NCBI GenBank assembly: GCA_973895155.1 | Contig: OZ316891.1 | Coordinates: 11,037,875-11,101,874, forward strand | Source: Marsupella aquatica | Lineage: Eukaryota; Plantae; Marchantiophyta | Direction of reading: 5' to 3' | Length of the DNA: 64,000 nt | In this document: positions 1-64,000 of the stretch, in pieces | How positions within the stretch are numbered: the first letter of the stretch is position 1 | Layout of the letters: each line of letters begins with the position of its first letter | The notes under the pieces: model-generated | What the model was told of the DNA's origin: nothing | What the model saw: the letters and a program-made list of their open reading frames with translations, nothing else | Database searches by the model: none | Made by a program: the position numbers and the translations under genes

Positions 1-2414
1 TGCTTGGAGGATTCAGATGCACCCTCTTGAGCCCGGGTGTTCACAATTTCAGCCCTCAACTCTTCTTTTGAAGGGCTTTGCCCCAATTGGGCTTTCTGCA
101 CATGCATGGCAAACACAAGTTATCGATCAATATTCAGGGAACGTACACTAAAAAACAAAGTTTACATGTATGGGTTTACACTAAAAAATAGTACATAGTG
201 TAGCATAAATTACATAGCTAGGCCATTCATTCTTACCAAACGTTTAGCTGTCGGTGCAGTGCCGGTCCTTCCTGTCAGATTAGGGTTCTGAACACTCAAC
301 CTGGCCTCGGTCATCTGTGAACTCTTCTTTTTTGAAGCATCTGTTACAAAATAAGCTACTAACCTTGCCCACACTTTATCATCACAACTGGCTGGTGGAG
401 GCATATCTGGCTTCTCCCCACCTTCCTTCCAAGCCTTATGCATTCTCCACCTCTCTTGCTTGATAATTTTACCTGCTGTACTCTCTAGGCAACCTATGTC
501 CACGCCATCATCACTGCCCACATAATTCCATTTGGCAGCAATATTTTCACATACAGTCTTCCAATCTTTTGGATGCTGTTTTTTAAAATTAATAGCACTC
601 ACATCTAACCAACGCAATACTTCAGCTTTCAAATCAGCATGCCATCGGTTCTTGCGAGGACACTCAGCATCCACCCATTGTCTCTCATTCAACTTTATGT
701 TCCCTTTCTTTGTCACCTCCCCTCGTGCACTGCTCTCGGTAGTACTGGGCGTTGTATTGGCCACCCCTTCATTCACCCTACCTGGGGTTCTGAAGCCACC
801 TGGGAAAATACAATGCCATTCATGCTTGAGAACTACATATAGCAGAATGGATGACGGCAACATTCAATGCTTCACTTCAAGAAAAATTCTTCAAACATAC
901 ATACCTGTAGCTCTGCCTGTAGATGCCTGTGCAGGGACTGCACTCTGAAATTGTTGCGACCCTGGACCACCTGTCCAGCCTAGTACATGGGCCGGATGAT
1001 GTCACTTTCTAGGTATGTGTGTGCAAACATATGTACTGAAAACTAAGTACAAACTGTAGGAAAACAACTGAACATTCACCGACATACCTGTCCCCCTTCC
1101 GTGCTGCATCTGCATAGGGGCATTAGTGAATACTTGAGTCGATGGTTCGACTGTCCAACCTGCACACATACATTTTCTATCATTATACATGTGCAGAGTC
1201 CCCCCCCCCCACGTGAATGGACTCCACATATAATGAGTTCTTCCATTGCTGACAAGATCAGACATTACCTGCTCCTCTTCCAGCGTTTGTAGGTACTGAA
1301 TTTTGATATCCCTGCCAATTACCTTCACCACCTTCCCAACCTTGTTCATTCCACGACCCACCACCATCCTCCCAACCTGGTTCAACCCATGTCTGTCCTT
1401 GTGGACATTGGAACTGATCATTACTAGCATTTGCCCAATCAGGTTGGGCAGAATCTGCATGCAATGGCAGGTGGACAGAATTTCATGTTGTCTGAATCCA
1501 ATACATCCCAAACAATGTCAAAAATTGATATGCAGTCTGAAATTCAGGAGTGCCATGCCTTCACAAAGAACTGGCATATAGATATATACTCACATCCCCA
1601 TGGTTGAGGTGGACGTCCATACCCACGAGATTGTGGGTTTGGACCTGCTCTGCCTCTACCACGGGCATAACCTAGAGCTTGCCCCCTGCCATAGTATTGG
1701 GCACCAGCCTGGGATCTACCACTACTACCACCTCGCCAACCTTGATCAGAGGTCAGCCCCCCTGCTGGTATGGTGCATGCACAGGCTTCGAAGGCAAAAC
1801 AGAACTGGCAGGACGCTGCATCACATCACCAACTACAATGTCAAGAACTAAGCAAGGTACATATGTGTAGTACTGAACATATGAAACCTCTAAACAAGAG
1901 TTTTTAACTCAAAACCTTGTTGGGAAAACTACTTACATGTTTCTTTTGGGGCTGCTCTGCAATGTATTCATCTTCATAACCCCCATCCTCATCCATTTCC
2001 TCTGGAAAATACTCATCATCTGCATCTTCTTGTCTAGTGTCTGCACCCACTTGTGCAGCATCAATGTCATCTCCACATTCTGCCATTGTAGGCACGACCT
2101 TCTTGCTCAACCTGTCACTCCGACGCACAGGCCCAGAGATAGTGCTGGTCACCCTTCTTGCGTACTCCTTTTGTTTCTTTGAAAATGCTGTGGCTCTGCG
2201 ACATTCCAATATGAGAATACAGTCACAATTTCAGTGCCACATTGAACTATTCATGTCACACAAACTCAGCGAAGGGGTGTAGTTGAGAATCGTTCCCTTA
2301 CAATTCAGCCACATCCTTTTCCAGATCTAGTTCTGCGATTTTGGCTTTCACGTATGCTCGTTGTTCCATAGCTTTCCTTTCATACTCACACATCTCTGTG
2401 TCACTCTGTTCCAT
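1..2414 (-). CDS. CACTA TnpA-like (Ptta/En/Spm, Transposase_24-like) multi-exon gene, continues off the left edge
   Basis: ORF 210..863 contains WARLVAYFVTDASKKKSSQMTEARLSVQNPNLTGRTG, typical of the Ptta/En/Spm domain. Upstream exon-like ORFs (2298-2414 MEQSDTEMCEYERKAMEQR, 1904-2209 with acidic tract, 1258-1464) have GT/AG-like boundaries. It lies directly downstream of TnpD. Exon structure is approximate. Confidence 0.65.
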
Positions 2415-2570
2415 CCTACTGGACCACAAAAACATGTCATCTATGGTCACCCCGTATAACACAATGCAACCACAATCACCAGGCATCCATCCATGCATCT
2501 GTGTTGCTTCAGAATTACTTTATTACACATCCTTCCCCTCACTAATGTCCATGCAAACAATTCACATTAC

Positions 2571-5500
2571 TCATGGCACAGGCACACTGTTGGCATCTGC
2601 ATCTCTGAATTCGCCTCCTTCAGCAAATGCATCTACCCTTGTCACAGGAATGAAGTCCCCGCTATCATGAACTACAAGCACTTGGTCTGAACGCCGACGA
2701 TCAAAGGCACTATGAGAGTGTAAATGAAACTCAAGGTTTGATCCTTCCATCTGACGTTGCCTGGCCTGTTTATGACACACTACACGCCAACCTGGGGAGT
2801 CTTCCACATCCAGGAAGAAAGCTTGCTCCACCTGACTAGGAAACACAAATGGCTCAGACCATTCGGGCAATTTCCCTCTGAAATTGGCCAGCAAGAAACC
2901 GTCGTTGTCTCTCTTCATGGTAGCCCTGTTACCAAGCCAATCCTACCGCACCCATGAACCTTTCATAAGAATCACAGGACTGGACACTGCCCCATAGTCC
3001 AGAGCCCATATGTCAACTAATTCTCCCACATATCCCATCTCCATCCAGGCCCTGTCGTGATTGTGGCTCTGTTGCTCAAATACAGTGATGAGCCCGCAGT
3101 CATTCGTCACCCTGTAGGCACTGTCACCATCCTTCACTCGGAAGTGATTCCCATATGCTCTCATCCGTTTGTAAGTCTTCACTTTCAGGCTAGGGGCATT
3201 AGACAGTAGGTAAACATCTGCATCCATGTCTGGGTGGGTCTCGTGATGCTCTCTAATTGCCACTCTGATCCACTCCATGAAACCTGGAAAAGTTGTTCCT
3301 GCAGTGGGATGGGCCGCCTTCAATGACTCATACTCCCTGAACGAACAACCACACAGCATTAGCTTGGGTAAACATGAATAGGCTGAAGGAGAAAACCACA
3401 CGAACACAACATGTAAGCTCATGAACTGGATTATAGCACATGTATGCACTCACTGTATCCAGGGTTCCATCACCACAGTGTTGTGCAATACAAAGTCATG
3501 TGCCAAGTCTCTCATAGATATGGTCAGGTTCTTTGTGGTTGCAGCCCCTTCCAGTACTTCACCTATCACCCCTTCCTCCTCATCAGAATTCCACACCCTA
3601 GTCTTCACATGCTCATATTGTGCTATGTATTCGGTCAGAAATCCCAGAGTCTCATCCTTGATGTAACCTTTAGCCATGCTTGCTTCAGGTTTGTAATATG
3701 TTCTCACGTGACCTTTGAGTAGCTTCATGTACCGTTCCAAAGGGTACAACCAACGAGCACTCACAGGCCCAAATTGGTGTAGCTCTTCCACAACATGGAC
3801 AAGTAGGTGGGTCATGACATCAAAAAATGCGGGAGGAAAATAAATCTCCAGGTCACACAGCACCTGAGCGACATCTTCTGTCAGTTGTGGGAAGTGTGTT
3901 TCATCCCAAACCTTCACACAAATACGACGAAACACATCACTGAGTCGCATGATCACAGTACGAACAGGCTTCTGCAACAGGCCCCTCAGGCATAAAGGCA
4001 ACACCTGTTGCATCAACATATGGTAGTCATGGCTTTTCATACTACCAAGCTTTCTAGTCATGATATGCTTCTTGAAAGCACTGCCATAGTTTGAAGGAAC
4101 CTTCAAAGAACTCAACCTCTGCACAAATAGTTCCCACTCTGTGTCTGTCAGAACATAGGGCGCTTGGTACTTCAAGAGCACATCAGCTCTGTGGGCATGT
4201 GGCCTCAACCAAAGATGGGGTTTCATTCCCCTCTGTTCAAGATCCAATCTCACTGAACCAGTGTCTTTCTCTCCACACAAGAATCTGAGTAGACTCTCAC
4301 AAATATTCTTTTCAATGTGCATAACATCAATGTTATGTTTGCTTGGCTCAAACTCCTGCATCGTTGCAATGCAAAAGCGTCAGGAAATGCCTCAAGTTTA
4401 GTCTCTCTCTTCGAAATGAATGCACATGCTCTGAACCAAAACATGTATCCCAATTAGCATCAACTCCAAGAGGCTTACCCTCCAGTACTTGAGCTCCAAG
4501 TCCAATATGCTCAGTCTTTTTACACCATATCGCTTTATTGGATCACTCACTCCATCTTCCCTGCCCCCTCGTTTGATATAGTCATCCCTCAGTGCTCCCC
4601 ACTGCCTGATCTCCTCTTTGGTCACTTGTGCCGGGGGTCCACATTGCTCAATCTCATTGCCAAAGTGTGCAATCAGTGCTTGTCTTTCTCTGTAAGGGTG
4701 ATCTGCCTTCAGAAAACGATGATGGCCCATGTATATCACTTTCTGCAGGGCTCTGGAGTACTCACTGGTGACATTGCGCCCACAGATAGTACAAGCACAA
4801 TATCCTTTTGTTGTTTGGCCTGATATCATCCCATGGCTGGGTAGTCAGCTATAGTCAGAATGACAATGGCTCTAAGGATGAATGGGTTTAACCTCCCAAG
4901 CCTCTGTAGGACATCATATGTGAGAACTCCTTCCTCCCAAAGCTTTCTCAATTCCTCCACTAGGGGAGCCAGAAACACATCTATGTTGGCAGATACAGCA
5001 CTGTCTGGCCCTGGTATCAGTAGGACCATCAGAACAAAAAATCGCTTTGTAGTCATCCAAGGAGGAAGGTTATAATTCAAAATAGTTATAGGCCAGCACG
5101 AAAATTTGTTGTTCTTGTCTCCAAATGGGTTTACCCCATCCAATGACAGCCCAAGTCTGACATTCCTCGGCTCAGCAGCAAATTCAGGATACATCTCATC
5201 TATGAGTTTCCATTGCCTTGAATCTGCAGCATGTCGTTGTAGCCCATCATCACTTTTCTTGTCAGTTGCCCAAGTCATCATCTCCGAGATGGCACGGCTT
5301 CTGAACATCCGCTGAAGTCTGGGAATGAGTGGAAAATGACGAAGTACCTTGGCGGGAACCATAGACTTTCCTGAGTTCCGATACCTGTGCTTCCCACACT
5401 TAGGGCATGTCAACGATTCTTTATACTCCTTTCTGAAAAGAACATGCCCATCAGGACAGGCATGGATCGAATCATAGTTCAATCCAAGATTAGATATGCA

Positions 5501-6469
5501 TCTTTTTGCCTCGTACATGTTCTTGGGCAAAATATTACCATTTGGTAGCACAGTTGTTCGCAAGAATGCCAACAACTCAGAAACCAAAACGTTGGGGACA
5601 TTGTGGTTGCCGCAAATGTTCAGGAACATGATGACAAATCCCAGTTTAGAACATTTGCTACCGGGGTACAAAGACTTCCTGCCTTCCTGTATTTGCAGGG
5701 GAGAGCCAAACATCCCATCATGCCCAGGGGTTTCCTGCCCTATCTCAAACTCATCAAGAGGCTCTTCGACAGGGGGCACACTTGCAGCTGCAGCCGTATC
5801 CTCTTCATTGTCCAGCCCATCATGAAATGCATCCAAGTCTTGGAAGATGTCTCTCACCATCTCTTCCACATGAATTCCTTCGTCAAGTGGTGCTGCCTGA
5901 GCACCATCCCGTTGGAGAGCTGACAACCCACAGAGACCAGCTACAACATTTTCAAATGCACCAGGCAGAACCTCACTTGCCCGTCTTGCAGCATTGGCAG
6001 CATCAAATTCTAACCTCCACTCCTCATCGGAAGAATCTTCCTCTGCAGGATCATTCCAAACTCGATGTCGTGGATCTCTTCCATGAACCGCGATATGCCG
6101 CCAAACCTCATTCAGACCCCTGGTACGGGATCCTTGGCAGATTGCACAAGGACATCTCATCCTACTGGCTCCTGAAAGTCTGGTTCGTAACCTTTCACGC
6201 TGCCAAAGCTTATTATCATGGCGTGATATCCTGTGGGATGATGCAAAGGCAGTGCCTGTGCCCTGGGCTGGGTCTGGGGAGGGTGGTGACCAGGGTGCAT
6301 TGTAACAGGCTGGGAGCTCTGCAGTCATGGACAGCAGTGAACAAGGATGCCTAATGGTGGTATTTGTGTTCCATATATCCCTGACTGTATCTGCCAAAAG
6401 AGTTAACATAACGTGTACTAAATTCTCACAAACCCTAAACCACCCCAAAAGAAAAAAACAGGTTCGCAA
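2571..6469 (-). pseudogene. CACTA TnpD/Tnp2 transposase (Transposase_21 + DUF4218 + DUF4216), disrupted
   Basis: Motifs IHACPDGHVLF, CPKCGKHRY, PRNVRLGLSLDGVNPF, YNLPPW, IDVFLAPLVEEL, DYPA, IDVMHIEKNI, MKSHDYH, FFDVMTHLLVH, WLYPLERYM, EPFVFPSQVEQAFF. Introns at ~4356-4479 and ~3338-3452; frameshift at ~4829; in-frame stop at 2943-2945. Confidence 0.95.
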
Positions 6470-6733
6470 GTAGTGTACCTATTGTCAAGTGAATGACACA
6501 AAATTCCTAAATGTTGGAGGGTGTCACCACCTCCTCCGCTGTCCTCAAATGTACCGCCTCTGCATGTACGTTTACAGTGACACCCCCAGGCAACAGGAAA
6601 TAACAATCCGCCAACAGTAAAATAAGCCCAACTGCCACCAACCATAACAAGGTACATTAGTTCAAAGATCACATTTATTTCAATGATCTGATTTATACAA
6701 AAAAACTTGTGTCCAAACTGATGCTACTACTCC

Positions 6734-7606
6734 TCACTCTGATTCAGAATCGCTAATGACCCATTCCTCACTTGTTGTCTCATAGTCCTCTCTGTAAGGA
6801 TCCTGACCCTTCCGTGGCCAGGCCTCAAAAAGATCATAGTCCATTGGGTTTTGACGCTTCCCAGCTGCTACTGATTCCACAAGCCAAGCATATGAAACCA
6901 CAAACACATTATGGGACATGACATAAAAGCGAATGTCTCCCTTCCCAAACTTGCGGCAGGCTTTGGGATATGACTTAGTAATGACATGAGTGGTGTCCTC
7001 TGTTATATTCTCCTCCACTGTCCCACCTAGGTCAAGCACTGTGGACTTGTACACTTTGCACTTAACCTCTCCAATTCCCGCCTCCACAAATACCATGCTC
7101 AGCCCTTTCAGAATGGGGGTTGGTTGCTTCGTCTCCTCAGCCAACATACTCTTTAGCCTTGTAGAGCTCTGTCCTTTGTTGAGTACAGGTCCATATTGGA
7201 GATCAGCAAGCCGTGCCTTTGCTTCCCAGACTTCTTGTTCAGCCCAAGCTGATGCAGTAGCTTCTTCATCCTCCCACAACTCATATTGCTCAGTATCCTG
7301 TACAATCTTATGTGCTATGGAATCTATGATCCAAGAGGCCTCAACTACTTTTAGGCCTTGCTTAGTAATTGCAGAATTCATGTAGGACCATGACCACTTC
7401 TTTATCACTGATAGCCATGTCCCTGCAACAACATGTGTAGTCTCTGGAGTGATGTCCTAAACTACAGTGCCATGGAGCTCAGAGAATCGTTTCTGTACAG
7501 TTGGCCAATGCACTTTGGTCAACCCATGCTGGCCATGGACCAAAATCGCTCTGACCCCTGTAAACACTGCTGGGTGGTCACACTTTCTACGTTTACCAGG
7601 CTCCAT
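6734..7606 (-). pseudogene. Tandem BRCT-domain protein (~290 codons) with one in-frame stop
   Basis: ATG at 7606 reads MEPGKRRKCDHPAVFTGVRAIL..LHGTVV*(TAG 7457-7459)DITPETTHVV..KVVEASWIIDSI..YEL. A second repeat reads ILKGLSMVF..LGGTVEENITEDTTHVI..VVSYAWLVESVAAGKRQNPMDYDL. Both carry the BRCT GG/THxx/W-x-x-x-S signature. Confidence 0.85.
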
Positions 7607-8198
7607 GTACACACACCCTACGTGATGACAGTGAATTTTGGAAGAATGGGTTCACCTCACAATACAAGGACAACAAAATTCCTACTTTTTGAGTTGATCT
7701 GGCCCACTGGTGCTCAGGTCCGATTTTGATAGGTACAAGGGATATGTGAACAATACGTACTAGGCACCTGCACGGATGCAGGACATTGTTTGAATATATA
7801 CTACAAAATCCATATCCGTGGTGAAATGAAGTGCAACCAACTTGTCATGACACATACATATTTTGTTGTAAAGGAGGATACATTCAATGACAAACTTATA
7901 GGGCAATTTGATTAATTGCATGCCTGATAATTTATACGCTTACAACTTAGAAGTCCTGTTTTAATTTAGCAGTCTGATGAAAGTGTTTATGAAAATGACC
8001 ACTCAGCCTAAATACTTCCAAGAAGGCTTGTAAGGATAAGTTTGTATAGGCATGTACCCAGCCACTGACGCCAGAGCACAAGATAAGTGCTGCCTATATA
8101 AACTCGCCTACCCAACTCCTTTTCAAAATTGGAATCTCTGCAATCTCAAAAAATAGTACATCCACATCAGGTGCACTGTGCATGTACAATGTTCAGCT

Positions 8199-8879
8199 TC
8201 ACAGCCAAGATATGTGATCTCTCACAGGAGTGCGCGAGGTAGGATCAATGGCATGGCGATGACAATAAAATATCCATCGATCAACACCATGTGCAGAGTG
8301 ATCATAGATTTCTCTATCACAAGCATAACCCTCTGCTTGATGATCTTTCAGGCAATGATAGTGCCACATAGTGGGACACCTAGCACAGTGGACTATGTCA
8401 GTCCAGTAGTCATCATCATGCTCACCACATGCCTTGCACCTATGAAGTGGGCAAGCTGTGGCATGAGCAGGCAAACACTCAAAACAGAAAAATCTCACAC
8501 AAAAACGGTCTGGACATTTCCTAACATTTGCTGCAGCATCAACAGAGCCCTCATAGGACCCCAACTTCCCACACTGTGCACACTTAGCCTGCTTCTCCAA
8601 ACAATCAGTGCACATCCAGTCTCCCTGGTGTGTTGACGGGAGGCCCACCCCTGGACAGTTGTTTTCTACAGCAAGGTCAGACTCCGGGCTGAGGTGGAAA
8701 TGCCTCATGCAAGGGCCCTCACAAATGACCAGGCCCCCACCATCGTCACAAATGGCACAACAATGAGCTGCCTTCTGGAAAATCTGACTTGCAGAGAAGT
8801 TAGTAGCATCTGCCCCAAGTACACCTGTGTTTCTCACCTCTGTCACACGCTTTTTGGCTTGAATTTTAGGCCGTGCCAT
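8199..8879 (-). CDS. Stand-alone EDM2/NSD-type composite PHD-finger protein (226 aa)
   Basis: Intact ATG-to-stop, intronless ORF: CAICDDGGGLVICEGPCMRHFH..CTDC..CAQCGKLGS..CPLHRCKAC..CARCPTMWHYHCL..IFYCHRHAID..TPVRDHI. The order and the C-terminal TPVRDH motif match the PHD cluster of plant EDM2 as I recall it. Confidence 0.85.
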   Translation of the reverse strand: MARPKIQAKKRVTEVRNTGVLGADATNFSASQIFQKAAHCCAICDDGGGLVICEGPCMRHFHLSPESDLAVENNCPGVGLPSTHQGDWMCTDCLEKQAKCAQCGKLGSYEGSVDAAANVRKCPDRFCVRFFCFECLPAHATACPLHRCKACGEHDDDYWTDIVHCARCPTMWHYHCLKDHQAEGYACDREIYDHSAHGVDRWIFYCHRHAIDPTSRTPVRDHISWL

Positions 8880-8890
8880 GCCTGCGCATG

Positions 8891-9034
8891 AGATAGACTC
8901 TACAATTTAGCAGACTACACAGAAAGTAAAATATATTTAGCATTTAAGGTACAAAGGCATTTAGATAGACTCTACAATTTAGCAGACTGCACAGAAAGTA
9001 AAATATATTTAGCATTTAAGGTACAAAGGCATTT
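8891..9034. repeat. 72-bp direct tandem duplication (2 copies)
   Basis: agatagactctacaatttagcagact(a/g)cacagaaagtaaaatatatttagcatttaaggtacaaaggcattt occurs twice, just upstream of the PHD ORF start. Confidence 0.9.
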
Positions 9035-9649
9035 GCTACTGCAATGAATTGGAATGGCCACACAAGGATGCAGAGCACACATACTTTTGGTATGTTGAGC
9101 CCACACACAAAACTGATCCCCTAATACAATTTCTCCACCAACACCTCAATTTTAATTGTGGCTATGATTCACCAAAGGAGATCTGCAACAACATTTCATG
9201 CATTTGAATCACATACAATAGTCGTGACATGTAAAACAGGCATTCTTCGAAGAGGATTGGTATGAAGCAGTGTCATAAGGGTTGAAATTTATACATCCTA
9301 AATAGGTTATGATAGTGGCTGAGACAAATAAGTGAGGCATAAATCATTTTGCATATTATCACATGGCCCATTAATTCATTCAACGTTGCAATGTTCACCA
9401 GGTTAAAGCAGTCATGAAAGCAGTCTTTCAATAGAGACTTTTATGCGAGTTTGCTAGCCTCTTAAATTAGGATATTTTGCTTAGTGCAGGCATAATAGGA
9501 TATAAGTTATGTACTGTTGACCCTAAACCCTGGACCCAAAATTGCTCATACATCAAAATTTTAAGTAAATATCCTCTGTGTTGAAGTTAGAGTGTTAAGC
9601 TATAGGTCAATGGTATCTGGTCTGTGCATGCGGTGTGACAAGTGGTCCT

Positions 9650-10099
9650 CTAGAGCATGTGATCCAAACATGTGTAGACACCAAAGTCACCGGTGGTGGG
9701 GTCTGGGAGGGCAGGACAAGTGACATCACCAGGCACACTACAGGATGGCGAGTGGTTCCAGATGATACATTGTGCTCTATGCAAAAATCGGCATCCAAGA
9801 GAACGGTCATCCAATTCTGGGCCAGAAGCCCTATAGGCAGGACAGTCATATTGGCAACTGTGTACACACCCTTGGCACCTAATTTGTGGCGGGTCATGTA
9901 CAAGAGACACAAATACCAAGGATGTCGGGAAGGGTACTGAAGCAGGTAGAGGCCGGCTGTAGTTGTTCCTGGAAACAACAAGGTACTCAAAGTACCATGC
10001 AGACTGGGCTGGAAGGATCCCAAGTCTGACATACTCAAGGCGCAACATCTCTGCCTTGCGTGCAAGTCGCACATGTTCAGCGTTGCGGGTCCTCACCAT
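9650..10099 (-). CDS. Small Cys/His-rich protein, possible extended-PHD-like zinc finger (149 aa)
   Basis: ATG-initiated ORF with a basic N-terminus and CQGC..C..C..CRFLHRAQC..YTCLDH spacing; co-oriented with the PHD and BRCT ORFs. Confidence 0.45.
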   Translation of the reverse strand: MVRTRNAEHVRLARKAEMLRLEYVRLGILPAQSAWYFEYLVVSRNNYSRPLPASVPFPTSLVFVSLVHDPPQIRCQGCVHSCQYDCPAYRASGPELDDRSLGCRFLHRAQCIIWNHSPSCSVPGDVTCPALPDPTTGDFGVYTCLDHML

Positions 10100-11107
10100 A
10101 AGTGTTGCTTTCGTTGTGATGTCCTCTGTTCACGTCCTTTGATGAGCAAGGTGAGCAGGAGGTCGACTTGCCTCGCCAACAGCAACCACCTAAACTAATC
10201 AGTTCCCACTCATTGTCTTGGTTCCAACTACAGGTCATAGTATACACATAGCATGAAACGTGCATAGTACATATTTGATTCTGAGTTTATGAGTTTCCTA
10301 AGACAAAGAGCTTGGTGATAAACCCATATTCTCGACGGACATGTATATCAATCATATTAAACTCCTGTTTTTTCATCCAGAAAGACCGAAAGTCTCACCT
10401 TGCAGGTTGCAGTAGAGAGAAAATTCACTGGTTGTCGTGTTGTGCAAGTGAACCTCCACTGATGCCCCGGTGTAGCCCCTCAGATGCAGGTGACACTTAC
10501 CAACTCCCAAGTTGCCTGGTCTAACAAAAAATGCTTATATCTTCAGAACTTTATAGAGCAAGTACATGATCACATACTTCTGGATCTATTCATATTTGGA
10601 ACTCTTGCCAACTACAACTCCCATTATGCACAAGCTCACATCAACAGAGAAAGATACAGAATGCATACTTACTATGGCTCTAAGCACCTTCACTACCTTG
10701 TTGAACCCAGTCCTGAAGTCTTTTCAGCGTGTTTGTTGTGCTGTCTCCTTTGGCACCCAACACCTTAGTCCTTGATGTAACAGAATGCAATTTTACAAGT
10801 TAGATGCTTTGGAACCTTCTATGGTCTTAGCTGAATTGATGTCATCGTAAGTGGTGAAAGACAAGGAAGACGAAAGCTGGTTGAAGAGCTGTGGACAACA
10901 CACTAGCATGAAGTGCTTCAACCAATCCACTGCCAAACGGAACTCTTACATAGTCACATTCTTTTAGTAAACAAAAACTCAGTCAAACTTCAGAATCAAA
11001 GTACAGACTCTGAAGGACCAAAGGAGGATGTTGTGAGTTTCTCTGTTGTTTAATGTGTTACCCTTCTAGTTTCGAAGTTAGCAAATGCTGAATAATGTGT
11101 CTACCAG

Positions 11108-11450
11108 ATCTTCGAAAAGAAGCCCACCACAATTAAGAACTTCGGTATCTGGGTCCACGTATCAGAGTCGTACAGGTTATCACAACATGTACAAGGAATA
11201 TTGTGATACCACAAGAAACAGAGCTGCAGAGCAGATGTATGATGAGATGGCTTCTTGTCATAGAGTTCAGTTCCCTTGCATCCAGATCATGAAGACTACG
11301 ACAGTCCCTATCTCTCTGTGCAAGCGAGAAAGTACCAAGCAGTTCCATGATTCAAAGATCAAGTTCCCCTTGACGTACTGCAAGATTCAACCTCCATTGC
11401 GAAAGCTAAAGACGACTTACAAGGCCACCAAGTCCAACACAATTGTTTGA
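11108..11450 (+). pseudogene. RPL18A: 60S ribosomal protein L18a (eL20) C-terminal exon fragment
   Basis: [15 protein letters not shown](frameshift)[52 protein letters not shown]. Preceded by T-rich intron-like sequence ending CAG (11105-11107). The N-terminal exons are absent. Confidence 0.9.
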
Positions 11451-12636
11451 GTAGTGCGGGTGCAGGTTCCCAATTTTGAGACAATTTGGCTCATTTTATG
11501 TCCCGAGGGAATCCTGGAGTTTATGTATTGAGTTTCTAGGTGAAGATGCTTAATATAAGGAAATTCAATTATCACTTCGTTCCCAACTTCTATTAATTGA
11601 AAATACACAAGCTAGAAGCAAGAAGACAAGCCACAATCTAGCATCTTAGCCAAACACAATCGTCCCGACAAAGCAAAACTCAGCTGGACAGAAGTCACTC
11701 GGATCCACAAAAAATTGAAGATTCACCTCCAAGCCGGAGGCTGATCACTTCAGTACAGCAGCTTCTAGACGGAACAAACTCTGGTCAGCCCCACAGAAAC
11801 ACAAATGTTAAGGCTCCAAGTCAGAGCTCACAAACAGAAACTCAGATAAATAACATTCAAAATCTGTCCAGGTTTGTGCAAAGTGTACATATTCATTCTT
11901 CTGGAATGAACACGCAATGCATACATCACCTAGACACAGTCATTATAAATCATTGGGCGATTGGGGACCACTAAGCAGGTGTGTTCCTATTTCGAGGCTA
12001 CAGGAAAGGATAGAGTGACACCAAACTCAAGAGTACACCAAAAGAAAAACAGCAAGAACCAAAGTCAATCATGTGTGGATAAACTGCACATGGGAAGTTC
12101 CCCTGAAGAAGCATCAGTTGCTAACATTGTCACCCGAACCACACCTAGTTTATGACCTCAATGTCTTCAGCCTCAATATCCAATCCTCAGCCCCTGGTGC
12201 TTCCGTGTTTGTTCTGAAAATTTCTGTGATGAAATAATTATTCAATACATTCAATAGGAGTTCAGACAATCTGAAGAGGACTTTGGACTTGAATGGGGGA
12301 CAGCGTGGCCATATAGTTATCCTTGTGGCCTTCAACTACGTGTCTCACGCTGAATTTCACTTTCCAGTTTTGAGAGTTGTGAAGGTCTAGTTTTAGTAAC
12401 TTCCTCCTGACTCGACTTGGGAGCATTCTCTATATTTGCTAGCTTGTAGTTAGCTTTGACTCCTTTCAGCTTAGTTGACGACCCTCTTGAGATATTAACA
12501 ATTAGAACAAACACAAGTTGTCAAGACAGATTCCACCGGAGCAAAAAGTCCAAAACCAGGTGAATGAAAACCTAAGGAGAGTCCATAAGAACGAAAGTAG
12601 GAAGGCAGGCGCACGGGCCACCGAGAAAAGTAAAGG

Positions 12637-12797
12637 ATGCATGTCATTAGTGGGGAGGGATCTTAGCAAAAGCAGGGGAAAGCAAGGGAACTTGCGGCTA
12701 AAATCAGCTGAAAGATGCATGTGATTAGTGGGAGGGATCTTAGCAAAAACAGGGGAAAGCAAGGGAACTTGCGGCTAAAATCAGCTGAAAGATGCAC
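12637..12797. repeat. ~79-bp tandem duplication (2 copies)
   Basis: atgcatgt(c/g)attagtggg..gatcttagcaaaa..aggggaaagcaagggaacttgcggctaaaatcagctgaaag is repeated. Confidence 0.9.
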
Positions 12798-14293
12798 AGT
12801 TCCTAGAAATGTAGTGAACCTTAAGGTCGTCTGTTCACCCCCACACCCCACCGCCGGGCACAAGGCATGTTCTGATACAGGGAGGAGCAAAACAATCATG
12901 TCAAGCAAGAAGTGTGGAGAGACCAATCTGTAAGCAAAAATAGGGGAGAACATACATACATCAGCAGCAACAGGAAACAAGAAAGATGAGTTCGGAAAGC
13001 ATCTTAGGGTCGGGGACATCACTGCAACACCGGGACTTAGGATATGACTTGTTCTTAATCTGTTGATAGCATCCGGTAGGCCGACAACCCATGGCAAAAG
13101 GGCAGAGCAGCAATAACAGTTTGAATCTGACGGATGAAGCTCCAGGCAAATGAGCTCCAGGCGATTGGGTGCATGATTGAGTAGGCGATTGTAACAGCAG
13201 GCACCAGGTAATTTAAAGGAAGCAACATTCGGCAATGGACCTAGGCAGCTCACAAATTTTGCTTAGCAGCGATGTCACCTAGACCCTAAACACGCAATGC
13301 ATACATCACCTAGACAACTATACTTGCAGTCACGAGGTGAGTCCGCGTCGATAGGGGATTGCAGCCTTACCTGTGCCGATGTAGCACCAAGCCGCCCTAA
13401 CTGAAGCTGCGTAGCAATCCGCAGCAATCGCTCAATGCAAAACAAGTCCCCGGTTGGCCTTGCAGCCCGATCATCCACCTTCAACCCTGCCACCAAGCAA
13501 TGAGCTCTCCGCTGTTGCTCACCCTAAACCTTCAACACTCCCGCAAAGTTGTGTCTGCCCGCAAGATTGGGTGCGTGATTGATTCGGCAATTGTAACAGC
13601 AGGCAGCCGCAATCGGTCGCAGGTCATGGATACACAAGCTCCAATGTGCTCCCTTTAGCTTAAACAATACCAGTTGTCGCTCACCGCCAACACTTTCAGC
13701 AACAACACATATTTGTTGTAGTCCGCACCTTAAACCTTAGCCATGGGGTGGTCAATCAAGTTCCGCAATGCCTAAAACACCGACCACCTGACTTACATGA
13801 AATGTGCACACAGCTAAGCTCACCTGCAGCTCACGCCAACCACATTGGGACAACTGAAGTGAATACTGCCGTAGCTGAACTTGACTCCTCGCGACTCTTT
13901 CGCGCCTCCGTAGACTGCCTTACTCACAGTGCCCAACGCAAAAAAAGTCCCGGTCAATGTTGCAGCCACGATGCTCCACTCCTGTAGTTTGCACTTGCTC
14001 AGCTCACTCTGCCACAGAAGTAGACTTCTGTCGCACCTCCCTGCAGGTTGACGCTCAACGTTCACTACCCCAACTCACTCAAATTTGAACACTCGCAACT
14101 CCAAATTGGCAGCTTCCGCTCTCAACTCCCTAAACTTACACTTGGTAGCTGCAGCCAAAAGCTTGCCATTTGATGAATTGTGATGCCTAGACAGGAATCA
14201 CTCGGCCAGTTAAGTGGGTAAAGCAGGAAGGCACCCTAGGAACACCTTAGTATAGGGACAAAACAAGGAAAATATAAACCATTAGGGGCAACC

Positions 14294-17200
14294 ATGGAAC
14301 CCGGGCTGAGGCCGGAGGTAAGGACGCTGAGGGTGAAAACTCAATTAGGGTTAGGGCGCGTTAAGCGTCGGCGGCTAGGAAGGATCAACGGGAAGAAGGA
14401 CCGGCAGAGGAGAGGGGTAAGGAGCGCTTGCAGGAGATGGTGGCTCATTTGCGAACACAAACTAGGCAGACGACTACGGGAGGCCAACTACTGTCAGCTG
14501 CTTAGGCAAGCACTCGGGGAGAGAGTAGATACCGACGTTCGACCTAAGGAGGGTATGAGCAACGTCAATCAAGCGGCACATTTCTGGGGATGCCTGTTCG
14601 AACGGGCAACTGAGTACATCAAGACTTACAAGGACGAGGAATCAGAAAGGGCAGCTCGAGAACGGCAGGAGCTCGCTCGATTGTGGGAGCTGCAGAAGAC
14701 GGCTTTCTTAGGAGGCGAACTCATCAAGGACGAGTTCCTGTGGACGCCTACTTCCAATCAACTTGACGATCTTCTGTTTTGCAAAGACAGCGTCGTCGGC
14801 ATCCGAGAGGCCATCAAGAACTGCAACGACATACACTGGGAATTAAAGGGTAGCACGGAAAGGTGGACCCAGGCAACGGTGCTAGGAGAAACCTCCATGG
14901 CAGCAGAGATGAAGAGGAAGGGAGCCGTCAACGATGAAGCCACCCCGGCAAAAAGAACGAGGTCGGCGGCACCAAAGAAGCCAGCCGAGCAGCAGAGCAG
15001 GAGGCAGGGAGAAGCCGAAGAGGAGGAGGTCGATCCCATCAAGGCCATTCCAACCAGGGATGACACCTGGAAGGGCTGGGCGGCAACCCTACCGGTGGAG
15101 GTGCAACTACATTTTGCGCGGGAGGAGGATGCATGCTTCACGGCCATGCAGACCAAGAAGTACCAAGGCTTCATGGCCGGATCCGGCTTAGAGGCCTTTG
15201 TAAGATTACCATGGCTGAAGCCAGAGGTACCGGAGTCAGACCTATTAGAATTCGTGGGGTCATGGGAACCCGAGACCAATTGCACGAGGATATATGGGAA
15301 GGATTTCTATCTTACTCCCAAGGTAATTGCCGAAGTGTTTGGCTTGCCGATAGGCAATAAGACCAAAGTTGATACCAGGAAGACCTTGCCTGACAAGGAG
15401 TTCCGGTCGTTCCCCGGGCCATCAACGAAGAATGGCTTCTTCCGGAACACCTGCACCAACCCGCACATAGGAGAGATGATCGACTTCTTGCGGGTGACCA
15501 TGCATTGTAACTTGCCGAGGGCAGAGATCGGCAAGGCACAGGTCTATCTGGCAGAAAGGCCAGACCCAAGCCGGGACTACAACGGGTACCTCCTCAACCG
15601 ATTGAAGAAGATCTTAAAGGAGGAGCAGCAGGTAATCGGCATGGGGAGCGTGTCGCGGCTTGGCTATCACATGCCGCTGTTGTGCCGGTATGCCAGAGGT
15701 CAGACTTTTGCCCCGGTACTTCCCCTACAGGTAAGGGCACCCGAGGAAGCTCCAACGCCGAGGCCGTTGGCTGAGAAGCCTCAACCACCTATTAGCCCTA
15801 CGATCGAGCAGGTGTTTAGGCCCAGGAAGGAGGACTTGCCGATGCAGCAACCAGGCATGCAGAGTCTGTTGAAACTACTGGAGAAAGAAAAGAAATCGGC
15901 ATCGGCAACAATGCAGGACACTACTACAGAGGTAGGCCTACACCGGCTCACAAGAGAAAACCCCTTTGCTGGAGACAAGGAGAGAATCAGGCCTGAATCC
16001 AAGCCAGGTGTTCGAATGTATGTGGGAATCTCAAGCTCCGAATCTGAGGCAGAATTGCCTGAAGCTCCTACCGACGAAGAGGAGAGGGAGAAGCCGGACG
16101 GCCAAGAAGTAGAGGAGGCAGTGGAGGACTGCAGCCATGATAATTCCGGCTATGGGTCGGACCATCACGTTCCAGGAGTAAGGACCTGTGGCCGGTTTGT
16201 CCCCACACTTCCAAGGGTAGTGCGAGGGGACCCCAACCAGCAGAGTAGCCTTGAGTCTCCCCCACCAGATGTTGCTCCCCCGAGCTTCGACGGCATAAAA
16301 CAGACGGAGCAGGAATTTCAGGAGCGAATCAAGCAGGAAGAGGAGGCAGCCCTGGCTAGGGAAAAGGATTTACCAGGAGGAGATTGGCCGGAGGACATCA
16401 GGCGGCTAGCCAAAAAAGGAAGCAAACCTCTAGCCACGATTGAAGAGATCCGCAAGACGGCTTGGGAGCAGAGGCCGCGATGGGCGATGCCGATCACTTC
16501 TACTTACTCCACCTACGCTAAGAATAGAGCCATGGAGTATGGTGAGATGTGTGGGGAACTTGCGCTCGGCATCTTTGGAGAGGAGTTGGAGGTAGGACCC
16601 TTTTCCATAGGGAGCAGTTGGAGAAGCACCAATTAGAAGAAGCGGTGGCTTTAGAGAGAAGCAAGAAGGACGAGGTCATTCGGCGGCTTAGGAGGATGGA
16701 AGCCGAGATTGAAGATCTAAGGGCGGCCAAGAAAGCCCAAGATGAACTGCGGATTAAACGACATGAGCTGAACATCATGCAGGGGCAGTTGGACACCGCG
16801 CAGGCTGATAATCAGAATATCAAGGATAAATTGACTCAGATGCAGGGAGAGTTGGCCGACACGATCAAAGAGAGGGAGAAGTGGAAGCAAGAGCTGAAGA
16901 ATGCAGAGGAGGCCCACATAACAGCCAACAGCTGGGCCATGGCGGAGACCCAAAGAAAGGAATGGGCGTTGAAGGGGGAGCTCGAGAAAATCCGCGGAGC
17001 CCTTGAGCAGAAGGAGGCCGAGTTAGGGAAATCCTATCAAGGGATTATGGCGCTGCAGCAGGAGCTTGCGTCCCTGACGGCCAGCTTCAAGGCCGACCTA
17101 AGGGAGAAGGACGAGATGCTCGAACAGACTTACGCCAAGATGAACCAGATGGAGTTTGTCATCATTGCAGAGCTCGACAAGGAGCTAAGAGCAACCCAGG

Positions 17201-17535
17201 AGGAGAGGACTACCTTGAAACAAGAACGGGAGGAAGCCCAGAAGGAACTAGAGGAGGCACGCAAGGACCTGGACGAGACCCAGGAGGAGTTGGAGGAAAT
17301 CACGAGGAAGATGGAGAACCTCCAGCGGCGGGCCGACAACCAAACGGAGCGGCTGAAGAAACAAGCCGCAGTATTTAAGTGCTTGTCTTCATCAGGCCCA
17401 ACTCCAATTGGGGCAACCAAGTTACCAGGAGTGGTACTGGCCGAAGAAAAAGCCGCGCCAACTACACCAGTGCCAGAAGTAAGTGGGAAGGGGAAGGGAC
17501 CAGCTGCCGAACCAGAAAAGAAGAAAAAGCGGAAA
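14294..17535 (+). pseudogene. Retrotransposon accessory-type ORF (plant transposon protein/Athila-ORF1-like domain plus long coiled coil), frameshifted at ~16600
   Basis: LLEFVGSW..TRIYGKDFYLTPKVIAEVFGLP resembles the domain in extra ORFs of plant Gypsy elements. It is followed by an acidic/Pro-rich linker, ~250 aa of heptad coiled coil and KKKKRK. The sequence is CpG-rich relative to its flanks, with no gag/pol or LTR nearby. Confidence 0.55.
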
Positions 17536-18920
17536 CCTTCAGAGAGTGGGTTGAGGAAACGATGGTGCAAGAGATGAATTGGCAGGTTCTGCAAGTTAAG
17601 TACGTAGGAAAGAATTTCTACTTGGTAGTATTTGCACAGCGTGATCATCGGGACGCAGCGTTGGAGTATGCACCGTGGTTCATGGAACGCAGGTTTGTCT
17701 ATACCTTTGCGTGGGATCCCTCGTTTGACATCAAGAATGAATCATACACTAAATTCCCGGTCTGGATTGAGATTCCATACAGAGCATTAGTACTTGAAGG
17801 ATGCAGGAGGAAGATTGTGGAATCCTTTGGACAGTTGCTGTATTACATTCAGGGGGATGAGTTCAGCTCCTACCCGCATGATAGGGCCTGCATTCTATGG
17901 GACACTGAAAGGGAGATCCCGGCTAGCGCTCGGATTAGAATTGGAGATGACATCATAATATGGCAGCCTGTTACATTCAGGAACATCCCGTATCATTGCT
18001 TTAAATGCAACCTTAAAGGTCATCTAGCTAGAGACTGTGTCATGGGAAGCACGGAAGTAGAGAATGAAGCTCCCGGATTATCTAAGAAGACTTTGGACCC
18101 GGCGGCTGCCCCTTATCGAGCGGCTGAAGTGGCAACAGATCCTCCTTCAGCGGCAGCTGAGGCACGTATTGATGGTCTTCAGTATAAGCCTGGTATGGTC
18201 CCAGTTGATACTGGAGTGGAAGCAGACATATTGCAGGTGGAAAATATTCTGTTGCAGGCTAGTGGTACACAAGGAGGAAATATTGGGGCTGCACCTGTGA
18301 CTGTCGAAGATCAGAATGGTAGCAGGCCGTTTGGGGTTTTCAGGCTGGGGGTCGGACCCTCCTTTCCTGAGGACCCTGGGGATGCTGGTGTGCAGCTAGA
18401 CACTTTGGGGCTTGACGAGAGGGGGACAAGGGCCAATGGTGAAGGAGTTGACGGGGGAAGGAGCCTGGGGGAATCTAGGCCGGACACTTTGCTGCAGTCA
18501 GGGACTGTTGGTGCTGATGACTACTCATTTCATGGGGATACTGACATGGAGCTCTCAGAGTACGAAGAATACATATCACGAAGTCAAACTAAACTTAGAG
18601 CAAGGAAACAAGAGCTGAGAACCCCCCCAAATCGCAAATTGGAAAAAGATAAGATGGAAGGGAAAAAACAGCGCTCCTTAAGCTTCTCACATGAGCCGTT
18701 GTTGGTTGCAGAGGGAAGTGGACCAGGAGGTGTTGCTGCTGCCACTGAGGAGGCTGGGGAGATAGCGGAACATACGGGTGGGTCTGCCAAGCGCTTGACT
18801 CCACTGGTTGCTTCTTCTCCTGTGGGGACTCGGATCCTAGGTAACCCGGAACTGGGGGTCACTCCCCCGGCTGAAAGAATTGGCAGGGTGGCCTCACCTG
18901 GGGCTCCTCCTTGTATCTAG
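17535..18920 (+). CDS. LINE ORF1 (DUF4283 RRM-like region and zinc knuckle), N-terminally truncated
   Basis: QVKYVGKNFYLVVF..APWFMERRFVYTFAWDPSF..PVWIEIP..CFKCNLKGHLARDC. Confidence 0.85.
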   Translation, partial: TFREWVEETMVQEMNWQVLQVKYVGKNFYLVVFAQRDHRDAALEYAPWFMERRFVYTFAWDPSFDIKNESYTKFPVWIEIPYRALVLEGCRRKIVESFGQLLYYIQGDEFSSYPHDRACILWDTEREIPASARIRIGDDIIIWQPVTFRNIPYHCFKCNLKGHLARDCVMGSTEVENEAPGLSKKTLDPAAAPYRAAEVATDPPSAAAEARIDGLQYKPGMVPVDTGVEADILQVENILLQASGTQGGNIGAAPVTVEDQNGSRPFGVFRLGVGPSFPEDPGDAGVQLDTLGLDERGTRANGEGVDGGRSLGESRPDTLLQSGTVGADDYSFHGDTDMELSEYEEYISRSQTKLRARKQELRTPPNRKLEKDKMEGKKQRSLSFSHEPLLVAEGSGPGGVAAATEEAGEIAEHTGGSAKRLTPLVASSPVGTRILGNPELGVTPPAERIGRVASPGAPPCI

Positions 18921-18969
18921 GTGTGGGGGATCGCTAGATCCTCGGGCTTACCTCTGTTGGATAGCCTGA

Positions 18970-21900
18970 ATGGATAGCCCATGGAAAATCGCCTCTTGGA
19001 ATGTGTGCGGGCTGTGTGAGCCCAATAGGAAACATGTGATCAAAAACTGGGCCGTGGCATTAAGGCCCCCTCTGGATATATTTGCATTACAAGAAGTAAA
19101 GTCAGAACAGTTCAGATTGGACATTGCCCTACGTACTATTCTACCACTGTATCAACACTTCTCTGCGGCCCCGGATGGGGGACGGGGGGGGGGGTCAGCC
19201 CTGCTCATACAACCCCTGCTTAAAGTGATTAGATCTGGTGCACTTGAGCTTGGGAGAGCGGTATGGGTGATTATAGAGCATACTAGTGGTATGATTGGAG
19301 TGGTAAGTGTGTATGCCCCCAACTCTGCAAGACAACGGGCTCTGTTATGGCATGAACTCAAGGTAGAACTGCCACAAGCGAACTGGATTTTGTGCGGTGA
19401 TTTCAACATGACTGAATCTAGGATGGATTCATCGAGCGGATCATCCTTACTGAAGGGACAGGAGGCAGAATTTTGGCGTTTTTTACAAGTGCGATTGGAT
19501 CTTATTGATGTCTATAACCTGGGCTGCACAGTGATAGGATCCAGATACACGTGGAGACGTGTCCGGCATGCAAACCTCACACAGTCTAGACTGGACAGGT
19601 TTTACCTTAGTGGTCTTGGAGGTTGGATTGCTGGCATAGTGGAGCTAACTCATGATGGGGGCTCGTCACTGTCGGACCATGATCCCATTGTGGCTGTTTT
19701 GCGCTTTCAGATTGAGGAGAGGGATTCGGAAAGAGGTAAGTCCCACTTTTTTAAAGCTAACCCTTACGTACTCCGGGATCCGAAGAATATTGAGCAATTG
19801 GAGGTTGCTTGGCGGGCGGGGGGGGTGGGCGAGGTGAACCCTCACTTGCGTTTCTCTCGTGCATGTCAGAGACTACGAAAAAAATATACGGAGTTGCAAT
19901 CCGCACCGAGACAGTCTGAGGAGGAGTTGAACTTTCTGAGAGATAAAGTGAGAATACTTAAGACTACTATTGTAGATGAATGCTCACTGGATGAACTGAC
20001 AGAGTTTCTGCAATGGGAGGACATGCTTCACGTAGCTGAAGTTGAGACGGCGCACCAGGCCAGACGGTTAGCCAGAACTCGGTGGCTGGGAGAAGGGGAG
20101 GAATCAACTAAATTTTACTTTGCCACAGTCAAGGCTAAAAGAGAGAGAGAAGCTATGAGGATGCTAGTAAAGGAGGATGGATCGGTACTTAAAGATTTCA
20201 AGGACATCATTGGGGAAGTAGAGCAGCAATGTGAGGCGCTTTACTCTCCTGGGCAACCATCTGAGGAGGAGCTACTAGAAAGCAGGTGCAATAGGGATAA
20301 AAGCTATTGCGGAGTACTAAATCAGCATTCACGGCGGCAAAGATACACAGGATGGAGGCACTTCCTACGATCTCCGAGGTGAAAGAGGTGTTGTGGCTTC
20401 TCCCGGAGGACAAGGCCCCTGGGACGGATGGGCTCACGGCTGAGGTTTACAGAGCCTGTTGGGAGTTCATGAAGGATGATATGGTGGCAATGATACAGGA
20501 TTTCTGGCTCACAGGCGAGTTGGCTGCTGAGATCAAGGATGGCCTGATAAAGCTGATACCAAAAAAACCTGATAAAAGATACTTGAAGGACTGGCGCCCT
20601 CTGACGATGCTTAACACTAGCTACAAAATCCTGGCCAAAGTGATCGCTCTACGAATTAAGCACCTGCTATGTAACCTGATCAGTCCTCAGCAGACCGGGT
20701 TTATCCCGGGTAGACATATCTTAGAGAATATTTTGCTTGCTTGGCTTACAAGTGACTGGGTTCAGAATTGCAGGAAGGGAGCATTATTCCTAAAACTTGA
20801 CTTTGAGAAAGCATTCGACAGGGTTAACCACGAGTATCTCTGGGAGTCTATGTTGCTGCTGGGATTTAGTGGTAGGATTGTGAACATAGTTAAAGCCTTG
20901 TTCTCTAATGCCAGCTCTCGAGTACTAGTCAATGGCTTTCTTAGCAAATATTTTTTGATGTGCCGGGGGGTGAGGCAGGGATGTCCTCTCTCCCCTCTTC
21001 TATTTGTGATTTCTACCCAACCTCTCATGGATTTCTTGGATGCTGAGCTTGTGGCTGGTCGACTTGCTGGTATCCAGGTTTCAGATGTGCTTACAGTGTG
21101 CTACAGATTGTTTGCTGATGATGTGGGGATGTTCATCCCTGCAACAGAGGAAGCGTTTAGGGATGCTACTACGGCTCTGTCATGTTATGAAAGTGCATCT
21201 GGTGCTAGGCTGAACTTACAAAAATCTGTTATCATCCCACTTGCTTTGGACCTAATTCCAGACTGGCTCAAGGCTACAGGCTGCAAGATTAGTGAGCAAG
21301 GTGAAGTGCAGAAGTATCTGGGTGCTCCATTTGGTATTGGACTCTCAGTGGGTAATTTACATCGCTTCTGCCTGGATAAGGTTGCTGCACGCTTGTCCTC
21401 TTGGTCAAATAAATTGCTGTCCTTCACAGGTCGGACATTGCTGGTGAAACATGTGCTCATGGCAATACCGATATATCACGTAATGTATATGAAGGCCTCG
21501 GAAGGGCTGGCAAAGAAACTGATTGCGCTGTGCAGGGATTTTCTATGGGGTTATAATTCTGCGGGCGGGAAGAAGATTCCGCTGGTGGCATGGGACAAGA
21601 TGGCTCGCCCTAAGGTGGATGGCGGACTAGGGTTTCGTGACTTTAGAAGTCACTCTGATGCGTTACTTACTCAGTGGTTTATGAAGGCCTTGGACTATCC
21701 CAACACGGAATGGGCTGGCATGCTTGCTGCTAATCTGAGTCTTATTGGATGGCTGAATTTCAGGGTGATTAGGCGAAATCACTACACATTTGCAGATAAG
21801 CTACTTTTATGTACTCCAAGATCTTGCTGCGGGCTGACATACACTTGGGGAATCTGGAAGGCCTGGGAGGCTTTGAGAGCAAATCTTTCCTTTGTCCCAG

Positions 21901-22895
21901 GGACTGCGGGCTTTCCTGGGAGATGGAGTATACAGGACGCATTACGCTGTACACAGGGCTTTAATACTTGGCCTTCGGCACACACAGAGTTCACTGTGGA
22001 AATCTGTGGGAGGCTTGGGATACGGGTGATTGCTGACTGCTGGAATGCTGAGGCGCACCAATGGAAGGACTTTTCTGGCAGATGGTGTTTGCTTCGAGGG
22101 TGGGCGCTGGCTCACAGGGACAGATGCCATCAGTTTCTACTTGTGATTGGCAGGGGACGCTGCTGCAATGGTGGGCTGGTGCCGGGTGCTCGTTGTTGGC
22201 GTTGGCTTGAGATGGGGGTTCCACTGAAGAGGTTCACAATTCCTAACAAACACGCGTACCAACTTCTAAGACCTAAGGGCTCGGACTACCAAAGATGGAA
22301 CAGAATTTGGCTCACCAACTGGACGGAGGAGGTATGGGGTAAGAGATGGCGCGCTCTGTGGGGTTCGGACCTGTCCACTAGAGGAAAAACCTTTCTATGG
22401 CGAATCATTGCTGGTGGCCTGTTTACGGGAGCAAGGGCCCTTACTATTGGTGCAAGTGATGGTATCTGTCGGCTATGCCCTGGGAGGCTTGAAAGTATTC
22501 CTCATCTGTTCGTCCAATGTGTGCATGCTGCTGAGTGCTGGAGACTATGCTGTGACTGCTGCCTGGGAGTTATGTTTGCACCTGGGCAGGATCTTCTGGA
22601 CAAGGTGGTGGCCTCATTTGGTCGCAGTCCATTGAGGGTGGCTCGTCTATTCCTACTGTTTCAAATTGTGTGGATGATTTGGCTGGGACGTAACACACAG
22701 ATGTTCAAGGAACTTGGGCGCAGATCCTTTGATATAAGATTGGTTCTTTCTGAGACGGTTTCGCACCTGCATGGGGCCTCTCTACGCTTCCCGTCAGGCA
22801 GTAAACACATTCGGCTTCTTAGGGCTAAAGAATTAATTGAAATGGAACGGAGGCGCTGGTTGGTGCGTAGAGATGGACATGTGACTTCGGGCTGA
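18970..22895 (+). CDS. LINE ORF2: APE endonuclease, reverse transcriptase and zf-RVT, with one frameshift at ~20300
   Basis: SWNVCGL, ALQEVK, VYAPN, GDFN, SRLDRFY, SDHDPI; then KAPGTDG, WRPLTMLN, KLDFEKAFDRV, GVRQGCPLSPLLF, LFADD, KYLGAP, CRLC..ESIPHLFVQC. Confidence 0.95.
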
Positions 22896-23391
22896 TGATG
22901 CTTAGAGTAGGTTAGGCTCTTTGATTGGTGCTGTGGCTTTGGTGGGCTTGGGTTGGGCTCAACTGTGCGGCTCTGTTTTTGCTTTTGGGGCTTGCCCTTG
23001 TGTTATGGCTTCAGGCCTTTAGGGTGCTCATGGATCTGGCTCTCGCTGTCGTTGACTGGCTGGCTGGGGTTGGGCTCTTTACCGGGGCCGTATATGATGT
23101 CTGGGCGAGCCCTGTTTTAGGGGTGCCCTGCTGGCCTCCTGTGGACGTTGTCCTTTTGTGCGTGCTTGTGCTGTTTGCTTCCCCCGTCGTGGGGTTTTCA
23201 CGGGTTATTTCTATAAAAGTTTGAAAAAATTTCCAAGGAAGATTGTGTAATCCTGGCCACACATGAGCCTTGGAAGTCCTTGGACATGAAGTCATTTCCC
23301 CTAGTCCTTGGGGCCTCCTTTGGTACCCCTCTAGCTTGCTTTTGACCAAAAGGGTGAGGAGGGAGGAAAGCCTGATACGCCAATCTGTGTC

Positions 23392-26300
23392 ATGTCCTTC
23401 AAAGAAGGGCAGACTCTGGCAGATTTTCGTCTAAAATGTGTTGGTGCAGTAGAGTTTGACTTTGATTTTTGGGATGAGAGGTTGCCTGGTCGAGTCCGGC
23501 GCTTTTCAGAGAAGACTGTTGGGGTGACTGAACTTCAAGGGACAATTTACGTCATTACAGAGTTACCTCAGTTGCCTTGCCTGCGGAGAGGGTCACTATT
23601 GGTTCCTCTCATTCATCTGCTGCCACTGTGTCCAATGTGGCAGGCACGACTCCATTGTCTCAAGGACAAACACAAGGTGTGCCAGTACAGGCTACTGTAC
23701 AGCCTGTCACGGGCTCCTTTGAGTCTCACCTCATGTTTGAGGCTGCATCAAAGGCCTGGAATGATGAGTGGGTGAAGCTACGATCCTGGGTAAACCAGAA
23801 GGGCTTTGGTGAGCACAAGTGGAAAGTGCGGACGTGGGATGAGGGAGGGGAGTGTCGAGGTCATCTAGAATGCTTAGAGTGTAGGGAGACTTATGGGAAT
23901 GCAGCCACTTCACAGGTGCTCAAGTCCATCGCAAATTGCTTTAGCAACTTCAAGACAAAGCACCTGACCAACCCTAAACACAAGGAGAACTGGTGTAAGC
24001 GAAGGGGTTTAGCTAGAGCTTTGGTGATGGCTGTTGACACTATACAGCAACCACTGTTTGATCATAGTATGCAAATAGGGGCTGGTGTGGAAATAGTGGG
24101 AAAGTTGAATGCAGAGGTAGGTGGGGTGGTAGAAGTGTTCTCTATCACACCATCTCCCACTGATCCAACATTTGCATAGAGGTCATTCCTGTTTAAGGTC
24201 AGATGTACAGTCTGTGGCAAGCTACATACTGACATGTGCCCTAAGAAATCCAATTTGGAACACAATTTAAGGCAACACCTTGTCAGTCGGGATCATATGG
24301 ATGCACTTGAGAACGTTGTCACCAGTACCCAAGCTGCACTGAGGGCAGGGAAGAAGGGGAGACCAAGGAAGCCTGATGCTCGTGATCTGTTTCCATCTCA
24401 AAATTCTATTCTGAATTTCTTTAGAGAGGACAGCTCTGCTGCAGGGAGCAGTTCAGGCAGAGGTGGGTTGTATTCCTCCATTGAGCCAAGTTTAAGTTTG
24501 CTTTGTTGGGGCCTGTGGGAGTCAGAGGTGAAGTGGACAGGGGATTCTATCGCTGTGAAAGGCATACTTGATGATCAAGAGGGAGGAAATGTGTGGGATT
24601 GTGACCGTACAACCTGTGCTCAGGTTTTCAATGTAACTAGTCAGTCAGTTGTTGGTATACAAGGTTGTTTTAGGCACAAGCAATGTCACAGGGTGTCCAT
24701 TAATGGAGGTGGTTTTCAAAACCTCACTTGCACTCTATGTGATTCTATAAAATGTGAAGATGATTTTCGTGGCAGGGTGCACAGGGAAGCGGAAGCATTA
24801 GTGCAGAGAGGAGACAGGACTACACAGGGTGGGATGAGGTTGGCATACTTGACCAAAACCGAACTGAGGGAACATGTTGGTAACCTCACCACTCGCTTTA
24901 GGAAACAACGTTGGCTGTTGGCACAACAGGCTCAGAAAATTTGTGCCCTAAGTGTTAGGCGAAAGAAGCTAGAAGATTTATTAGGAGTAGCCCATGATAG
25001 GAAAGATTTAAGACTGTTTCTGAGAAATATTGTGAATGGACATAGATGTGGTGCTTTTGGTGGCAAGGAAGGGTTGTGGGATTTCCTGACAGATGTAGCT
25101 AAGAACTTGCAGAGAGTTGCTAAGGGTTATCGATACAGTAAGAGAACCAAGGCCTTCTCCCAAGCCATGTTTCAGTTTGGAGGCAGACAAGTGGCTCATT
25201 GTTTCCAGGCTAACCTAGGTGGTCCAGGTCTGAAGACCTTGAAACGTGATAGAGCAAAACTCCCACCCTTTAGAGCTGGCATTCGAAAAGAGATATTCCA
25301 GGAGGTGTGCAGAGTACTATGTGCATCAAAGCAGTCACTTGGAGTTGTAGGAGATGTACCAGTAATGTTTGCTGAGGATGAAACAAGGATCAAAGAGAGA
25401 CCCAGGTTTGTGTTTTTGTCTCTATAGTAAATTAGCTTGTTTTTTTTAATGTGTTGGGTGAGTTTGCATGTCATGAACTGATGTCTGTATTCTATTGTGT
25501 GTGACAGATGGGAAGCTAAATATGACACCCTCATTGGTTTCTGTGGCCCCTTAGAAGAGCACACATGTTCTTTTGGCTTGGAAGTACTGGTTGGAGCAGG
25601 TACTAAAGGGTATGACAAGATTGTAAGTACTTTTGAGCAGTATGCCAAAGGCATGTATGCTAGAGTAATCATTGTCAATCCTCTGCATGCAAAGATGCCT
25701 AAATTGGCATTGTGTGTTCTACCAACATGTAACAAGTTTAGAGCTCCCTGGGTAAGAGAGCATTGGGTGCAGCTGAAGTCCATGTGGGACACACATTGCA
25801 GAGACAGTGTTGGTCCTTTGTTGGGCCATGCTAGTGATGGTGATGCTCGTCGTAGGAAATTGATGATGGAAGATTATACTATTGTGAATGGTTCCTTTCC
25901 TAGGTAGTACAGTGTAGGATGGGTTGGGTGGCAATACTCAGTGTCCATACTTCCGAATGGAGATCTATATGGTTTTGGAGACCAAGACCCACCTCACAAT
26001 GGCAAGAAGGCAATTAACCCATTGGACCGAGTGTCTGCTATGTTAGTTCTTGGTGATCAACATGCATCTTTGTCATATGTCACATCTGTTTATAACCATT
26101 ATGCAATTCATGAGCATGGTTTGCATTGGGATGATGTGAATAGGACAGATAGACAAAATTGGGCTGGCCCACAACGAATAGCTTCCAGGAGAGTGCAGGC
26201 CTGCCTGCAGCATATGTATGAGTGACGAGATGTTCGTCATGACAGAAGCTTTGGGACCATGATATACTTGGAGGTTTGTGCAGACTACATAGATATTTTC

Positions 26301-27908
26301 TTCTCTGTTAAGCATGACCTAAGAACCCATGTTGTCTTGGCATCAAAGGTATCTTGGTTCTTCCGATTGTGGAGGCTATGGTTGAGGTATGGTGATCATT
26401 CTGTGACAGGGAATGCTGGATCTATCACAGAGAAGAACATGATTTCTGTGCAGGCTTTCCATGATATCAACATGTCTTGTCATTTTGTAGTATTGTTAAT
26501 CTGTGCCTTTCGGGACAAGTTCCCATATCTGCAAGTTCCATTTCACTTGCTGGGATCAGATTGTTGTGAGGTATTTTTCAGCAAGGTAGGTGGCATGAGT
26601 GGCCATGAGAGAAATTATGACTTTGGATCTCTACTGGACAGTGCAGTGGGACTGAATCGACTAGCTGGATTAGAGTATGGACCAGAGGGATTGAAGATAC
26701 GTCGATCACATGATAAATAGGATCATGTTTGGGCAACTTTACATCCTCTGGATGAAGGAGAACAAGCTCCAAATTTATTTGATTACTCTGCAGTTCAGAC
26801 TAATGAGCTGGTTGTTGATGCTCTAAAGGAAGGTTTGCAGGAAGCAAAGGATTTGTTGTGCAAGCTGAACATGTCACCAAGGAGTTCTTTGCCAGCAGCA
26901 AAAAGACGATGGTGGGTTTATCCTTGGGAGGTGGAGGCAGAGACTTGGCCGAATACAAGTGTCATGAAAGAGGTTGTGTTATGTGATGATGCTGAAGACA
27001 CAATTGAGCATCGATCTACTGTAGGCCCTAGACCTGAGCCCCCAATTGGAGAGTTTCTAGAGTTTGAAGATCCTGAAGAAGATCTCAATCGGATTGATTC
27101 ATGGGACACTCTGGACAGTCAGGATTGTATTGAGCCACTAACAGTTGAAGATTGTTCGATTGAGGTGGACACTAACCCATTTTGTGAGATGGAGACACTA
27201 GGACATGAAGTAAGGCATGTCTTGGCTGGAGTTCAAGCAGACTTAACTGATGTGCAGACACCCCGGTCAGTAGTGTCTACTGTAACTTATGAGGGAAGGA
27301 CTATCTACAAGTCCACTCTTGTGAGTCAATTGTGCTGCAATCCTTTCATGTCAAAGGATAGGCTAACTAGGATAGCCCAGAAGACCTATTACACTACTGG
27401 TAAGGAGAAGGAAAATGGTGACTCTGTGACTTGTTTGGTTGACATTGGTACTGATATAGCAGTTTTGTTTGAGTCTGTTGTAGAGGTTGGTCCTTCTACC
27501 AGATCATCCAAGTCAAAGAAGAGGAAGGGAATAGATAAAGGGTCTGTTGTTGACGCAACATCTGCAAAGAAAGAATATTGGTTGGGTAGGATTGAGTTTA
27601 TGATATAGAAGAATGGCTCCCATTGGGTCAGACGTCGGAAAGCAATAGATCTGTTGGACAGACCTGTACCTGCAGTTGGACAGAGTGGAAGTGTGTGCCG
27701 CTTGCAGTGTAATTGGTACAAATCTACTGGTAACAACAAAACTTTGTTCACTTATGATGCAACAGATGGACAATGGATTGATATTGAGATGGTAATTTCA
27801 AATGTGAACTTGACAATGAAGTCTGGGATAGTTGATAGAGTGTATGTACTAGATGCAAGTGACTTGCAGGCTTTGACTACATACATTCAAAGTGTGAGTA
27901 AATTGTGA
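23392..27908 (+). pseudogene. P-element-superfamily-like DDE transposase with N-terminal zinc fingers (~1,450 codons), decayed
   Basis: ORFs starting at 23577, 24234, 25497, 25941, 26259, 26835 and 27654 share one frame. They are separated by single stops and a GT-AG intron at 25406-25507. Motifs: CLEC..HLTNPKH, CTVC..HLVSRDH, FAEDETRI, HASDGDARRR, DQDPPHNGKK, DRQN, GSDCCEVFFS. Confidence 0.7.
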
Positions 27909-28054
27909 TATATAATTGACTATTGTTTATTAAAAGTAGTTTGTTGTGTGTGTATGTGATGCATGTGTAGGGTTAGTGGGAGGGAGTAGAGTAGGGGATG
28001 GCGGATTGGCAAATTGAGATTTATGCTCAATCAGGGGTTCAATTCCCCTCTGTC

Positions 28055-28138
28055 ATGTGGACATCATCATGCATGAGTCTGTGAAGGAAGGTAGAGATGT
28101 GGACATCATCATGCAGGAGTTTGTGAAACAAGGTAGAG
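28055..28138. repeat. 42-bp tandem duplication
   Basis: atgtggacatcatcatgca.gagt.tgtgaa..aaggtagag occurs twice. Confidence 0.85.
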
Positions 28139-28478
28139 TACCGATGCCTTGAATAGGCAACCTATGGTGTTCGGTTACCTATTCATAGTATCTGGCACCC
28201 ACCATGCTTCACTATTCAAGAGTGAAAACTACAAGTTGGATGATGATGAATGCAATTTACAAGATATTCAGCTTCATGATGTAAATTCATTGAATGTATT
28301 GGAAATGCGCATCAATTTGCACAAATGGCTCTACATTATTGAGGTACTTTACTTTTCTTAATAGGCATTTTTTAAATCATCATAAAACTTTCCATAAAGT
28401 TTTATAGGGGTAAACAATTCAAAAAATGGTCGCTTTTCAGAAAGTAAGGGAGTGGGGAAAAACAATTTCACTTAAAAG

Positions 28479-28545
28479 TTAGGGGGTCCAGACCCTAAAA
28501 CGTCGCACGTGATGTAGAGCCCTACATAGAGTGACCCCCCCCGAG
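28479..28545. other. Candidate transposon terminus: two hairpins followed by a C8 run
   Basis: ttaggg..ccctaa (28479-28498) and atgtag-agcc-ctacat (28512-28527), then agagtgacccccccc. Copia homology starts abruptly at 28546. Confidence 0.55.
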
Positions 28546-29611
28546 AAGAAGATCGGACTCAATCTTCTCACAAGTGTGAAGCACACAACCAGGGGCTCAT
28601 TTCAATGAAGCAATGAAGGTCTGGGGTCAGAAACGGAAACAATTGTAAGTGACGGTTTTCAATTTATGTTATCGGGCAAGAGATAAGGTCAATTTCTCAG
28701 ATCACTTTTTTTTATTGTTCTATCGGGACTTGAAACTGAAATACGCTTGAGCGCCTTGTCTTTCTAGACGTTTCGATATCAACATCGTTGAATTCCGTCA
28801 AACGGTTGAGAAGCAATCTTAATTTCAATTCTCGTTTTTTGAGCTCGAAATTTTGGCTATGGCGGATAACTTAATATCAGTCACTTTCACCGAATTGTTT
28901 CTCCCTCATTACTCCACCGTTTTGTGAGTTCTTTATATCAATCTTGATGCCCTCGAAGTCTAGTTTCTGAATCTGAAATCAGAATTGGATTTCGTCAAAA
29001 ACGGAGACGGGAATTTGAGTGAATCCGTCAAGGGGTCCTTTCTGCCGCGAGTAGTCGCGACTTCCGCGGACGCACGAGGAGGTCAAAAACTTCGAGGAGG
29101 CCTTTTAGGGCTCGACAGGGCTCGGGCAGGGGGAAGTGCCCCATGTGAAGTCCCCCACAGGGGCTGTACAAGGGCGGACGGAATTTCCCGAAAAGATTCT
29201 TTTTCCAAAGGCTTAAATTTTTATCGAAGGTCAAAAAGTCCGAGCGGCAAATAAAATCGGATCAACTTCAACTTTTGGAGAGGCATACTTGGGGAAGCTA
29301 GGCTAGTATTGGTGCGTTCGATTCTGAAAAAGTATACTAGTGGAATCTTTGGCATAAGAGATTCCCTCGAGGGGTAATTATTCCATCTTTTACCCCCCTC
29401 CGGTCGGAGTAAAAATTCTCGGCACTCGAGAGTCCATTTGACAAACCGTTTTCAGAATTTGGAGCGTTACCTTGTGGGCTACACGTAGGAGTGATCAGTT
29501 TCAAAATTCACCAACTTTCATTTTTGGCCTTATTTTCACACCCCACATATGAGCATTCGATGTTTAATTCTTGTCGGAAGATGACTTCACACTACATTTG
29601 GCATTCCAACA

Positions 29612-32600
29612 ATGGCGACTACAAGGATTGGAGGTCAAAGGTTTGAGGTGGAAAAGTTTGATGGTCGGATGGACTATACAATGTGGGAACGTAACGTGAG
29701 GAATGCACTTAGGGCGATGGGCCTAGACAAGGTACTAAGAACTCAACCCAAGGAGATGGAAGATGATGATTGACATGATCTCCAGGATCAAGTGGTAAGT
29801 ATTATTGGCATGTACCTGAAAAACAATGTGAAGAAGCAGTTCGAGAAAAAAACAACACAAACGGTGATGGACTTGTTTCAAGCATTGCACAACAAGTACT
29901 ACAAGAAGGAGATGTCAAACTGAATGTATGCAAGCCTGAAGTTCATGCAATTCAAAGTGGTTGATGGAGTCAAGATTCAAGATCATATCGATCAGTTCAA
30001 TGATCTTGTGGTTGACCTAGAGAATTTGAGAGAGCATTTGAGCGAAGAAAAGAAAACTTTACAACTCTTGAGCTCACTACCACCTTCGTACCAATCTTTG
30101 TCTCGAGTTCTTCTATTCCATGATAAGACAACTATATCCTACAACGATGTGGTGAGTGCTCTGTTAACCGATGACATGCAGTCTAAGCTGGTTTCTTCAA
30201 CACATCCTACCTCAACCTCATCATCAACAGCACTGTTGGTAGAAAGAGGCAAATCAAGGGAGCCATCTCATGAAAACAAAAGGTTTAACCCACTTCCCAT
30301 GGAGCGAGGAAGGTTCCACGACCGATCTTTTGGTAGGAGGAGGTTTAAATCCAGATCTAGATCTCGATCCAAATCACCATCCAAGTCTACTCGTGAGATA
30401 AAGTGTTGGAAGTGTAACAAAGTGGGCCACATGAAGAAGGATTGTCGTGTCAAAGACACATTCAAGGAAGTTGTCGGTTCTTCAACCCAAGTAGTTGTTC
30501 GAGAAGAGGATAGTGAAGGATTTGCATTGTGTACCACTTCCCAAGTTGAGGATTGTCAATGGATCTTGGATTCCGCTTGCTCGTATCACATGTGCTATAT
30601 GCGTGAACTTTTCTCATCCTACACTCCTATCCACGGATCTGTTTTGATGGGAAATAATCATTCTTGCAAAGTTTTAGGGATTGGATCCGTAAAGATTCAA
30701 CTACCCGGTGGCAAGTACTGTACTCTATCAAATGTCAGACACATTCCAGAAATGTGTAAGAATTTGATTTCTTTTGGCTACTTGGATGCGAAGGGTTATC
30801 AATGGAGTGCAACTGATGGGGTGTTAACAGTCACGCATGGATCAACTGAAGTTCTTATTGGCAAGAGGAAAAGAAATATTTATATCTTGGAAGACACCAC
30901 ACTTCTTGCCGAAGTCAATTTGGTCACATCTCAGGAGGAGAAAATCAATTTATGGCATGCTCGGCTTGGTCACATGAGTGAAAAAAGTTTGGAAATCCTA
31001 CACAAGCGACATCTCCTACCAGGATTGCAAGCATGCAAGTTGAGTTTTTGTGATCATTGCATTGTCGGCAAGAAAACAAGAACTCCATTTTCGACTGCCA
31101 TTCATCATTCTAAAGTTGTATTTGAGTATATTCATTCCGATGTGTGGGGTCCTGCTTCGGTTTCCTCACATTCAAGCAAACAATACTATGTATCGTTTAT
31201 CGATGATTACTCAAGGTTTGTTTGGATTTATTTCATTGCCCATAAGTTTGAAGTGCTTTCCATCTTCAAACAATGGGTAGCTCAAGTTGAGACACAGACT
31301 GCAAAGAATGTGAGATATCTACGATCAGATAATGGTGGTGAATACACCTCTGGGCGAGTTCAACGCGTATTGTGCAAATAAGGGAATTACTCACCATCTC
31401 ACAACTATGTACACTCCTGAGAAAAATTGTGTTGCTGAGCGACTCAACCGCACATTGTTGGAGCGAGCAAGGAGCATGTTGAGCCACTCTAAATTGCCAT
31501 AAATCTTTTGGGCGGAAGCTGTCAACATAGCTGCTTATCTAGTAAATCTCTCTCCTAGTCGGACAATTACTTACAAAACCCCCTTTGAGCTATGGCACAA
31601 TCGACCTGCTGATTATTCAAAGCTTAGGTTTTTTGGCTGTGAAGCATATGCACATGTTCCTAGCAATAATAGGACTAAGCTAGATCCTAGAGCCCAGAAA
31701 TGCATTTTTCTTGGTTATCAGCGTGAAGTTAAAGGTTATCGGTTGTGGGATTCAGTTGATTGCAAGTTACTTGTTAGTCGGGATATATCCTTCAATGAAG
31801 AAAAATCATTGAAGGAGGGGGAGATAGATCAATTCCCTACTACTAACAAAGAGCAATCTCCTACTCTAGAGGATATAAGGGGAAAGGATGTGTCAGATAA
31901 AGAATATGTTGACACCACTATAAGGCAAAGCACACTGCAATCAGATCAACCAGAGTCTTCAGTGCGAAGAAGAACTCGCAAACGTCAAGCTCGGGAAAGG
32001 TATGGAACTTGGCTTTCTTCTGATCAAGTGGATTTGGATGAAGAATCTATTGATGTATTGGTGATAGAAGATAGAGATCCATCCTCATTTTGAGAGGTCC
32101 CAGCTTCTATGGAGAAGTAACAGTGGCAAGCGGCAATGCGCATGGAAATGAAATCACTTCATGATAACAAGACTTGGGAACTCACAAGTCTACCTAGTGA
32201 CAAGAAGGTTGTTGATAGCAAGTGGGTGTATAAGAAGAAAGATGGACCCACTGAGGATGCTGAGAAGATATTTAAGGCTCGGTTGGTAGCCAAGGGTTTT
32301 ACTCAACAAAAAGGTATAGACTACAATGAGGTTTTTTCACCCGTAGCAAAGTATTCAACAATACGTTTGCTATGTGCTCTTGTAGTTTTATTTGATCTGG
32401 TTTTAGATCAAATGGATGTTGTCACGGCATTCTTATATGGATCGTTGGATGAGGTGATGTACATGAGGCAACCAGAGGGTTTTGTGCAAAAGGGCAAGGC
32501 AAATTTGCTATGCAGGTTGCTAAAATCCTTGTATGGATTAAAGCAGAGCCCAAGGCAGTGGAACAAGCGTTTTGATGAATTTTTGAAATCGCTTGGATTT

Positions 32601-33647
32601 ATGCAAAGCGTGTACAATCCATGTGTTTACATAAGGCGTGTGAACAACACAGGTTTTAAGCTTATCATCCATGTATTTTTTGTGGATGACATGCTCATTG
32701 CAGCACAGGATAGGGTCGAAGTTGATAAGCTTAAGGCCCAACTTAGTTCTGAGTTTAAGATGAAGGATTTGGGCACAGCCAAGAGGATCCTAGGCACGAA
32801 GATTGTCAGGGATGTTAACAAAGCCAAACTTTGGCTGATGCAGAAAAGATATGTAGAGAAGGTACTCTCAAAATTCAACATGGCAGATGCTAAGGCTGTG
32901 AGTGTTCCTTTGGCAAGACATTTCAATATTTCTGCAGCATTTTGTCCATCGGATGCGACAGAAAAAAGTTTGATGTCCAAAGTTCCTTATGAAAGTGTTG
33001 TGGGTAGTTTAATGTATCTCATGGTATGCACCCGACCAGACATAGCTTATGCCGTTAGCAAAGTAAGCAGATACATGGCAAATCCAGGAAAAATTCATTG
33101 GGAAGCAATGAAATGGATTTTGCGCTACATCAGAGGTTCCACTAAGAAGGGTTTATTGTTTGATGCAAGTTCAAACAATATGAAAGTGCTTCAAGGTTAT
33201 GTGGATGCAGACTACGCAGGTGATCTGGATAAGAGAAGATCGACAATTGGATATGTATTTACACTTGCTGGTGGATGCATTAGTTGGAAGTCTAGTCTCC
33301 AAAAGTGTGTTGCAAAGTCTACTATGGATGCCGAGTATGTAGCAGCAGCAGAAGCAACATCAGAGACCATTTGGTTGAAAAAGCTTGTCACGGAGATGGG
33401 TTTATCACAGGAGTGTGTATATCTTCATTGTGACAGTCAAAGTGTAATTTACACTGCCAAGAATCAGGTGATGGATGGCAGGGTAAAGCACATTGATGTC
33501 CGCTATCATTTCATCCGACAAGCATTATCGGATGATGAATTTGAGCTTGTCAAGATTGATGGAAAGCTTAATCCAACGGATGCTTTTACCAAAGTATTAG
33601 ACTCCAATAGTTTTTCAAGGCATTGTAATTATTTACAAATATTGTAA
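29612..33647 (+). pseudogene. Copia gag-pol (gag, CCHC, protease, integrase, RT, RNase H) with multiple stops and frameshifts
   Basis: CWKCNKVGHMKKDC, WILDSACSYHM, LWHARLGH, IHSDVWGP, LRSDNGGEY, KARLVAKGF, QMDVVTAFL, VDDMLI, GYVDADYAGD, KHIDVRYHFIR. Confidence 0.95.
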
Positions 33648-33841
33648 ATATAGAGTTAACCAAGAAAATGTCTCTATATGAGTACTCCATCCGATGGCTT
33701 ATCGGCTACGGCTTAGTTCTAGTTAACCCTTGCATTAGGGGAAGGGTCTTTTGGCCCTACTGTCTTGAACTTCCCGCGGAGGAACTTGTAAGGAAAAGGC
33801 AATGTTATGAACCCTCCCAAGACGTGAGTCAAGGGGGAGTT

Positions 33842-34164
33842 TGTAGAGGTTAACTCAGTCTTGGGTTGAACTATGGTTAGTATGTTAACTAGGGTTAGAG
33901 TAAACCCTAGTTGAAGAGTTGGTCCTTATCTCTTCAACTTCTATGTGGTGTGAGAACACACAAGATAGTTCTCAAGAGAGAACCAGGGGATATAGCAAGA
34001 GATGAAAGCTTGAAGAGATGAGAGCTATGGTGATGCTTGAGTAGACACATAACCGTTAATAAAGCTTGGTCTTCCCGTGGACGTAGCCAACCTTGAGGCA
34101 AACCACGTAACTATTGAGCACGTGTATGTTTGGAGTGTTTTTCCTGATCTGATTTCTCCCCACA
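33842..34164 (+). repeat. Copia 3' LTR (copy 1)
   Basis: tgtagagg...ccccaca; same family as 49280-49601 and 55002-55323. Confidence 0.95.
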
Positions 34165-35808
34165 TTAGCTAGCTCTAAGTGCAAATTCCATAGGCACAAA
34201 ACATGGTTTCGGGCATGGTTTAGTGCAAGGTATCCTATTCATTCTCTTTATTTTGTAGAGTTTGCAACTTTTTTGCACCTTTTCATATCAGGCTTGAAAT
34301 CAGGCTTGAAATCATTTTGCTAGATGACAGTTGATAAGTGCATTTTTCTCTACTTAGAAAGGTAAACTACTAGTAAAGTAAAGAAACATTTTCTATAATT
34401 TTAGAATGTCTGATCCTTCAAAACATCATCCACAATAGGGGGCTCCGTATAGAGAGACCTGCCAGGTTAGCACTAGTAAGCAAAAACCATTGGAGCCTAA
34501 GTTTAAGTGGGTGTAATTGTCACTGTCCATGCTCAAAACCTTGCGTATTTAGGTGACCTCAATTATCTAATCAACAATGTTCTTAACATTGTAAACTAGT
34601 GAGCAAGAAGTGCCTGTTTTATTGTCCCACAACTTCAGTGTGTCAGAGTGGTAATTTAAACCAAAGACAGTCTTAAAACTTAGTAAAGGACAACAAGTAT
34701 GACTCATTCTCCAGTGCATTTGGAAAGCCATAACCCACCACGTCCACTCTGGACATAGTTCCATGAGCATAAACCAATCTGCATACACTCTCTAGAGTAG
34801 ACAGTTCATGAGTATAAGAGCAACCAGGGTAGTTTACTAGCTAGAGGTAGGTAAAGAGAAGACACCCTTCAGGTGTTAACCCACGGGAATTGGGGGTCTT
34901 ACATGAAGTATCAAAGATAAAGCACAAGAGTTTGCTTGTTTGCAATCAGAATGACAATAGACGTAGTCTTGAGAAACTGAATAGAAAGCAGGATTATCTC
35001 CATCTTACCATTGGGACTCGTAGTGGGATGTGGACCTTTCCACCACCTAGTGGTTCCACGGGCTTTTTGGCCTGATTAGTTTTGTTGTTGTTTTGGGGTT
35101 CACTCAGTTTTGGCCTAGGTGGTGCTTTTGCGTGGGGTGGTTTTTGTCCCCTGGGTGGTGTTCGTGGCCCCGGCCAGTTAAGCCAGGGTGAAAAGAAACA
35201 TTTCTATCAAATGTGGACTGAACTCAATAGAACTAGTAACAAGTTCTGTAATAGGAGGTTACCTGGATTGGCGTAGGCCCAGCTCCCTTTGAGCAAACTC
35301 AGTAAGATTGGAACTTGGATGTGCGGGAGACTTGAACTGACAATCGGAGGTTGCACTCTGCTTGTGCTGTCCAATGTCAGCCTAGGTTGCACACTGCCCA
35401 GGAGTTGCCTCTGCTGTCCAATGTCCCAGCCCGTAGTTGGATTAAGTGCCACTAGGATATGCGCTAGGTTGCGGCTGCAACCTCACACCTCAATCCTAGC
35501 TTGCAGCTTCCCTACCCGCTTCCCTATAGATTGAAGTGACAAGCTCCATTTCACCGCACGCACAATGTTCTTTGAAGTCCCGCGCACCACAAGAGGTGGA
35601 TGGAGTAGTTAACAACTAGGAATCAGTGTGCTCACTGACGAGATGGTATCCAAGGGTGATTGCATATAACATTCTTCTTCCATCGGTAACAAAAACTTAA
35701 CACCGTAAGTAACAAGTATTAATCGGTCACGTACGGACAAAGGCCAGTATGGACCAGACATGATCAAAGTCTAGTAAACCCTAAGTACCATTGATACTCA
35801 ATTGTGAG

Positions 35809-36155
35809 TATTGAGCATATATATAAGACAATTGCAACGACAAGCCCATGACAAATCCAATGTGCAAGTAGTCAACAAAAGAGATACGTGGTTCACCTCC
35901 TCACGGTTACGTCCACGGGAACACACAAGAGAGCTCTACTGAGCTTTAAGTCCGTCAACCATACCAAGTCTCCACAGTGTAAGCTCTCCATATCTCTCAA
36001 GTGGCTCTGTGACAATGAGCCTTAGTTCCACTGATACTAGCAAGCACTGCTTAGGATATAGTGTGCAACTTAGCTAACCTAACCATATATTGACTATGGT
36101 TAGTCCAACTATGGTTACACATCGTAAACCTAGACATAAGAGTAAATACCTAATA
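35809..36155 (-). mobile_element. Solo LTR (Copia-type), TSD GTGAG
   Basis: GTGAG at 35804-35808 and 36156-36160. The ends are mutated (ta..ta). It carries the tacgtggttcacc..tacgtccacggg motif and is homologous to 55780-56124. Confidence 0.8.
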
Positions 36156-36328
36156 GTGAGAAACTGGTGCGTGTGTTGGGTACGTCAAGGGATTTAGTTT
36201 GGTCACACCGGGTGCTGGGAACAATGAATTAAAGGGTATTCACAATGGAACCAAATTGATACTTTGGGTAACTCCTAAATTAAGTAATAGTTTTTACAGC
36301 CTGAATTTGGGGCCTAGACATTGGAAAA

Positions 36329-36330
<2 letters not shown>

Positions 36331-36365
<35 letters not shown>
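36331..36365. repeat. (TA)n microsatellite
   Basis: Uninterrupted TA run. Confidence 0.95.
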
Positions 36366-36367
<2 letters not shown>

Positions 36368-37072
36368 TTGGAAAAATAAGCCAATTTATCAAGCCCCATA
36401 AATGAACACACATTCACAAGGCTTATTAGCCAAAGAAGTTGTTGCGGTGTGCTTGGACCTACAAAAGTGGCTTGAAATTGACAACGTGGATGATGTCTCC
36501 CAAAATTGAGGCAATTTAGGGACCTAATTAAATGGGGTGGAAATTAAATTGCAATTTGTTTAAGGAGCCTAAACCCAACCTAGAACCCAACCCAATTATC
36601 AGTGGTCATTTGGAGGCTCATGATATAATTGCATTCGTGTTTTACATTGGTTTGGTAACACAATACAAAAAAACCCATCATCCAAGTCCCTAAACATAGT
36701 CATGCACAAGAATGAATCAAGTCATTATTTTTTATGACACTATGCTCCAATGGCAGTGGTCATTCATGAAGTAGTGAAAATGACTCCCTTAAAATTGGAG
36801 TCATACAAATAATAACCGTGGTCATTGCAATCATAAGTGTTCCGGTCAGAATGAGGGGTCTTTTCTACTAGTGCTTGTTTTCCTACCCCAACAAAAAGAC
36901 ATCTTGCAATTGTGACTGCCCAATTTTGCACACGAGGGGCAGTGTGTACTGTGTAAGCATAGGCGGAGCAAGGGAGTGAAAATGAAGTTGGACCCAATAG
37001 TGCCAACATGTGACAATGCAAAAAGTTTGGTGCATTTGGCATGCCAAAGAAAAACTTTTGTTTCTCAAAGAG

Positions 37073-37694
37073 TGCTAAGCATTTACTCTTAGGTCTAGAG
37101 TTACTCTCTAACGGCAACTAGTCTGATTGTAGTCAATACTTGGTTCAAGAATTAGACATCCAACTAGTATATTTCCTAAAAAGGAAATAGTTAGTGAGCG
37201 GAACTGAGAAAGAGGGAGAACTTAGTTTGTGGAGACTTTGTGTGACAAGGGGGCTTAGAGTTCAATAAAACTCTCTTGTGTGTTCCCCTGGAACTTGTAA
37301 GAAACCATCGGCTCCTGACTAGACAACAATGCAGAACATGACAACACTCAATCTCACACTACATCAACAAGACACCACGATGGAGAAACTCCTGAAGGAT
37401 CCATAGCTCATGAGAAAGTACATATGAAGCATGAGGGAGAGAATGCTCTCCGACCCTCCAACCTATACCCAAGATGTGTGGGCCTAATCTAAGCATATCT
37501 TAATATCCTAATTTGATCCAGGGTTAGCTAACCCTAGTAAGGCCAAACTAACTAAGCCGGGAACTAGAGTCAAGTCCTAACAGACATAATCTCTAGGGAG
37601 ATGAACCATGTATCTTCTATGCTGATTGCTTGTGTGTTTGGTGGATGTTGCGCACGTGCAACTTGTCTATTGAGTAGTGACTGGTTACTCAACA
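37073..37694 (+). mobile_element. Degenerate solo LTR of the 35809 family, interrupted by a second LTR-like insert (37296-37581)
   Basis: Reverse-complement similarity to 35809-36155 (ctctcttgtgtgttccc). The cccgtggacgta..gaaccacgta motif is split by a TG..CA segment. TSDs are imperfect. Confidence 0.55.
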
Positions 37695-38596
37695 AGGACT
37701 GACTGCCATCCAAAATTTCTAGTTGCAACTTACCTATCTTGGGCAAAAAGTGCAAGGATAACAAGAATGTGTTTTGCAAGTAAGTTGGGGAAAAGATGTT
37801 GCCTCTCACTTACAATGGCTGGTTTGCCAATCACCCTTTCGAGCTCCAACCTATCTTGGGCCCAATATCAGGATAGCATAAAAGCCCCGCATAATGCATT
37901 TTGCAGGCCAGGGGAAAAGCTTTGCCTCCCACATATTATGGCGAATTTGCCAGCCATTGTTCAAAGCTCCAAGTGAACCTGTCTTGGGCTATAATTACGT
38001 ACCAGGCGGACAGCAAAAATGTATTTTTTTGAGCAAGGGAAAGTTCTGTTTGATGACAAATGGCCAGTTTTCTAGTAAGCATTTTGAGTTGCAACTTATA
38101 TTTGAGAAAATATGGGATAGCAAGAACTTGAGCAGGAATACATTTTGCAAGACAGGGAAAAGGTTTTGTCTCTCACGAATAATAGCTAGCATTTTGACTT
38201 GCAACCCCGTATGCAGTATGTTGGGAGTTCCTTTTGGATAGCAAGAACGCATTTGCTAGCTAGGGAAAAAGTTTTGCTTTTCACAAACATGTGATTTGCA
38301 GTCAGCATGTAGAGCTGCAACCTATCTTGGGAAACAAGTTATTGATTGACAAGAACCATTGCAAGCTGAAAAAATGTCACTACTCTAGAGTATGATTCAG
38401 TTCTCAGATTTGGGGCATTGGCACCCTGTAGATAGACAATGGCTTAAATTGACACTCCATTTTCAAAACCTTGGGATTCTAGGTTACTACAATTGCTCAA
38501 TAATGTTCCTAACAAAAAAAACATGGGGTAACTAAGTCACTATTTTGCCCTAGGACAACTTCAGGGAGAACTAAGACTGTCTCCCAAAGCAAAAAT

Positions 38597-41500
38597 TGTT
38601 GTGATATAGGATTCATACATAGTTGGAGAGGAAGAGAGATTGAATGAATGAATCACTTGGTTGGGGATCAACCGGGTGTATATATAGTGTCTTGAGGTAA
38701 CCATGGTAAAGGTAACCTCCTAGTCTGGTCTAGGACTAGTTACCTCATAACACTCCCCCTTGGCTACATAATGGGAGTTATGGAGACAATCTAGACTAGT
38801 CCTAGAACTAGGTAAGAAAAATCTATCACCATGCTTATAGACTTGCACGAGATGAGTTTCAGTGATAGTAAAAAGTGTTTGCATGCTTATAGACATGTAT
38901 GTTTGATTGACCAAAGAGGTGGACTGCCTCGTTAAAACCTTTAGCGGTGCTAGATTGAGGTAAAACAACTCTACCAGGGTAGTAGAGAAAAAATAAAATA
39001 TATGACCCTAAAGGAAAAAGAGTACAGTCGGTTGGTTCTCTTGGTGAGATGTGAGAGTTGAACCACAATGGTGGTGTGTGTCAATCAGTAGTAAGGCGGT
39101 GTAAGCTTCGGAGTTCAATTGCATGGCAGTGGTGTCTGTGGACAGGAGGGGTCAATGCCTTCATGAAAAACTTTGTCTAGTTCTCCGCATTTGAAATTTG
39201 GGTCACCTGTATGGCCTTGCATCAAATAAACAATCTAAGTTCCAAATAATTAGTAGTTTGGTTAGTAGTTGGAGGAACCATGTCATGTTTTAGTATGGCT
39301 TATGCTATCTAATACCAGGGGGTATTAAGATAATTAATGTGGGTTGTGTGGGGATGCAGTGGCATTATCCTATATGTTTCAGATCACTGGATTGATACCG
39401 AAGGTGCTAATTAGCCCAATTGCTAAATGGGAGTTTTCCAAAGTGTGGAGTAGACATGTTGCATCAACGGATGCTAATCATGTATTATTATAAAAATGAT
39501 AGAAAAGTTCTAGTTTGGTATGGTGTAAGTACCATATTTAGAAATGCCCAAAGTCAAGATAAAAGACCCGTATGTGGGTAGGATGGGGCAATGTTATCAT
39601 GGGAGAGTCTATGGCAATAAGCTAATTTGAGAGTATAGTGGTGCTGATGGACACGAAGGTGTCAGGAGGCACAGAGGTGCTAGTGGACACAGGGTTGTTG
39701 ACACCAGAGAGTGTTAGGTCTCAAGCTACACCACAGGGTGTATGAACCAGAATCACACCAGAGGGTGTCGGTTAAGTTAGGTCTCCCGTGAGTGGCACGT
39801 CTGCCTGCACGTCTGCAAATATCACGGGGTAGTTTGACAAGTGTGTCAAGACATGGGGTAGCAGGCCATGTAAGTAGATTCAAAATATTATTGAGACATG
39901 GGATAGCCATGTAGGGAGATTTGAAGTTAGAGTAACTTGTGGAGATAAGATGCTCCCCCTAAACTATTTGGCTCCTCGTATAAAGATATATGAGGATTGT
40001 CTCTGTTTAGTTTCCAAGTACTAGTTGTACGTACAATTGTGGTGTAGGTGGGCTCAAGTTCTTCAATAGATAAGTTTTGAGAGAATTGAGTTTCTTTCCC
40101 TTAGTCTGTATCTAATTCATATTGTTTTCCGATTAATTCTATGTTGGGTGTGGGGATGAAAATTGTCTTAATTTTAGTTTCAATCTAAGAGATTTGTTTA
40201 ATAGTAATACACAAAGGTGAATGTGTCATTGGTCCGCGATGTTATTCCGTTCCCCAAAATGAAGAGTGTATCAAGGTAGATTACGGGCTTTGCCCATATT
40301 AACCCCGCATTGGGTCTTGACTAGATGAGGTTAGGGGCTTTGCCCATAATCCAAATATATGTACCATACCTTTAACATTGTTAGTTTTCTAATTCTCTTA
40401 TCCTAGTCCAGTGTCTTAGAGTAATTGTTTTCATTTTGTCTAGTGAACATGATCCTAGGTCCGAATGGATGAGGTTTGTGGTCTTACTTCTGTACAAGTT
40501 GTAAAGGCATGTATGCTAAAAGTGTATAAAACTTTAATCAAAGTATAAGATTATGGTTTTGGGTCTTAATCACTATGTGTATGGCCAAGTACATAGGTAC
40601 TTTCCATTGTAGTGTATGAGTTTGGTTTAAGTTTTTGAGTAGATAAGTTAGAGACAATGAAGTTTCTTCCCATTGATATGCATAAAATGCATGTTATTTT
40701 CTCTTGAAATTGTGAGTGTGAGGAATATCTCTGAAATTTGGAACTCATCTATAGGTAAGGTCCGATAGGAATGCCCACTGATCAAGAGAATGTAGGGGTT
40801 AGATTACGGGCTTTGCCCATATTAACTCCTCATTAACTCATGTATAGATGAGATTAGGGGCTTTACTCATTATCAAATCATCCCTACCTTTACCTTTGTT
40901 AGTCATGGAAAGTCCCTTATCTGAGTCCATTTGGATCTTATGAGATCAAATGATACCAGAAGGTGTATAAGTTCAAATGGTACTAGAAGGTGAATGAACC
41001 AAAATGACATTAGGAGGGGAGATAGTTGTGGGTACAATGTGCTTTCCTCCCCCTATGGTGGAAAGTGATATTAATGGTGTAACAACCATGTTATATGTAT
41101 TCAATGTGTATAAATGTTTGTAAACTCAACATGTGTATTGGTAGGTAATGTGTAAAGGCACAGTATTCACATTTGTAAAATGAGAGTGTAAGCTTGTGAT
41201 TTAGGTTTATGTTAAGGATTACACATGTATCTTAAAGTGATTTGAAAGCTTTGAAAAAGATGCTTTAAGTGATCTGATTCGTTTGTAAGTAAAAATACTC
41301 TTTATATGAGTTGCAAGTATGGGGGTTTTGCACTTATCAAGTTTTGTCGATGGTTTCTCGAAAAGCCTGGTCCAAATTTTGCCGTTTTGGGCTTGTGCAT
41401 CGATTCTCCCCCTTTTGCATGGCTTCGCGGCTGCGTCCGTGATCACTGTGTTGTCTTCTCATGAGATTTCCATCCCTCAAATTTCCTTCAGTCCTTTTCA

Positions 41501-42187
41501 CCCTCCGGTTGTTGAGCCCTATTGCAACATTCGTTCTCTATAGGGTGTGATGCCTTTTCAGATCTCACCTTGATTGAAATTTTGTTGATTGTGCTCTGCC
41601 TCTATTCAATCAGGTCTCTTTGATTGGATTGATTGACTCCAGCCCAAGCTTTATCCTGGTTTCTCTATGGACTTTGCGCTGCGGTGTTTCTTCTCCTCCT
41701 TCCATAAATCATGCTGCGTACTTTCAATCTTGCATTTCAGAATCAATTCCTCTAAAGCTTTAATGATCCCACAAGGGTCAATCCAAGGGTTCGACTCTTT
41801 GTCTGATCAGCCTCTCCTTCTGATTTTGTTTCTTCTAATTTCTTGGGAGTCAGTTTCTCATAGAGGATACTCCATCAATTTCCAACGCCAGGTTGACATG
41901 GACTCTCAAATGAAGGTTTCCTTGAAGGGATTTTGTCTTGGGATTCCCTCAAGTGTCTAATTTTTGTCACTTGTCGAATCCCTAAAAAAATTCAAGTGCT
42001 CAGCCTCCGAGAGTCGTGCTGATAACGTGTTGTGATATAGGATTCATACATAGTTGGAGAGGAAGAGAGATTGAATGAATGAATGAATCACTTGGTTGGG
42101 GATCAACCGGGTGTATATATAGTGTCTTGAGGTAACCATGGTAAAGGTAACCTCCTAGTCTGGTCTAGGACTAGTTACCTCATAACA
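38597..42187 (-). mobile_element. Non-autonomous Copia (Bianca-like) element with 156/160-bp LTRs
   Basis: LTRs 38597-38752 and 42028-42187 differ, by eye, only by one extra gaat unit. PBS gttatcagcacgac (minus strand, ~42012-42026); PPT ccaagggggag (minus strand, 38753-38763); flanks AAAAT/AAAAC. The interior has no long ORF. Confidence 0.85.
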
Positions 42188-42295
42188 AAAACCTGAATCT
42201 GGGTTATTATAATTAATCAAATATGTTTTTAACAAAATAAAAAAGAGTGCCAAAAAAGTGACCATTTTGTACTATTCTGTCCTCCCAAAACATAT

Positions 42296-43628
42296 GGGAC
42301 AGTGGAGGTTTAAGGAAGGATGAAAACGGAACATTCTGCGAAGGTAACTGGCTCTATGAAACCTTCAGCATATTTGAGGAGAAGTATTCCTCCCACAACT
42401 TCTGGGACAGAGGCCATTTGAGGAGGGGTGAGGGCGGTCCATTCTGGGAAGGGTGATTGGTACCATGGAACCTTCAGCATATTTGAGGAGGAGCAATTCT
42501 CCAACAACTTCAGGGACACTGGTGGTTTAAGGAGGGGTGAGGACTGACCATTCTGGGAAGGGTGAATTGGTACCATGGACCCTTCAGCATATTTGAGGAG
42601 ACACACCCCTCCAACAAGTTCCGGCAGGCAGTTTAAGGAAGGGTGAGGGCGGACCATTCTAGAGAAGCACTCATCCTACAACTTTGGGGACAGAGGTGGT
42701 TTAAAGAAGGGTGAGGACTGACTATTCTGGCGAAAGGGTGAATTGGTACCATGGAACCTTCAGCATATTTGAGGAGACACACTCCTCCAACAACTTCCGG
42801 GACGGAGGCAGTTGACTTTAAGAAAGGGTGACGGTGGACCATTCTGGCAAGGGCGATTGGCACCATGTACCCTTGAGCATATTTGAGGAGACACTCCTCC
42901 AACAACTTCTGGGACAGAGGCGGTTTAAGGAAGGGTGAGGGCGGACCATTCTGGCAAGGGCAATTGGCACCATGTAACCTTCAGCATATGTGAGGAGAAG
43001 CACTCATCCTACAACTTTGGGGACAGAGGTGGTTTAGGGAGGGTGAGGACTGACCATTCTGGGAAAGGCTATTGGCACCATGGAGCCTTTAGCATATTTG
43101 AGGAGAAGCACTCATCCCCAACTTTGGGGACAGCAGTGGTGGTTGAAGGAAGGCTGAGAGGGGAACATTCTGTGAAGGCATCTGGCTCCCTGAAACCTTC
43201 AGCATATTTGAGGAGAAGCACTCCTCCCACAACTTTGGGGACAATGGTGGTTTAAGGAAGGGTGACGGCTGACCATTCCAGGAAGTGCAATTGGTACCAT
43301 GGACCCTTCCGCATATTTGAGGAGAAGTAATCGTCCAACAACTTCCGGGACAGTGGCATTTAAGGAAGGCTAAGGTGGAACATTCTGGGAAGGGCGATTG
43401 GCACCATGAAACCTTCAGCATATTTGATGAGAAGCACTCATCCCACAACTTCAGTGGACAGTGGCGGTTAAAGGAAGGTTGAGGGCAAAAACATTCCGGG
43501 AAGGGCGATTGGTATCATGGAACCTTCAGCATATTTGAGGAGGCAAATATCTGGGAAGGGTGAGGGCGGACCATTCTGGGGAAGGGACTCTTGGCACCAT
43601 GGAACCATTAGCAAATTTGAGGAGAAGC
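42296..43628. repeat. ~110-bp tandem repeat array, ~12 diverged copies
   Basis: The core ccttcagcatatttgagga recurs near 42362, 42472, 42581, 42757, 42871, 42978, 43087, 43196, 43305, 43412, 43523 and 43606. Confidence 0.95.
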
Positions 43629-43709
43629 AGAAACGCGAATGCAGTGCAGTGGAGAAGCGGACTACACCATGGTGTTTATGTGGACACGGAGCTCCGAGGT
43701 GCGACAGAG

Positions 43710-46453
43710 ATGGCGGGAGCAGCAGTGTCCATGGTGCGCAATGTGTTCGTCTACGGCTCTCTGCTTGCGCCGGAGGTTCTCACTGCACTGCTGCAACGAA
43801 ACCCCGCCTCAGCCCCGGCTGTGGTCCATGACTTGTGAGTTGGGAGAAACTGGAGTCCCTCTTGTGTCGGACGAGTTGTGTGTATGCCTTGTTTGTCTTG
43901 ATATTCTTTAATTTGTTACAATTGTGATAAGGAACAGTTTTGGAAAATTCTCTTTAAGTCAGGGATGAATAGTTAACAATCTCCTCAGGTCAGGGACAAT
44001 TGCTATCAAGTTTCGCGGTGAGGGTAAAGAAACTGCTATTTTTCTTAATTATCTTAAGTTTGCTGTAGGGTTGAGTAGGAAATGGTCTGGCGGGTACTTC
44101 ATGCTTCGATGCCAAGAAGGAAGGGGATTGTGTTCATTGTGGGAACTTCCAAAGGATGAATTGAATCGTAATTCGAGTCTACAGAATTCCATATGGCTAT
44201 GAAATCACAAACGAAAATTGTTCGTTCGAGAAGGTAGTAGGCACAATGAGCAAAGATCATGGTGATGTTTGAGATTTTTCGATCCACTTTGTCATTGCAC
44301 AGACAGAGGGAGAAAAGTCGATTTAATTTAGAGACAGCAATCCAAGAAGGCCATGAGACGATTGTCGCAACAGGACATTGTAAAACAGAACTCAGAGACC
44401 GAGCGTAGCTATATAGCCCCCTTCACTTTAGATTGCGCGTGCCAATAAAGCATAGATTGTTTGAGAATTTTGAAAATGTCTGATTTGGTGGCCGAGCTAG
44501 GTTGCTTCAGCCTCCTTTTAACGAACTTTGTTGAAGCAAAGTATGTAGTGGATCCTGCCTGTTGTGGCCATGGGCTTTGGGAGCTGGGAAAAATTATCTT
44601 CCACAGCATGCTGTTTTCCAGGACCGGAAGGCTCGCCTTATTTGTATTGAGCAATTTATGGATCTAATCTGAAGGATTTGTTAGAGTCTTTGATTTTCAA
44701 AGTGGTATTTGATTCCGTTGCTGTGGAGTATTAATCGTGTTGCTTCTAAAGGCAATGCCCTGGATCTTATTCTTTGTCAGTCATCGCTACAGTATCAAGG
44801 GCCGTGTCTACCCAGCTGTTCTTCCTGCCAAGGGTTCGGAAGTCACAGGCAAGGTAATTAAGAAGCTATAAACCTTTTGAAACTGCTGAGCTATACGACA
44901 CTGAAATTTTGTTGTGGCATAATCTTCATTTTCTCAAAGAGTTAGTGTCTTCCATATCTGCAATTTTGTAGGCAGACATATCTCTTCTTGGTAGTGAAAA
45001 TCGAAAACTAGCACTTAAGAAGTATGATTGTTCGATGCTTAATTTATTTGTGGTGTACTGGCAGATACTCTTTGATTTGACAGAAAAAGAGTTGGACGTG
45101 CTTGATGAATTTGAGGATGTTGACTATTTCAAACAGACGGTGGAGCCCACACTTTTGGTTGGTAACCAGCCAGACTAGGGCATGGTAAATTTTACTGTCT
45201 GCTAGGGTTGCCTTAGCTCATTTTCACCCATTGAAGTCACAACAGTTGAGGTTGATAGCCCTTGGTGATACTTGTACTCGAGTTTATCGTCACTTGAAGT
45301 CACCTGGAATGCGTTTTCTTTACTTCCCAGATTATGTAAAAGTATCTTCAACTATAAGTTTTAATCACTTCTAATGGATTACCAGATCACATGCATGGTT
45401 ATTAGAGTCTAACGAACCAGCAAACTAAAGCAGATCACAATTGACATTCCAGGATGATGTGATGCACAGATTCATCTGTCGTAATTGGTAACTTCAGCAT
45501 TCATCTTGGTCCAGTGACTTTATTTGTTCTCGGTGGTCCATTTACAGGAGACAAAGGGATTCAGTATTTCAATTGCCTCACCGCTCAAGGCCAACATGTA
45601 CGTTTGGTCCAAGTCACAGGACAAAGACCTATACGGAGACTGGGATTATGAGGTGATTTTTTCCTCCATCGTTGCACATATCTATCCAATATTTGTGAAT
45701 TAATTATCTCCAAACCTTCTAGAAACACGTATCTCATATAGTTACCCGACGTTGTCTTGTCTTTAAGTTCATAAATGACCAAAGATGATTGCGGTTGGGA
45801 CATATCTAATTTAAGTATTATTGTTTTGCCAATAGATATGGAGGGAGGAGCATCTCTCAGAATTTCTAGAGAAGTATTTATCATTTTCAAAATGAGATGG
45901 CTCGCTAAAAGCATAGCGTTCAACAGTGGAACAGACCAATTTTATGTCAACAAAATAGCTCAAGGTCCAAGGCACTCTACACTGATCAGATGGCCTGGCC
46001 CCAACCTTGGGCAAGTTGCAGATTTAGTAATTATAAAAAAACAAATTGTTTGGTGGCAAGACGCCTAAAGCCATCAGAGGTTGTTCGTTCCGAATCGTTA
46101 TAGTCTTGGGGTCCAGAGCAGATTTCATAAAAGTGCCTAATGAATGTGCTCGTCACTGAGCAAGAGAATATGTGCAAAAAGTGCACTCTGCCTTGTTGCA
46201 GGAACATTGGAAACGAATTCCTTGTACAAGGAGCTGGATTATCTGGTATCCTTACCTTAGTCATACGGTCTAGATAGGCTCGATAGTGGTTCTGATAGTG
46301 CCATTTAAATGTGGCCTCACGACGTGATTGGGATAATGATTCTGTCAGTGAGCTTCCTTGTTGGCTGTGTGATAATAGAATTGGAGGACTGAGCATTTGG
46401 AAGAGTACACGAAGATGTGTGCCCGATTCATGGATGATTTGGGCAAGCAATGA
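43710..46453 (+). CDS. AIG2-like / gamma-glutamylcyclotransferase-fold protein, 5 exons
   Basis: Exons 43710-43834 (NVFVYGSLL), 44781-44853 (HRYSIKGRVYPAV), 45065-45157 (ELDVLDEFEDVDY), 45548-45652 (YVW..DLYGDWDYE) and 46379-46453 (NWRTEHLEEY..*). All junctions are GT-AG and in phase. Confidence 0.92.
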
Positions 46454-49400
46454 CATTCAGAAGAGCATGTAGGTTTTTTCTTACTCCACATCTGTCACTC
46501 TGGTAATCGTAAACCATAGTATGGAGACGATGCTGCTAGCCTTCCAGCACGTGAACAAATGCATGGTCCGAAGTTGCTGTATTAATTCAACATGGAATGA
46601 ATTCACTGGGCGACTAATCTTCCAGTTCCTGGGCAGGTCCCAAAGGTCATATGAAGGACAAAACTAATTTAGTCTTTTTGAGAAAAATGACTCAGAAATG
46701 AATCACCTTAGCTACAGAAGTTGGTGCACCTGCAGGTATAGTTGTAGTAGCGGGCTTGCAAGAGCAATTAATTTACCTAGCGTAGGATCTGGGCAGAATA
46801 TTGTGATCAGGCATGTTGCAACTGTCTGATAAGTTGACCAGTCGACCTACTTTGCTGCAGATCAATTGCCACATCAGTGTGTGCTTCCTGTGGTGCTGCA
46901 TACGCATTGGAGTACCTATGTACCAGGATTTTTGGAATTGCACACTGTGATTTGTGTTTTCTCTGGATTGCAAGCGCTATCTGGATTGTTAAACTCCATG
47001 ACACCGGAATAACTAGTCAGAACCTTCGGAAGCTTTGTAGGACATGTTGACGTGACTTTCATACTGTAGTCACCTTTGTATATCTCCATTGAACGGTTCT
47101 TTGCTTTCAAATACCCTCACTCGGAGTGGCAAACATGTAGCCAGTTTCAAGAAATCCAGCGTGAAATACGTTTCGAGTACACTCCCCTCAGTATGGCATA
47201 AAGAAAAAAAAACTCAGGTAGGGAGGTCACAAAGTCGCGTGTTTCAAGGTAGTGTATTATCGACCTAACAGACTGATATCGTCTTTTGCATTTTCCTCAA
47301 TATTCAAGGGGCAAAGAAAAGAGATACTTGAATGGATCGGAAAATTTCTATGTTACCTCAATCAAGCTAGGTGTGGCGGTTGTAGAGTGGTATAATGGCC
47401 TGAAAGTAGATCGAAAGATGACAAGGACGATGTTGATTGTTCTTATATTAATGAGACAAGGTTACTTCGAGCCTTGACGAGATGGTGTGAATGTCAATTT
47501 TAGAATGCACCTAGTGCTGCTTGATCCATTACTGAGATGCTTCACACAGTGGTGGTGGTTTGTTCCAATGGATTTGAGCAGAGACATGGCTATTGAAAAT
47601 TCTCATAACACTTGACCTATTGATTGCATTTTCCGTTGATTTGAGAGTTTTCGATGGGCAAAGTTCTCTGGGCAGGAAGTTAATAACCACAGAAATTGCG
47701 ATTGAGAAAATCTTGTTTTCTAGACGTCCAGCACATTTGACGTAGTAATTTCACATGTTTTGTTTTTCGGTTTGTCTAGGAGAAAACGGGATAAAACCAG
47801 AATTAAAGAAAGAAAATACAGTCTTCGAAGTCGTCGTTCCCTCCCAGCCCAGGTTAGCGACTCTCCTACCGCTGCCCACTGGGAACCGATCTAGGCTGGT
47901 GATTGGACTGATTCTGGATGTTGTGAGCTGGTAATCCTTTCACTTAGACCGGGCTTGAACAGCGGGCTAAAGCCCACATGACGAACCTCTCGGGCAGTAA
48001 GACTCTGTTGCAGCTCCCAAATTGGAGACTCAAATTGTTTATTGTGATATATTTACCACTCTCGAGCAGAAATGTGCTGTTTGCTGATCAGAACGAATCC
48101 GCATTGAATTCCACACTTCTCTTCAAAATCACAGCTTCCTTACTCACAGTATTGTACCAATCGTCTCTCTAACTACTCAGCGATGCTGCAAAGCTGAAGT
48201 TTATGGGTAATGTTTTGAGGTTGCCGAAAATTGTGTATACTCCTTGATGGGATTTTACTGAAGAGTAAAGTTTCATTTCAGACGGACGCATTCTCTGGAG
48301 CGACATCATCCTATGGACTTCCGCTCTGCACTTATTACTCGTGAAAAGGCACTGGCCCCCTTCAATGCTGGGAGGATGCATGAAAGGCTGACCATTGGAG
48401 ATTCAGGGATGAATCTTTGCTTTGTCGCGATGGCGTCAACGCATTCATTGGTGCCGGAGAAAAGTGCACGACCCAGCTGAGCAGAATCTTTGGTACATGC
48501 GTTTCATTCGTCCATTCAATTCAGTACTGATATTTTTAAGCGCAGACAGCGGGAAAAAAGTTCTTCCCATCTATCAAATGCGTGGAGCAGACGAAGACAG
48601 CAGCGGAAACGTAATTGTCTCTCCCTGAACTATAGATTCCGTTGATGATTTGGTTCTTCAGATTGTGGGGCCTTGTGGCTAGACAGTCCGGTGATGATCT
48701 CGCATTTCAGACAGACCGTTACACAATCTCCTTGCTTTCTGTCGGAAACGGAAGGAATAATGTACATCTCCAGGTGACCTGCAGGTTCCCAAAATAGTAA
48801 ACAATTATTAGAGAGTCTCACCAGCCGTCCCCTTGAGCAGCCTATTTTTTAAGGTTTTTAATTTTTAAATATTTTTAGTTTAGCTTGTAGGGAATGTTTG
48901 CTTCTCTAATAGGGAGTAGATTTTAGGAATCTTCTCTACCAGATTTTCCTGAATTGAATAATGACATTCAGATATCCCTAGATCAGATATCCCTAGATTT
49001 AAGGAGGACTGTTAGATGATTTAAGGAGGACTGTTAGATTCTGGCAAATGGGGTCATGATTTGGTGAAAAAGTGACAGGTGCTTATAATAAAAATCTAGT
49101 GAATATTAGCCAAAAGTGGTGAACATTTTTGGGGGAGGTGGAATTTGGCAAAAAATTGCACTTAAAAATACACCTTCGAGATTTCCCCTGATCTGAATCT
49201 GGGGACAGAATAGTGGACCTTAAATTTGTGGTTCCTGAACAATGCTACCATTACTAGTAGTGGTGGTCAGTGTCCGCACTGTAGAGGTTAACTCAGTTTT
49301 GGGTTGAACTATGGTTAGTATGTTAACTAGGGTTAGAGTAAACCCTAGTTGAAGGGTTGGTCCTTATCTCTTCAACTTCTATGTGGTGTGAGAACAAACA

Positions 49401-49603
49401 AGAGAGTTCTCAAGAGAGAACCAGGGATATAGCAAGAGAGGAGAGCTTGAAGAGATGAGAACTATGGTGATGCTTGAATAGACACATAACCGTTAATAAA
49501 GCTTGGTCTTCTCGTGGACGTAGCCAACCTTGAGGCGAACCACGTAACTATTGAGCACGTGTATGTTTGGAGTGTTTTTCATGATCTGATTTTTCCCCAC
49601 AAT

Positions 49604-49615
49604 TGGTATCAGAGC
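49604..49615 (+). promoter_or_regulatory. Primer-binding site complementary to the tRNA-iMet 3' end
   Basis: tggtatcagagc lies 2 bp after the 5' LTR. Confidence 0.95.
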
Positions 49616-50771
49616 TCAGGTTTTTTTAGTCGATTAGGAACTCCATAGAACTTGCTTCAAGCAAAGCGAACAGCGGATGATTTCCTCTTCGAAGCGGAGC
49701 TATTGAAAGAAGATCGGACTCAATCTTCTCACAAGTGTGGAGCACACAACCAGGGGCTCATTTCAGTGAAGCAATGAAGGCCTGAGGTCAGAAACGGAAA
49801 TAATTATAAGTGACGGTTTTCAATTTACGTTATCGGGCAAGAGATAAGGTCAATTTCTCAGATCAGTCTTTTTGATTGTTCTATCGGGACTTGAAACTGA
49901 GATACGCTTAAGCGCCTTGTCTTTCTAGACGTTTCGATATCAACATCGTTGAATTCCGTCAAACGGTTGAGAAGCAATCTTAATTTCAATTCTCGTTTTT
50001 TGAGCTCGAAATTTTGGCTATGGCGGATAACTTAATATCAGTCACTTTCACCGAATTGTTTCTCCCTCATTACTCCACCTTTTTGCGAGTTCTTTATATC
50101 AATCTTGATGCCCTCGAAGTCTAGTTTCTGAATCTGAAATCAGAATTGGATTTTGTCAAAAACTAAGACGGGAATTTGAGTGAATCCCGCGAAGGGTACT
50201 TTCTCCCGCGAGTAGTTGCGACTTCCGCGGACGCGCGAGGAGGTCGAAAACTTCGAGGAGGCCTTTTAGGGCTCGACAGGGCTCGGGCAGGGGGAAGTGC
50301 CCCCTATGAAATCCCCCACAGGGACTATACAAGGGCGGACGGAATTTCCCGAAAAGATTCTTTTCCAAAGGCTTAAATTTTTACCGAAGGTCAAAGATTC
50401 TGAGCGGCAAATAAAATCGAATCAACTTCAACTTTTGGAGAGGCGTACTTGGGGAAGCTAGGCAAGTATTGGTGCGTTCAATTCTGAAAAAGTATACTAG
50501 TGGAATCTTTGGCATAAGAGATTCCCTCGAGGGGTAATTATTTCATCTTTTACCCCCCTCTGGTCGGAGTAAAAATTCTCGGCACTCGAGAGTCCATTTG
50601 ACAAATCGTTTTCAGAACTTGGAGCGTTACCTTGTGGGCTACACATAGGAGTGATCAGTTTCAAAATTCACCAACTTTCAATTTTGGCCTTATTTTCACA
50701 CCCCACTTCTGAGCATTCGACGTTTATTTCTTGTCGGAAGGCAACTCCACACTATATTTGGCATTCCAGCG

Positions 50772-53700
50772 ATGGCGACTACTAGGATTGGAGGTCAAAG
50801 GTTTGAGGTGGAAAAATTTGATGGTCGGATGGACTATACAATGTGGGAACGTAACGTGAGAGATGCACTTAGGGCGATGGGCCTAGGCAAGGTACTAAGA
50901 TCTCAACCCAAGGAGATGGAAGATGATGATTGGCATGATCTCCAGGATCAAGCGATAAGTATTGTTGGCATGTACCTGAAAAACAATGTGAAGAAGCAGT
51001 TCGAGGAAAAAACAACACAAATGGTGACGGACTTGTTTCAAGCATTGCACAACAAGTACTACAAGAAGGAGATATCAAACCGAATGTATGCAAGCCTGAA
51101 GCTCATGCAATTCAAAATGGTTGATGGAGTCAAGATTCAAGATCATATTGATCAGTTCAATGATCTTGTGGTTGACCTAGAGAATTTGGGGGAGCATTTG
51201 AGCGAAGAAAAGAAAGCCTTACAACTCTTGAGCTCACTACCACCTTCGTACCAATCTTTGTCTCGAGTTCTTCTATTCCGTGATAAGATAACTATATCCT
51301 ACAATGATGTGGTGAGTGTCCTGTTGACCGATGACATGCAGTCTAAGTTGGTCTCTTCAACTCATCCTACCTCAACCTCATCATCAACAGCACTGTTGGT
51401 AGAAAGAGGCAAATCAAGGGAGCCATCTCATGAAAACAAAAGGTTTAACCCACTTCCCATGGAGCGAGGAAGGTTCCACGACCGATCTTTTGGTAGAAGG
51501 AGGTTTAGATCAAGATCTAGATCTTGATCCAAATCACCATCCAAGTCTACTCGTGAGATAAAGTGTTGGAAGTGTGACAAAGTGGGCCACATGAAGAAGG
51601 ATTGTCGCGTCAAAGACACATTCAAGGAAGTTGCCGGTTCTTCAACCCAAGTAGTTGTTCGAGAAGAGGATAGTGAAGGATTTGCATTGTGTACCACTTC
51701 CCAAGTTGAGGATTGTCAATGGATCTTGGATTCCGCTTGCTCGTATCACATGTGCTATATGCGTGAACTTTTCTCATCCTACACTCCTATCCACGGATCT
51801 GTTTTGATGGGAAATAATCATTCTTGCAAAGTTTTAGGGATTGGATCCGTAAAGATTCAACTACCCGGTGACAAGTACTGTACTCTATCAAATGTCAGAC
51901 ACATTCCAGAAATGTGTAAGAATTTGATTTCTCTTGGCTACTTGGATGCGAAGGGTTATCAATGGAGTGCAACTGATGGGGTGTTAACAGTCACGCATGG
52001 ATCAACTGAAGTTCTTATTGGCAAGAGGAAAAAAAACATCTATGTCTTGGAAGGCACCACACTTCTTGCCGAAGTCAATTTGATCACATCTCAGGAGGAG
52101 GAAATCAATTTATGGCATGCTCGGCTTGGTCACATGAGTGAAAAAATTTTGGAAATCTTACACAAGCGACATCTCCTACCAGGATTGCAAGCATGCAAGT
52201 TGAGTTTTTGTGATCATTGCATTGTTGGCAAGAAAACAAGAACTCCATTTCCGACTGCCATTCATCATTCTAAAGTTGTACTTGAGTATATTCATTCCGA
52301 TGTGTGGGGTCCTGCTCTAGTTTCCTCACATTCAGGCAAACAATACTATGTATCATTTATCGATGATTACCCAAGGTTTGTTTGGATTTATTTCATTGCC
52401 CATAAGTTTGAAGTGCTTTCCATCTTCAAACAATGGGTAGCTCAAGTTGAGACACAGACTGCAAAGAATGTGAGATATCTACGATCAGATAATGGTGGTG
52501 AATACACCTCTGGCGAGTTCAACACGTATTGTGCAAATAAGGGAATTACTCACCATCTCACAACTGTGTACACTCCTGAGCAAAATGGTGTTGCTGAGCG
52601 ACTCAACCGCACATTGTTGGAGCGAGCAAGGAGCATGTTGAGCCACTCTAAATTGCCACAAATCTTTTGGGCGGAAGCTGTCAACATAGCTGCTTATCTC
52701 GTAAATCTCTCTCCTAGTCGGAAAATTACTTACAAAACCCCCTTTGAGCTATGGCACAATCGACCTGCTGATTATTCAAAGCTTAAGGTTTTTGGCTGTG
52801 AAGCATATGCACATGTTCCTAGCAACAATAGGACTAAGCTAGATCCTAGAGCCCAGAAATGCATTTTTCTTGGTTTTCAGCGTGACGTTAAAGGATATCG
52901 ATTGTGGGATCCAGTTGATTGCAAGTTACTTGTTAGTCGGGATGTATCCTTCAATGAAGACAAATCATTGAAGGAGGGGGAGATAGATCAATTCCCTACT
53001 ACTAACAAAGTGCAATCTCTTCCTCTAGAGGATTTAAGAGGAAAGGATGTGTCAGATAACGAATATGTTGACACCACTGTAAGGCAAAGCACACTACAAT
53101 CAGATCAGCCAGAGTCTTCAGTGCGAAGAGGAACTCGCAAACATCAAGCCCGGGAAAGGTATGGAACTTGGCTTCCTTCTGATCAAGTGGATTTGGATGA
53201 AGAATCTATTGATGCATTGGTGACAGAAGATGGAGATCCATCCTCATTTTGAGAGGTCCTAGTTTCTATGGAGAAGTAACAATGGCAGGCGGCGATGCGC
53301 ATGGAAATGGAAATCACTTCATGATAACAAGACTTGGGAACTCACAAGTCTACCTAGTGACAAGCAGGCCGTTGACAGCAAGTGGCTGTATAGGAAGAAA
53401 GATGGACCCACTGAGGATGCTGAGAAGATATTTAAGGCTCGGTTGGTAGCCAAGGGTTTTACTCAACAGAAAGGTATAGACTACAATGAGGTTTTTTCAC
53501 CCGTAGCAAAGTATTCAACAATACGTTTGCTATGTGCTCTTGTAGTTTTATTTGATCTGGTTTTAGATCAAATGGATGTTGTCACGACATTCTTATATGG
53601 ATCGTTGGATGAGGTGATTTACGTGAGGTAACCAGAGGGTTTTGTGCAAAAGGGCAAGGAAAATTTGGTATGTAGGTTGCTAAAATCCTTGTATAGATTA

Positions 53701-54807
53701 AAGCAGAGCCCAAGGCAATGGAACAAGCGTTTTGATGAATTTTTGAAATCGCTTGGATTTATGCGAAGCGTGTACGATCCATGTGTTTACATAAGGCGTG
53801 TGAACAACACAGGTTTTAAGCTTGTCATCCTTGTACTTTATGTGGATGACATGCTCATTGCAGCACAGGATAGGGTCGAAGTTGATAAGCTTAAGGCCCA
53901 ACTCAGTTCTGAGTTTAAGATGAAGGATTTGGGCACAGCCAAGAGGATCCTAGGCATGAAGATTGTCAGGGATGTTAACAAAGCCAAACTTTGGCTGACG
54001 CAGAAAAGATATGTAGAGAAGGTACTCTCAAAATTCAACATGGCAGATGCTAAGGCTGTGAGTGTTCCTTTGGCAAGGCATTTCAATATTTCTGCAGCAT
54101 TTTGTCCATTAGATGCGACAGAAAAAAGTTTGATGTCCAAAGTTCCTTATGAAAGTGCTGTGGGTAGTTTAATGTATCTCATGGTATGCACCCAACTAGA
54201 CATAGCTTATGCCGTTAGCAAGGTAAGCAGATACATGGCAAATCCAGGAAAAGTTCATTGGGAAGCAGTGAAATGGATTTTGCGCTACATCAGAGGTTCC
54301 ACTAAGAAGGGTTTATTGTTTGATGCAAGTTCAAACAATATGAAAGTGCTTCAAGGTTATGTGGATGCAGACTATGCAGGTGATCTGGATAAGAGGAGAT
54401 TGACAACTGGATATGTATTTACACTTGCTGGTGGATGCATTAGTTGGAAGTCTAGTCTCCAAAAGTGTGTTGCAAAGTCTACTATGGATGCCGAATATGT
54501 AGCAGCAGCAGAAGCAGCATCAGAGACCATTTGGTTGAAAAAGCTTGTCACAGAGATGGGTTTATCACAGGAGTGTGTATATCTTCATTGTGACAGTCAA
54601 AGTGCAATTTACACTGCCAAGAATCAGGTGATTGATGGCAGGGTAAAGCACATTGATGTTCGCTATCATTTCATCCGACAAGCATTATCGGATGATGAAT
54701 TTGAGCTTGTCAAGATTGATGGAAAGCTTAATCCAGCGGATGCTTTTACCAAAGTATTAGACTCCAATAGTTTTTCAAGGCATTATAATTATTTACAAAT
54801 ATTGTAA
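50772..54807 (+). pseudogene. Copia gag-pol copy 2, disrupted by stops and one frameshift
   Basis: VEKFDG..W, CCHC knuckle, WILDS, HSDVWGP, PEQNGVAER, YVDDML, KHIDVRYHFIR. Stops at 51525, 53250, 53277 and 53629; +1 frameshift at ~53310. Confidence 0.95.
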
Positions 54808-55447
54808 ATATAGAGTTAACCAAGAAAATGTCTTTATATGAGTACTCCATCCGATGGCTTATCGGCTACGGCTTAGTTCTAGTTAACCCTTGCATTAGGG
54901 GGAGGGTCTTTTGGCCCTACTGTCTTGAACTTCCCGCGGAGGAACTTGTAAGGAAAAGACAATGTTATGAATCCTCCCAAGACGTGAGTCAAGGGGGAGT
55001 TTGTAGAGGTTAACTCAGTCTTGGGTTGAACTATGGTTAGTATGTTAACTAGGGTTAGAGTAAACCCTAGTTGAAGGGTTGGTCCTTATCTCTTCAACTT
55101 CTATGTGGTGTGAGAACAAACAAGAGAGTTCTCAAGAGAGAACCAGGGATATAGCAAGAGAGGAGAGCTTGAAGAGATGAGAACTATGGTGATGCTTGAG
55201 TAGACACATAACCGTTAATAAAGTTTGGTCTTCCCGTGGACGTAGCCAACCTTGAGGCGAACCACATAACTATTGAGCACGTGTATGTTTGGAGTGTTTT
55301 TCTTGATCTGATTTCTCCCCACACGCACCAACATTATTTTGCCCTGAAATTCAAAAGCTGACCCATCCAACAGAGGATAGACTAAGACTATCAACTCTGG
55401 AGCATGACCTCTACAGGATAGCCCACAAGGGGGTCATACCCACGTAC

Positions 55448-55449
<2 letters not shown>

Positions 55450-55510
<61 letters not shown>
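55450..55510. repeat. (GA)n microsatellite
   Basis: About 30 GA units. Confidence 0.95.
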
Positions 55511-55515
<5 letters not shown>

Positions 55516-55675
55516 AGCCTTATAGAGGACTGAGGAGAAACCAGGACACCCACAACTACATCCCACCCACACACACACTCACCCTCCACAACCCTTGCAT
55601 GTGGAGGAGGATTGAACCTGGGACCTCTTGGTTCTAGGTTCTTTTCCTGGCCAACTGACCAAAGCCAGCTGGTTG
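55511..55675 (-). mobile_element. Possible tRNA-derived SINE-like element
   Basis: The minus strand has an A-box-like tggtcagttgg and a B-box-like ggttcaatcc at tRNA-like spacing, running toward a (TC)n tract. No TSD found. Confidence 0.4.
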
Positions 55676-55779
55676 TCGGCAATAGCATTTGGTTTGTGCA
55701 ATGTGCCGGTGCCCTTCAGAAAACTACTGAATTCAAAAATTTGATGATGTTAAGTTAGCCAGCAAGAGAGTGTTGTGAC

Positions 55780-56124
55780 TGTTGAGCATAGACGACATTC
55801 GCAACGGCAAGCCCATGAAACATCCAACGCACAAGAGTCGACACAGAGAGATACGTGGTTCACCTCCACATGAGGCTACGTCCACGGGAACACACAAGAG
55901 CTTTACTGCACTCTAGGCCGACTGGCCATACCAAGCATCCACAACGCAAGCTCTCTCTATCTCTCAACTAGCTCCGTAACAATGAGCCTAAGTTCCACTA
56001 GGGTCTGGCATCAGCCCCTGGCTATATGCACAACAACACTACCCCTAACATTAGCTAAGTCCTAACTCGCGTTAGACTAACTGCGGTTAGCTCATGAGTC
56101 ACAAGACTAGAGCAATATCTAACA
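55780..56124 (-). mobile_element. Solo LTR (Copia-type), TSD GTGAC
   Basis: TG..CA ends; GTGAC at 55775-55779 and 56125-56129. Confidence 0.9.
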
Positions 56125-57536
56125 GTGACCCTCTCAAACCATAAACATTCTAGGTCAAGGTTGTCCAAAAGTTGAGTTCTGGTTGGGGTGGTCATGGACT
56201 CAAGTTTCTTGCAGCAGGTGACCAAATAACAATGGCAAACAACAAGATTGAGATACCCTACTATATAGTACATAGCTTCTAGGCACCTTGATGTAAAAGC
56301 TTACTTATCAGTGTATCCATGCTTATCTGACGGCGATCCTTTATCTAAGGGCCCAGATCTAATGGTCAGAAATTAACTAGGAAAATTTGATAAGGAATAT
56401 TCTTACCATGTTCTTCTTTACAGAAGATGACATTTGCCACCATTGAAAAAAAAAAATCCTTAAAAATGACACTGCCAAAGAGCAATGTGTGCCAAACCAC
56501 GATACAAGATCCCAGACCCAGGTTGCACCTCAAACCTTCTTTTCCGCAAAGGGTTCGCGCAGCTGTAATGCTGCAGGGAAAATAGAAAAATGTGTCATTC
56601 CTGAAAAGTACTACAGCCGCTAACTTGGGCAGTCAGTGCACTAGCATCCGCATTAAAAATTGGTCTATGCTTTTGCATTGGCACCCTTCAGGAAAATGAC
56701 TGCATGAATTTTAAAAGTTGGTGATGTTGAGTTAACCCATGGGCGATTGTTGTGAGCCGTGTCAAACCAAAAATCCCCTGGGTTTTACTTTCTCTGGGAT
56801 TTTCCCAGAAATAGGATTTTGGTTAGGGATGTGGGCAGAAATTTCCTGCAAGGGCTGACCAGGAAAAAATGGGGAACAATTGGTTTGAAACCCCCTTATA
56901 TATAAAGGGAATAACACACAAAAAAACGGGATAACACAAAGTACCAACCCCAGGAGGACATACTTGCTCTTCCAAATAGAATTGTTTGCCTTGAAGCCTT
57001 GTTTGGTGTTAGGTGAGGTAATTTCTTGTGAAGTTGCTGCTTGGATGGCCCACCTCTATATACACTTTGATCAAAGATATAAAATGTACTGCAACCAACA
57101 AAAGGAGCCATGCAGGACACAAGATATATCCTTTAGGGAAGAAACCTAATGAAGGGGACGGAGGAGGGACGGAGGGAACAAAGAAAAACTCTGGGAAGAC
57201 CTTGGAGTCAAATAGCCCTAGTCCCATACAACGTAACAGGCAAAGAACAAGTATTACATTAGAGCCAGACTGAGCAACAAACTGTAAAGCCTTTGAATTG
57301 AACAAACAATTTATGCCTCCACCTTCTCAACATAGTTCCTACTAACCATAGCTATCCTATCTTGGAATTAGGTTTGAGTGCCCACTACTTGGAGTCACTT
57401 GATTCACTAAACAAGGTGGTCCCCCTTGTAGTACCCAATATATTCCTACCAAAACACTACACAAGAGCTACCTCCCTTGAAATGCCATTTGAGGTCCCAC
57501 TACTTGGATTCACTTCATTCAATAAACCAGGGGGTC

Positions 57537-57849
57537 TGTTGGGGATAATCCTTATCGTGAGACACCATGCACATGTAAACACCATTCAAAGTAGTCGACA
57601 CAGCGAGTACGTGGTTCACCTCCGGCACGACTGAGGCTACGTCCACAGGAAAGCGAGAGACCTTTACTTCTCTCTTGCTCCACTCCAACAATGAACTGAA
57701 GATCCACCAGGGCTGGGGCTGGCATCAGCGAGGGCATCAGCCCTGGTTATATACAACATGCATCACTGCTAACCTAAGCTAAGTCTTAACCTGAGTTAGC
57801 CTAACTGCGGTTAGCCCTAAAGTCACAAGACTAAGAGCAATACTCAACA
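57537..57849 (-). mobile_element. Solo LTR (related family), TSD GGGTC
   Basis: TG..CA ends; GGGTC at 57532-57536 and 57850-57854; right-hand part similar to 55780-56124. It is inserted into a diverged ~120-bp tandem repeat. Confidence 0.9.
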
Positions 57850-60800
57850 GGGTCCCCCTTTTAGTACTCAATATATTTCCTATCCAAACACCTTACGAGA
57901 GCTACCCTACCTTGAAATGCCAACTCAGGTCCCACTACTTGAATTCCTTTTAAATACCAAACAAGGGGATTTCTCTCTTAGTACTGTAACATGATCAATG
58001 ATAAAAACTGTTGGACTGTGACCAAAATAGATAATTTAGTATTGTTTCTAAAGAGCCTAACATGGGGCCTAACATTGTCAGATTCTGTCAAGTATTAAAG
58101 AGCTCCCAAATCTTCGAATGGTTCCTCGAATGGTTCAATTCTCTCTGTGTGAAAAATCTAATTGTGTTGCTAGAAAATAACAATTTCAAATTATTTACTC
58201 ATCTTGCAATAAAATCTTTCAATAAAAAAGGTTTTGAAAAAACTTTCAATCAACCTAACAATTTTAAGATTTTGTCAAGTACAAAGGATATCATATGAAT
58301 TTTTGCATTTCTCTAGCTTTCCAATGAACAAACACTGACAAATATTGTCAAGTACTCCATCATGAGTGTCTGAATTTCTCTAGTCTTCAACAAGCATTAT
58401 GAGTAAAACGCTAATATATCATTGACAAGCCATCCAATGAGTAGTTTTGTTCTATCCTGCTCCCGATCCTGCTATTTGTTATCCTAAAATTTACTTAATT
58501 TCTTGATATTCTTTCAGTTATTAGGTCTAGTTATTTTTCCTTGCCTCACATCAAACACAAATATATAGTTGTGTTTGTTTCTTCTTGAAAACTACCATCA
58601 TAGTTCTTGTTTGTGATTGAATGTGATCATGTGGTTGCACGTGTTGCTAGGGATTTATATAGTACACTGCCAAAAAGACAGGAACACCAAACCGGGAGAC
58701 ATGGTCCCTAAGACAAAAGAACCCAAAAAAGGGGGGGAGTAAAAGACCCCAAGAAGACCAAAGAGGCCCAACAAGTCAAGGAGTAACCCAGAAAAACCAA
58801 AAGACTAAGAAACAAACAACAAACAGAAACCCCTATTGGGAAGTAAACTGAAAAACCTGGTAGAGCTCTCCATGGAAATCCCTAAAATCAACAGATTGTG
58901 ACTATTATAAATATTATTAATTTCTTCATTTAGAGTGGGTGACCTATCTTTGAATGTAAATAGAGGTGAGTACATTGAAGCCCATTGTTCCATATCAAAG
59001 ATTCATCTTTCATCAATCTCACATTTCTACTTACACCCGGTAGTAGTCTAGAGGGAGGTATTCTATAATGTGAACAAACAGGAATTTTGTTAGCGAGGGG
59101 AGTATTGTTAGCAAGACACTTGTGGTTTTAAATTTCTTTTGCTTTTTGTTGCCTTTTTAATTTTGCGTGTGTTTTTTATGACTCCAGATGGCTAGCAAAA
59201 AGAGGAGTCCCCAAAATGGATGTTATCAACCAGGTTACTCGAGGCAATGGCATATAGAAAAATTAGGAGTCATGTGAGGAAATTTTTTGCTCATGCGAGG
59301 AAAGTTTCTACTGTTTCCGCGAGGAACACTACAATGATCCGTCTAGAGGCTTCACTTACACCCCACTTCAGTTAAACCCCATGGTAATCGTCTAGAGGCT
59401 TGAGGCTAGAAAGTAGGGCCTAAGCCCTAAAAGTATAGTCAATCTCTTTGTGAGTGTACACTTTGGGGAAGAAGCATTCATTGTGCACTATCATGAATGC
59501 AAAAAATAGAATGTGCATTTATTGAGAAAACTGTACAGTGCATTGATATGCAATGGACAGTTTGTTAGTTTACATTATTGTGCCATCCTTCCTAAATTGT
59601 ACATCCTGCCCTACACATGAGCCCCTACCTAGCAAGCCCAAGTTTCACTCTAGTATGTAAAATTGACATGCAAAGTGTAAGTCAAAGCAATTGCCCTAAC
59701 CATAGTTTCACAAACACTTATAGAGGATTGCACTTACACCTTTTAGGTTTTGTGCAACCCTATTTGCACCTACAACAATTGCAAGAAACTGCAAAATGGT
59801 TGGGAAACAAAGTGAACGAGAGATTGCACTTATGGAGCGTGCAGTTATCGAGAGACTACTGTAGTTTTCTATGGCAATTATATAGTTAGATTGTGGAATG
59901 GTGCACTATTAGTCCGTTGACTTGTTAACTTTTCAGAATAGAAAGTGCATTTAAGAGATTTCGTGGGCTCATTCCATGATTCCATCCGTCAAGCCTGAAT
60001 CATAAATTCCTAGGACGGAACACTTTAATGACTCTGATTCCGTTGGGCTCGAGATCTGGCATCACGGTCAGGTGCATGAATGAGCCATCAATGTGCCCAA
60101 CTTCTGAGATGCAGTTCTTCTCACTCACTAAAACTCCTGCAGTCCTAGACTCCTGGTGGAGCTGAGCCCTTTCTGATTCCTAACCCATCGTGAGATTAAT
60201 TGCCGGCTGACTTCAATGTGTGCATGGTCGCATAGACAAAGGCGGGAAAGTGCAGCATTATTATTAGAATGGGACGAATTAAATCGATGATTGGTGAATG
60301 TGGTATCGGTTCGAAAGGTGTTCAGCATGATCGGTGTATGTTCTCGGTGATTTGAGTGTGGTGTCGGTTCGAATGGTACTCAGCATCGTCAATCTAGCTT
60401 GTTGAACTTCAATCGCAGTAATGGTTTGTTTGAGGTGAAGTGTTTTTGTGGCTCAGTATCTAAAGGCTGGTCAATTTCAGGGACTATTGGAGCTATTACG
60501 TACCATTCGTTCCCGGCGAACCCTCTAGTGAACCGATCAGTCACGGAATTTGAACCGATCAGTCACGGAATTTGATATGAGCTAGGAAATTAACTGCAGG
60601 CCTATATTACAATCTAATTGATTGATCGAAATGGGTTCGTCGTTCACGAGTTTAATGTCTAGCCGGTCGGTCACTTGTTTGTGAAGCGCGCTGGGCGGAA
60701 AGTAACAACGACGTGATTTAGTTGTGGGAGATTGCTGTACACGGGGTACGCAGATTGGATGTGTGAGTTACACGACACGGAGTCTCTTCTCGTCAGACAC

Positions 60801-62276
60801 ACGGTACGCAGTGGGTACAGTACTTTATCAATTTGTGCAATCTGAGGAGAACGTGGCTTCGCCCTCCTCCTGATTAAGATCCCTCTCAGGTCTACACATA
60901 CAGCGATACATACGGAGAACAATTAATGTACTGGTGGAGAGAGGGGAGGGCATAGACATGTCGGAAGCGAGAGAGGCTTGCCGGAATTGGATCGGAGGTT
61001 GAGATCGACCCAGGTATGTAAGCCATTCCCTCGTAATTGACCCAGGAAGGGTCAGACAAACAAGACTTGATGAGTCACCTATGTTTGCTTGAGGATTGCC
61101 CATTTCCCACCATTGTGCGGCAAATCAACATGTTGAGCTGCTTGTACATGTGAGGGATCGAGGTCGCTTGTCCAGCTCATGAAAGTATGAAAGTAGGTTT
61201 ATGTATCAAGATCAGTCTCCTTTCTGATGGGTAGGATGCAATCTGTAATTGTCCCTCCGATTGTAGGTGCGGTTGCCTGGCCAGTGTACAGATTTCCATT
61301 CCGTTGCTTTTAACTATAATTTGCTAGGATCCAAGTTATCGCGTTTCTTATGGCTGGTTGCTTCAGGCCAGCCACGTCGCAGTGCCACTATTTGGCCAGC
61401 TATGGAACTGTCACGGAAACCACCCGGCAAATGATAAGTTTGGAAAGGGTCCTGGTTGGGTTGTAGATATCATGCAGTTTGAATGCCTCAATTTCAAGGA
61501 ACTGGATAGCTACGGTTGCCAGTGAGGTTGGTGTGCTGCTTCCGATGAGAGGTCAGAGAGTCGGAGTGGTCTGATTAGTTTTTCAGTATGAATTACTCAC
61601 AGCTGACTATAATTTTTCAGTTCACTTGAGCAGCAATGCGCAAGAGTAGCATTTTCTTGGAGTTTTCGCTTTGCATTCCGAAGTATGACAGTCATCACGG
61701 CAATCATCTAACTTTCGTTAGATTAGACTGGCAGCCAGCCCACCACACTATAATTATCGTCAGGAATTGTGACTTCAGAAGTGTGATTGGAGAATTCCTA
61801 CTAATTTGGAAAGAGGAGGCATTCACGTACAATCAACCAAAGAAACGTTGCTCCTTGTCGACGCTTCTGGTGATTTGGTTGGTCATTCGAATGGAACATA
61901 TTTTCGATTCAGAATTCTGCCTCTGATCTCTCCAGAACATCAGCAATTTGTTTCTTTCTCGGACTGTACATTCCTAAGGATTTGCAGTGTGGCACGTCTT
62001 TAGGAGTGTTGAGTACAAAAGAAGACAGTTTGCTGTCTTTGTGAATGGAATTCAAAAAGATCTTTCAAGGCAAATTAAAAGAAAGATCAATTTGATTGAA
62101 AACTAAGTCAGTAACAGTAGCGAGTCAGTAATGCAAGCAAGCAAGGAATCAAGGAGACTAACCCAGCTGATTTGGGCCTGCTCAATATTGGTACCTGCTG
62201 AGAAGATACTCTAATTTCTTATGCCCGAAGAGCTACAAAGCTAAAACCAGGATGTGGACCTGTTGATGACGTGCAG

Positions 62277-64000
62277 CTGAGGAATCGGTTCCACTTCTGA
62301 AGAATGAAGCTCGACACGATGGTGAGGAGGAGGAACACGTGCAGCACAGCAGGGAAGAAGAAAAAGGAGAAGACGATCCGGACCAGTCACCGGTGGAGCA
62401 AGTAGCTCTAACTGTGCCCACCACGGACGACCCAACACTCCCCGTGTGGACATTCCGAGTCTGGACTCTGGGCATAGCGTCATGTGTGGCCATCTCCTTC
62501 CTCAACATGTTCTTCGATTACAGGACCGAGCCCCTCACCCTCACTTCCGTGTCAGCACAAATTGCAACCTTACCCATTGGGCACTTTATGGCTGCGACGC
62601 TGCCTCGGAGCGTGCGTGTGCCCTCTCTGCGGGGCGGCAGAGGCTGGGACATAGAGCTGAACCCGGGTCCGTTCAATGTGAAAGAGCATGTTCTCATCGC
62701 CATCTTCGGCAATGCAGGAGCTGCATTTGGATCCGGTGAAGTGTACGCTGTCAATACCGTGAACACCATCAAAGCATTTTATCATCGCAACATCAGCTTC
62801 TTCGCTTCCTTCGTCCTCGTCGTCACATCACATGTGAGTCCTCCTAATTCAATTCAATTCAATTCAAATTGACGCTAGCCCCTTTCCAAATCAGTTCAAC
62901 TTAACTCTCTCTTCAAAGTTTAGTTGAGCTTGATTGAAATCTCTCTTTAATTTCACTTCAATTTGATTTAATCAACTGCATCTCTGGTCTAAGGTACTGA
63001 CTATGGGCGGTATGGATTAAGGTAGATGGTCCTAGGAAAATAGTCTGATCTGTTCCCTTGCTTTTTGAGCTAGCATTAATTATGTCTTGAGTTTGCTCTG
63101 AGGTCTCTCAAAAGTAAATGCTAGAATCCCTGGCCGATGTTTGGTAGCATGAATTACCGAGTGCCCTATTTTCGTAGCACAAATCATTTCCGTACTTCAC
63201 CATAAACTTTCATTTTAGCTCGTCTGCCTTTTACTTTTTAATTAGTGTAAGGCACTTCGCACTAGTCGTCGCTTTTGCTGGCTTGCGTTGTCGCTCCTTT
63301 CCTGCTGAGTGCATGGCAATGAAAGGAGCTTTGCTTTCGTGAAATTGGTGAACTGTAATCCAGGTACTTGGATATGGATGGGCAGGGCTGTTGCGAAGGT
63401 ATGTAGTAGATCCTGCTCAGATGTGGTGGCCTTCTCAATTGGTGCAGGTCTCGTTGTTCAGGTATGAGTACGTCTACTTCAGAATTTGCAAAGTCCTTTT
63501 TTGGGAATTTCAATGTTTAGACTAGCTTGGTCGTTTCCTCGTCTGCTACTTTTTCTAATCGTCTCCAGCGCTCTGGGAGGCCAACGTTTAGTACAGCCTG
63601 TGTAACAGCAGAATTTTTTCAAACTAAGTGGGACAATAATTTACTGAGTGTTATGTTTAAGAGGGCTTTGGGACAAATGAATGGAATGGCTTTGGGACAC
63701 TTGCAGGACTCTTCATGAGAAGGAACCGGTGAAGGGCCTCACTCGCAGTCAGTTCTTCATCATCGCTGTGGCTGTATCCTTTGCTTACTATCTACTGCCG
63801 GGCTACTTGTTTAAAGTGGTGACATGCATTTCGTGGGTATGCTGGTTATGGCCGCACTCTGTCACTGCTCAGCAACTGGGCTCAGGCCTGAGAGGCCTTG
63901 GAGTTGGGGCCATCAGCTTGGACTGGGCAGGAATGGCTGCATACTTTGGGAGTCCTCTGGTATCACCTTGGATGAGTATCGTGAACACGGCAGCAGGGGC
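62277..64000 (+). CDS. OPT: Oligopeptide transporter (OPT family); runs off the right edge, first exon not located
   Basis: Exon 62277-62833: [41 protein letters not shown]. Exon 63364-63461: [13 protein letters not shown]. Exon from 63707: [21 protein letters not shown]. Confidence 0.95.

Follow-up and report, generated by a model that had tools for sequence, protein, structure and literature searches.

A 2019 review, in the excerpts available, counts only three transposon-encoded anti-silencing mechanisms (PMC6719617). VANC of VANDAL elements and miR820 of a rice CACTA are both, according to the same excerpts, element-encoded products thought to oppose silencing, as we propose for the locus described here, and miR820 establishes that a CACTA can carry an accessory product of this kind (PMC6719617). 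For VANC, anti-silencing has been demonstrated and proceeds via a tandem DNA motif, whereas in this CACTA we infer it and found no comparable motif array (PMC6719617, excerpts); none of the searches we ran gave a sequence link to VANC. CACTA (En/Spm) elements with extra domains, as the consulted sections of PMC8978399 present them, resemble the present locus in their TnpD domains, in what is here a putative Transposase_24 TnpA-like gene after them, and in their extra 5' sequence, but what has been added there consists of Peptidase_C48 domains, satellites and short pieces of host sequence, whereas the present element adds three complete genes that stand alone and have deep, conserved homologues. 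CopiaMBD is likewise a transposon that keeps a host-derived epigenome reader, yet it is a retrotransposon with a methyl-DNA reader in animal hosts, and binding is shown there (PMC6673714, in part). Our literature search found no paper describing a CACTA with this three-gene combination, and the locus is a CACTA variant new in its accessory genes, for which we infer the mechanism. A barley retrotransposon reportedly bears a PHD; this could not be confirmed, as the term 'PHD' is absent from PMC5738225, where the only mention is of a unique Abiba ORF.

The copy described here is decayed and belongs to a plant CACTA of many copies, in whose lineage three accessory genes have long been retained upstream of TnpD. 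The window (the whole stretch of 64,000 nucleotides that was analysed) is crowded with nested LINE, Copia and other repeats, and the features of the element within it are as follows.

210..863, minus strand: TnpA-like exon (Transposase_24, E 1.5e-4, under cut-off)
2571..6409, minus strand: TnpD, the CACTA transposase, in several pieces (Transpos_assoc, Transposase_21, DUF4218, weak DUF4216)
6734..7606, minus strand: two-BRCT gene of 290 codons, broken here by a TAG at 7457-7459
8199..8879, minus strand: PHD gene, a stand-alone EDM2-type PHD cassette protein of 226 aa with a basic N-terminus, open here
8891..9034: 72-bp tandem duplication immediately upstream of the PHD start codon
9650..10099, minus strand: ORF3, a Cys/His-rich protein of 149 aa, frame open in this copy
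10100..13000: stretch found in fewer copies and probably the 5' part of the element, with the next two features inside it
11085-11450, plus strand: RPL18a retrocopy
12636-12796: 77-bp tandem pair

The first-pass annotation had read the cassette as three intronless chromatin-reader genes, co-oriented with and directly upstream of TnpD, each opening with a basic peptide. The arrangement of three minus-strand coding frames holds, except that the BRCT frame is not intact, and we find the same first residues at all three starts. 'Intronless' applies to the coding parts; introns in the 5' UTRs are possible, because AG acceptor-like sites lie 2, 11 and 26 bases ahead of the PHD, BRCT and ORF3 start codons, respectively. 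The basic N-terminal peptides are present in the ORFs of the window but not in the BRCT homologue P0008. To call all three proteins chromatin readers is an overstatement, since the BRCT protein lacks a conserved phosphopeptide pocket and ORF3 has no family match.

TnpD matches Transposase_21 (E 7e-49, 166 bits) and DUF4218 (E 5e-28, 98 bits), both over the curated cut-offs, and carries one-base frameshifts near 4834 and 6231 that are absent from other copies. The Transposase_24 match of the TnpA-like exon scores 22.3 bits against a cut-off of 28.7, and more TnpA-like exons likely lie between 864 and 2500. The element runs past the left end of the window, with repeat depth already from base 1; neither a terminal inverted repeat nor a target duplication turned up in the window, and the other element end lies outside it. 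Five CACTA/G pentamers occur in 10-14.4 kb, none of them shown as an element end; the one at 12812-12816 was rejected as the 5' end because joints in run X2 give 12867 and 12982 in related copies. The joints in related copies, both weak, connect 1889 to 11681 and 158 to 12982. Depth over 10100..13000 is about a quarter to a sixth of that over the cassette, and the RPL18a retrocopy in this stretch looks like passive cargo.

Positions 1-14000 recruited 5,050 contigs in run X3 and 10,884 in run X2, in every identity class, with 271 contigs on 411 bases of the BRCT gene. Summed depth, which is not the same as copy number, was of similar order for cassette and transposase genes, ~78,000 over the cassette versus 60,000 over TnpA/TnpD in X3 and ~197,000 versus 127,000 in X2, and drops to ~4,000 past 13,077. 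ORF3, joined in X2 by the PHD gene, reaches two- to three-fold the depth of TnpD; these two genes may also travel in derivatives or other elements. In runs of other organisms, contigs covering 6234-6569, 7328-7626 and 7597-8145 (X5) and 6540-6903 (X7) tile TnpD, spacer, BRCT gene and spacer; the TnpD-spacer and spacer-BRCT junctions are crossed by contigs with 0 and 7 differences in runs of two other organisms, and depth is unbroken at 6409-6734. Physical inclusion of the cassette rests on this tiling and on depth, because no single contig covers both cassette and TnpD and the search for a terminal repeat or target duplication gave none. All three genes have stand-alone homologues of similar length at 38-81% identity, some of the distant ones (38-57%) being sequences that could be host or other-element genes.

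Three NSD-like PHD models match the PHD gene under their curated cut-offs (E 7e-5 to 4e-3), the protein has full-length matches to EDM2-like proteins, some of them RFD-bearing, and its alignment with them, over profile positions 33-215, takes in the whole PHD cassette and the motif that follows the last finger, so that the EDM2 type proposed in the first pass stands on the sub-cut-off models and these matches. The methyltransferase-like ELP domain and the large multi-domain body are absent: the frame of 226 aa stops at the end of the cassette, and so do the homologues. Two quick trees without bootstrap were made: in one, a long branch of 0.8 (SH-aLRT 93) sets 18 short PHD rows apart from the host EDM2 rows, and in the other 10 short rows split from 123 others on a branch of 0.67 (95). 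Cys/His account for 24 of the 52 invariant columns of the alignment, and in the three most distant homologues Cys/His identity is 74-79% versus 30-46% for the other residues; these Cys/His values lie above what 99.9% of neutral simulations reach (71% and 55%), and the frame stayed open in only 0.3% of neutral runs at 52% identity and 0.1% at 38%. By sequence comparison, the PHD gene is under purifying selection and forms a group of its own apart from host EDM2. Seven of 20 short family members pass into unrelated sequence, at seven different points, a pattern of transposon-like decay. The predicted PHD model is poor (mean pLDDT 47) and gave weak PZP/PHD matches as its best fold-search result (E 0.002); neither the PHD nor the BRCT model found anything at E 0.001 or better, and the NHEJ-complex rows topping one search, at E 0.2-0.5, were given no weight. 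Scanning metagenomes turned up 13 loci at 26-48% identity, none of them close: they encode long EDM2-like proteins, short ones that belong to another branch, or PHDs without relation to these; the viral and prokaryote collections searched yielded none.

The earlier reading took the BRCT gene for an intact ORF and overlooked the TAG at codon 50. This stop belongs to the present copy: across four runs position 7459 is G or T in 99.6%, 98.8%, 100% and 100% of depth, giving a sense codon in at least 98.8%, and no indel appears among the variants listed in 7200-7610. Third codon positions hold 19 of the 40 variants listed. One diverged haplotype has 36 differences, 27 of which amount to 14 changed codons and 9 synonymous ones; the examined stretch of the BRCT gene shows modest selection. 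The protein consists of a basic N-terminus, BRCT1 (~aa 14-111), a linker of ~50 aa, BRCT2 (~aa 163-260) and an acidic Ser/Thr tail. BRCT2 exceeds the Pfam cut-off (41.2 versus 21.3 bits), and BRCT1, weak alone (E 0.006), aligns to BRCT2 over 99 columns (hhalign 96.9%), which bears out the tandem BRCT assignment; homologue P0008 has two BRCT stretches in Pfam. In a BRCA1-type phosphopeptide pocket, the first repeat has Ser/Thr-Gly after strand 1 and supplies a Lys from its helix 2. In the alignment, which is the sole basis for this comparison, BRCT1 has His-Gly, Pro-Gly or Ser-Gly across three distinct sequences and no aligned Lys, while BRCT2 has a Lys aligned with that of BRCA1 and Ala, Lys or Glu before the Gly. 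Phosphopeptide binding, as originally suggested, therefore finds no support in pocket residues that are not conserved among homologues, and the predicted model (pLDDT 34) is unusable for judging the pocket. Among PDB sequences, the repeats of Rtt107 and BRCA1 match best (E 1e-4 to 1e-2). With tandem BRCT proteins (BRCA1, Rtt107, DNA ligase IV) and the Pol X BRCT the pair has the fold signature in common; unlike them it has the ~50-aa linker, no conserved Ser/Thr-Gly phosphate site and no specific donor identified. A likeness of the pair to the plant Pol lambda BRCT, with a possible origin from it, is a lead that the searches did not support: PDB searches gave E 0.99 or nothing, and all Atlas matches were below 0.9.

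ORF3 had been called a finger and a chromatin reader, for which we see little ground: no Pfam family matches it or its two homologues (54-55% identity, near-identical end point), and Atlas gave no meaningful match, its LRR matches being rejected for low recognition and 93-117 of 256 features in common. What the alignment offers is nine invariant Cys/His, among three sequences only, and ORF3 is predicted to bind zinc; it may represent a new zinc-binding fold. The BRCT gene and ORF3 both have same-length homologues at 54-57% identity, and neither has a close host match among the protein lengths searched.

Repeat depth, tiling, stand-alone homologues and zinc-ligand constraint together argue that the three genes are very probably selected element cargo, and not a fresh capture or host genes; with the split from host EDM2, they uphold the original view that the ORFs are element-borne rather than random fragments or single-copy host genes. 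Of the outcomes named in advance as refuting that view, namely single-copy syntenic host genes, copies of this CACTA without the ORFs and a dN/dS of about 1, none came up in the run contigs and protein homologues covered. The best explanation, which we hold about as probable as its negation, is that this cargo provides enzyme-free nuclear adaptors for the element's own transposition. At transposons, EDM2 suppresses proximal polyadenylation, and the chromatin that it binds carries H3K9me2 (PMC7529245, in part). The PHD protein would be the EDM2 histone-reading cassette without the other EDM2 domains: it has the PHD cassette in common with host EDM2 and EDM2-like proteins (PMC7529245, in part), and unlike host EDM2 it has ~220 aa, no N-terminal DNMT1-RFD-like or C-terminal methyltransferase-like part, a single coding exon and many copies. 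Sitting on H3K9me2-type chromatin over the element, it might favour transcription through to the distal TnpD and TnpA genes, either as a mimic of EDM2, which keeps transcripts in heterochromatin from being polyadenylated early, or by hiding the mark from the readers that act in silencing. The EDM2 regions beyond the PHD cassette are missing, so that any recruitment of the ASI1-AIPP1 machinery is hypothetical. In the consulted parts of PMC3632883, COPIA4 transcripts are lower in edm2 mutants, and Mu1 is repressed by EDM2, so that an EDM2-like reader need not be anti-silencing. The BRCT pair could bring host proteins of break repair to the sites of excision and insertion, by ordinary protein contacts and not the classic phosphopeptide pocket; in plants, the BRCT of Pol lambda binds Lig4/XRCC4, and Pol lambda itself has been linked to the repair of excision sites (PMC4444747, in part). 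ORF3, as a putative zinc binder, would be the third member of the kit. This particular division of labour is possible and falls somewhat short of an even chance. The boldest form, a counter-defence kit in which a miniature EDM2 makes H3K9me2 a read-through licence for the transposase, the BRCT adaptor brings end-joining repair, and ORF3 adds a new zinc-binding fold, possibly all behind one shared spliced leader, is unlikely in its entirety.

Alternatively, the PHD protein, perhaps with ORF3, may tether the transpososome to marked chromatin and steer insertion into gene-poor heterochromatin. A reader without an effector domain fits this idea, the nested repeats of the window are in keeping with it, and the MBD of CopiaMBD retrotransposons gives precedent for a captured reader proposed to bias insertion (PMC6673714, in part); the reader here is separate from the transposase and not fused to it, and a single insertion site is uninformative on bias, and we regard tethering as the strongest rival, albeit an unlikely one. 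Passive Pack-CACTA capture, in which host fragments were taken once and amplified without function, is improbable. CACTA elements do capture gene fragments in their 5' region (PMC8978399, in part), the RPL18a retrocopy just upstream resembles such cargo, many family members are broken, and protein databases, which retain only open frames of similar length, are biased to intact survivors; the PHD gene, however, is no recent, neutrally decaying host fragment, given zinc ligands kept far past the neutral expectation, frames that neutral runs almost never keep open, starts and stops of its own at conserved places and the long branch from the host EDM2 rows. Slightly less probable again is that the three genes form a mobile unit of their own, or a host cluster that has been domesticated, beside this CACTA copy, as the missing element ends and the excess depth of ORF3 and the PHD gene over TnpD might suggest: contigs bridge both junctions between TnpD and the BRCT gene without a break in depth, and a single-copy host locus could not give thousands of diverged contigs. 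That the products act in trans as decoys, soaking up EDM2 partners or repair factors and weakening silencing or checkpoints generally, is very improbable, since binding modules without catalytic parts have the usual dominant-negative shape but the transposon anti-silencing systems described in the available excerpts of PMC6719617 are narrow in effect.

If the boldest form, the counter-defence kit, is true, the literature searched contains no earlier transposon mimic of the EDM2/ASI1/AIPP1 pathway. A selected EDM2-derived reader and a BRCT adaptor would be small, soluble candidates for explaining the persistence of active DNA transposons in very large plant genomes, and the minimal EDM2 PHD cassette would be useful for structural work. 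As a separate observation, two runs of one organism (organism C) had none of the query words and a third had 0.51, which has no bearing on expression. Finally, the element is CpG-depleted (o/e 0.24-0.40), and depletion this strong means that it has not escaped from CG methylation, which counts against the preferred reading.

The three accessory genes (BRCT gene, PHD gene and ORF3) lie co-oriented upstream of the CACTA transposase gene TnpD, as the first-pass annotation had described when proposing a transposon-borne kit of chromatin-reader genes, and the start peptides it gave for them match the sequence. Its description of three ORFs fails for the BRCT frame, which is cut by a stop codon. The genes present (EDM2-type PHD, CACTA, Copia and OPT transporter) mark the source as a plant.

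10099-9650, minus strand: ORF3, 149 aa, rightmost gene of the series
8879-8199, minus strand: PHD gene, 226 aa, left of ORF3
7606-6734, minus strand: BRCT gene, left of the PHD gene, TAG at codon 50
about 6400-2571, minus strand: TnpD, in pieces, with frame breaks near 4834 and 6231
863-210, minus strand: TnpA-like exon, leftmost of the series

Aligning contigs from sequencing runs to the window revealed G or T at position 7459 in 99.6% (run X1), 98.8% (X2), 100% (X5) and 100% (X7, at a depth of only 3.4) of the depth, making codon 50 Gln or Lys instead of a stop; no indels are listed in 7200-7610 for the contigs of these runs. Each of the four runs aligned to 1-14000 commonly shows one-base insertions behind 4834 and 6231. 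The BRCT stop and the TnpD frame breaks are lesions private to the window's copy, which is atypical. We conclude that the window holds a dead copy of a CACTA family with a real, conserved three-gene accessory cassette.

Sequence words of 6500-10200 were present in ten runs with seven organism labels, and half or more of them in five of the ten; the richest runs may include the window's own source. Contigs of four of these runs (X2, X3, X5, X7) were aligned to 1-14000, where 5,050 (X3) and 10,884 (X2) contigs represent every identity class. The cassette had a mean summed depth of 77,939 (X3) and 197,273 (X2), compared with 60,285 and 127,181 for TnpA/TnpD, 20,961 and 32,759 for 10,275-13,076, and about 4,100-4,300 past 13,076; because summed depth is not copy number, we read it only for repeat status and for continuity at the TnpD junction. 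On this reading the cassette belongs to a large, diverged repeat, with unbroken depth at that junction. Among the 32 pieces listed for X5 and X7, which carry other organism codes, contigs tile 6234-6569, 6540-6903, 7328-7626 and 7597-8145, none spanning cassette and TnpD as a whole. In these two runs a more diverged family peaks on TnpD and the PHD gene without peaks on the spacers, as expected if the coding parts are conserved. Element ends were not found in the window sequence. An intronless RPL18a copy (11085-11450, plus strand; Pfam E 1e-16) has a frame break near 11156 that is missing from many aligned copies. Its depth of 15,000-54,000 suggests that a subset of element copies carries it, and it offers a useful neutral control.

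Near-length homologues, all Logan records, were found for each gene: five for the PHD gene (81, 74, 52, 38 and 38% identity; 217-245 aa) and, in searches limited to proteins of near-query length, two for the BRCT gene (57 and 54%; 294 and 295 aa) and two for ORF3 (55 and 54%). Cys/His account for 24 of the 52 invariant columns of the PHD alignment, and Cys/His retention in the three distant homologues is 79, 74 and 74%, versus 46, 30 and 30% for other residues. In neutral, substitution-only simulations (1,000 runs), Cys/His identity at the 99.9th percentile reached at most 71% and 55% at overall identities of 52% and 38%, where only 0.3% and 0.1% of runs kept an open frame. For the BRCT gene, 53 variants were found and 40 of them listed, 19 of these at third codon positions, and one haplotype has 9 synonymous versus 14 changed codons, with 25% synonymous expected for random changes, indicating purifying but modest selection. 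Cys/His identity in ORF3 (9/15) is not above that of other residues; the evidence of selection here is a length conserved among homologues and nine invariant Cys/His. Together, the analyses demonstrate that the three genes are element-borne, enzyme-free and selected.

Searching 1.84 billion representatives with a PHD profile yielded 563 matches, led by short, query-like proteins and then by EDM2-like proteins matching over the entire PHD cassette; the nearest solved relatives are NSD2/NSD3. In a quick tree of the 133 of 155 rows covering the PHD cassette, ten short rows separate from the other 123 (branch 0.67, SH-aLRT 95), and in a second, of 46 of 48 chosen rows after two C-terminal fragments were dropped, 18 short rows form one side of a 0.8 branch (SH-aLRT 93). 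The 20 proteins of this short family, chosen by eye, comprise seven that are whole, seven that run into unrelated sequence at differing points, three that simply stop and three without a start; transposon copies in decay explain this pattern better than a conserved intron does. A further group of short EDM2-like proteins, P0040, P0042 and P0047 among them, nests within host-type rows in the first tree and is a separate derivation. With P0050, P0061 and metagenome loci L002-L007 and L013, these form a second independent PHD-only set, several members of which end in a Gly-Trp-Leu-Asp-Asp-like motif.

The BRCT protein has a basic head, two repeats with a linker of about 50 residues between them, and an acidic tail; the repeats can be aligned with one another across 99 columns. 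BRCA1-type tandem BRCTs hold phosphate in a pocket of Ser/Thr-Gly plus Lys. This is conserved in neither repeat, so phosphopeptide binding, which the first-pass annotation gave as the known role of tandem BRCTs, is doubtful here. A candidate resemblance to the plant Pol lambda BRCT is unsupported by PDB searches, which gave only generic BRCT matches with no plant Pol lambda among them. The plant Pol lambda N-terminus comprises a 13-aa NLS and a 96-aa BRCT, the latter binding Lig4 and XRCC4 (PMC4444747); Ku binding is described in PMC10657183. Structure models were too poor in quality for any reading. The acidic tail (6734-6800, minus strand) keeps a Tyr-x-Thr-Thr/Ser-x-Glu pattern in the window and both homologues, which may parallel the CK2 sites serving as docks for FHA repair proteins. 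Most plausibly, the BRCT protein would serve repair of transposition breaks.

We infer that the PHD protein would read EDM2-type marks. EDM2 itself associates with H3K9me2 chromatin, where it represses the use of proximal polyadenylation sites in transposon sequence (PMC7529245; PMC10241880); its effect on transcript levels is an increase for COPIA4 and a decrease for Mu1 (PMC3632883). The PHD protein might likewise license transcription of its own element's distal transposase genes, which we rank first because these genes, several kilobases downstream with methylated DNA between, would gain. Steering of insertion targeting ranks second, with a precedent in PMC6673714. Passive capture of the cassette genes is a distant third; CACTA elements with extra domains and captured fragments are described in PMC8978399. 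The element is CpG-depleted and hence methylated, which counts against these proposed roles. Among precedents, Rehavkus transposases contain PHD and MULEs carry VANC (PMC6446971), and miR820 and VANC are transposon-encoded (PMC6719617). A literature search, with most subscription papers and Repbase outside its scope, found no published description of a CACTA carrying EDM2-type PHD or BRCT genes.

TATA-like boxes at 9293, 7936, 7800 and 6697, an acceptor-like AG directly ahead of each cassette start codon and an AATAAA 3' of the BRCT stop come from pattern matching, with no control for chance occurrence. Such signals would be compatible with small transcripts made separately, each having a 5' UTR intron, or with one shared leader.

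Elsewhere in the window, a long broken coding region at 23335-27900 (plus strand; CpG o/e 0.24) has zinc-finger-like and DDE-like segments and no Pfam match; it is probably an unclassified DNA transposase, possibly P-element-like. At 14294-22895 (plus strand), a 780-aa ORF with no Pfam match and a coiled-coil ORF run directly into a LINE ORF1 (DUF4283, zinc knuckle) followed by a split ORF2; this may be a LINE whose 5' coding region is unusually long. Two Copia copies (28546-34142 and 49280-55301), about 97% alike and 21.2 kb apart, both contain stops or frame breaks. An array of 10-12 copies of an about 109-bp repeat, 65-90% alike, occupies 42271-43625. The only clear host gene seen in the window encodes an OPT oligopeptide transporter, represented by its first exon (62270-62872, plus strand; CpG o/e 0.82).

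Follow-up and report, generated by a model that had tools for sequence, protein, structure and literature searches.

A free-standing EDM2-type PHD gene in a decayed CACTA transposon, probably a selected accessory gene of the element

The window, by which we mean the whole stretch of 64 kb of DNA that was analysed, carries a stand-alone gene of the EDM2 PHD type (8199..8879, minus strand) that encodes 226 aa in a single open frame and that is probably a selected accessory gene of the transposon in which it lies. EDM2 is a host factor that lets the polymerase read through heterochromatic transposons. A more specific role for the product of the transposon gene, as a chromatin-binding accessory protein acting as an anti-silencing shield or adaptor, is a serious possibility that we put forward tentatively.

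Read from 8879 to 8199 on the minus strand, the frame runs from ATG to TGA over 226 codons with no internal stop, and the plus frame is interrupted by a stop. When the 1.7-kb region was resampled 500 times with a Markov model, 0 of the copies gave an ATG-initiated ORF of at least 226 aa, and the longest ORF per copy had a mean of 86 and a maximum of 183 aa. The protein begins with a basic, disordered N-terminus (residues 1-26), which is followed by three Cys/His fingers and the C-terminal end DHISWL. Pfam places PHD-1st_NSD at 39-93, PHD_NSD at 96-140 and PHDvar_NSD at 148-180, in NSD-like order, with E values of 7e-5 to 4e-3 that are each below the curated cut-off of the model, and it finds nothing besides these three in the 226 residues. 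An earlier, sequence-only reading had described an uninterrupted ORF of this length among broken neighbours, made up of the PHD cluster only, and both statements hold, as the adjacent BRCT gene has a TAG at codon 50, the transposase gene TnpD has a frameshift near 4834 as well as stops, and Pfam returns no other domain. That reading was right to place the end of the ORF near TPVRDHI but not directly after it: the frame reads TPVRDHISWL before the stop, three residues further. Just upstream of the start codon lies a tandem duplication of 72 bp whose units are 99% identical (8891..9034, no strand assigned).

The genomic context of the ORF, which the earlier reading had proposed as a check, is a decayed CACTA (En/Spm) element, an assignment that we make from its coding content. 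The TnpD-type transposase that marks CACTA/En-Spm elements is present and broken in this copy (2571..6478, minus strand), where fragments match Transpos_assoc, Transposase_21, DUF4218 (E 5e-28) and DUF4216, with two Transposase_21 matches (E 7e-49 and 7e-14) flanking the frameshift. A TnpA-like ORF fragment at the window edge (210..863, minus) matches Transposase_24 (Ptta/En/Spm) with an E value of 1.5e-4, below the curated cut-off. On the evidence of continuous contig cover the element extends approximately over 1..13400 on the minus strand, with its 3' end beyond the window; lists of CACTA/CACTG motifs and repeat scans in the window gave no convincing terminus, and the 5' terminal repeat was not singled out. 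The gene order on this one strand is an upstream region, the PHD ORF, and then the twin-BRCT, TnpD and TnpA-like ORFs. The claim that a stand-alone PHD gene lies inside a transposon is borne out.

Two points were not part of the earlier reading: the element carries several cargo genes, the PHD ORF among them, and this ORF belongs to a wider stand-alone family. The twin-BRCT gene (6734..7606, minus, 290 codons with the TAG at codon 50; ORF and Pfam evidence) has intact relatives of 294-295 aa in 2 of 1,203 candidates, at 60% and 55% identity, and its closest solved structures are the repair proteins Rtt107, BRCA1 and ligase IV, matched weakly (E 0.001-0.01). It has no clear host donor. A likeness of the second BRCT to DNA polymerase lambda was not borne out by the search of solved structures; the structure prediction for the twin-BRCT protein reached a pLDDT of 34 and was consequently left out of the fold comparison. 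A possible third cargo ORF (9650..10099, minus) encodes 149 aa from MVRTR with a Cys/His-rich C-terminal half ending in CLDH; it has no match in Pfam, the PDB or the PHD profile, and diverged contigs align across 9618-10259 and then run off. The 13 metagenome loci found were distant EDM2/NSD-like matches (26-48% over best segments) and gave no match to the BRCT cargo, and 0 of 319 pattern matches in viral contigs were confirmed.

The element stretch is found in part in 10 of 12 listed public sequencing runs, with no RNA run listed among those that contain it. On 1-14,300 there are 5,310 contigs in run X3 and 11,290 in run X2, with cover throughout and a depth that falls stepwise near 10,500 and 13,360. 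Some contig joints skip the interior of the element (158 to 12982, 1136 to 6079, and 1889 to 11681, the last with only 25 letters on its short side), as deletion derivatives would give. Thousands of variant contigs apparently reflect an element present in many copies, with the reservation that summed contig depth is not copy number. In run X7, from another organism, summed depth on 5,200-9,400 ranges from 640 to 5,300 across the five bins of the PHD ORF and amounts to about 2,000 over the TnpD core and 120-390 over the first BRCT, against no more than 11 in the spacers on either side of the PHD ORF. Matches to TnpD are also deep in runs X8 and X9, where the depth over the PHD ORF is at most 21, and run X10 is shallow throughout, so that TnpD and PHD occur deep together in one of these four runs. 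Among 32 contigs listed of about 17,700, none bridges the PHD stop codon.

Elsewhere in the window a LINE, Copia-like ORFs and an OPT fragment make up what is typical land-plant DNA. Among the full-length relatives looked up, those that score highest are proteins of liverworts and lycophytes, a faint indication of a seed-free plant as host. Contig cover climbs again from about 13,830, and the plus strand at 14240-22895 holds ORFs of 798 and 343 aa (the second coiled-coil-like, both with no informative Pfam match) followed by a LINE with DUF4283, endonuclease, reverse transcriptase and zf-RVT. The next stretch, 23335-27608 (+), has ORFs of 146, 215, 415, 141, 164 and 295 aa with zinc-finger-like Cys/His motifs that belong to no Pfam family, and resembles a decayed, unclassified DNA transposon in which CpG is strongly depleted (o/e 0.21 over 24180-27608). 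Two Copia-like copies at 28500-34100 and 49300-55300 (+) are 96-97% alike, lie 21 kb apart and both contain stops or frameshifts; between them, at 42270-43630, a unit of about 109 bp is repeated 10-12 times in a degenerate tandem array. A single host gene is apparent, an OPT oligopeptide transporter represented at 62270-62872 (+) by what looks like its first exon.

The PHD protein belongs to a family of its own. A word-seeded search found five relatives among 124 candidates (217-245 aa, 38-81% identical to the PHD protein), and a profile search over 1.84 billion representatives gave 563 matches at E <=0.001, of which the best 150 were used. From these and from cluster look-ups, 22 proteins including the query were assigned to the stand-alone family, 16 of them by the tree and six, all fragments, by motif only. 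Twelve members extend as far as the end of the module, and every one of them stops 0-8 residues past it; seven of the 22 leave the profile into unrelated residues, as expected of decayed copies, and three end early. The remaining profile matches are mostly long, with DNMT1-RFD plus PHD_NSD in 5 of 25 scanned, and we term them EDM2-type by architecture, using the module description in the available part of PMC7529245; no looked-up record carries the name EDM2 from its source. The ESM Atlas contributed nothing beyond streptophyte clusters of the EDM2/NSD-like kind (0.92) and generic BRCT clusters (<0.9).

It is very unlikely, in our judgement, that the element encodes a longer protein whose final exon is the PHD ORF, for example by splicing to the 149-aa ORF at 10099-9650. 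Such an arrangement would explain the AG that stands two bases 5' of the ATG and the Gly just before the Met in two relatives that were called with upstream residues (P0004 and P0012), and alternative splicing is described for En/Spm elements in the accessible text of PMC13547354. A non-coding leader exon, however, accounts for the AG equally well, and the Met with its basic start of the MAR-K type recurs in members down to 38% identity. A longer relative was found neither among 354 candidates, which is a weak test, nor among the best 150 profile matches.

The phylogeny with EDM2 and NSD PHD clusters that the earlier reading had called for gives one long-stemmed clade inside the EDM2-type proteins. 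FastTree was run on 151 of 160 proteins (nine short or repeated ones omitted) and IQ-TREE on 44 and 30 chosen rows; in the latter, the family forms a single clade (11 of 11 rows, support 100/100) with a stem of 1.5-1.72 changes per site. This clade falls within the EDM2-type set and apart from the outgroups, whose rows were taken as algal-type or NSD-like with names not looked up. Together with the alignment of the cluster to TPxRDH, this agrees with a derivation from the EDM2 PHD module. The sister of the family in 1000 bootstrap trees is all land-plant rows in 363 and a short liverwort paralogue in 255. Another clade, formed by P0034, P0042, P0053, P0056 and P0133, consists of EDM2-like proteins of only 265-344 aa that contain little besides the PHD cluster and keep the host-type fingers.

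Two more ordinary origins, which the earlier reading had named as outcomes that would speak against it, were not found. In the 64-kb window, 8768-8205 is the only stretch to which a full-length Marchantia relative aligns, and it covers the module alone; the PHD ORF is thus no exon of a host EDM2 gene at this place. No protein outside the family is more than 35% identical (of 137 such proteins, 134 were aligned over at least 150 residues), and this, with the long stem, argues for an old derivative and not a recent, near-identical retrocopy, the compared proteins being those retrieved, a set that excludes the window's own host EDM2.

Averaged over 14 family members, identity reaches 0.89 in the 22 Cys columns and 0.43 in the remaining 204, in agreement with the earlier statement that the ligands are kept and the linkers diverged. 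Ligands that persist along paths exceeding 1.5 changes per site, together with a fixed end point, are marks of selection, which the earlier reading had suspected. The variants listed within the PHD ORF do not add to this: all eight are non-synonymous, several of them from single shallow, near-identical contigs, and we take them as decay of single copies or as errors that give no support for selection.

These observations bear on a passenger origin, in which the ORF would be a neutral captured fragment or a member of a small host PHD gene family that happened to be carried along in the way of a ribosomal gene. A decayed, intronless fragment of ribosomal protein L18a (RPL18a; 11082..11450, plus strand, Ribosomal_L18A, E 1e-16) does occur inside the covered stretch under deep contig cover and was probably captured by the CACTA element; short EDM2-like proteins exist elsewhere in the tree (P0034, P0042, P0053, P0133), and the linkage of PHD and CACTA is directly seen at one locus only, that of this window. 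The conservation of the ligands over such long paths argues against a passenger, as do the many broken members, the fact that 0 of 15 looked-up members come from annotated NCBI or UniRef proteomes, and the finding that in another organism (run X7) deep cover coincides with the coding stretch and is shared by TnpD. We therefore regard a passenger as improbable and a selected accessory gene as the better description.

Selection has preserved a module that differs from its host counterpart in defined places. In finger 1 of the family, 18 of whose 22 members could be parsed, D/E follows Cys2 in 18/18 and Cys3 in 17/18 and an aromatic residue precedes the last CxxC in 18/18; the same positions in the long host-type proteins (72 parsed of 77) score 72/72, 67/72 and 71/72. 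The six positions before the first Cys contain acidic residues in 0 of 20 family members as opposed to all 69 parsed host-type proteins, and His stands at -2 from the first Cys in 18/20 versus 3/71. In finger 2, Cys replaces His and the spacer is 7 residues long in all 14 parsed members, whereas the host type has His in 67/69 and a spacer of mostly 25-29 residues, which makes the finger of the family about 20 residues shorter. The loss of the acidic stretch and the altered finger 2 suggest that the binding specificity has probably shifted from that of EDM2, and because the module is remodelled in this way, its description as an H3K9me2 reader or an AAE mimic is unproven, as is the recruitment or titration of the ASI1-AIPP1 machinery that the earlier reading had proposed.

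What the remodelled module might bind can be approached from known readers. According to the part of PMC10124903 that is available, acidic residues hold the lysine in readers of unmodified K4 and A1 and R2 sit in a separate pocket; through an alignment with AIRE we infer that this principle extends to the acidic stretch of the family. On such grounds binding of the H3 N-terminus with a changed reading of K4 is plausible. An AlphaFold model of the PHD protein, built from a 14-sequence alignment (mean pLDDT 73, residues 1-26 disordered), finds its fold matches in H3-binding types, namely PZP domains and the NSD PHD5-C5HCH tandem, the latter a weak match (best Z 6.0, rmsd 2.5, 83 residues aligned). 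By sequence, NSD2 (E 3e-13) and NSD3 (E 6e-12) are the closest solved relatives, and the searches of solved structures contained no EDM2 entry among their matches.

The features that have changed could also mean that the protein is a functional zinc scaffold that binds DNA or another protein instead of a histone, for instance as a sink for a partner of EDM2. The lost acidic stretch (0/20), the His at -2, the short all-Cys finger 2 and the long stem would all fit a scaffold of this kind; finger 1, on the other hand, keeps as in the host type those acidic and aromatic residues that are tied to binding of the H3 N-terminus, and we consider a non-histone scaffold quite unlikely. The loss of the acidic stretch nevertheless counts against the proposed H3-binding role, and so does the low share of human PHD constructs that bound H3 in one screen, only 31 of 123 (PMC6979384).

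With these reservations, the following course of events may be proposed for an anti-silencing accessory gene. One old capture would have brought the module from a gene of the EDM2 family, possibly a liverwort-type paralogue ending after the module, into a CACTA element, where purifying selection would then act at the level of the element. The basic N-terminus may serve nuclear import, and finger 1, with the acidic and aromatic residues that it has retained, could bind the H3 N-terminus on the element's own chromatin. Nothing in the protein is catalytic or an effector, which leaves blocking and bridging as its only modes of action. It might thus be a shield or adaptor without catalysis under which copies of the element stay transcribed; the analogy for such an anti-silencing outcome is with VANC and with the effect of EDM2 on COPIA4.

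We favour this outcome because of that effect and because of the probable host origin of VANC and of a TnpA domain. The accessible portions of PMC7472560, PMC10852260 and PMC10241880 describe EDM2 PHD fingers that bind H3K9me2 among other marks and an AAE complex that promotes distal polyadenylation. In the part of PMC3632883 that is available, EDM2 raises COPIA4 transcripts and lowers H3K9me2 at COPIA4, and its effect on the DNA transposon Mu1 is the opposite, with Mu1 repressed rather than freed, which counts against an anti-silencing role. VANC and a TnpA domain probably come from host chromatin regulators (PMC13547354, as far as its available text goes). The claim of H3K9me2 reading also needs care if the host is a bryophyte, since H3K9me2 peaks were not detected in a hornwort and H3K27me3 lies on 40% of transposons in Marchantia, according to the available text of PMC10952607.

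The main rival to anti-silencing is the steering of insertion sites. Here the PHD protein would be a targeting adaptor that reads the chromatin state and tethers the TnpA/TnpD transpososome, with the twin-BRCT protein as a link to DNA-repair factors at the break. The evidence for selection and context fits this equally, the neighbouring cargo is a conserved twin BRCT whose best matches, though weak, are repair proteins, and fusions of PHD or chromo readers to transposon proteins are common and have been proposed to direct insertion (10.1101/2021.11.30.470311, in its available text). The PHD protein is a separate ORF that is not fused to the transposase, however, and an extra protein contact must therefore be assumed; we judge targeting somewhat unlikely. 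As for the anti-silencing proposal, its fullest form is that a CACTA lineage of land plants captured the EDM2 reader module and re-tuned it as a free-standing mimic protecting its own transcripts, the twin-BRCT and Cys-rich ORFs completing a chromatin/repair adaptor cassette for anti-silencing by histone reading. We consider this whole scenario unlikely as stated and offer it as speculation.

How far the gene resembles systems already described depends on the part that is compared. With EDM2, of the ASI1-AIPP1-EDM2 complex, it shares the complete atypical PHD cluster, counted as two and a half to three fingers, which aligns up to TPxRDH; unlike EDM2, the PHD protein has no RFD-like N-terminal domain, no methyltransferase-like (ELP) domain and no proline-rich tail, and the transposon module is free of introns, has lost the acidic stretch, carries a short finger 2 with Cys for His, is at most 35% identical and lies in a transposon. 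If it is a selected histone reader taken from EDM2, the gene would tie the AAE read-through pathway to the conflict between host and transposon. The NSD1-3 cassettes, which include the nearest solved relatives by sequence in NSD2 and NSD3, belong to large SET enzymes.

Closer in layout is the liverwort EDM2-like paralogue (Marchantia MARPO_0005s0286, Riccia R1sor_003797, Calypogeia CAM6087769.1), which ends 3-47 residues past the module and has His or Tyr two residues before the finger-1 His in 6/6; at this position the stand-alone family shows His or Gln, and the long host type mostly Ser (61/71). It differs from the family in that its five named members are 619-768 aa long with a long N-terminal part, and in that the acidic stretch and the long finger 2 are kept; moreover, the sister relationship appears in only the 255 bootstrap trees given above. 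The proteins concerned (P0013, P0016, P0018, P0023 and P0030, with the unnamed P0060) are without the methyltransferase-like half, and they represent a candidate donor lineage.

As for the element, Transposase_21, DUF4218, DUF4216 and, as a match below its curated cut-off, Transposase_24 follow in order on one strand as in other CACTA/En-Spm transposons. The available text of PMC4158355 and PMC13547354 describes such elements with two ORFs, and here at least two more conserved genes stand upstream of TnpD. A literature search, which covered few subscription papers and had repeat databases outside its scope, found no CACTA element with a free-standing EDM2-type PHD gene or a twin-BRCT gene, at least in the accessible parts of its sources; the available text of a 2026 gene-capture review (PMC13317346) does not mention PHD, and that of a 2026 Arabidopsis atlas (PMC13547354) mentions neither PHD nor BRCT. 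Even if targeting were the role, the literature searched gave no description of a CACTA element in which a PHD protein and a twin-BRCT protein are each encoded by a gene of their own.

The capture of host chromatin factors by transposons, as in VANC, and that of PHD readers in the form of fusions are already known. Reader capture of the second kind is recurrent, with 823 gene models of PHD or chromo fusions in the available text of 10.1101/2021.11.30.470311, in whose main text "CACTA" and "EnSpm" do not occur and whose supplementary table of the 823 fusions may bear on this; those readers are fused to transposon domains and the PHD ORF is free-standing. VANC and KIU of the VANDAL elements (Mutator-like) offer the nearer parallel, each being a separate accessory gene in a DNA transposon and probably a captured host chromatin regulator (MAIN; PMC13547354 and PMC13317346, in their available parts). 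Here, too, an accessory gene separate from the transposase is conserved as a family, with its linkage to the element seen at this locus only. VANC differs in belonging to another superfamily, in recognising DNA motifs and in having been shown to hypomethylate, whereas the PHD module is of the histone-reader type and is known from its sequence. In the sources available to us the plant counter-silencing factors VANC and TnpA act via DNA binding, and a free-standing, selected histone reader derived from EDM2, if true, would represent a different route. The family in any case provides a natural set of minimal, re-tuned EDM2 modules, each of about 220 aa in one exon, with which to ask what the atypical cluster binds.
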